Shown in pieces: positions 1 to 48,435 of a DNA stretch of 48,435 nt. This DNA comes from Macrostomum lignano. Taxonomy: Eukaryota. Position numbers and translations under genes: made by a program. The notes beneath the pieces are model-generated. The model did no database searches. It was not told the origin of the DNA and was given only the letters and a program-made list of their open reading frames with translations. Each line of letters opens with the position of its first letter. The first letter of the stretch is position 1. The DNA is taken from the NCBI GenBank assembly GCA_002269645.1, contig NIVC01004364.1, positions 1 to 48,435 on the forward strand. The letters are read 5' to 3'.

Positions 1-3000
1 ACCTGCCCGATCAGGTGAGCTGAAACTTTCAAGCTGGCTGTAGGACACCGAAAACTTGAGCACCATATGGATACGGAACAAAAGCCCGGGCCGAACCCAC
101 TGAAATCGATAGTTTGTCGGGCCACTCGGCTAAAGAAAGGCCATAAAGACCAACAGCACTTGCGTGACTCAAGACGCTAAGCAGTTGAATGGGAGTTTTA
201 AATAAGCATTTTAATCTCGCCGAAGAGTCGTAATGCAGATCATTGAGTATTGCAAGTACTCTCGTGCATGTAGACAGTCGAGATTGGTGTTTCTGTCCGA
301 TCGGATGTCCGATGTCCGTGTGACTCTACTATAAATTTTTTGTTTCATTCTATAGCCTTAAGTTGGTAGCCTATGGTCGTAGTCTAGAGGGGTTGTAGCC
401 GAGTGTTTAGAGTGTCTGACTTAAACAACTGAAAGGTCGAAGGTTCGATTCTCGACCCACTTGGAACAATTTGTGTCGTTGAGCAAGACACTTAACTCTG
501 CATTGCATCAGTTCAGTTGTAATATGGGTGCCAGCATTAGCTGGGGGTAAGTGAGGGTGTGCATGTGTGGTGACTTCCAGGTCCTTCAACTGAACAGCCG
601 TACGCATCCTTCAGATGCGCTGCGTAATAGCTGCGGCTGAGCTGTCGGTTGCACGTCTGCACATTAGGGCAGGTGTACTCAATCTCAAATTAGGGCAGGT
701 TCACCCGCTCTGCTCTGAGGGATGTCGGAGAATTCATAATCGGTCTTCTTCAAACACCAACATCCCAGGTCCGACCGTCAAAACTGCGCTCCGACGTGAT
801 CGACCGGATCAAAGAGAAGCGACGCGAGCGACACAACCTCACACTGGAGGAGATGCACCAGGAGCTCTATCAGGTCGGCGTCTCCTTTGAGCCGCTGATT
901 GTCCAGCGTTGCCAGAACCTACACGAGACGCTGGCCAAGCTCGAGGAGGAGCTGGACCGTCGGCTGAGCCCGCTGGCGACCAACGAGTCACTGATGGCGC
1001 TGGACCAGCACCAGCTGCTCGGCTGTGGCAGGGCGTCGCGGAGGTCTTCGCCGATAGACGCAACGCCATCGGCAGCCTCGACGAAGACCTGCTGGGTGAG
1101 CGGTGCCGGGTTTCAGAACTCATATCATCTGCAGATTTTTCTACAAATGTCATCCAAACATCTCAGAACTTCCCATATCCTGGATGATTTATTTTGTTAA
1201 ATGTACAATTTTATTGGAAGATTCGAGTCCCCACTTTCCCCCGTGTAGAGTGTGGTGTTTCGGGAAATAAGTTCGCAATGAGCTGCACGTCTTTCCTGGA
1301 AATCTTTCATCTTATTTACATTTAGATCGGCTGCTTAATTTCTAAGAAAACGCACTCGAAAGGCTTAATTTCATTAAAGTCATTAATTCTGGATGTTCTG
1401 TGTCTTGGAAATCTCATGCATCGCATACTCATCGAAATAAGTGCATTCTGAAACCTCAATTTCCTGGGAAATATTTCGCGCGCGTTTTGAATGATTTTCA
1501 AGCCTCAAACCCCGCCCCCAGCCCTGGAGTCCGACCGGGTCACCGAGATCCGCCGGGTGTTCCACTCCTACAGCGAGGTCCTGGAACGCGTCAGCCACCT
1601 GGCGCCAGCCGAGCTGCACCGGATCGTGGACGACGAGGCTGTGCAGATGAACCAGACCCTGCTGGGCAACCAGCGCAGCTTCGCGGACCTCAACGCTCGA
1701 TTGGTCATGTCCGAGCTGGACAGAGAGCGCCGGATGCGCGCCCAGTGGCAGGACAAAATTACCGAGTGGCGCGCCGGACACGTGGAGGTCGCCGTGGCCG
1801 GATTTCATCAGTTCGTTCAGAGCCCGCAGGTAAGATTCAATTAGCTCCTATTGGTGCCTTATCTTGCCGATCAAATGACGATCAATGCCGAGCTAGCAAT
1901 TTTTAGAATCGTGATTACAAGTGCATGTGTTTTTTTTCTATTTTTTCAAGCCTTTGATGTGCCACCACAATCACCTCGAATGCTTTGATATGCCGCCACG
2001 AACATCTCCAATCCTTTTATATGCCGCCACGAACATCTCAAATCCTTTTATATGCCGCCATGAACGCCTCAAATCTTTTGATGTGCCGCCTCGATCCACC
2101 TCAAATCATTTGATATTTCGCCTCGATCCACCTCGAATCCTTTGATGTGCCGTCTCGATCCACCTCGAATCCTTTGGTGTGCCGCCTCGATCCACCTCGA
2201 ATCCTTTTGTGTGCCGCCTCGATCCACCTCGAATCCTTTGATGTGCCGCCTCGATCCACCTCGAATACTTTGATGTGCCGCCTCGATCCACCTCGAATGC
2301 TTTGGTGTGCCGCCTCGATCCACCTCGAATACTTTGATGTGCCGCCTCGATCCACCTCGAATACTTTGATGTGCCGCCTCGATCCACCTCGAATCCTTTG
2401 GTGTGCCGCCTCGATCCACCTCGAATACTTTGATGTGCCGCCTCGATCCACCTCGAATCCTTTGGTGTGCCGCCTCGATCCACCTCGAATCCTTTGGTGT
2501 GCCGCCTCGATCCACCTCGAATACTTTGATGTGCCGCCTCGATCCACCTCGAATACTTTGATGTGCCGCCTCGATCCACCTCGAATACTTTGATGTGCCG
2601 CCTCGATCCACCTCGAATACTTTGATGTGCCGCCTCGATCCACCTCGAATCCTGTGACCCACCCCGCACTCCAGGTACAGTCCCCGCCCAGCCTGGAGTC
2701 CATCCTAAGCAACATGCGCGCCGAGCAGTCCGAGATCAACTCCCGCCGACTCGAACTCATCGAGGAGTTGAGCAGCTTAGCCCCGCCCAACGCCTGCAAG
2801 TCTGGGTGGCTGCCTGGCACCAAAAAATGCAGCAAGTTTGCAAGATGCTGGGTAAGTGGCAATCTGCTGTTCTACTAATTAGACTACTAATAGTAACGTG
2901 AGGCAACACTCTAAAGCGCAGGGTGCACACCTGCCCCTGAATTTCTCACGAGGCCTATGGCTACGGACTCTTTAGAGTATAAACTGATGGAAAGTTTTTG

Positions 3001-6000
3001 AAGGCCTAATTGGCGTAAACCATTAAAAACCTCTAAGACTCAATCAGTGGCGTGCCCAGGAGTTTTCATTGGAGGGAGTCGCAACCCTAAAGGGCGCCAG
3101 CCAATATTTGGTGTCTTGGCGTGCGCGTCCTTACCCCAGTCTCTTAGGCCGGTGGATGCCACGTCCTAAGACAGCTTAGCTGACTCTTTCAATCTATTTT
3201 TTTAAGAAGCGCAATTTTGAATTGGGGCGATTGGCCCAAGGTTGCGCAGGCCACTGGGGCTCAATGAAGACTTGCCTTGATGATGAAAGCTCTTACTGTA
3301 GTAAACTTACGAAACCGGAGACTAAAAAACAACGCATTGCATCCACTGCGGCTTCAGACGAGACCAACCAGAAGTACCTGCAGCAGGTGTACGAAGACTA
3401 CGAGAGAGTCTGCCAGCACTGCCTGGAGGCCATGGACCAGCTCAAGCAGGGCCTGGTGAGCGACGGCGTGTCCACTGAGCAGGAGGCGGACGCCATGGTC
3501 AAGGAGCGCTGCCTGCCGCTCATCAGCGCGCAGCAGCGCGTGTTCGAGGAGCGACTGGAGGCTATGGATGTGAGCTGCAGATGGAAATTCTACCCTGAAC
3601 CCTACCCGGATTTCTCCCATGTCAAAATAAAATGCCCAGTAATTTACTCATTTCTACGATAATCTCCCCACAGTAGATTTTCCCAGCTCTCCGAAATCCT
3701 ACTGGGTTTTCCCCGCCAAATTGGGGTTGCACAAAATTATCCCTTGGCCTGCATAGAAAACCCCAATTACCCCTTATCGCAGCGTCTATTTGAGGCCAAC
3801 GCCAAGCGAATCGGCGTCCAGTTGAAGTCGCTGTACAAGCTGGCACAGGGCGCGCGCGCACCTGTGGGATCGGCATCAGCTCGACCTCGCCGGCCTTGAG
3901 CGCACCCTGGTAGAGCGCCTGGACGCCAACCGGGAGCAGCACAACCGGCAGAACCAGGACCGGGAAGCCCAGCTGGACGTCGTGATGGACAAGCTCCGCC
4001 AGGAGTCCACGGAGGCCGGCCTGAAGCACCAGCTCAGCCGGGCGCTGGACACGCTGAAGGCCATCGAGGGCACGTACCGGAAGTTCAAAGACGAACAACT
4101 GGTTGAGGTTCGAACCTACCCGAAACTGGTCGAAGAAGAGGTCGAAAACCTGGAACGAGCGGTCTGCGAGTACTTCGGACTGGAGAGAGCGGACAAGAAG
4201 AAGGTGAGCTTTCTGCAGTGGACTCCCTCCTCCAATTCACCTTTGATTAGTGGCGACCATAGCGACAAAAGTATGATTCACTTGATCCTTTCATGTTCCG
4301 TGTCTCTCAGCAAAACCTTAAATTTACTGACTGCAATCTGTGCTTCATTTGATGCACGTTGTGACGCCTCCTGACTCACAGCAGTGACACCTCCTGACAC
4401 ACAGTTGTGGCGCCTCCTGACACACAGTTGTGGCGCCTCCTGACTCACAGCAGTGACACCTCCTGACACACAGTTGTGGCGCCTCCTGACACACAGTTGT
4501 GGCGCCTCCTGACTCACAGCTGTGACACCTCCTGACACACAGTTGTGGCGCCTCCTGACACACAGTTGTGGCGCCTCCTGACTCACAGCTGTGACACCTC
4601 CTGACACACAGTTGTGGCGCCTCCTGACACACAGTTGTGGCGCCTCCTGACTCACAGCTGTGACACCTCCTGACACACAGTTGTGGCGCCTCCTGACTCA
4701 GCTGTGACACCTCCTGACGCACAGTTGTGGCGCCTCCTGACACACAGTTGTGGCGCCTCCTGACACACAGCTGTGACACCTCCTGACACACAGTTGTGGC
4801 GCCTCCTGATACACAGTTGTGGCGCCTCCTGACACACAGTTGTGGCGCCCCCTGACACAGTTGTAGCGCCTCCTGACACACAGTTATTGCACCCTGACTC
4901 GCATTTTTGCCCTCCAGAAACCCAGTTTTGGGGCTTCCCTGACGAATCAATTTCCTCTGACTATATTTATGATTTTCAATTGACTTAACCGCCTCCGACT
5001 TTGTCTGAATTGTTTGGTCAATCAGTCGGATTCCGAGGAGGCCTCAGAGCCCGATAATGCCGACACAGCCCCCCAGCCTTATCAGGCTGACAGAGTGGGC
5101 GCTGGGTCTCAACCGGACGCTCAGCAGCAGGTTGGTTGCAGACGTTGTCAAATTTTCCCGTATAGTTTTACTATCGCTGCAATCCTTCCTGCACTGCCTT
5201 AACATTTTTTGCGATACACAAAAACTCATTTTGTACCTGCATGTCACAGTGAGAAAACTCTATTTAAATCTTTAACTTATTTTTTCCACTGTACTTCTTT
5301 AGCTCCTACAATTTAATCGGAAATCACACTCACGTATTTTCACAATAATTCTGTGCTGCATATTTATACAATTGGAATTTATATACGGACCTATTAGAAA
5401 CTCAATATTGGCCATTGCTAAAATTTTCTAATAAAATGCATTTACTTCTACTTTCTTATGGGCATACGAGTGCGCACGAATTCCTAAATTTTTTTGCTGC
5501 GCCAAAATCTTCTATACGACGTAGTTTTAAAACAGACAGTCCAAGCCGTAAATTCCTGGATAATTTAGCAAACTTAGTGCGTAAACAACTTGTTTTCGAT
5601 GCAGTCTGTTATGATGTACTTTAGCGAGCACCACTGAGAATGTACATGGCTGAGGGAGGCAATAAAATGGGGATGGGGACGCTCCCGGGTACGGAGAGAG
5701 GGAGGAGAGGCTGCGTGCGGTCAGAGGGTTTGAACTGGGGGTAAGAGGAGATCGATAAATGAACCAATAGGAAGTCACGAGGAGGAAAGAGAGGATTGCA
5801 TTGTACATAGCGTAGTCAAAGATGTGCTAAATAAAATCAATTATAAAATTTACTTCGCGCGGAAATTTAACCTAAAAACTCCAATTAGACGCCCAATCGA
5901 AAGTAGCTTAGCATGGTTCATTTAGTCCAGCTATTAATCGTTTTACAACACTTAAATTTTACTTCGTATCCTGAGGGGTTGTTGCCTGAGGGGTTGTAGC

Positions 6001-9000
6001 CTGAGGGGTTGTAGCCTGAGGGGTTGCTGCCTGAGGGGTTGTAGCCTGAGGGGTTGTAGCCTGAGGGGTTGCTGCCTGAGGGGTTGTAGCCTGAGGGGTT
6101 GTAGCCTGAGGGGTTGCTGCCTGAGGGGTTGTAGCCTGAGGGGTTGTAGCCTGAGGGGTTGCTGCCTGAGGGGTTGTAGCGTGAGTGGTTGTAGCCTGAG
6201 GGGTTGTAGCCTGAGGGGTTGTAGCCTGAGGGGTTGTAGCCTGAGGGGTTGTAGCCTGAGGGGTTGTAGCCTGAGGGGTTGTAGCCTGAGGGGTTGTAGC
6301 CTGAGGGGTTGTAGCCTGAGGGGGTTGTAGCCTAGTTGTTAGGGCGTCGGACTCGCGACTTGAAGGTCGGGGGTTCGATTCCCGATCCCTTGTGTCCATT
6401 GTGTCCTTGAGCAAGACACTTAACTCTGCATTGCTTCAGTTCACCCAGCTGTAAAATGGGTGCCAGCATTAGCTGGGGGTAATAAGGCGACCCCCGGTCC
6501 TACGCCAGAGACGACAGAGCCTCCTACAGCCGTACGCAGCCTTCAGATGCGCCGCGCAATAGCTGCGACTGAGCTGTCGGTTGCACATCTGGCCCAATTG
6601 GGGCAGGTGTAATCAGTGTAATCACAATAATAATTTCTACTATTTTAGTTTCCAAACTATTTTTAGCTCAGAGGCTCAATGTTTTGCATTGAAGTCAGTG
6701 TTCTGCATATTACGATCTATTATTCTTAACCTTCTAAATCACCTGACCGGTTTTACTTCAGGTGGAGAAGAAGAAAGTCAAAGCGAATCTGAAGCCGGCG
6801 GAGCTCGCCAAGATCAAAGCCGCGCAGGAGGCTCGCCTATCCGAGGTGAGTTGTTTTGTGAAATTCAGCTTATTATACCATTATAAACTCTTTATAATGG
6901 TATAATAAGATAATAAGATTCACGATATTTTTCGAAAAAATAAAATATAAAGAAACTTTCGCTAGTTTCGGATTAAATTCGAATAAAGCTTTTGTAATTT
7001 GATCACCAATTAAGCAAATGATAGTGTACTAGTATTTGTTTATCAGAGCTACTTTAGTTTAGGCTCAACAACACTTCAGTCAACGATTACAACTAAATTT
7101 TAGGGCTACTGAAATTCAAAAGCAAAGTTTTCGAATAAAATTGGTGCAAGCAAATGATTAATAAATAGTCGCATAGTCGACAGCAACAAGTCAACGTAAA
7201 GCAGTGTCTCTTCTCTAAGCGGCTCCAAAAATCAGTAGAACAGCTCCTCAGCGCCGTTGTCCAGGCTGGCGTTCAGCGCAGAGATCACGCGGTCTTCCTG
7301 GCCACCGCTGCCGCTGCCGCCTCCGCCGCCTCCGCCGCTGCCGCTGCCGCTGCCTCCGGCAATTTGCCTCTCGTGCGCTCCGTCGTGAAAGCCGTTGCGG
7401 TTGCCGCCGCCGCTGCCGCTGCCGCCGCTGCCACTCGGCCCGGCTCCGTCTTCGTCCGGCACGTACAATGGATTCCGGGTTATTTTGGCAGCGTGCGGAT
7501 GGTGCTGCTGCGGCTGCGGCTGCTCCTGTTGCTGGTAGACATGGTTGTAGGCACCCAGCTCGTAGTCCACTTCGTCTCGCGGCTGACTCCGTCTCTGCTC
7601 AACTTGAGCAAGCTGCTGCGGCAGTCCGTACGGATTGTTCTGATCATCCAGCTCGTCAGCAAAGCGCATGGTGATGACCTGAGAGTCCGGCGATCCCTGG
7701 GGTCGTTGCTGCGTCTGCTGCTCCTGCGGCTCCGGCTGCTGCTGAGGACCTTTGATCGGCTGGTAGAAATTCTGCGGCATTGGCGGCTGCAGCTGTTTCT
7801 GCTGCGGCTGCGGCTGCGGCTGCGGCTGCGGCTGCGGCTGCGGCTGCGGCTGCGGCTGCTGCTGCCTGGCGGACGCTGGCCTCTGCTGCGATACGTTGAC
7901 ATAGAGCGGCTGCTGAACAGGCCGCTGCTGCTGCGGTGGCGGTAGCCGCTGGTCCACTCGCGGCTCCTGCTTACCCTGGTAGATAATCCGAGCCGATCCG
8001 ACCGTGGGACTGGCGCCGTCGGCCACTGTGGCCTCGCCGGCCAGGCTGTTCTCAATGGTGTCCAGCTTTATCTCGTCCGGCAGCTGCAGCCCAATCAGCA
8101 CCGGCGTCCGCAGCTGCACGGGTTCCTGACTGCGCTCAACCTCGGCTTTGAACACCAGCCAGTAGCGCACGCCGATGATGCTGGAGTTGGGTAGGCCGCT
8201 CGGCGGGATGAAGCGCGGCACCGTCAGCCCACGTGGCGCCACTGTCGGTCTGTTGGAAAGATTAAGCAATCAATCAGTGATTATCAGTTGAGCAGGCATG
8301 TCTAAAGCAGCAGAAACAGTCTGGTTAACTTACTCTCCTGTTGTCGCACCACATACTTGTCCTCGTAGTCAGTCACAATCAGCCGTTCAGTGTTCACTCG
8401 ACCGCGGACCCGATATTCGACTTCCATCACCAGCGCAATGCTCATGCTCCGAACCACCTTGCGTGACGAGTTGATGAGGTTCAGATTCACGAAGATGTTG
8501 TCTCCGATGTCGTAGGCTCGTCTCGGCATGAACAGCGACACCTTGATTGAGTTGGAGCCAGTCGTCAGAGCGGAGGTTTTGATCGGGTGCTTGTAGTCAA
8601 TCCGGTAGGAGTTCAGGTGATTGGCCATGCCCTCCAGGGGAGTCGTGACTCCACCATGAAGACGTTGGTAGTGATGCAGGGCTCGCGGTGAACCGGCTCA
8701 TTTCGGTCAGCCTGGATGACCACCTTCACCAAGTAGGACACGTTGCCGTAAGACCCTGTGAAAGTCGCTGGCAGTTCGAATGGCAGGTCGCAGGCGAACG
8801 GGAACACGTGCTCACCCGGCGACAGCGTCACCATCTCATAGCTTCGCTTGCCAACGAGCTCGGCGATTTCGTTCAGGTAGACCTCGTCGTCGGAAACGAG
8901 CTCGTCACCCTGCAGGGTGCGCAGCCGCCAAGCCGCGTTGCCAGTGCCCTGCACCAGCAGGTCGAGGCTGCTAACGGTGAGTCGCTGCGTCAGCTCCAGG

Positions 9001-12000
9001 CGCACGTGCCCGGTGAGCAGCTCGCCCGGCGAATAGACGCCGATGCCGTTCGGACCGTCGCTGCGGTCCAAGATGATCTCGAAGCTCTGCACCTTGCCAT
9101 TGGGCTCGAACGGCACGTTCCTGGGCCGCTCGATGGCGTTGCTTCGCTCCATTATTTTTGCCGAGTTCGAGCTTTGGACTGAGCCGTTTGCTGCCCGAGT
9201 ATCAAAAAGCTTTTGTCTCTACCTGGCCAAGCCGGGGCTCATCTGGCTTGTTTTATTGCGACCCGCTGGTGTGGGGTGGACCAGGGTAAGAAAAAGAGGG
9301 TCTGACAGACTGGGCGACCAGAGAATGAAATGAAATGCGCGCCATCGCCGAGCCTTAGCCGCAGCTGTTTGTTTATCTCGTCCTTCGAGAAACTTCTTTC
9401 TTGGCAGGGAGGCCCAGAGCTCCTCTGAGCAAAGCAACAACTGCTCAAAACTGGGGTGAGATGGATCGAATAGCCATGCATCCATCTAGAATTCTCTTTC
9501 TCTGCATCTTGCTAAGGCGACTCACCCACCCACTCAGTGTCTGCTGAGACACTCAGTTACCTGGCAATCGCAAAATTCCATTTTTTATTCTGATGCTCCG
9601 CGCGTGCACTTCAAACTGGCTTGCTATTTTCTACCTGAGCGAGACTGCTTTCAGAAAAAGACACGGAATGGGCAGTCAGAGACTGCTCTACTCAAACCTC
9701 TGCGCTTTTGAGCAGAGTTTACTCGTCGCGTCATCTTAGAAACATCCACCCAGTCTCCGACCGAAAAACACTGCAAGCCCCATCGCCTCACTCTTTGGGC
9801 GTTGCCTTCAAAGCAAAGATCTGTACACTCCGTTTGCTGAAAACTTCTTCTAACTGGCTTGCTAATTTCGCAAAGCAAAGTTAGAATGGCAGGCTAGATG
9901 AAACATAATGAAAAATTATGTATAAAGTTGGGCCAGACGACAGAAGCTGAATCTTTACCAAAGTAGTAAATGAAAAACAGGTTCTATAAAATTTTAAGAA
10001 TTTAAAGAAAGAAAGTCGAGCAACGACTGTGAGGGCTACGATTAATTCTCTAGGGAGGGACGGAGAGAGGCGGATTCAGGGACTGAGGCTGAGCGGAGAG
10101 GCAGATTCAGGGACTGAGGCTGAGCGGAGAGGCGGATTCAGGGTCAGAGGCTGAGCGGAAGAGCGGAGAGGCGGATTCAGGGACTGAGGCTGAGCGGAAG
10201 AGCGGAGAGGCGGATTCAGGGACTGAGGCTGAGCGGAGAGAGGCGGATTCAGAGTCAGAGGCTGAGCGGAGAGAGGCGGATTCAGGGTCAGAGGCTGAGC
10301 GGAGAGAGGCGGATTCAGGGTCAGAGGCTGAGCGGAGAGAGGCGGATTCAGGGACTGAGGCTGAGCGGAGAGAGGCGGATTCAGGGACTGAGGCTGAGCG
10401 GAGAGGCAGATTCAGGGACTGAGGCTGAGCGGAGAGGCGGATTCAGGGACTGAGGCTGAGCGGAGAGGCGGATTCAGGGTCAGAGGCTGAGCGGAGAGGC
10501 AGATTCAGGGACTGAGGCTGAGCGGAGAGGAAGATTCAGGGACTGAATCAGAGCGGAGAGGCAGATTCAGGGAAAGAGTCAATGTGAGATAGACATGGAA
10601 TACACAGCCTACATTTCTAATATTAAAAGCTTGAAGGAAAGTCGAGTTTAGGCTAAAAATATGCTTTTTATGCTACTGGCAGTAGACAGATGCTGAACTC
10701 TCTGAAACGCTGCAGGAGGATGAATGGATTCGCACGGCGTTTCGCGAAATTTTGTTCACCAGCCGCGGCTCTGAGTTCCGGGTCCTGACAGAGGCCGGCG
10801 TGCATGGAATTCCACCGCCAGACGCTGAAAGCCTTCAGCAGCCGCCGGCGGCGACAAACCAGCAATCAGCGAACCAGCAGGAGTCACAGGCGAAGCACGG
10901 CTACATCACCCTGCTGCCCGCGGACGCTACGGACAAGGCCGCCGAGGAGGACGAGAATGTCCGCAGCGCGGCGGTGCCCCGGCGAACGATCTTGGAGGCG
11001 AAGATTGCGTGAGTGTCGCAATGGATGGCTGAGTCATTTTGCAATGGCGTAAGCCCATGCTGAATCCCGACGGTTTCGTTTATTTTTCAAAAAACATTTC
11101 GCACACTCGGGCTTTGTCATCGGGGGTGGCTTGGGTGGATCAGTCTTTGCACCCGTCCTCCTGATTCCACTATGGGTTGGCGGTGTCTCCTGATTCCACT
11201 ATGGGTTGGCGGTGTCTCCTGATTCCACTATGGGTTGGCGGTGTCTCCTGATTCCACTATGGGTTGGCGGTGTCTCCTGATTCCACTATGGGTTGGCGGT
11301 GTCTCCTGATTCCACTATGGGTTGGCGGTGTCTCCTGATTCCACTATGGGTTGGCGGTGTCTCCTGATTCCACTATGGGTTGGCGGTGTCTCCTGATTCC
11401 ACTATGGGTTGGCGGTGTCTCCTGATTCCACTATGGGTTGGCGGTGTCTCCTGATTCCACTATGGGTTGGTGGTGTCTTAGTCCATAGGCTTGGGTTAGT
11501 AGCATCCAATAAGGCTTCACCGGGCCTTGAGTTCTGGTCCCAATCTGGGCCACTCGGGCTTCGGCCCCAGGTAGTATGGCCCCCTACAAGATCCAGCGGC
11601 AGAGCCCTTCCTTGGGCTGATCCGCGGGTAGCCCCGGCTTCCCACCCCATTTAACAACAACAAACAAAAGGTCTCATCCCGCTACTTATAGTAATCCATG
11701 ATCCAGATGATGAAAAATATCAACCCCGAGGCAAAATCGGTCTAAAAATTCCAATCTCTTCTGCATCAACCTCGCAGCATCCGGCAGAACTTTCTGGACT
11801 TTCTCGACTCCTGGCGACCGGAAGCGGCTCAGCGCGGCGCCGGCATCGTCCGCGCCAAAACCGAGGAGCTCGAGGCCGAGCTGCGCCTCCGCCTGCACCT
11901 GCACGAGCCTCGGGCCCGCCGAGCCGAGCTGGACGTTCACAACGTGCGCGCTGCCGAGCTCGTGATGCACTCAGAGCGGGTGACGCGCCACACCAAGGGC

Positions 12001-15000
12001 GTCCAGCAGACTCTGGACGCCATGAAAGCGGAATTTGCCGCCATGAACGAAGAGCACGAGCGGCTCATGCGCGAATTCGCCACCAAGATTGACGGAATGA
12101 CAGAGGCCTACACCAGCGCGACAAAGTCTGCCAAGTAAGCGCTTTTGGTACTGCGGCGCACTTCTATTGATATAAAACTTGCGCGAACTTGAGCAAGAAA
12201 CTTAACTGTGCATTGCTTCAGTTCACCCAGCTGTAAAATGGGTGCCAGCATTAGCTGGGTTAATTGAGGTTGTGTGTAGCGACCCCCCAGTCCTTTGACT
12301 GAACAGCCGTACGAAGCCTTCAGATGCGCCTCGCAATAGCTGCGGCTGAGCTGTCGGTTGCACACCTTTTATTAGTAATTTTATTATCAAATAAAGCAAG
12401 CCTTTTCTGGATGTCCAGGTAGCGTACAGCTTCTGTGTATTCAAGTAGTATCATGACTAGTAGCATACATAGCATAGTGCTGCCTCCCACCAAAGTAACT
12501 GTTGAAGCAACAACACCTGAACCGCTTGTGGAAATTTGGTTTCAACTTACGCAGACTCGTCACGCTCAGCTCACAGTGCACCACCGAGGTGGAGACTCTC
12601 ATGGAGGGCATTCGCACCAGCCTGCGCAAATTCCGCCAGGGCCTTGACAACAAGCTCCAGATGCTTCGCGAGGCTAACGCCAGGTTTGTCAAGTCGTTCA
12701 AGCTATTCTCCGAGGGCGGAAACTTCTGCCCGGAGGAGGTTGACGACTACCGCAAGCGGCTGGACAAGATGACGAGCCGAGTGGACGCGGCGGAGTCCAG
12801 CATCCTGTCCGAGTTGGAGGGAATGGAGAAGAAACGGTTGGACGCGGCTAATGCAAAAGTTCGCGAATTCGAAGAGCAGTTCCGAAACCACATGGTGGAC
12901 CTGGTGTTCATGGAGAAGGTGGCGCGGTGGCTCACCAACACTCAGGTACGCAAAAATGAGTACAAATTTTGAGATGATCGAGGAATGACATTCTGCGCTG
13001 ACATAAATAGAAATTTGAACGCGCGTGCGCTGTCTCATTAGATGATCAACTTTTCTATGTACTAATTTGTTCATAAAGGCAGGAAGTCCAAAGCTAAGCC
13101 AAACTTTCGCATCAATTTCAATTCTCAGGTCAAAATCAAAGCGGAGGTGTCTGACAGCAACTCGCAATCGTTAAAGCTCGTGGAGACTCTGGACAGCCTT
13201 GCCAAACGCGTGGACGCCTGCGCCCGGCCGAACCTGGACAAGGAGACCGTCCGACCCGAGGACCTCTACGGCGGGCTGCACGATATCTTTGACATGTTCA
13301 ACGATCGGAGCGTCTACTTGAACTGCATCGGCACGCAGAAGCCGCCGCCTGTGGTTGTCACTGTTGACGAAGCTACAGCCGCGGCACCAGCCGCCGGGAG
13401 TTCGAGCTCTCCGGAAGCTGCCGGAATTGGCGGGACCGCGACAAGCAGGTAAATGTCACAGGCAAAGTGTTTAACTTTTCATTTCTAAAAGTGTTATAGC
13501 ATTAGGGCAAGATGAATGCTCAGAAATAACACCATATACTTTGTGCTTTCTTGATCTTTATGGTGAGACACAACTAGGTGAGAAATTTCTTACGTCCTAT
13601 TGGATGTCGTGTCGGAGAGCCTTTAAAACCACAACTTATTTGCCACTCCTGCAGGCAACAGCAGATAGTGCGGCTGCCCAGCACCCAGCCGACTCCAGTG
13701 AGCCGGCCCGGCAAGCAGCCGCCCGAGGAACCGTCAGCCGGGGTCATCAAGCGCATCATGCGCACCCAGCGAGCGCGAGCGCACGGCGGCTCCGAGGTGG
13801 TGATCGAGGCTGACCGAGACGAAGCCGGAGGCGCTGGCGGCGGTGCCGGCGGCCTGGCCGGTGCCAAAGACAGAAAGCTGGCAGCCAGAAAGAAGAAACC
13901 TGGAGATGCAGAGCCCCAACAGGAGCAGCAGGTGAGTTTGAGACACTAAGAAATTCAGTGGATGACTTGCCTCTAGACAGATACTCAGATTCGATACTCA
14001 GATCGAACTTTTATAAGCAAACTTGGTTTGTCAATTTTGCAGACATCGCAGGCAGCTGGCACAGGTGACAACACGCACACTCCGTCGCTGCAAGGTCCGG
14101 GCCACGCCTCGGTCACCAAGATGGCGTCGAGACGCGAGTCTGGGGAGCCGCAGCAGCAGCAGCAGCCGACGGGAGGCGGTGGAGGCGGCGCTCATCCGCC
14201 AGTGAACCGCAGGACATCAGCGTGAGTTCTTCGTTACCAGGGCTGTCTTGGGCGACAAGAATTAAAGCAATAGGAACTGCATCATATTTGGCAAAGTAGT
14301 TTGTTTATTTTCTCCTAAGTTCATAACACAATGCCCTGTCTTTGTTTATGAGCTTTCTCTTTTCCCTTGTTTTAGTGGTTTTTATTTTCTAAAATTTGCC
14401 ATCGACTCGTCTTCCAGCCGAGGCCGGCCCGTCGTGTACTTTACCTGGAGAACTGTCTCCATGCAAGTTTCCGACTCAACCATAAAACCCGTATTGCCTC
14501 TAGAATGTGACTGTACCGTGATATTGGCATTTTCATTAGCAAGCCCAGACTTAGCTGACTTAGACTTACATAACACATTGAGTAGGAAAATTTTACACTA
14601 CCTATTATTACAGCACCATACTAACTTATTAGGGCAGGTAAAATGCTTTCAAATTTGTCTTACTTTGGAAGCTGACCCAACTTGGGACGATGAGCTCTGG
14701 TTTATCCAGCATCTTCGTTAGCTCAACCAGCTCGATGCAGCTTCATAAGCTGCCGGAAGTCTTCCAGCATTGGTTCGAATCTCTCCACTTTAAAGGGCCG
14801 GCATTCGAAACTCGACTGGTCGGCAGAGCAGCCGCATCAGCACCATCCAGGAGGCCTCGGCAGGCGGTGGCCACATGCTGCAGGACCTGAAGGCTCTCGT
14901 AGAGAAGGAGCTGCAGGATGCCATGGCGTAATCAACAGTCGAATCTGTTTTTTATTTTCAAATAGTTTGAGCACACAAAGCCAGTTGCTTGTTTTTGCTA

Positions 15001-17191
15001 TTCTTCATTTATAATTAAATCAATTTTATTCGATATTTTTGCACCTTAGCTGAAAGTAAACTAAATTTTTCCTGTTCAAATTTATTTCATTTTTGCACAT
15101 GTCTGTCTGTTGGCTCTTTCACAAGAGTAGTAGTAAGACCGACTTTCCTACAGATGCACTTCTGATTGCTTGTGAAGCCTTTCATTTTTATTATGGTTTG
15201 GTCGAATAATTATTTACGCGTAAATTTAAGTACTTTCATCTGGCTTTTTTGGAAAAAAAGTTCTAAGAGTACTGGTTAAGTTTGTCCTGATCGGTTTTCA
15301 ACCCTTTTCTTCAAACTGCCAGTTCGCGCAAGTTTGTTGCCAAAAACCAGCGCCTAGACAAAAAGTACATGGTGTTCGGCGAGGGCGAGGACCCGGCTGA
15401 GGCGCAGCATTTCCTTGGCCGAGTCAGGCGGATCTGCCGAGAGGCTCTGGACGGCATGCTGCTGGCTGCCGAGCTGTACTACCGGCAGAAGGGCAGCCGG
15501 CCAGTCACCCGGCCTCAGGCGCTGCACGAGACCTTCGACCAGTGCTCGGAGGTGATTATCTCGAAGCTGCAGGTGAGCGAGAACCTTCTGTCTTCGTAGA
15601 AACAATTGTCTAAACTCTGTAATGTGACACGCCTTCTTGCTTAATGTGAAGTTTTCTGTCTTCGATCCGATATGTCGTTGCGTTTGGACTCCGCTTAATC
15701 AATGAGTCAATCACCTAAAATGTTTCGGATTGTTTGTCACCTACAGTGACTCCAACTCGCAACTCCGCGCATCCGCAGGCCTATTTCGGCCAGGCGGACG
15801 CCTATCACAACTCCTGCGTGATCGAGCTGCGCAACCAGCTCGAACGACTCGAACGCCTTGCCGAGCAAATCCCGCGACTGGCCTTCGAGGATCTCTACAA
15901 CCGCTGCGTCCAATCGGTGCGCGCCGGACTCGACAGGCTGTCCGCCGAGGCGGCGTCAGCACTGACGGAGCTGGAGCAACGACGGCGCAAACACGAGGAG
16001 ACGCTGTCGCCGGCACTTGGCCATCCGGAGCGTCTGCACCGTCTGGAGGCTGTCTGCCGCGCCGAGCAGCAGCGCCACGAGGAGCTCCTAGCCGCCCTGG
16101 CCGCACTGAAGACCGACAAGCAGGTGCGTCTATGATCTGTTTAGTCCTGTGAGAGTCTGTTCCGTGGCCAAACTAAAGGAAAGGTCACTAACTGAGAGCT
16201 AGATAGTTAAAGCTACTTGGTGCCGAACAAGCATGTATTTGGCGCAAGTCCTTTTACCTGGGTCTCTCATGGTAACGATAGTTTGTTCGCACTGGAAATG
16301 CACTCGTAATGTAGGGCTTACATACTCTGTCTATGAGCTACGAGCTATAAAAGTATTGAATTTCAGACCCTTATTCCGGCAAATTATTTAACATCCGTTA
16401 TTTAAATACGACTCCTACTATCATTCTTTTAGTAAACAAAACATCTCTTTTAGTAACTAGTGACGAGTAACTTGACAAATACTGGACTCTTTCCAGCCAA
16501 TCTAAAAGAATTCGTTAACAACGCGGAATCAGACAGAAAGACAGGAAGTGTCAACCCAATAGATTACTCGGATTTCGTGCTAATTTAAGGCTTGTCACTT
16601 GCTGAGAACCCAGCCTGAGAATGCCAGTCCCTCAATGCAATGATAGCGCTCATAAGAGCAATTGCCGCCGCATTTCCGCACTCCACCACGCCACCGCAGG
16701 AGCTGGTAGTCCGCGAGGCCGACTCCTTTGCCAGCCAGGTCAGCCAGCTGTCCGAGCTGCTCTTCATCAAGCTAGACAGCCTCCTCACAGCCGACGAAGT
16801 TGAACGCGGCCGCGTCCCACCCGACCTGCTGCCCACTGCCGACCTGCTGCGCAAGCAGATGGCCGGCGAGCCGCTGCACGACCCCAACAAGGACCAGCTG
16901 ATCCCGCGGGGCAAAGCCAACTGGTCCGGCCTGCCGCTCAACGAGTTCCAGCCGCCTGAGCAGCAGCCGCCCAAGACTCTGCGCTGCGCCACCCTGACCG
17001 TGACGGCCAAGACCACCATGGCGCACAACGAGACGGACAAGGCTCGCAGGGAGTTCTACGCCGCGTTTAAGGAATTCTTCTACGAAGTGATGGAGGAGAT
17101 CCGACGAGCTGCTGCGGAGGCTGACACCCTCGAGGCCAGATGGTTTGACAACTGGCAGAAGTCGGTGCAGAGAATTCGAGAGCTCTACTGA
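1..17191 (+). CDS. CCDC180: Coiled-coil domain-containing protein 180-like, multi-exon, 5' end outside the window
   Basis: Exons joined by GT-AG with consistent phases: 1-14, 769-1095, 1522-1829, 2675-2851, 3358-3569, 3783-4203, 5026-5130, 6762-6845, 10716-11008, 11778-12134, 12555-12945, 13129-13448, 13655-13931, 14043-14221, 14796-14927, 15323-15572, 15779-16123, ~16628-17191 (about 1580 codons). Helical protein with segments I recall from CCDC180: SDVIDRIKEKRRERH, HLHLHEPRARRAELDVHNVRAAEL, DKKYMVFGE and C-terminal WFDNWQKSVQRIRELY*. Needs three 1-nt frameshift corrections (~1023, ~2804, ~3855). Confidence 0.85.
387..680 (+). mobile_element. tRNA-derived CORE-type SINE, copy A
   Basis: Head gaggggttgtagcc with a B-box-like ggttcgattc, core ttgagcaagacacttaac...gtaatatggg resembling the MIR CORE, and a tail shared with the copies at 6318 and 12189. 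Confidence 0.75.
769..1095 (+). CDS. CCDC180: CCDC180 exon (frameshift near 1023)
   Basis: ccag| acceptor and |gtgagc donor. Reads VRPSKLRSDVIDRIKEKRRERH...DQHQL, then LWQGVAEVFADRRNAIGSLDEDLL in another frame. Confidence 0.75.
1522..1829 (+). CDS. CCDC180: CCDC180 exon
   Basis: Phase 1 in, phase 0 out. LESDRVTEIRRVFHSYSEVL...FHQFVQSPQ|gtaag. Confidence 0.8.
1975..2651. repeat. 32-bp minisatellite (gtgccgcctcgatccacctcgaatactttgat)n
   Basis: About 20 units, degenerate at the left end and homogeneous at the right, ending ~25 bp before an exon acceptor. Confidence 0.95.
2675..2851 (+). CDS. CCDC180: CCDC180 exon (frameshift near 2804)
   Basis: VQSPPSLESILSNMRAEQ...PPNACK, then VAAWHQKMQQVCKML|gtaag. 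The shift is needed to match the phase of the next exon. Confidence 0.7.
3358..3569 (+). CDS. CCDC180: CCDC180 exon
   Basis: ttcag| DETNQKYLQQVYEDYERVCQHC...RLEAMD |gtgagc. Confidence 0.8.
3783..4203 (+). CDS. CCDC180: CCDC180 exon (frameshift near 3855)
   Basis: RLFEANAKRIGVQLKSLYKLAQG, then HLWDRHQLDL...CEYFGLERADKKK|gtgagc. Confidence 0.75.
4365..4895. repeat. 23-bp minisatellite with an A-B-B higher-order pattern
   Basis: Units ctgactcacagc(a/t)gtgacacctc (A) and ctgacacacagttgtggcgcctc (B). Confidence 0.93.
5970..6330. repeat. 15-bp minisatellite (cctgaggggttgtag)n
   Basis: About 24 units running directly into the head of SINE copy B. Confidence 0.95.
6318..6630 (+). mobile_element. 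tRNA-derived CORE-type SINE, copy B (full length)
   Basis: A box tagcctagttg, B box ggttcgattcc, gtgtccttgagcaagacacttaac...cagttcacccagctgtaaaatggg (CORE-like), ending in an (aat)n-like tail. Confidence 0.8.
7232..9152 (-). CDS. Arrestin domain-containing protein (alpha-arrestin type) nested antisense in a CCDC180 intron
   Basis: Arrestin_N hallmarks (VYSPGELLTGHVRLEL, LSPGEHVFPFACDLPFELPATFTGSYGNVSYLVKV) and Arrestin_C hallmarks (RAYDIGDNIFVNLNLINSS, PPSGLPNSSIIGVRYWL), followed by a Q/P/G-rich tail. Exons 9152-8334 and 8249-7232 with an 84-nt GT-AG intron. Two homopolymer frameshifts (~8638, ~8229). Confidence 0.85.
10055..10575. repeat. 31-33-bp minisatellite (gagaggcggattcagggactgaggctgagcg)n
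   Basis: Direct inspection; intronic. Confidence 0.93.
10716..13448 (+). CDS. CCDC180: CCDC180 central exons (10716-11008, 11778-12134, 12555-12945, 13129-13448)
   Basis: Phase-consistent GT-AG exons including FTSRG, HLHEPRARRAELDVHNVRAAEL, FSEGGNFCPEEV and WLTNTQ|VKIKAEV. Confidence 0.85.
11120..11668 (+). mobile_element. Possible retroposon carrying an internal 29-bp tandem expansion
   Basis: GC-rich structured body ending in aacaacaacaaacaaaa, inside a CCDC180 intron. Single copy in the window. Confidence 0.35.
11157..11478. repeat. 29-bp minisatellite (ctcctgattccactatgggttggcggtgt)n
   Basis: About 11 near-identical units. Confidence 0.95.
12189..12366 (+). mobile_element. 5'-truncated CORE-type SINE, copy C
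   Basis: Core and tail match copies A and B, with no tRNA head. Confidence 0.75.
15323..17191 (+). CDS. CCDC180: CCDC180 C-terminal exons (15323-15572, 15779-16123, ~16628-17191), DUF4456-like region
   Basis: LDKKYMVFGE, AYFGQADAYHNSCVIELRNQL and WQKSVQRIRELY*. The acceptor of the last exon is uncertain. Confidence 0.82.
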
Positions 17192-18060
17192 TGAGGCAGC
17201 TCGGACCTCAGCATGGCTATTTTGCTTTGAATCTTGACCCGAAACAGCATCAACTGAATTTGAATTCCTGCGTGCTCTGATTTTCAGTTTTGAAAATTTA
17301 TCTATTTTTCATCGCTTTTGTCAGTGAGAAAGCTTATATTACTACTTAGGTCAGCCTACTTTCACAAACTTTTTCCCAAATACGTAAGAAAAAAGTTATG
17401 ATTGGGTGTTGGTTAAAAATTGATGACTAATTTAAACATACTCAAAAACAGACATGTGTTACGTAACTGCTCATCACTGTTTTTCGATAACAATTTTATA
17501 ATATACCATGGATTTTTATGATCGCGATAGATCACCTGGTTGAAATCTAAAATAAAATTCTATGAATTTAACTGCCGTCTACTCATTTTCTAAAACAAAA
17601 AAGCACGATTTACATTTTACTGCTTCTGATACATGATACTCTCAGTTGACTTTTGCATTTTCGCATTTTTTGTTAATACAAAAAGCAACTAATGCTCTGA
17701 AAATTAGATGAAAATCTTCTACAAGCAAAGAAAGAAGAAAAAAATTCCGGATTTTTCGCGCAGACGTCGCCGAGAAAAATCGGCTTCCGCAAACTGCAAC
17801 AACGGAAATTGCCAACAGTCCGCTCGCCAAGACTCCTCCCCGATGCCACAATGTCTGTTGCTATGGGGTGGCTCCCACCGAGCGTTTCTATTGTGTTTCT
17901 TCCCAACCATAAAAACTCCTGCTGCAAACGAAGCAAAAGGGGTTTAAAACTTCTTATTGTCTATAGAAGCAGTGCCATTTATGAAGCTAGACTTGAAAAC
18001 TACCGAGACAAAACCTAAACCTAAAGCAGCAAGGCGACAGCCATTTCTATCCAGCAGAGC

Positions 18061-19081
18061 ATGCGCCCGGTAAGCGCTCTGGCAGCCGTGTGGTTCCTGA
18101 CACTCGCTGCAGTCCAGCTTATCGGGTGCCAGGCCAGTGCTGGAATATCAAAATGGAAATTCAGTCCGGGGAGACTCTTCGACTACGAGCTCGCGAAGTC
18201 GCTTTCAGCTCAGTCCAAAATCGAGTGCACTGTCGCTGCCACCGGTGACCCCGCTGTGCAGCTGGTGGCGTTCAACGCCAGCTCCGGCCTGTGCGCTCAC
18301 TTCAGGTGTCGCCTGGGCCTGAGCCACTGCAGGAAGTGCCGTGCTGCGAACAAGGGAGCTCAGCGAGTGTGGGTGAGTGACAAAAATCCACTCCTAAAAT
18401 TCGAGTATTATGTTTGCTAAACCAACCCACTTGTTTTCTGTTGCAGACAGCCGGCAGTGACTGCTGGACCACCGTGCAGCACAGGGTGTCCGGCTCAGTG
18501 GAATTTTACCGCAACTGGACTCAGTACCAGAGCGAGTTCGGCGAGGGACCCGACGGAAACTACTGGATCGGTGAGTGCATCCCAGATCTGCTCCATTCGC
18601 TTCCTTTTCCAACTCGGACTTCAATGACAAACACCGCCATGACGTCCGCATCTTCCAAGGCCTGAACTCTCTCCACGCTCTCACTGCTTCTGGTCCTCGG
18701 AAGCTGAGGATCCTGATGAAGGCGTGGAACGACTCTGAGCACTGGGCTGAGTACTCCAGCTTCTCCGTGGGTCCCGAGTCGGACAACTACCGGCTGAGCG
18801 TGTCCGGCTTCTCCGGCAGCGCCGGCGTCGGCAACTCGATGTCTCGCAACAATGGCCGCCAATTCTCGACCAGAGACGCTGATCACGACACCTATCACCA
18901 AAACTGTGCGGACAAGTTTTTCGGAGCCTGGTGGTTCTCAGATTGCTCTGATTCATTCCCCAATGGACAATACCGAGATTTCAGTGCGGCCATTGGAGGC
19001 CCATTTGTTGAAGGCGTCATCTGGCGGTATCCGTTCGGCTCCACCTACTCACTGAAAGAATTTGAAATGCTAATTCTTTAA
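18061..19081 (+). CDS. Secreted PAN/apple-like + fibrinogen-related domain protein, copy 1
   Basis: Exons 18061-18372, 18447-18570, 18660-19081 splice to an open 285-aa protein. Hydrophobic signal peptide. FBG motifs [55 protein letters not shown] and YSLK. Confidence 0.9.
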
Positions 19082-19438
19082 AATTGGGCCTTTGGAGCAT
19101 CGGGATCAATTGACTCTGTTGAATACACACTGTCCTAGTGATTAGGCAATGCTATCAGAAAAAAATTAATAACTATATTTTGTGAGAAGCGATCAATATA
19201 TGACAGAAAAACTTTGCAAAAAACTTGTTTGCAGTCAAGCGCATCACCAGAATCCTTTGATTTGTCTTAACCTAATCATAAATACATTTTAGTGACATCT
19301 TGACATCTAAAAGGACAACTAAGTAAAGACATGAAATCTAGAAGCTATTGCTGATAAATCGACTACTTAGTAACAAATAGGAGCCACCTGCAAGGCATGA
19401 AACTTAAAACTTGGTACCCCTGCCGGCGTGACCCACTT

Positions 19439-19689
19439 TAGGGATGTTCGGGTTCGGGTTTCGGGTCGGGTTTTGGCACCGGGTTCGGGGTTCGGGGTAG
19501 GCGTTCGGGTCGGGTTCGGGTTCGGTAGGGTGTTCGGGTCGGGTTCGGGTTCGGTAGGGTGTTCGGGTCGGGTTCGGGTTCGGTAGGGTGTTCGGGTCGG
19601 GTTCGGGTTCGGTAGGGTGTTCGGGTCGGGATCGGGGTTCGGCGTTAGAGCTACCCGAACCCGAAAAAATGGAAACCCGAACACCCCTA
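19439..19689. mobile_element. hAT-type MITE with internal (gggttc)-rich repeats
   Basis: TIRs tagggatgttcgggtt / aacccgaacaccccta and an exact 8-bp TSD acccactt at 19431-19438 and 19690-19697. Confidence 0.85.
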
Positions 19690-20159
19690 ACCCACTTCTA
19701 GGCGTGTTGAGCCCTAGGGTGACTGGAACCCGTTCTACGAGTATAACAGCAAAGAGCACAAGTGGAAAAAGTTCCCTTTGAAGATATGCTTTGAAGATAT
19801 TCCCTACATCTATACTTCTTGCTTCGACTTACTGCTATGCAGGCAGTTTTGACTATTGAAGAAATATCTTAGCAGAATTCAGCGAGCGTCAACGACTGCT
19901 TTCTTTCGCTTCCCAGGGTGATTCAAACTTCTTTCATGGATCAGAACAAAAGCTGCCAGGAAGCGAAGCCAGCAACAGCCTACTCCCTTTGGCTTTTGTT
20001 TCTCTTTGTATCTGCTGTCCATTGTTTCCCGGTTCCGGCAAGGCATCCGTCAGCAATCGCTATTTTTAGTAACGTTTGCAGCTTCTCAACCTGGCTCGTT
20101 CAGTGCTCCAAGCAAACACTTTTTCGCCTCAGCTGCTAGCAAATTTCTGCTCTATTATT

Positions 20160-20958
20160 CAATCTACAGCAATCCACAGAAATTCACAGCAATCCACAGT
20201 AATCCACAGCAATCCACAGCAATCCACAGCAATCCACAGCAATCCACAGCAATCCACAGCAATCCAAAGAAATCCACAGCGATCCACAGCAATCTACAGC
20301 AATCCACAGAAATTCACAGCAATCCACAGCAATCCACAGCAATCTACAGCAATCCACAGCAATCCACAGCAATCCACAGCAATCCACAACAATCCACAGC
20401 AATCCACAGCAATCCACAGAAATCCACAGCAATCCACAGCAATCCAAAGAAATCCACAGCGATCCACAGCAATCTACAGCAATCCACAGAAATTCACAGC
20501 AATCCACAGCAATCCACAGCAATCCACAGCAATCCACAGCAATCCACAGCAATCTACAGCAATCCACAGCAATCCACAACAATCCACAGCAATCCACAAC
20601 AATCCACAGCAATCCACAGCAATCCACAGAAATCCACAGCAATCCACAGCAATCCACAGCAATCCACAGCAATCCACAGAAATCCACAGCAATCCAAAGA
20701 AATCCAAAGAAATCCACAGCGATCCACAGCAATCCACAGAAATCCACAAAAATCCACAGAAATCCACAGCAATCCACAGAAATCCACAGCAATCCACAGC
20801 AATCCACAGCAATCCACAGCAATCCACAGCAATCCACAGCAATCCACAGCAATCCACAGCAATCCACAGCAATCCACAGCAATCCACAGCAATCCACAGC
20901 AATCCACAGCAATCCACAGAAATCCACAGCAATCCACAGAAATCCACAGCAATCCACA
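20160..20958. repeat. 10-bp minisatellite (caatccacag)n
   Basis: About 80 units between FReD copies 1 and 2; explains the long track ORFs here. Confidence 0.97.
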
Positions 20959-21612
20959 TCAACATACTTCTGGGCTTCCTCACAGAGCACTTCCGAAGCT
21001 TAAGCTAGAGATGCTAAATAGGCAGGTTGCTGGTCATTATTTTGGGGGAAAAATGGATATGAACTTCAACTTTTGTTTCAAGGGACGCCCTGATCCACTG
21101 GTCACATTAGTCACTACAGTTGATGCAGTCGTAGCGCAGGATGAACGCGCATTATCTCTGAAACCTTTCAAAAAACTTCAAGAAGATATTATCGACTTTA
21201 GATTTTTATAGTAGGTCAGAAAAAGTCAACTTTTTATGTGATCTTACCGCTTTATTTAAGTGTGCACTTTCAAACGTCTTGAGAGAACAAAAAATCTTAA
21301 CAAAAATTTCATTCTTATCAAAGAAACAGTTACAAGTTTAAAAGACTTTTTTTAAACTCAGGTTTTACAACTTCCGATTTTATCTATACGAGCCAGATTG
21401 AGGGTGCAGACAGAAAACAGGTTTACATCCAATTAAAATATTACATGTAAGATTGTTTTCATGTAAGTATTACATGTAAGAATGTCAGAATATTTCTGAT
21501 GTTTTTGTTTCGCTCAAGAGCCCTCATTTCGCTCAAAAAAAGTAAATAAATAATTAAATAGACGATAATCACTGGTCCTCATTGATACATTTTCCAAAAT
21601 CACCCACAGTAT

Positions 21613-22610
21613 CTAAAAGATCAGCATTTCAAACTTTTTCAATGAGTATTCCCTGTCGAAGGGATATTTCCAAAGAATTCCCAGATTAGGTGCACCACCA
21701 ATGGCTGAAGCGGAGTCCTTGTACTCTCCGTTCGGGTTGGTGTCAAAACAGTTGGAGAACCACCAGGCACTGACGAACCTCTCGGCGCAATTGTAGGTAG
21801 CTTGAACGTCATGGTCGGCGTCCTTGGTGGTGAACTGGAAGCCGTTGCTTCTGGCCAACGAGTCGCCGATGCCGGCGCTGCTGGAGAAGCCGGACACGCT
21901 CAGCCGGTAGTTGTCCGACTCGGGACCCACGGAGAAGCTGGAGTACTCAGCCCAGTGCTCAGAGTCGTTCCACGCCTTCATCAGGATCCTCAGCTTCCGA
22001 GGACCAGAAGCAGTGAGAGCGTGGAGAGAGTTCAGGCCTGGGAAGATGCGGACGTCATGGCGGTGTTTGTCATTGAAGTCCGAGTTGGAAAAGGAAGCGA
22101 ATGGAGCAGATCTGGGATGCACTCACCGATCCAGTAGTTTCCGTCGGGTCCCTCGCCGAACTCGCTCTGGTACTGAGTCCAGTTGCGGTAAAAGTCCACT
22201 GAGCCGGACACCCTGTGCTGCACGGTGGTCCAGCAGTCACTGCCGGCTGTCTGCAATGTAAAAAGATTTTTTGCTAAAGTGCCAATTCAGACTATGGGGA
22301 TGCAAAAGCTGCTGAACACAGGACTCACCCACACTTGATGATCTCCCTTGTTCGCATTGCGGCACTTCCTGCTGTGGCTCAGGCCCAGGCGACACCTGAA
22401 GTGAGCGCACAGGCCGGAGCTGGCGTTGAACGCCACCAGCTGCACAGCGGGGTCCGAGTCCGCAGTCGCCATGCAGCTGATGTCGCTCCGTCCCCAAAAC
22501 GAAGAAGCAGCCTCATAGTCGACCAGACCGTCTCGACTCAGCCGCCAAGTTCTCTTAGCTGAGACAACTCCGGCCACGCGGGGATTTAGAGCTGCGAACA
22601 GCAGGATCAT
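21613..22610 (-). CDS. PAN/apple-like + fibrinogen-related domain protein, copy 2
   Basis: Exons 22610-22329, 22250-22127, 22037-21613, intact frame (276 aa). Same motifs as copy 1. The signal peptide is weaker and an alternative start lies at 22637. Confidence 0.88.
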
Positions 22611-23249
22611 CCATTTAAATCCGTTTGTCGAGCACATAGAGATAATTTATTGGTCTTCGATTTTCGATCTGTATCGATTTATGTAAAAATAGCCGGTCTG
22701 CAGCTGTGTCTCAGCCCAGTGGCTCCTCAACGGAAAGGTTCTGATGATTTCGAAGTCAGGTAGAGTCGAGGTGATCTTTCAGCGACAATTTTACCCATCG
22801 GCAGTTCTGGCCATTCCGCAGACACCTGAGCTCACACAAGCGCGCCAATACTGCACGCAGGCACGGCACTCATATGCGCTCACACAGGCTGTACAGCAAC
22901 CTTGACTTACTAATCATCAAGCATGCACACTCTCTGTGCTTTTAGGGCTTTGCCCACATGAGTGTGTGAACCGCACGACAGCCCTGGCCTCGTATTAAAT
23001 GCAACGATCTGTATGAAAATTCCTTTAAAACTCTTAGAACTACACGTGTACTCGGCGTTTCTCTGAGACCCTGGCGCCCCAGAATCTGTTGTCCACGCTA
23101 CATATGTTCACGCCTCGGCTCAAAGTCGCGCCTTGTAACACTGTCTTTCGTTAATTATGTTCCCTTTTAAGATCTCAAAACAGCTGTCTGATGTATTTTG
23201 GTTTGCTTGTTGTTGGCTTGTTGCTCAAGCAGCCTCGAGAAAATGGATG

Positions 23250-23306
23250 GCAGACTGTTGTAACACCGTGCAACAGAGGACGTCCAGCTCAGCGAGCTTT
23301 CAATGA
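23250..23306 (+). pseudogene. Decayed exon-2 fragment of the PAN-FReD family
   Basis: gactgttgtaacaccgtgcaacagaggacgtccagctcagcgagcttt (DCCNTVQQRTSSSASFQ*) aligns without gaps to gactgctggaccaccgtgcagcacagggtgtccggctcagtggacttt ([16 protein letters not shown]). Confidence 0.65.
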
Positions 23307-23345
23307 ACCCTGAAACTGCTCAATAATACCAAGCCCTAGCCTCTA

Positions 23346-24044
23346 AGTAGAATGCATGAGGGGGCTTCTGGGACAAAATTTTTCACGTCCTCCATAATCC
23401 CATTAAATCCATCCATATTATTATGAAATTTTTTTTTTCAAAGGGTAAGGACCCTGGGTTAGGGGATTTAAAGTTTTAGGGATGTGGTAGCACGTTGCGG
23501 ATTGAATGTGGGGAGAAGAATGCAGATTATTTTCTGATTGTTTCGAAGATGCTATGGGTGGATGTCAGTGGATTATGTAGGACACCTGTTATGCTCTGAT
23601 TCTGTCATGGAGGAAGGAGGATTAGTTAGGAGGATTATAGATGACGTTTTGTGAGCGAGTAGGACACCTGTTATGCTCTGATTCAGGGATAATATGGATG
23701 GATTTAATGGGATTATGTTCGAAGTTTTCGGAGCAAGTAGGACACCTGTTTGCTCTGATTCTGTCGGGAACAATATGGATGGATTTAATGGGATTATGGA
23801 GGACGTTTTGTGAGCGAGTGCGACCCCCCCCCCGTTTTTTTCTGATTCTGTCAGGGATAATATGGATGGATTTAGGATTATGTTCGAAGTTTTCGAACTT
23901 CGAACTTCGAACATAATCCTCGAAAGGGGGGAGCAAGTGCGACCCCCCTTTTTCTGATTCTGTCGGGGATAATATGGATGGATTTAATGGGATTATGGAG
24001 GACGTGAACAATTTTGTCCCAGAAGCCCCCTCATGCATTCTACT
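23346..24044. mobile_element. Non-autonomous TIR element (~700 bp)
   Basis: ~75-bp near-perfect terminal inverted repeats (agtagaatgcatgagggggcttctgggacaaaa...) and internal subterminal repeats aatatggatggatttaatgggattat. No TSD found. Confidence 0.75.
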
Positions 24045-24739
24045 CCCCTAGTCTATATTTTTATACATTGTTATCCAGACACACAAGATCTGCTTGACTG
24101 AGTATTTGACTGAGACTACTGTGCATTGAACTACCAACACAACTGAACCTTCGAAATGCAACTCAAATAATATAAAACCCCACGTTCAACGTGGTAACAA
24201 AATTCGGTAACGAATTTGCGAGAATTTTCTACTTGAGCAGCATGTCTGAATGCAAATGAATGAGCATTCAAGAGTCTGAGACTTGACTTTATCGTCTTAA
24301 CAGGTGTTGGACAGCTAAACTTGTCGAGTTTGTAATTGCGTGTAACGATGGAGAGGAAAAAGCCAGTTTATTTACCGGCAATATGCAATAAACAAAAGGA
24401 TAGATTCTAGTTTTGGTTGAAGATCGCGTAGCTACGTGCGTAATCCCACTGGAGGATTTCCAAGAAACAGTCGAGCAAGCAAATGACAAAACCCAGTCAG
24501 AAAGGAGAAACTGAAAATCAGGCACTCATTGTGCGTAGTACTGGATAAACCTCATCGACAGACCTGTGTAAAACCTGATTACGTGCTCTGCTCTGAGTTT
24601 GACGATGACGTCTACAAAATATAATCCAATAAGTAAACTGTAAGTGAAAAAAACTTGACACGAATATTTATAAGTCCATAAAGTCTCTCTTGGATAAAGA
24701 TTAACATCGACAGAATTAACTTTTGCAAACTTTGTTGCC

Positions 24740-25760
24740 TCAAAGGATGAGCATTTCGATCTCTTTTAGCGAGTAGTACGGACCGAACGGCGACTTCCAG
24801 ATCACACCTTGAGCGCGCGGGCCACCAATGGCTGACGAGAAATCGCGGTACTGTCCGTTCGGGTGCGTGTTGTGGCAGTCAGCGAACCACCAGGCTCCGA
24901 AGTAGCGAGAGCCGCAGTTGTCGGAGTGAACGTCGTGGTCGGCGTCCTTGGTGGTGAACTGGAAGTCGTTGCTTCTGGCCAGCGAGTCGCCGATGCCGGC
25001 GCTGCCGGAGAAGCCGGACACGCTCAGCCGGTAGTTGTCAGATTCGGGACCCACGGAGAAGCTGGAGTACTCAGCCCAGTGCTCAGAGTCGTTCCAGGCC
25101 TTCATCAGAATCCTCAGCTTCCGAGGACCAGAAGCAGTGAGATCGTGAAGAGTGTTTAGACCTACATTGAGAAAGATAAATAAAATCATTATGATGTCAC
25201 TTAGCTAAAAATTGCAGACAAAGAAGCAATGCCAATAAAAATCTTATAGAACCATACAAATGGTTACCTATCCAGTAGTTTCCGTCGGGTCCCTCGCCGA
25301 ACTCGCTCTGGTACTGAGTCCAGCCGCGGTAAAAGTCCACTGAGCCGGACACCCTGTGCTGCACGGTGGTCCAGCAGTCACTGCTGATGGTCTGAAAGGG
25401 GAAAAACTATAAAAGTCAAAATTAAAATTTGACTCCATACGAGAGCACAGTGAGAAGACTTACATTTCGATTCAGCCACACTATTTCAGCCCCACTGTTT
25501 ACATCGCGGCACTTCCTGAAGCTGCTCAGGCATCGGTAGTGAGTGCACTGGCGAGAGCTGGAGTTGAATGCCACCAGCTGCACTGCAGAGTCGTGGCTTG
25601 CAGTACCAGTACATTGGATCTTGGACTGAGCCGTGACCGACCTTAGTGACTCATAGTTAGAGAGGCGGTCACAGCTTGACCACCAGCTTGTCAACAAAGC
25701 ATCGCTGAATGTCAGCGAAGTTTCTGCAGCCAGCAGCAGTAAGCAAGTCAAGTAGTTCAT
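24740..25760 (-). CDS. Secreted PAN/apple-like + fibrinogen-related domain protein, copy 3
   Basis: Exons 25760-25464, 25391-25268, 25161-24740, intact frame (280 aa). Signal peptide [19 protein letters not shown]. Confidence 0.9.
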
Positions 25761-26763
25761 TGGAGATATTGTATCTTTGTCTGAATTTTGGCGAAAGACA
25801 GTGGCATGCAGAATAAGAATCAGAAAGCCGTAAGTATTAAGTAACAGTGCACTAACGACTATGATGCCTCAGCTACTTCACCAAACGAATGAAAAGCCTT
25901 TGTCTTGGCACAACTTACGTTTTATGAAAACTCTTTGCTTACGTAGTAGGCTTATAGCAGGTTCCGATTAAGCTTCCCATGTGTCAGGGTGGCTTCCTCG
26001 CAGGGCCTCATTAGTTTTATAACTTTCCCGCCCAAAGCAGACAGATGCGTGGTCTTTTTTGACGGAGGTGATGCTGCTGGAAGATGCAGGGTTAGGAGGC
26101 TTTAGCTAGAGCCCAATAAGGTAGACTTTGGGTATAGAAAAGCTAAAGAAACTGTCATTTGAAACTCACTCAGTTTTTTACTGCCACAGAAGCACCGAAA
26201 TTCTGCGGCAGTAGCTAATTGGCAATTGCGCATTAATTTTTAACGGCACGAGCAGAGTGGCTGCATGCGATGCTGTTGAATTACCTCAAAAATACAACGA
26301 GGTACTTTCAAGAGCTTCCATGTGCTCTTTCTCAGCATCCATCATACTTCGTAGTTGAAACATTGGGATGCATGATGAACTTAGTGCGGCAATGTCAAGA
26401 AAAAACTACAATTTTCCCAAAGAGATCCCAAAGCTCATTAGTGACATGAACGCAGGGGTAGTGCAGAGTCTTTAACAGCCGCTGGAATTCTTGGATGAAG
26501 GCTCGCATTTGTTCCACGGCCTGTGCTGAGTACCCCCCGCGCCTTGCCGCTGTGTCCCTTCCGGGACAGCCCTGCAGCTAAGAGGCTGAGTAGCTTTATG
26601 TCGCGCCGATGTTCCATGGGTTCGATTCGGCAATGTGCAGGCTGCATTGGTTCGGATTTAATGAACGGACGAGGATATAGAGGTGTACAGAAGACCTGTG
26701 ATTGCTGTTGATTTTAAGCGCGCTCCATTTATGCTGTCGGGGTCAATACTTTGATCGAGTAAG

Positions 26764-27030
26764 GACTAGTTGGCAGGTAAAGGCTGGGCCTCTTGCTTGT
26801 CGGAGGAAGGACTAGTTGGCAGGTAAGTGCTGAGCCTCTTGCTAGTCGGAGGAAGGTCTAGTTGGCAGGTAAGTGCTGAGCCTCTTGCTAGTCGGAGGAA
26901 GGTCTAGTTGGCAGGTAAGTGCTGAGCCTCTTGCTAGTCGGAGGAAGGTCTAGTTGGCAGGTAAGTGCTGAGCCTCTTGCTAGTCGGAGGAAGGACTAGT
27001 TGGCAGGTAAGTGCTGAGCCTCTTTCTAGT
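26764..27030. repeat. 46-bp tandem repeat (aggactagttggcaggtaagtgctgagcctcttgctagtcggagga)n
   Basis: About 6 units between FReD copies 3 and 4. Confidence 0.93.
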
Positions 27031-27682
27031 CGGAAACGCGATTTCGAGACAGCTGGTTTGGTGAGCCAGTTCGCACAGGCTTGTAGATTAGCCTATCTCC
27101 GGATCAGCTTATTTATACCTTTACAGATTCTCCCTGTTTGTCTCTCGCTGTTCTCTCTGAGCTATAAAACCCAGATGCTCGCCGCGACGATATCGAAACG
27201 TAAACTGTACACAGGGCTAATAAGCCCTCTCGATGATATATCTATTGCAGTCAGTCAGAATCAGCCAGCGTGGAGGGGGGTGGGTGAGATGGGCCTGGGC
27301 TAAATCAGCGTACATAGCGAACTATATAAAGCACGTTCATTAAATCACGCAATGCAAGGAAAATCAATACATTAATAGTCTACCTCCGAAACACTGATCA
27401 TCTGACAGGAGTGGGAGGCCAGAGTATTATGTGATTGATCTGTATGCTTTCAGGCCCGGCAAGCCTCTCATCAAGTTGAAGCCTTCAGAATTTAGGCTAT
27501 ACGAGTGTGTTAGAGGGAAGGAAAATAATCTTCTTACTCTATAATTTTGAAGCCAACTAACAATAAAACACTAACTACCAAATTTAGTCAAGTTCTATTC
27601 AAATAGTAATAGCCTTATTTAACCATTACCGATTCATTGTTTATCATAGTCTCATAGAACAAGCAACGGCAGATCTGTTTCT

Positions 27683-28716
27683 TTAGAGAACAAGCATTTC
27701 GATCTCTTTCAGCGAGTAGTACGGACCGAACGGCGACTTCCAGATTATACCCTGGGCCCTCGGGCCATCAATGGCTGACGAGAAATCGCGGTACTGTCCG
27801 TTCGGGTGCGTGTTGTGGCAGTCAGCGAACCACCAGGCTCCGAAGTAGCGCGAGCCGCAGTTGTCGGAGTGAACGTCGTGGTCGGCGTCCTTGGTGGTGA
27901 ACTGAAAGTCGTTGCTTCTGGCCAGCGAGTCGCCGATGCCGGCGCTGCCGGAGAAGCCGGACACGCTCAGCCGGTAGTTGTCAGACTCGGGACCTACGGA
28001 GAAGCTGGAGTACTCAGCCCAGTGCTCAGAGTCGTTCCAGGCCTTCATCAGAATCCTCAGCTTCCGAGGACCAGAAGCAGTGAGATCGTGAAGAGTGTTT
28101 AGACCTACATTGAGAAAGATAAATAAAATCATGATGTCACTTAGCTAAAAATTGCAGCCAAAGAAGCATGCCAATAAAAAGCTTATAGAACCATACAAAT
28201 GGTTACCGATCCAGTAGTTTCCATCGGGTCCCTCGCCGAACTCGCTCTGGTACTGAGTCCAGCCGCGGTAAAAGTCCACTGAGCCGGAGACCCTGTGCTG
28301 CACGGTGGTCCAGCAGTCACTGCCGGCTGTCTGCAATGTAAAAAGATTTTTTGGAAAAGTGCCAATTCAGACTATGTTAATGCAAATTCTGCTGACACAG
28401 GACTCACCCACACTCGCTGAGCTCCCTTGTTCGCATTGCGGCACTTCCTGCAGTGTCTCAGGTCCAGGCGACACCTGAAGTGAGCGCACAGGCCGGAGCT
28501 GGCGTTGAACACCACCAGCTGCACAGCGGAGTCACTTCTGGCAGCGGCAGTGCACTGGATTTCAGAAGAAACTTTCAGCGACCTCAAGGCCTCATAGTCA
28601 AAGAAGCTGTCGCGGCTTGAGCTCCACTTTCTTTCGGACGACCCGGCGTGGATTTCAAAGTACTGGATTGAAAGAATCAGAGCACAGATGATATGCTTGA
28701 TTTCGATAGAATCCAT
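27683..28716 (-). CDS. Secreted PAN/apple-like + fibrinogen-related domain protein, copy 4
   Basis: Exons 28716-28408, 28330-28207, 28104-27683, intact frame (284 aa). Confidence 0.9.
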
Positions 28717-31700
28717 CGGCAGTAACTCTAATAGGTGAAGATGTGAGATCTCGTGATTTCGGCCTGCCTAATCTTGGGGTAGGTAAATCTCCAGGGTGCT
28801 TTTTCATGCAAAAATATCATAAATAGTTGTTTAAGTATAAAGCGAACGTTATCGATCGAACTGCAACTAATGGACGTTTTTAAATGCCCGTTTTTATCAA
28901 AGCTTCAGTTTCTATGCAACAATGCAAAGATTTTACTGACATTGCGAAGATACCAGAATAAAGGTAAATTGTCAACGGCCTGATGGGAGATATTTACGCG
29001 ATTACGCGATTTTTACTGTTGTAAAAGTGACATCTCTAAAATCGATATGCTGCTTTTAGCTTTTTCAAAGCTCTGCCCAAGGTCCGACTGGAGTGAACTG
29101 TAGCTAGCGCTCCAGCTGGTTTGAACAATGAGTATGCATAGCAACAAGACGGGCCACTCAGCATTGAATGAATAAATGCCTATGGGCTATGGCACTACTC
29201 TTAAATCTAGTAGGCTCACTTAAAAAATGCGTAAAGGGTTCGTAGGTAGTCCAGACGGCAGATTCTATATAATCTAGATGTGTCCCTCCATCTTTCGCTA
29301 ATGTATTTATAGGCTGCCACTGAGGCCCCGAAAACCCCGCCGGTGATTGGGCCACAGACACTAGGGGTACTGCTAATGCTTGAGAGAAGCAGAAGCTTTA
29401 GTTTATGGTCTTAACCCCGGGGTTTTCGCGCCAGGCGGCTGGAGTGGCACATCTCAGATAATATACATGTAGAATCTGTAGTCGAGACTGGGTATTTGCT
29501 GTCTATGGTCTTAAAATCGGTATGCAAATACATGTACGTGTTACGTCTGGTGCATTTGAATAGAAGCTTACAAAACACTGTTGCGGAAAATCTTCGAGTC
29601 ATGAACAGACCCAGACCACTGCGCAGCTGTAAGCTCAGAAAGCTGTATCTATCATCACAAACACTAGGGGACATTAATCGAATGGTACCCCTAGTTTCGT
29701 CTATATTGTAGACCGGGCTGGTTTTGCGATGCTGCCTACCAAATCCGAGTATGAGCGTATTGCGGGCTAGCTATTAAAGACCGCAGACTACCATAGACAG
29801 AGGTTTCTGCTGTTGCGTTGAATACAAATTGTTTTTTTCACACTAAGCTAGACCACAAACAATCAAGGTTGCAATCCTATACATAAAAGTAGATTATAAG
29901 ACCATATGGACATCACGATGGACATCTCTACCTCATTTTGAAACTAAATAGACAAGCATGAGCTTCAAATTGGACATCGAGGCTTTAATTTAAAGCCACT
30001 TCTCCCTATACGGGTCGAGTAATTTTCAAAGGCTATAGATCCTGTACCTAGTACCTAGTCACCCTAGTGGCTAGACTCAACGCGGTTTTTTTCTTTCTTT
30101 CTTGCTTTCTTTCGGTAGCTACTGTATGCTGCGTAGCTAGAGATCAGGGCGTGTAAGTGTTCCGAACAGGACTCAGTTATAATGGTAAGTTTTTTGGGAT
30201 ATACACATGTACATTACATGCGTATGCAAGTAGTGTGTGCAAGCTTCCTTCTTAGCCTATACTAATTCTTTTGGGATTAATAACAGATTTTAATAACAGA
30301 TTTAAAATTCAAATTCTATTCAGATTTTTTATTTAAAACTGTGCAATAAAAGTAAAATTGCTTATAACAAAATAGTATGCATTTTTAGCATAGCCTAAGG
30401 TAATACTTGACTACTTGTTTTATGTAGTAAAGTAATTTATAATTTATAAAAATTGTATTAAGTTGTTTGCACGTGATTTTGACTCCTCGTGTATTTTTCA
30501 GACAATTAATTCTACTTTTTAGTCGTCCGTCTCGATTAGGGCCTAGAAAAATCATCGTCGGCACTTTGAGGCTTTTCATATTACCAATTCCAGATTCAGA
30601 ATCGGTTCGGATCTTCCAAGAAAAACAGCAGTATAACTATTTAATTCTGTTGAATGTTTGACTGCCTTAACAACCTCACGACACTTGTCTTAGCACAATC
30701 TTTCACTTTCTTCTTGGCGATTGTCATTCAATAATAAAAACTTTATAGCACGTATCTCCCTCTAGTTATGGAGACAAAAAGTTATACTTCACAAATTGGT
30801 TCTGGTTCTGGAACCAGAACAAGCAATATGAAAAGGCGCTTTGTGTCCTTAGTAGTAGTACTAAGTACCTTAGTCGGCCTGCCCTTAGTCTATTTATATA
30901 ATTAAATTCTTAATTGATAATGTAATACTAGGCCCTAATAATATGATTATGAATTTAGCATAAATAAAATTTTATATTGAGCCGCTTAAGCAGCATCTTA
31001 AATAATGTTTAATCAGAATGACAGAAATAGCTGGCGCCTTGCCAGTTGCCATTCCATTTCTGGTGCCTAGTCACTAGTGTATTAAGAGTGAGACTATGGA
31101 CTTATTTACCCTTTTTAACTAAAACAATGCACACATTTAATAATTATTAATAAATATTTATTTTTAAGTTGCAGCTAAATATCTAATAAATAATATCTAA
31201 TTAATATTTATTAATATTGCCCTGTGGCAGCCAGACTGTATGCAACTGGCAGCACCAGTGCAGGCGTGCAGCTGCACTAGAAACCCCCTAACCTCTGTCT
31301 AGCTGAGGTGGGGTGGTTGCACACCGCGCTAGCCGGCTCGCTAGCCCGCTAAGCCAGGGGGTTGGTGTAGCCAATCATGCCATGCCACCTGTTTTGCACC
31401 TCCCTTGGCTTGGCCTCTCAATCTGTTTGTAAATATATAAATACAAACGCAAAGCAGCACAAAATCTTCGCTGCTATTCCATCTATTGAAACAAAAAGGC
31501 CTTCCACCTCAGCTCATTATTAATATTGCCCATTATTATTAGACCTAGCCCTGGCCTAGGTCTAATATTAAGCCAAGGCCTAGCTAGGCCTATAATAGTT
31601 GTCTTATATCTATATAAAATGTTGTGATTTAAACCTATTTTCAATTATCACTAAACGCTCATTGCTTAATGCTCATTGAGGCCCTAGATAAATCACAATC

Positions 31701-34341
31701 AAAATATTATGCTTAAGTGCAATCTAGGTATTTACTTGGCTATTTCTATGGCTATAGCTTATAGGTCAAAATGATGACAAATCAAAAGACAATAGGCCTA
31801 GTCAAAAGGGCAATGCAATAGTCTAAAAAGTGACAGTCACAATAATATAATGAACAATAATATGTTTATTATAATTACAAGTTCATATGTTATATTTTAG
31901 ACTTCTATATATAGTTAGGTAGCTATATATATATCTTGGTCATGGCACATGAGTCATGACCAAGATGGCCATACACCAAGATGACCACAGCTTTAAATAT
32001 TTAAATCAAGTAATATAAGCCTAGGTCTTTATATTTCACTTATTTCTTATTGATAGTATTTTATATTAGGTATAGATCTTCAAGTCTTAAAAAGATAGAT
32101 ACTATAGAGTGGCCCACATAACATGCCTGATTAAAAACATTAATAACTTTTGTCATTTGCAACCAATGCTGACAAAATTTTACAAAGTTGCCACATGTTT
32201 AGTATAGCATTATATTTGCAAAATTTATATATGCAAGCAAGCACTCATACATATACAAAAGGAGGTCCTAAGTTTAATGTCAAAAAAGCAAGCTGCAAGC
32301 ATGTGCTGCATTCACTATGCTTTCTATATGTGAGTGTATTTTAGTGTGCATAAATTTTGCAAATATAGCCTAATGCTATACTTGTTGCAATGTTGTGTTA
32401 ATATTTTGTCAACATTGGTTGTGAATAATTAAAAGTTATGAATGTTTTACTTTAAATCAGGCGCATTATATGGGCCACCTTATATAATAGTAACTATATT
32501 ATATAATAGGCCTAATCATTCCTTTTGGCTTCCGTTTTATTGTAACCTGACCAATAGATATTTATCCACTAAATAAAGCAAGTATATAGCCTAATACAAA
32601 ATAAAAACATTGCTGCCAGATATTTATCCCATTTTTATATACCATTACCACTAGCAATGGTTTCTTGATAAACTAATAGTGACAGATCAGATAGATGTAG
32701 GCTCTAATGATAGAGAATAAATTGGCACAAACATAGAAAAGATTAAAGTTTTTGTATGATAGGTAGGTAATTAGTTTCAAATCTATTATTTATTTCAGTA
32801 TTTATGAATATGACTGATTAAACATTTTATATAATAATTAATATAATAATAGCTATTAAGATTCTAATTAATGGTAAAAAGAGAGTAGATATAATAGAGA
32901 TTCAATATTGTGGCTATCTTGATGTGTGGCCATCTTGGTCTTACAATATGTAGGCCTATGTTAAAATGTATTTGTTGAAAATGCCTGAATAGTTAAAATT
33001 AGGCCTAGACTAAGGCCTATTTAAATATATTTGTTAAATGTATTAAAATGTATAAATATGCCTATCCAATATAGAATGTGTTAGAATATGTATAATAATA
33101 ATTTAGACATAGGGATCCAAGTTTAAAAACATTTTAAATGCTTAATTTTGATACTTGCACTGTTTGACTTTCAATATTTTAAGTAAACTTGTTTTGTCAA
33201 TATACTAAAAGCTTGATCAAGTGCTTGACTCTACAAAAGTACAAGTACAAATACTTGTACCAATACAAAAAATGCTAAAATACAATAAAAAATCAATGAA
33301 ATTTGTTGCACTTAATTTATTTGAAACATGTTTTTATTTATTTAAGATTATGAATAATATTCAAAAAAGTTTCAAAACTAAAATATGACTTTTGTTTTGT
33401 ATATTTAACTTTTTTTAAATTATTTGCTTTATTTAAATATTTTTTGTTAGTTTGCTATCATAGATCTGGAAAAGCTGCCTAGTATAACATATATGTTTAT
33501 TACTAATCTAATATAAGGTATGTATTGATTATGTGTAATAATTTTTTTCTAGAAGTATTTACAAGTTTTGTTTTTATTGTACAGCAAAACCATTGAAATG
33601 ATGCAAAATCTATATATAAATTTTACACTGTTAGTCTGTTTGTATGTCTATAATGTTTTAAGAACTTTTGTGCCAATTTTTTAAAACTAGCTTTAAAAAT
33701 ATTATTTTTCAGTGGTCAGGCATAACATTTTATTGATGAAACTTTCAAATTGAAAGTATGTAAAATATTTGAAAAATGTTTTTAATACCTTTCAGTGGGT
33801 GCTCCATTTGAATTTTGTTCCTTATTGTGCACACTGTATTGTACAAAGTACCTGGCTTTGTTTAGTTCAGCCATTTACATCTCTCCTTGACTAATGTATA
33901 CTGTAGAATGTATATTTAATAATAAAAGCTAATAAGTTTTTTCCCTTTGGCTTAGGCTTGTAGTTTGTGGTATTGATTGAGTTTTATTGTTTACCAGTCA
34001 GATAGACAATAAAGACAGGGGGTTCTAAAACTGGCCTGAAATGCAATGCACAGACAAAACAAGCCTTTTTCATCCCCTTAAACTGCTCTAATATTGTTTG
34101 TATTATTTTGCAACACAGAAGGCAGCACAGTTGCAGATGGGGGCAATAATGAGCCCAATTAATTCAGACTCAAATGAAAAAACAATGAAAAATTCAGATT
34201 GGAAGTCAATCAAATTTGAAATATGATGTTTTTTAATGCTTTCAACCTGTTTCAGGTCTTTTCAAACCATGTGATGTGAGCTTTGGCCAAGCTTTTGCTG
34301 CTGGCTATCTGGAGCAAACAATTTTCATCCTACACTGAAAG

Positions 34342-34911
34342 ATGGAGAAGCATCACAGAATTTCATTTCGAAGGGATGTAAATTTTACACTTGAGAGCTG
34401 CTTATTGCCTCTGCAGCAGGTGAGTCGGCGACGGGGTGTACATTGTTCAACTTTCATTGATTCCAGGCATCGTTTATTTGACCTTATCTGACCTCCGCCA
34501 TTCAAGCACGAGGACAAGAAAGAGATTGACTTGTCCGCCATTGTTCAACGCCTGACTGACGCCCCTTTGGAGCCGGGGCTGTTCGCCAAGTACCTCAGCC
34601 ACCAGCTGAACCTGCTGGCCAGGAGGCTGCGGCTTCGATTGGAGAGCCCGGGCATCGGCGCCCAGTTCACCCTCACCAGGCCTGATGGTGCCTTCGCTTT
34701 CCGGATTGTGCTGGACAGCTTGAAGGGCGCCGTCTGCCAGGTTGACGTCTGCCCCGGAGATAAATGCATTGTGAGTGCGGCCTGTGCTGCCCATCTCTGA
34801 CAGCTCTGGTGTTCGCTGGGGTACATCGTGATGTTTAGGTCTTGTGAAACTGGATGCTTGAAACTTGGGCCATGAGAAATTCAGGCCTTGTGAAACTCCC
34901 CGTATTCGCTG

Positions 34912-34944
<33 letters not shown>

Positions 34945-34947
34945 TGG

Positions 34948-35000
<53 letters not shown>

Positions 35001-35027
35001 TGGTGTCTGTCTGTCTGTCTGTCTTGG

Positions 35028-35100
<73 letters not shown>

Positions 35101-35151
35101 TGGTGTCTGTCTGTCTGTCTGTCTTGGTGTCTGTCTGTCTGTCTGTCTTGC

Positions 35152-35184
<33 letters not shown>

Positions 35185-38100
35185 GCCTGCCTGTATAACT
35201 GCCATAATATCTGCCTCTGTTGGTCTGTCTGAATGTCTACTAAGGTTTTTTTCTAGGGTCTCAATATCTGTCCGACTGGTTGTCTGTCTGAGTCAGTCTC
35301 CCTGAGTGGCTGTCTCAACGTCCATCTGTTATCGGCTAGCGCAAATCTTGCTGACAACCCTCGCGCCACCCACTTGCCCTTGCAGCCCTGCCCGCACCTG
35401 GTCAACAAGTTAAACTCGTGCGATTTTGACGAATTTACCCGACAAGTGAATTCCCTTAACGAATTCTGCGATCAACCGTTTGAAGGGTGAGTAGCGCAAT
35501 AGAAATGAGTATTATTTATTTCAAAAGTACAAATTGCCTGGTTAATTGCTGGAGTGCATGAATTACTAGTTTGAGCCTGTCTGTGTCCACCCCCGGCTCT
35601 GCTCTATCGGTGAAGATGCGACAGAGGGGATAGAAAATTTGGTTCAGAATAGCAGTGAGCTGAGGCAGGCGGTCGAGGGTGAGGAATTCTAGCAGGGAAA
35701 GCTGGGACTCTTCCCTGCCGCTAGTAGAGGATTTCTGTCCCATTGGCGGATCAAGTAGGAATAGCTAACTTGAGAAACTAGCTGAGGATGAAGGCGGGGA
35801 GGGTAGGGTAGAAGGGATTGAAAATGAGTGCTCCATAAAAATATGAGCATCTGAACTTCCGCTGGGGCTGCTGGCGGGACTGGCAAGTAGACTAGCTGAG
35901 CTGGCCAGTAGCTGAGTGAGTAGCTGAACTGGCCAGTAGCTGAGTGAGTAGCTGAACTGGCCAGTAGCTGAGTGAGAAGCTGAACTGGCCAGTAGCTAAG
36001 TGAGTAGCTGAGTGAGTAGCTGAGCCTTCCAGTAGCTGAGTGAGTAGCTGAACTGGCCAGTAGCTGAGTGAGTAGCTGGGTGAGTAGCTGAACTGGCCAG
36101 TAGCTGAGTGAGTAGCTGGGTGAGTAGCTGAACTGGCCAGTAGCTGAGTGAGTAGCTGGGTGAGTAGCTGAGTGAGTAGCTCAACTGGTCAGTAGCTGAG
36201 TGAGTAGCTCAACTGGCCAGTAGCTGAGTGAGTAGCTGGGTGAGTAGCTGAGTGAGTTGCTCAACTGGCCAGTAGCTGAATTAGTAGCTGGATGAGTAGC
36301 TGAGTGAGTAGCTCAACTGGCCAGTAGCTGAGTGAGTAGCTCAACTGGTCAGTAGCTGAGTGAGTAGCTCAACTGGCCAGTAGCTGAGTGAGTAGCTGGG
36401 TGAGTAGCTGAGTGAGTTGCTCAACTGGCCAGTAGCTGAATTAGTAGCTGGGTGAGTAGCTGAGTGAGTAGCTGAGTGAGTAGCTCAACTGGCCAGTAGC
36501 TGAGTGAGTAGCTGGGTGAGTAGCTGAGTGAGTAGCTCAACTGGTCAGTAGCTGAGTGAGTAGCTCAACTGGCCAGTAGCTGAGTGAGTAGCTGGGTGAG
36601 TAGCTGAGTGAGTTGCTCAACTGGCCAGTAGCTGAATTAGTAGCTGGATGAGTAGCTGAGTGAGTAGCTCAACTGGCCAGTAGCTGAGTGAGTAGCTCAA
36701 CTGGCCAGTAGCTGAGTGATTAGCTGAGCCTGCCAGTAGAGTAATGATATGCCAGCAATATTATTGTTAGCGTTTCTAAAGCAACTCTTAAATAACCCCC
36801 CCCCCCCCGATATCCTCATAGCAATCTTCGCCGCCAGCTGCCAGTGCTGCTGCAGTCCCTGGAGGCCGACATTGAGAGTCTGTGCACAGTCGTGACTGAT
36901 TCTGAGTCTTCTGCTTCTATCAATTCTTGCCCAATTGGCAGGCTGTTGCACAAGGGTTGCAGTAAGTGTTTAGCTTCTATGCACTCATATTAATCATCTT
37001 TATAAGGCTTTCTCATTAGAGTTATCCAAGAGTCGTGTGAAAATTAATCCGAGAAAAACAGCCCAAATTACTCCCATAAAGAATCGCAGATCGCCCCGGA
37101 CACCCAAGATAATCGCCCCATATACCCCTAGATAATCGTTTTAGACATAGCCTTGAGAATCGCCCCAGACAGCCCTTGAGAATCGCCCTCAGACAGCCCT
37201 TGAGAATCGCCAAGGCAGCCCTTGAGAATCGCCCTCAGACAGCCCTTGAGAATCGCCTAAGACAACCTTTGGGAATCGCCCAGGCAGCCCTTAAGAATCG
37301 CACCAGGCAGCCCTTGAAAATCGCCCAGGCAGCCCTTCAGAATCGCCCCAGACAGCCCTTGAGAATCGCACCAGGCAGCCCTTGAGAATCGCACCAGGCA
37401 GCCCTTGAGAATCGCACCAGGCAGCCCTTGAGAATCGCACCAGGCAGCCCTTGAGAATCGCACCAGGCAGCCCTTGAGAATCGCACCAGGCAGCCCTTGA
37501 GAATCGCACCAGGCAGCCCTTGAGAATCGCCTAAGACAACCTTTGGGAATCGCCCAGGCAGCCCTTGAGAATCGCCTAAGACAACCTTTGGGAATCGCCC
37601 AGGCAGCCCTTGAGAATCGCCTAAGACAACCTTTGGGAATCGCCCAGGCAGCCCTTGAGAATCGCCTAAGACAACCTTTGGGAATCGCCCAGGCAGCCCT
37701 TGAGAATCGCCTAAGACAACCTTTGGGAATCGCCCAGGCAGCCCTTGAGAATCGCCTAAGACAACCTTTGGGAATCGCCCAGGCAGCCCTTGAGAATCGC
37801 CTAAGACAACCTTTGGGAATCGCCCAGGCAGCCCTTGAGAATCGCCTAAGACAACCTTTGGGAATCGCTCAGGCAGCCCTTGAGAATCGCCCCAGACAGC
37901 CCTTGAAAATTGCCGCAGATTTGACGCAGATACGGGACGCCCCAAGCTGGCCGACTCCTACAGTAGCACGCAGTCCACCCTCCCCCTCCGGCGCTCTCAT
38001 CAGGTCTCCTGGTAGGCCGGCCGCAGCGCCTTCTGCTGTACCGTCTGGCAGGCCAGCAGCAGCAGCCATCGCAGCGGCTCCAGTGGCTGTCTCTGCCCGC

Positions 38101-41100
38101 CTCGCCCCCCTCCGAGCTTACCGCAACCGTAGGCGTGACTCACACCAGTGCGGCCTACACCCTGCCAGTGATTCCCATCGTGACTGTGACTCGAACAGGA
38201 CCCGGTGATCGGAGGTAAGCTACTCACTGCTCACATCTTTAGTTATAAAATATGAGTACCGCTTCACTAATTTATAATCGTAACTTTATTCCCTCCCGCA
38301 GCAGCCCGACTTTCTCCCAGCTGTCTCAGAACAGCAGCTGTCCCGTGCGGGCCGCCTACTGTCTGCGGCTGGACCGGCCTCTGCCAATCTGCGTTGAGCA
38401 GCTCGACCGCCTGCAGGAGGTCACTGGCGTGCCAGTGCCCCTGCCAGCATCGCCAGCGTCAGCTCAGGATGACCAGCCACCGCCCGCCACCCTGCTAGCC
38501 TTGATTGGAGATCTGCTGGACCAGCCGGACTTGTCTACTGAGACTCCGCTGCGGCTGGTGAGGCTGCTCGTGACTATTGATGAGGCTTTGGTTTTATTAG
38601 ATGCGGCTTTGGTTTTATTAGATGCGGGGGAGGAAAGTGAAAAACGGATTGCTAGTCTAGCCAATCATTAAATAGGAAAGTGGATTGCTAGTCTAACCGA
38701 TTATTGGATAGGAAAATGGATTGCTAGTCTAGCCAAACATTAGAGAAGAAAATGGATTGCTAGTGTAGCCAATCATTAGATAGGAACATGGATTGCTAGT
38801 CTAGCTAGCCAAACATTAGATAGGAAAGTGGATTGCTAGTCTAACCGATTATTGGATAGGAAAATGGATTGCTAGTCTAGCCAAACATTAGAGAAGAAAA
38901 TGGATTGCTAGTGTAGCCAAACATTAGATAGGAAAATGGATTGCTAGTCTAGCCAGCCAATTATTAGATAGGAACATGGATTGCTAGTCTAGCCAATCAT
39001 TAGATAGGAAAATGGATTGCTAGTCTAGCCAGTAATCAGATGTATAAAGGGATTTTCATTAATTACTTAAACCACGAATTCCAGAACCTGCCTGACCAGC
39101 TCGTGTCCATCAGATGCTCTCTAAGAGGTCACGTGATCGAATCTATCCCGTTCAGCAGTCCGGCAGTTCTGTCCCAGGTGTCCACCCTGATCAGACAGCA
39201 GTTTGTGCTCAACCAGCTGCTGGCTTCGTGTCTACAGCTGACTACTCATAGGGGTGAGTTGTCAATCAATCAATCAATTGATCAGTTACAATGCTAAATC
39301 GATTATTCAAATTCCCGCCTCTCCAATTTGACAGCTAATTTGGAGCCCGGCGTCACCTGCTTTGAACTGGAAGTCCTTGGCCCCACAGACTGCCGGGTGG
39401 CCATCATGCGCGGTCTCGGCTTTAAAATGCGTTCGTGTAAGTAGTATAGAAATAAGTTAGTAGTACAATGCTAGTAAATCAAACTAAAGCCAGTATAAAA
39501 CAGTACTACAGCCAGTATATTACAGTACTACAGCCAGTATATTACAGTACTACAGACAGTATAAAACAGTACTACAGCCAGTATATTACAGTACTACAGC
39601 CGTATATTACAGTACTACAGACAGTATAAAACAGTACTACAGCCGTATATTACAGTACTACAGCCAGTATATTACAGTACTACAGACAGTATAAAACAGT
39701 ACTACAGCCAGTATATTACAGTACTACAGCCAGTATATTACAGTACTACAGACAGTATATTACAGTACTACAGCCAGTATATTACAGTACTACAGCCAGT
39801 ATATTACAGTACTACAGCCGTATATTACAGTACTACAGACAGTATAAAACAGTACTACAGCCGTATATTACAGTACTACAGCCAGTATATTACAGTACTA
39901 CAGACAGTATAAAACAGTACTACAGCCAGTATATTACAGTACTACAGACAGTATATTACAGTACTACAGACAGTATAAATCAGTACTACAGCCGTATATT
40001 ACAGTACTACAGACAGTATATTACAGTACTACAGACAGTATAAAACAGTACTACAGCCAGTATATTACAGTACTACAGACAGTATATTACAGTACTACAG
40101 ACAGTATATTACAGTACTACAGACAGTATATTACAGTACTACAGCCAGTATATTACAGTACTACAGACTGTATAAAACAGCACTACAGACAGTATAAAAC
40201 AGTACTACAGACAGTATAAAACAGCACTACAGACAGTATAAAACAGTACTACAGACAGTATAAAACAGTACTACAGACAGTATATTACAGTACTACAGAC
40301 AGTATATTACAGTACTACAGACAGTATATTACAGTACTACAGACAGTATAAAACAGTACTACAGACAGTATATTACAGTACTACAGACAGTATAAAACAG
40401 TACTACAGACAGTATATTACAGTACTACAGACAGTGTAAAACAGCACTACAGACAGTATAAAACAGTACTACAGCCAATCACTGATGCCTGTCGCCCCGC
40501 AGACTCGCTGCACCTGCGCAGCCCAGACTGCAGCCCGGCTTGCCGACGGCTCAAGCCGCCATCGTCCGCGTCTGCCGACTCTGCCGAGCCCGAGATCGGC
40601 GATGCTGGCGCCGGCACGGCGGAGCCCTCCGCTCAGTTTCTCGAGCGCGCGCTGCGCACCAGCGGCCTGTCGCTGCCGCTGGCCGTTCGCCGGCTTCAGA
40701 AGCTCCGCGGCCGTCCCCGCGGCTGTCAACGGCGCCGGCGGCTGATCGACTCTCCGTCCGCGCCGCAGTCGCTCCGCCGGGTCGCCTCGACCTCCGCTCT
40801 GGCCGCCATCGCCAGCGGCCTCGTCGAAGTCAAAGGCGTCGTCGCCTCCGTTGCAGCGTCTGCCGCCTCGCTGCTGCCCGCCAGGCCGCGCTTCTGCCTG
40901 GAGGCGCCGGCGCCGCGCCCCAAACGGCAGCCGCTGGGGCCGCCTGCGCCGGTCGAGTTCCAGCCGCCGCCGCCGCCGATGCCGATGCCGCCGAACTTCG
41001 CCGGCGGTCACCACCCGCTGCAGCAGCCGCAGTTCGGGCCTCAGTTCAGCAGGCAGCTCAGCCACCCTGCCGGAGCTGACGGCGGCGGCCATCACCATCC

Positions 41101-43177
41101 GCTGCCGCATCATCACATGCCGCAGTTCCAGCATCCGCAGGGTTACATGCCGGGCCATCAGCAGCACCAGCTGTACCAGCAGCAGCTGGTGGGAGGCCAG
41201 GCCACGCCGCCCCATCACCTGTGCAGGCAGGGCCCGCCCCACCTGGCTGGTTACCACCCGCACCAGCGGATGCCGCACGGCCACGGCTACCCGCCGCCGC
41301 CGCCGCATTCACAGACTCCGCCCTACGGTGTTCAATTCAGGCCGGGGGCCCAGCCTGGGGGCCCGTACTACCAAGGACCGCCTTCTCAGCAGCAACAGCA
41401 GCAGCAGCCGCCACCGCATCATTCACCTTCGCCCTACCATTCGCAGTTCGCTGGTCCGCCCGGCTACGGACCTCAGCCAGCCACGCCAGCCGGCTATGCA
41501 CAGCAGATGCCGCCGGCGTCTCCCCACCACTCGATGCTTGGCTCGCCCGCGCCGCACCTGCAGCAGCCGCAGACTCCGCAGCCCCACACGCCGCACACGC
41601 CTCAGCCGCTGCACCACCCGCCAAGCACCCCGGCGGCCTCCAACATGGAGATCAGCGGGCCTGGCACGCCTCTCGACCAGCAGCTGATGAGCCACCATCT
41701 TGGAGACAGCAGCGGCGGTAGCGGCAGCGGCTTCCCACCGCACACCCCCATGGACAAGAGCAACCAGAATCCCGTGCTCATCAGCCTGCTGCAGGAGGAC
41801 TCAAGCAGCTGCGGCACCCCAGTTCCAGCCCAGCAGATGCCGATGCAGCACCACGGCCAGCAGCAGCACCGCCAGATGTTTCCTCACGGAGCTCCGCCTC
41901 CGGCCTACGGCCAGCAGCAGCAGGCGGTGTACAGTCGGAACCCCGCCGCCGGTCAGCGGGCCTTGCCGCCGCAGCCCCAGATGACCAGCCCGCAGCATCA
42001 GCAGCAGCAGCAGCAGCTGCTCGACCCCGCCGCCTCATCATCGTCCGTCGGCGGCGCCGGCGTCAGAGCCGGCAACAGCGGCGGTGCCAAGAAGCCGCGC
42101 AAGCCGCGTCGTTCAAATCCTTCCTCGGCGGGGGCGGCTTCGGCGACAACGCCGACTGCTCCGTCTTCGTCGGCGTCAGCGACTGGATCCTCGGCTACGG
42201 CGGCTGCGATGCAGAGCCGGATGGGGCCGGCAGGCGGCGGCCAGGCCTTCGATCCGCAGCAGCAGCAGCTCGGCCGCAGCCTGGACAGCCAGATGCAGTC
42301 GGCCTTCATTGGCGGGCCGCAGCAGCAGCAGCGCCACCATCCAGCTGCCACCGCCGTGTTCGACACCAACGTGAGCCGCATGGCCCAGATGACAGAGCAG
42401 CTGGGCTCAGCTGAGCCTCATCACCCGCAGCCCCATCAGCAGATGCTGCCGCAGCATCAGCAGCAGCTGCGCTATCCAGGTGACATGCCTGGTCAAGGCG
42501 CATTCGCAGGCCAGCAGCAGCAGCAGATGCATCCTCATCATCACCAGCAGCAGCAGCAGTCTGCCATGGCCGCAGCTTCTGCTCAGCTTCATCACCAGCA
42601 TCACCAACAGCAGTCATCGAACGGTCTGGTCCTCATGCCCGGCAGTGAGGGGGCCAGCTTCCCCCAGTCTGATGAGGCGTCTTCAGGCCGGGAACAGCAG
42701 CAGCAGAGCCTCCGCCTCACCATACCCAAGACCAAGCTGGGCCCCCAGGACCACCAGGCCCAGAAGAACCCGGAGAGCGTCTACGACTTCGACCCGGCTA
42801 AAGAGGAGGCCACCAAGGCCTCGTCTGTGGAGGCTCGCAACAAGCCGCTGAAGGTCACCATCAGGATGAACCCTGCCTCCTCCGCCGCCGCCACTGCCGA
42901 AGCGTCGTCGTCAAGAAAGCCGCCAGATTCCTCTGCCGGTGCGCCTCGCCGACCGCCGCCTCTTGGCAAGCCGTACAACTACGCCTTCCACCAACAGCAG
43001 CAGCAGCAGCCGCAGCCGCAGCAGCCACCGTCGCATCTTCAACATCAGCAGCAGCACCTTCAGCAAGAGCGAGCTGTTGAGTCCTCCGGCACCGACTCGG
43101 CACCGGCCTCTGTGGAGGAGAACTCCAGCGGCGCCATGGACGATCAGCAGCACCAGCTGCAGATGCAGCGTCAGCGT

Positions 43178-43216
<39 letters not shown>

Positions 43217-44712
43217 CAACAACAACTGCAGATTCACGATGAGTCCAGCTGGACCACCAAGCAGCAGCTGCGGAAAAAGTTGGAGAAAAGCCGCAAAGCC
43301 GAGGCCGCGCCTTCTGGCGCATCCGCCTTGCCAGCAGCTGCGACCGGGCCAGCTGGCCTCGGCGGCAGCGGAAACAATGGCCGGGCAATGTCCGCCGGGC
43401 TGAACCCGGCCAGCGCCGCCGGCTCGGCAATGCCGGCCGCGGGTCCGGGGGCCGCCATCTACGGACCACCGGCCGCTAAGAAAAGTCGCCTGCATGCCGA
43501 CAAGGTGAGAGAATTGTGGCGTCGTGTTTTGGGTGCTGGGTGTTTCATTCTTGGACTGCACTCGGTTAGTGTGTTTTATTCTCGGACACTCTGGTTGGCT
43601 GCTTCATTCTCGGACATCCAGGTTGGGTGTTTCATTCTCGGACAATCAGGCTGGGTGTTTCATTCTCGGACACTGGTTAGGTGCTTCATTCTCGGACATC
43701 CAGGTTGGGTGCTTCATTCTCGGACATCCAGGTTGGGTGTTTCATTCTCGGACACTCAGGTTGGGTTTTTATTCTCGGACACTCGGGTTGGATGTTTCAT
43801 TCTCGGACAGCACTCAGGTTTGGTGTTTCATTCTCGGACACTCAGATTGGGTGTTTCATTCTCGGGCTGCACTCGGGTTTGGTGTTTCATTCTCGGACAC
43901 TCATGTAGGGTTTTTATTCTCGGACACTTAGGTGTTTCATTCTTGGACACTTAGGTTGTGTGTTTCGTTCTCGGACACTCGGGTTGGGTTTTGTTTTTTC
44001 TCGGACACTCGGGTTGGGTGTTTCATTCTCGGACACTGCTCAGTAAGCTAAGCAATAGATTATCCATGAGTCAGTCGGCATCGCAACCCCTCGCCAGCCT
44101 CCGCAGGCCAAGAAGTCCAAGAAGCACAGGCGGCTCGACGCCTCCGTTGACTCGGCTCACCTGTCCACTCCTAGCAGCAGCGCGGGCGCGAGTCCCGCCA
44201 CCCCCGCCGACGCTTCGTCCGCCGCTTCAGCTCCCGCGTCGGGTTCGCGGCAGAGCTCCGCCCTGAAGTCTTACAAGATTCGCGCAAGAACACGGCCTCT
44301 GAGGATGCGGCCTCGAGTGCTCTCCAGCAGCAACAGCAGCAGCAGCCGCCGCCGCCCCCGCAACAGCAGCCGCCGCCGCACCCTCTGCCTCCCCGATTTC
44401 AGCAGGCGGCCAGCTTCGCTCCCGCCGGGGCATCCGCCAGCAGCTGTACCAACAGCGCCATCCGGCCTACCCCGCGCCCGTCAGCATGTCCAGCATCACC
44501 AGCATCATCAGGCCAATTTATTTGAGCAGTTCCGGCAGCCGCAGCAGCAGCGCCAGTTCATCACGGATCCGGCAGGCCTGCACCAGCACAGCAAGGACAC
44601 CCCTGACAGCCCCGCTGATGGCCCGGCATCGCCCTCACCCGGCGGTGGCGCCGGAGGCAGCGGCGCTGGGGTCGGCGGTCAGGCGGCCACCGTGAGCATC
44701 ATCCCGCACTGA
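34342..44712 (+). CDS. MED1: Mediator of RNA polymerase II transcription subunit 1
   Basis: Exons ~34342-34419 (tentative), 34507-34770, 35386-35486, 36822-~36890, ~37974-38214, 38302-38557, 39085-39253, 39335-39436, 40503-43504, 44107-44712. Segments match recalled human MED1: [17 protein letters not shown] ~ SCPELVQQLREKNFDEF; LLQSLEADI ~ ALQSLEQDL; TSAAYTLP ~ TSAVYKLP; [13 protein letters not shown] ~ ACFFLKFPQPIPV; [16 protein letters not shown] ~ LIRHQVAYNTLIGSCV; NPVLISLLQ ~ NPILTSLLQ. Confidence 0.9.
34910..35186. repeat. (gtct)n microsatellite
   Basis: MED1 intron, direct inspection. Confidence 0.97.
35890..36738. repeat. Composite minisatellite of agtagctgagtg and aactggcc modules
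   Basis: MED1 intron, direct inspection. Confidence 0.93.
37150..37910. repeat. 23-bp / 46-bp dimeric minisatellite (caggcagcccttgagaatcgc...)
   Basis: A monomer block followed by a block of dimers (cctaagacaacctttgggaatcgcccaggcagcccttgagaatcg). Confidence 0.93.
38640..39030. repeat. 36-40-bp minisatellite (attagataggaaaatggattgctagtctagcc...)n
   Basis: MED1 intron, about 10 units. Confidence 0.9.
39490..40474. repeat. 22-bp minisatellite (cagtatattacagtactacagc/a)n
   Basis: Fills the MED1 intron up to ~30 bp before the acceptor at 40502. Confidence 0.96.
40503..43504 (+). CDS. MED1: MED1 large exon: end of Med1 domain plus Q/P/H-rich disordered region with the NR box
   Basis: ccccgcag| phase-1 acceptor, open frame through [27 protein letters not shown] and a ~16-Q tract, donor ADK|gtgaga. 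The track ORF 40979..43954 misses the first ~160 codons and reads into the intron. Confidence 0.87.
43530..44040. repeat. ~26-28-bp minisatellite (gggtgtttcattctcggacactc...)n
   Basis: MED1 intron, direct inspection. Confidence 0.92.
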
Positions 44713-45172
44713 GGGCAGCAACCCCCCCCCACCGTGAGCATCATCCCGCACTGAGGCCAGCAACCCCCCCCCCCACCGTGAGCATCATCCCGCACTGAGG
44801 GCCCAGCAACCCCCCCCCCCCCCACCGTGAGCATCATCCCGCACTGAGGGCCCAGCAACCCCCCCCCCCCCACCGTGAGCATCATCCCGCACTGAGGCCC
44901 AGCAACCCCCCCCACCGTGAGCATCATCCCGCACTGAGGGCCCAGCAACCCCCCCCCCCACCGTGAGCATCATCCCGCACTGAGGGCCCCAGCACCCCCC
45001 CACCGTGAGCATCACCCCGCACTGAGGGCCCAGCACCCCCCCCCCCACCGTGAGCATCATCCCGCACTGAGGGCCCCAGCACCCCCCCCCACCGTGAGCA
45101 TCACCCCGCACTGAGGGCCCAGCACCCCCCCCCCACCGTGAGCATCACCCCGCACTGAGGGCCCAGCCCCCC
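44688..45172. repeat. ~40-bp minisatellite containing the MED1 terminal codons and stop
   Basis: Unit ccaccgtgagcatcatcccgcactgagggcccagcaac(c)n, about 12 copies. Confidence 0.93.
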
Positions 45173-45282
45173 CGCTGTCTCAAAATTTCGAAACTGGCGC
45201 AAATGCGATATGATATGATGAAAATTCGTCAAACCGTTAGCTTTGCCATCAGAATTGTATATATAGTTGTTTACTATAATCC

Positions 45283-45414
45283 TTAATACAGATTATTTAT
45301 ATTATAGTTGTCGGAGTGGACTTTATTTAGTGCGTTTTTCCAGCGCTTCAGTTTGTACTTGCTGTCGCTGTTGTCACCAACAATGACCTTTTTTGTCCTT
45401 GTCTCTTGGCTCCT
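45283..45414 (-). CDS. Candidate terminal exon of the same unidentified minus-strand gene
   Basis: tag acceptor followed by 43 open codons RSQETRTKKVIVGDNSDSKYKLKRWKNALNKVHSDNYNINNLY* in otherwise AT-rich, stop-rich DNA. Confidence 0.35.
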   Translation of the reverse strand, partial: RSQETRTKKVIVGDNSDSKYKLKRWKNALNKVHSDNYNINNLY

Positions 45415-46560
45415 CTAGTGCATCAAGTTTCAACGATTAATTAATGACCTGAAATTTGAAATTTAGTCAATTAAGTCTGCACTACTACTGATAGGCCTAC
45501 TTATATGAGTAGTACAATATGACTCTTAAAATTTTTGAGTATTACAAATTTCCCAATTGCCCGTTCATTTTACATGAGTCCCATGCCGCTAACTCAGTGC
45601 TGCCCAGTCTGTATGTTTTTTTCTATTGTTGATAACTGACTTTTTAAAGGCTTTTGGTTGTGCCCCAACCCAGAATCCGCCACTTCTGACTTTGAATCAT
45701 TGCGTCATTTCAGCCACTGCGTCATCTTTATGGCTCAGCGTTTAAATTATTTAATTTCTAATTGTACTTTTATATCAGAGATTTAAGCCTCGTCATTTGC
45801 CCCGCCAGTGCTCCATTTATTTATTTGTAGCCCCTGAGTTTAGTTTCACACACAGACTGTCTGCCCAGTTGCATCATGATTGACAGTACATTGTGAACTA
45901 TATATGAATGAGTATATGTCAATTTGTAATCCTAATAAGTTTGTTTACATGTTACTAACAAACTATTATTATTTCTATATCCATCATATTTTACAGTGAA
46001 CTGAACTCGGTCCCGCATGTATTTAAAGCTTACAAATTTGCAAACCGTTCTTGCGATTGTATTATATTATATTATATATTATATATTATATTATAAACTA
46101 ATTATGGGTCTCTGCTGACTAAACGGTAAATACTGTTTTTCATGTCCAACCTTGCTGCTTCATTTTTATGTGATTGCGGACTCGAACTCCGGAGGGAGTT
46201 TATTATAAAGCGGCAATCGACATTATTCAATTATTATTAGGCAGGTGTATTTCTGCGATTATGTAACAACGGCAATATTCTGCAGCAGTGCAACAACAGT
46301 CACGCTCGAGATGCACTTGGTCAAAACCTTCGCGAACTGCTTTTAGCAGCAGGGAAACTCTGCATTGCATGTCCATATCTTTGTGATTGCGAATTGAGCA
46401 AGGGGTCACACAGTCACAGTTGATTTGAAGTTTACAATTAGCCGTCCGTTAGGGCTCTTCCGTAGCCATAACAGGTGCATGTTCGCGGAGACACTCAATG
46501 GTGTTTGCACAACACCCGATAAAGTCTGAGTTCGAGTCATTCTACTCTCGATGCTCCAAA

Positions 46561-46810
46561 TCACTCCGACTCGTTAAACGCGTCCTCCATCTCCTGCAGC
46601 ACGTAGCAGATGGTCTTGGCGTAGATCTGGGCGATGCTGTCGTTGAACCGGTCGGCCAGGGTGATCCTCACCGCTTCAGGAACGGCTGCTCCATGGCCTG
46701 GGGGAATTGGCGCAGTTGGGTTGCTTAGTGAAATCTCCTCTGCTAATTGTGTCAGTGCACTTTGGCTTGGGTCTCTGCTGCGGGTTCTGCGGATCACGTG
46801 TACTTCAATT
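46561..46810 (-). CDS. Internal exon of an unidentified gene
   Basis: ttccag acceptor at 46811-46813 (minus strand), GC-rich open frame IEVHVIRR...RITLADRFNDSIAQIYAKTICYVLQEMEDAFNE. Donor uncertain, family not recognised. Confidence 0.5.
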
Positions 46811-47282
46811 CTGGAACAGATCAACAGACTTATCTAGAGTTGTACCCGCTGTACACAGCACAGAACCGTAAATTTTGTTTGCGAGGTTATTTAATTAGCA
46901 GGTGCGCAGCCCACGCCATCGGATTAAGGCTAATCCAAGGCTGAGTCCGAATGCTGATTGAAACACAATCTGGTACAGAGGGACGGGACTCGGCAATTCA
47001 TCTCTTAACCATCCCACTCATTAGCATCCTAGCTGGAGCATAAGCGGACAAGCAGGGCTTCTTAAACCCAGCTCAAGCCTGTTCGCTACAAAAAAAGGCA
47101 ATCTGGATTTCAATGGGTTTGCAGGCCTGCGCTCTCGTGAGCACAGATCCCCCTTGGTGGGGGATTTTCAAGCGGGGAATTGATCCTAGTGATGACCTGC
47201 CACCCTCCTTGTTCTCTTCCCTTCCGCTGCCTTACTATTGAATTGGCTGCATTATGAGTGCACCACTCTGTGGATTCAGCTC

Positions 47283-48435
47283 TATGGTGTCAGTGAGGCT
47301 CTGTGGGTGTCAGTGAGGCTCTGTGGGTGCGAGAAGGCTCTGTGGGTGCAGTGAGGCTCTGTGGGTGTCAGTGAGGCTCTGTGGGTGTCAGTGAGGCTCT
47401 GTGGGTGTCAGTCAGGCTCTATGGGTGTCAGTGAGGCTCTGTGGGTGTCAGTGAGGCTCTGTGAGTGCCAGTGAAGCTCTGTGGGTGTCAGTGAGGCTCT
47501 GTGGGTGTCAGTGAGGCTCTGTGGGTGTCAGTAAGGCTCTATGGGTGTCAGTGAGGCTCTGTGGGTGCCAGTGAGGCTCTGTGGGTGTCAGTGAGGCTCT
47601 GTGGGTGCCAGTGAAGCTCTGTGGATGCCAGTGAGGCTCTGTGGGTGTCAGTGAGGCTCTGTGTGGGCCAGTGAGGCTCTGTGGGTGTCAGTGAGGCTCT
47701 GTGGGTGTCAGTGAGGCTCTGTGGGTCAGTGAGGCTCTGTGGTGTCAGTGAGGCTTGTGGGTGTCAGTGAGGCTCTGTGGGTGTCAGTGAGGCTCTGTGG
47801 TGTGTCAGTGAGGCTCTGTGGGTGTCAGTGAGGCTCTGTGGGTGTCAGTGAGGCTCTGTGGGTGTCAGTGAGGCTCTGTGGGTGTCAGTGAGGCTCTGTG
47901 GTGTCAGTGAGGCTCTGTGGGTGTCAGTGAGGCTCTGTGGGTGTCAGTGAGGCTCTGTGGGTGTCAGTGAGGCTCTGTGGGTGTCAGTGAGGCTCTGTGG
48001 GTGTCAGTGAGGCTCTGTGGGTGTCAGTGAGGCTCTGTGGGTGTCAGTGAGGCTCTGTGGGTGTCAGTGAGGCTCTGTGGGTGTCAGTGAGGCTCTGTGG
48101 GTGTCAGTGAGGCTCTGTGGGTGTCAGTGAGGCTCTGTGGGTGCAGTGAAGCTCTGTGGGTGTCAAGTGAGGCTCTGTGGGTGTCAGTGAGGCTCTGTGG
48201 GTGTCAGTGAGGCTCTGTGGGTGTCAGTGAGGCTCTGTGGGTGTCAGTGAGGCAGTCTGTGGGTGTCAGTGAGGCTCTGTGGGTGTCAGTGAGGCTCTGT
48301 GGGTGTCAGTGAGGCTCTGTGGGTGTCAGTGAGGCTCTGTGGGTGTCAGTGAGGCTCTGTGGGTGTCAGTGAGGCTCTGTGGGTGTCAGTGAGGCTCTGT
48401 GGGTGTCAGTGAGGCTCTGGTGGGTGTCAGTGAGG
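47283..48435. repeat. 20-bp minisatellite (gtgggtgtcagtgaggctct)n
   Basis: More than 50 units, running off the window end. Confidence 0.97.

Follow-up and report, generated by a model that had tools for sequence, protein, structure and literature searches.

Free-living flatworms are models for regeneration and sexual selection and, to our knowledge, their innate recognition molecules are almost uncharacterised. A tandem gene cluster in Macrostomum lignano raises the question of whether such molecules might include a family of unusual build. The cluster lies at positions 18061-28716 of contig NIVC01004364.1, whose 48,435 nt, analysed as a whole, are referred to below as the window. A preliminary description had proposed that its genes encode secreted proteins in which a short PAN/apple-like module is fused to a truncated fibrinogen-related domain (FReD). 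We therefore asked which proteins the cluster encodes, how its copies have evolved and what they may do.

The cluster consists of four genes, g1 to g4, each modelled by hand with three exons. All of them are intact, as had been described: the 8 pairs of splice sites are all preserved, every intron is GT-AG and each model has a single stop codon. On the forward strand, g1 begins with the ATG at 18061, and its exon 1 (18061-18372) encodes the leader and a cysteine-containing module, hereafter the N-module (residues 1-104 in all), ending in phase 0 before a GTGAGT donor at 18373. Exon 2 (18447-18570, with AG acceptor and GT donor) encodes the start of the FReD B subdomain, including the residues NYWIG. 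Exon 3 (18660-19081, stop codon at 19079-19081) encodes the remaining B subdomain and the P subdomain, with a D-x-D-x-D Ca site and the Cys228-Cys241 pair. The other three genes are on the reverse strand, with exons at 22637-22329, 22250-22127 and 22037-21613 (g2), 25760-25464, 25391-25268 and 25161-24740 (g3), and 28716-28408, 28330-28207 and 28104-27683 (g4); in each, exon 1 encodes the leader and N-module and exon 3 includes the stop codon. The most divergent exon 1 is that of g3, with a 3-aa deletion and an LNRN extension; for g4 exon 1 the model co-linear with g1-g3 was chosen. Since 28716 is the g4 ATG, the cluster interval spans exactly from ATG to ATG. The predicted proteins have 285 (g1), 285 (g2), 280 (g3) and 284 (g4) residues, in agreement with the upper bound of the 276-285 aa given previously but not with the lower one. 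A tblastn search of the whole window found no copies or fragments beyond these four genes.

Each protein starts with a hydrophobic stretch (9-aa Kyte-Doolittle mean of 2.3-3.2) that fits a putative signal peptide, consistent with the secreted type proposed for these paralogues. It is followed by the N-module, ∼77 aa long and wholly encoded by exon 1. Both motifs reported for this module were recovered: S-x-I-x-C reads SKIEC, SDISC, SKIQC and SEIQC among the four proteins, and the AVQLVAFN-type motif is present in the paralogues, with VVFN in g4.

The rest of each protein is a FReD. Pfam Fibrinogen_C (PF00147) matched all four proteins with E-values of 1e-44 to 1e-45 and 153-157 bits (cut-off 22), and profile coverage was confined to positions 39/40-218 of 221, starting at position 40 within exon 2 of g1. 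Because the match begins only at about profile position 40, subdomain A is missing; positions 1-39 were unmatched in all family members scanned, which upholds the view that the FReD is truncated. Also, the ‘CDM’ cysteine of the A-subdomain disulfide (C...CDM) is replaced, the corresponding residues reading QRVW-T. The closest relatives in the PDB were ficolin-1/2 and angiopoietin-like FReDs (E 4e-37 for ficolin-1). Aspartates of the Ca2+ loop and the disulfide of the P subdomain are kept, DADHD...NC(x12)C, invariant across g1-g4, being aligned with DQDND...NC(x12)C of ficolin-1. In these features and in their putative secretion the proteins resemble ficolins and tachylectin 5A, from which they differ by the lack of both subdomain A and a collagen or other N-terminal oligomerisation region.

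Molluscan FREPs carry one or two IgSF domains and an interceding region upstream of the FReD. Unlike Biomphalaria FREPs, g1-g4 have neither IgSF domains (no Ig-family Pfam match at nominal E<=1) nor an interceding coiled-coil region. Neither a PF01391 match nor a Gly-X-Y run indicative of collagen was found in g1-g4, and only 77 aa separate the leader from the FReD. With a total length of only 280-285 aa there is no room for an N-terminal stalk, so that the proposed absence of a collagen, coiled-coil or IgSF oligomerisation region was borne out.

Searches with the N-module led back to its own family. An exhaustive phmmer search of exon 1 against 1.84 billion representative proteins returned 12 matches, all of the same family; beyond the family, neither PAN/apple nor any other sequence showed detectable similarity. 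About 40 UniRef clusters carry the N-module together with a FReD and all of them are from M. lignano, so far the only species in which this sequence combination has been found; this agrees with the earlier picture of a local tandem cluster drawn from a lineage-restricted family. The family was also said to be undescribed. This holds insofar as we found no description of an N-module plus FReD family in the literature on Macrostomum or other flatworm FReDs, but the proteins are already in UniProt, unnamed, every family entry in UniRef being called ‘Fibrinogen C-terminal domain-containing protein’. Exact look-up of g1-g4 in the protein collection gave no hit; by eye, P0024 (UniRef100_A0A1I8GBC7) differs from g1 at 5 of 250 residues.

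Is the N-module a PAN/apple domain? At the sequence level nothing pointed that way. Pfam scans of 19 family members taken singly (13 + 6) gave no match to PAN_1 to PAN_4 (CL0168) at nominal E<=10, a threshold at which HMMER filters discard most matches above about 0.1. PDB profile searches with the module gave no matches, hhalign against PAN gave probabilities of 0.1% and 1.7% (the latter with a 5-sequence core profile), and a homologue search starting from an Asterias PAN domain yielded no candidates. A structural likeness emerged from prediction. The AF2 model of g1 residues 28-104 alone, built on an alignment of 21 sequences (Neff about 2.8), reached a pLDDT of 77.9 and a pTM of 0.65 and showed the order beta(15-22), alpha(26-34), beta(41-45), beta(50-56). 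For comparison, the PAN fold has an alpha-helix that packs on an antiparallel sheet. Foldseek returned nothing at E<=0.001. Its highest-probability matches were the PAN/apple lectins SML-2 of Sarcocystis (0.94 and 0.91) and apple-5 of Toxoplasma MIC4 (0.54), with E-values of 0.5-1.2 and TM-scores of 0.41-0.48; PAN/apple lectin domains were the only consistent structural matches, below significance (best E 0.5, TM 0.48). The ‘PAN/apple-like’ label is weakly supported, by the predicted fold and not by sequence, and on the strength of the model we consider the N-module probably PAN/apple-like.

The model shares with SML-2 and MIC4 apple-5 the beta-alpha-beta-beta order and the predicted position of a helix-to-strand disulfide. 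In a gapless register derived from the Pfam-confirmed Asterias PAN domain and the MIC4/SML-2 alignments, and picked by hhalign as well, inspection placed C29 and C51 of the module (C56 and C78 of g1) on the first and fourth core PAN cysteines. The second and third fall on the nearly invariant A33 and on V39, invariant among close members. The four core cysteines and two disulfides of PAN domains are therefore reduced to a cysteine at positions 1 and 4 only and, unlike SML-2 and MIC4, the module has Ala and Val in place of two core cysteines. Galactose binding by the N-module cannot be inferred from this likeness.

From its linear position only, we infer that the N-module occupies the place of FReD subdomain A. 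The same position, exactly that of subdomain A, could also mean that the module is a strongly diverged subdomain A with a Cys-rich insertion, the protein then being a complete but aberrant FReD with no second domain. BLASTP indeed runs the module co-linearly and almost without gaps into canonical A subdomains (...QAYCDMDTDGGGWT), and only a short intron separates it from the remainder of the FReD. However, these co-linear stretches hold almost no identities, leaving the A-B-P organisation incomplete, Pfam profile positions 1-39 find no counterpart in any member, and the top 50 Foldseek matches of the module contain no FReD chain, as against three independent PAN/apple proteins. A derived A subdomain is unsupported by these data, and we regard it as quite unlikely. 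If true, a FReD that lacks subdomain A and has recruited a small module would be a new structural solution in a much-studied lectin fold.

The combination of PAN and FReD is in itself known in molluscs and present in a sea star, the FReD being complete where checked; the architecture, which the preliminary description did not recognise as a named family, has precedents. A PAN/Apple plus fibrinogen domain has been reported in Biomphalaria FREP1 and some Lottia FReDs, and PAN/Apple domains in 4 Crassostrea genes (PMC7588048). We found it also in the ‘MFAP4-like’ protein P0064 of Asterias rubens (327 aa), which has a PAN_1 domain (E 1.4e-6) and a complete FReD (profile positions 4-219). Like g1-g4, whose module is probably PAN-like, these have a single PAN-type module N-terminal to the FReD in a short secreted protein. 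FREP1 differs by carrying an IgSF domain as well. In P0064 the PAN domain is detectable by Pfam and has the four core cysteines, whereas the module of g1-g4 is undetectable by sequence, has 2 of the 4 core Cys positions and would replace subdomain A instead of preceding a complete FReD.

We then compared the four copies with one another. Near-identity of g1 and g2 extends through exon 2 and the whole of intron 2 into the 5′ part of exon 3 (18441-18814 on the forward strand, partner 22256-21883), with exact runs of 62, 75 and 157 bp and 98-100% identity per 60-bp bin; exon 2 of g2 has a single mismatch with that of g1 and the common tract runs on into intron 2. Exon 3 of g3 is 95-100% identical to that of g4, and this pair too has intron 2 in common. 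For exon 2 and the 5′ part of exon 3, identity among all four genes is 97-100%. Such near-identity, together with introns common to different gene pairs, indicates mosaic gene conversion. In line with segmental exchange, dS is 0-0.15 in the centre of the g1-g4 pairs. The leader/N-terminal segment shows saturated dS; the P region gives 0.20 for g3/g4 and, for every other pair, values that are either 0.9-2.8 or saturated. For g1/g2, dS is 0.00 within the tract and 1.3 in the leader/N-terminal segment, and the P region, being saturated, yields no computable value. A UniProt entry, P0023, joins the N-terminus of g4 to the C-terminus of g2.

Minisatellites are abundant in the region, and the UniRef models retrieved for M. 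lignano are fragmentary and in many cases joined to adjacent or retroelement ORFs, as might be expected if the cluster were evolutionary debris or an assembly artefact made of recently duplicated, non-functional copies. We find this scarcely credible. The four reading frames and the splice sites are all intact, the flanks of the copies cannot be aligned to one another, dN/dS is 0.1-0.25 in the regions that conversion has not homogenised, and the high or saturated dS of the leader and P region means that the copies are old and distinct. In the P region pairwise Nei-Gojobori dN/dS was 0.11-0.25, and positive selection there is unsupported (omega 0.1-0.25); an omega of 1-2 was obtained for the module core, but with 1.5-4 synonymous differences behind it the value carries no meaning.

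Entropy among 16 family members peaked at residues 28-62 and at P loops 204-211, 223-226, 230-234, 239-245, 261-264 and 268-274, while residues 105-200 were nearly invariant; the variable positions concentrate in loops round the FReD ligand pocket. The family has evolved by duplication and segmental gene conversion, with a scaffold of exon 2, the B subdomain and the core of the module that stays almost identical from copy to copy. Purifying selection acts on the ligand-pocket loops and on the module's N-terminal half, which are old and divergent. Biomphalaria FREPs and other expanded invertebrate FReDs likewise show lineage-specific tandem multigene expansion, paralogues that exchange sequence and a recognition end that varies; unlike them, conversion in g1-g4 homogenises the scaffold and the binding loops stay anciently diverged. 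A converted scaffold set against such loops makes a clean natural example of the way multigene recognition families retain diversity where it matters.

The acetyl pocket of FReD lectins is formed by the backbone NH of the second P-subdomain Cys, the His after it and two Tyr (PMC7858579). We extended a g1/ficolin-1 alignment to g2-g4 through the paralogue alignment. Immediately after the second P-subdomain Cys, g1 has S and g2 has F; g3 and g4 have H, the only pocket residue in common with ficolins and tachylectin 5A. The Tyr pair aligns to F/P/R/R and S/R/P/P, with equivalences made uncertain by a 3-residue indel, the loop from NG.Y to G(V/I).W being that much longer than in ficolins and tachylectin 5A. 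On this uncertain alignment the canonical acetyl-binding His/Tyr/Tyr of TL5A, M-ficolin and PmFREP appears not to be conserved, which makes lectin activity of the classical type doubtful.

We propose that each protein would comprise a cleavable leader and a ∼77-aa disulfide-containing alpha/beta module, with a predicted fold closest to a cysteine-depleted PAN/apple domain, at the usual position of subdomain A, followed by subdomains B and P with the Ca2+ loop and the P disulfide. The gene copies would supply a repertoire of extracellular binding proteins differing in ligand specificity, whose ligands, glycans or proteins, would probably not be held in the classical N-acetyl pocket of ficolins and tachylectin 5A. 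The explanation we favour, with rather more confidence than doubt, is a tandem cluster of four functional genes, of a family known to date from M. lignano only, for small secreted proteins made of the module and a B/P FReD, forming a binding repertoire shaped by conversion. A bolder version appears possible but on balance improbable: a flatworm-specific receptor in which a cysteine-depleted PAN/apple lectin domain structurally replaces subdomain A, giving a compact single-chain protein with two potential carbohydrate- or protein-binding surfaces, with the conversion-maintained repertoire serving as a pattern-recognition (or sexually selected ligand) set.

The binding proteins could also act in reproduction. 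At least 7 of 76 prostate-limited transcripts of M. lignano have FReD BLAST matches (RNA815_9549.1-.4, 11128.1, 14220 and 50917; PMC5977470 Table S1). Their lengths of 0.8-1.36 kb, except for the 400-nt fragment 50917, would suit proteins of ∼285 aa. Their mapping gives several genes per Mlig scaffold identifier (PMC6953679 supplement), which suggests prostate FReD clusters resembling g1-g4, and the Mlig-pro8 forward primer encodes NGNYWMG, near the family hallmark DGNYWIG. The prostate FReDs Mlig-pro7, -8 and -13 (Weber et al. 2018) thus share with our genes the species, the FReD, short transcripts and several genes per scaffold identifier. However, none of the 6 RNAi primers for Mlig-pro7, -pro8 and -pro13 matches the window (the best has 4 mismatches in 20, the others no site with up to 5), and the peptides they encode are absent from g1-g4 and from every family protein retrieved. 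It follows that the known prostate FReDs are other genes, and the identity of g1-g4 with these published transcripts was rejected. That g1-g4 encode proteins of the seminal fluid or of other sex-organ secretions, not immune or mucus lectins, and diversified by sexual selection or conflict, we hold to be unlikely as a specific reading; as roles, a putative reproductive (seminal-fluid) one stands level with a putative lectin or immune one. Should the genes prove reproductive, the FReD class among putative Macrostomum seminal-fluid proteins would gain further members. Pointing the same way, WSC and PAN-like genes, classes that are also prostate-limited, adjoin family members in the fused UniProt models P0028 and P0005.

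Four gene models were assembled by hand within 18061-28716, all of them with GT-AG borders at every intron and one stop codon apiece. The first, g1, lies on the plus strand (exons 18061-18372, 18447-18570 and 18660-19081; 285 aa), and three are encoded on the minus strand: g2 (22637-22329, 22250-22127 and 22037-21613; 285 aa), g3 (25760-25464, 25391-25268 and 25161-24740; 280 aa) and g4 (28716-28408, 28330-28207 and 28104-27683; 284 aa). Genes g1 and g2 are convergent and g2, g3 and g4 follow one another in tandem, with spacers of ~2 kb; a tblastn search found no fifth copy or fragment within the window. Exon 1 encodes a hydrophobic leader and a Cys-containing module of ~77 aa and ends in phase 0, and exons 2 and 3 encode the FReD. 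The preliminary description of these genes was accurate except for its lower size limit, the models having 280-285 aa rather than starting from 276. The four genes are intact, constrained and of a secreted type. Long minisatellite arrays, with periods of 10-148 bp and up to 80 copies, occur throughout the window (1951-2657, 4358-4885, 5966-6333, 10065-10573, 11158-11478, 20160-20962, 26757-27034, 35893-36728, 37151-37918, 39483-40474, 43537-44037, 44687-45173 and 47286-48435) and give rise to spurious long ORFs; one array of 80 copies of 10 bp separates g1 from g2, and another, of 6 copies of 46 bp, g3 from g4.

Alignment of the four loci together with 500-bp flanks revealed a mosaic of identity. 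Genes g1 and g2 are 98-100% identical along a tract that starts at the end of intron 1, takes in exon 2 and the whole of intron 2, and reaches into the 5′ part of exon 3; intron 1 is common to g2 and g4 (96% identical) and intron 2 plus exon 3 to g3 and g4 (95-100% for the greater part). Across the four copies, identity is 97-100% in exon 2 and the 5′ portion of exon 3, and the 500-bp flanks are not alignable. Pairwise Nei-Gojobori estimates (residues in g1 numbering) agreed with this mosaic. For residues 105-200, dS was 0-0.15 (dN/dS 0.14-0.24 where computable); for the leader and N-terminus it ranged from 1.3 to saturated (dN/dS 0.30-0.61 where computable), and for the P region, residues 201-285, it was 0.9-2.8 or saturated (0.20 for g3/g4), with a dN/dS of 0.11-0.25. 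The pairwise data gave no sign of positive selection. Together, the mosaic identity and the contrast in dS between regions indicate that the copies are old and that gene conversion homogenises their central scaffold. The UniProt entry P0023 combines the N-terminus of g4 with the C-terminus of g2, which suggests that the same exchange occurred elsewhere in the genome, or possibly that the entry is an assembly chimera. Among 16 family members, residues 105-200 are almost invariant and variability is highest in module residues 28-62 and in the P-subdomain loops 204-211, 223-226, 230-234, 239-245, 261-264 and 268-274, which encircle the Ca2+ loop and the Cys pair.

When the exon-1 ORF was searched exhaustively with phmmer against 1.84 billion representative proteins, only 12 were returned, all from the same family. 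Indexed searches found the combination of module and FReD in ~40 UniRef clusters, annotated as ‘Fibrinogen C-terminal domain-containing protein’ and all from Macrostomum lignano; beyond Macrostomum, the alignment was limited to the FReD part, with ~60% query coverage. An exact look-up did not find the g1-g4 proteins in the protein collection. When compared by eye, 5 of the 250 residues in entry P0024 (UniRef100_A0A1I8GBC7) differ from g1, which places the window in M. lignano or a very close relative. In the divergent members P0034, P0035 and P0037, module identity drops to 23-28% and W5, C29, L41, F/Y44 and C51 (module numbering) are retained, as is the Cys in the ‘CW’ motif with which the FReD begins. 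As judged from current databases, the family appears to be confined to Macrostomum and has no name.

The module had been labelled PAN/apple-like. At the sequence level, no Pfam PAN match appeared in 13 + 6 members scanned singly at a nominal E<=10, PDB profile searches gave no PAN match, and hhalign assigned probabilities of 0.1% against a Pfam-confirmed Asterias PAN domain and 1.7% against a five-sequence PAN core profile. AF2 predictions of the four full-length paralogues reached a pLDDT of only 32; the module alone, modelled from 21 family sequences, gave a pLDDT of 77.9 and a pTM of 0.65, with the elements beta(15-22), alpha(26-34), beta(41-45), beta(50-56) and alpha(64-70). Foldseek retrieved nothing from the PDB at E<=0.001 with this model, but its highest-probability matches were PAN/apple domains: the Sarcocystis lectin SML-2 (2yip_D, probability 0.94, TM 0.48, rmsd 3.7 Å over 48 columns; 2yil, 0.91), TgMIC4 apple-5 (0.54) and the copper oxidase 6ryx (0.47), an enzyme with an N-terminal PAN domain. 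One FMRP chain followed (0.41, rmsd 10.8 Å), and the remaining matches had probabilities <=0.33 and rmsd values nearly always of 8.5-11 Å. By inspection, the module can be placed without gaps on the Asterias, MIC4 and SML-2 PAN cores, C29 and C51 falling on the first and fourth core cysteines; the second and third correspond to A33, which is nearly invariant, and V39, which does not vary among close members. The same register was selected by hhalign. In the HGF N domain, the first and fourth core PAN cysteines form one disulfide. The module could instead be a diverged FReD subdomain A, given that its position is co-linear with that subdomain; this co-linearity is all that favours such an origin, and BLASTP alignments spanning the module show almost no identities. 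None of the best 50 Foldseek matches was a FReD chain. On the predicted model, the module probably adopts a degenerate fold resembling PAN/apple, and the original label is a weak call, carried by the best-probability structural matches.

Pfam Fibrinogen_C matched g1-g4 with E ~1e-45, covering only profile positions 39/40-218 of 221, and alignment to the closest solved structures (ficolin-1, ficolin-2 and angiopoietin-like FReDs) starts at their GGWTV strand. These starting points indicate that FReD subdomain A is absent from the predicted proteins. The Ca2+-loop aspartates (DADHD) and the P-subdomain Cys pair are conserved. In TL5A, PmFREP and M-ficolin, N-acetyl groups are reported to be recognised by the NH of the second Cys, the next His and two Tyr (PMC7858579). 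These residues are mostly unconserved in g1-g4: the second Cys is followed by S in g1, F in g2 and H in g3 and g4, and the two Tyr correspond to F/P/R/R and S/R/P/P (g1-g4), equivalences that are uncertain because of a 3-residue indel in the loop. These residues give no reason to presume acetyl-lectin activity of the classical kind. C110 of g1 (codon 18474-18476) and its equivalents lie in a ‘DCW’ motif where exon 2 begins and form a family-specific Cys, in the position held by a Gly in the canonical FReD ‘GGGW’ strand. In the divergent P0037 this is the sole unpaired Cys once the protein is mature. It might make a disulfide between chains, or it might fasten the module onto the FReD.

Expanded FReD families with varied N-terminal modules and gene conversion are well known, and g1-g4 are members of the FReD superfamily. 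Unlike ficolins they have no collagen region, unlike molluscan FREPs no IgSF domain, and the pocket residues of acetyl-binding FReD lectins are not conserved in them. The pairing of PAN/Apple with a fibrinogen domain, an architecture that the preliminary description did not recognise as a named family, is not new: it is reported for Biomphalaria FREP1 and some Lottia FReDs, and PAN/Apple domains are also present in 4 Crassostrea genes (PMC7588048). Likewise, the Asterias rubens ‘MFAP4-like’ protein P0064 carries a Pfam-detectable PAN_1 ahead of a FReD that is complete (profile positions 4-219). In contrast to these proteins, sequence searches do not detect the Macrostomum module, which retains only two of the four core cysteine positions and stands in place of subdomain A.

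The putative binding loops vary, the Ca2+ site and P disulfide persist, and we infer that g1-g4 form a repertoire of extracellular binding proteins differing in specificity. By analogy with ficolins, tachylectins and FREPs, defence would be the default reading of their role. Their setting could instead be reproductive: at least 7 of 76 prostate-limited transcripts of M. lignano, encoding putative seminal-fluid proteins, have FReD matches (PMC5977470 Table S1), some mapping to several genes per scaffold identifier (PMC6953679 supplement). Published RNAi primers for three such transcripts, Mlig-pro7, Mlig-pro8 and Mlig-pro13, had no match in the window (at best 4/20 mismatches, at NYWIG codons), and the peptides encoded by these primers are absent from every family protein retrieved. 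These mismatches rule out that g1-g4 are the Mlig-pro7/8/13 genes, which are therefore other FReD genes; an NGNYWMG motif hints at kinship between the Mlig-pro FReDs and the family.

Elsewhere in M. lignano UniProt entries, outside the window, P0028 is a fusion of family fragments with a WSC-domain gene that has a PAN-like tail, P0005 shows a weak PAN_1 match (E 0.017) upstream of a family member, and P0003, P0009 and P0010 are joined to ORFs of retroelements; these fused models suggest that other family clusters adjoin WSC/PAN genes and transposons. Within the window, an arrestin-domain gene (7232-9152, minus strand; Arrestin_N, E 1e-22, plus Arrestin_C and a Q/P-rich tail) is flanked by plus-strand exons at 3222-3662 and 15734-17191 matching DUF4455 (E 6e-13) and DUF4456 (E 2e-25), and looks like a gene lying inside an intron of a CCDC180-like coiled-coil gene, whose end is just upstream of g1. 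Between 30001 and 34000, G+C falls sharply to 26-35%, compared with ~50% elsewhere in the window. Finally, a 991-aa ORF at 40979-43954 (plus strand), very rich in Q, P and H, has no significant Pfam domain and its 3′ end enters a 28-bp minisatellite; the ORF probably corresponds to a single large exon encoding a low-complexity nuclear protein.
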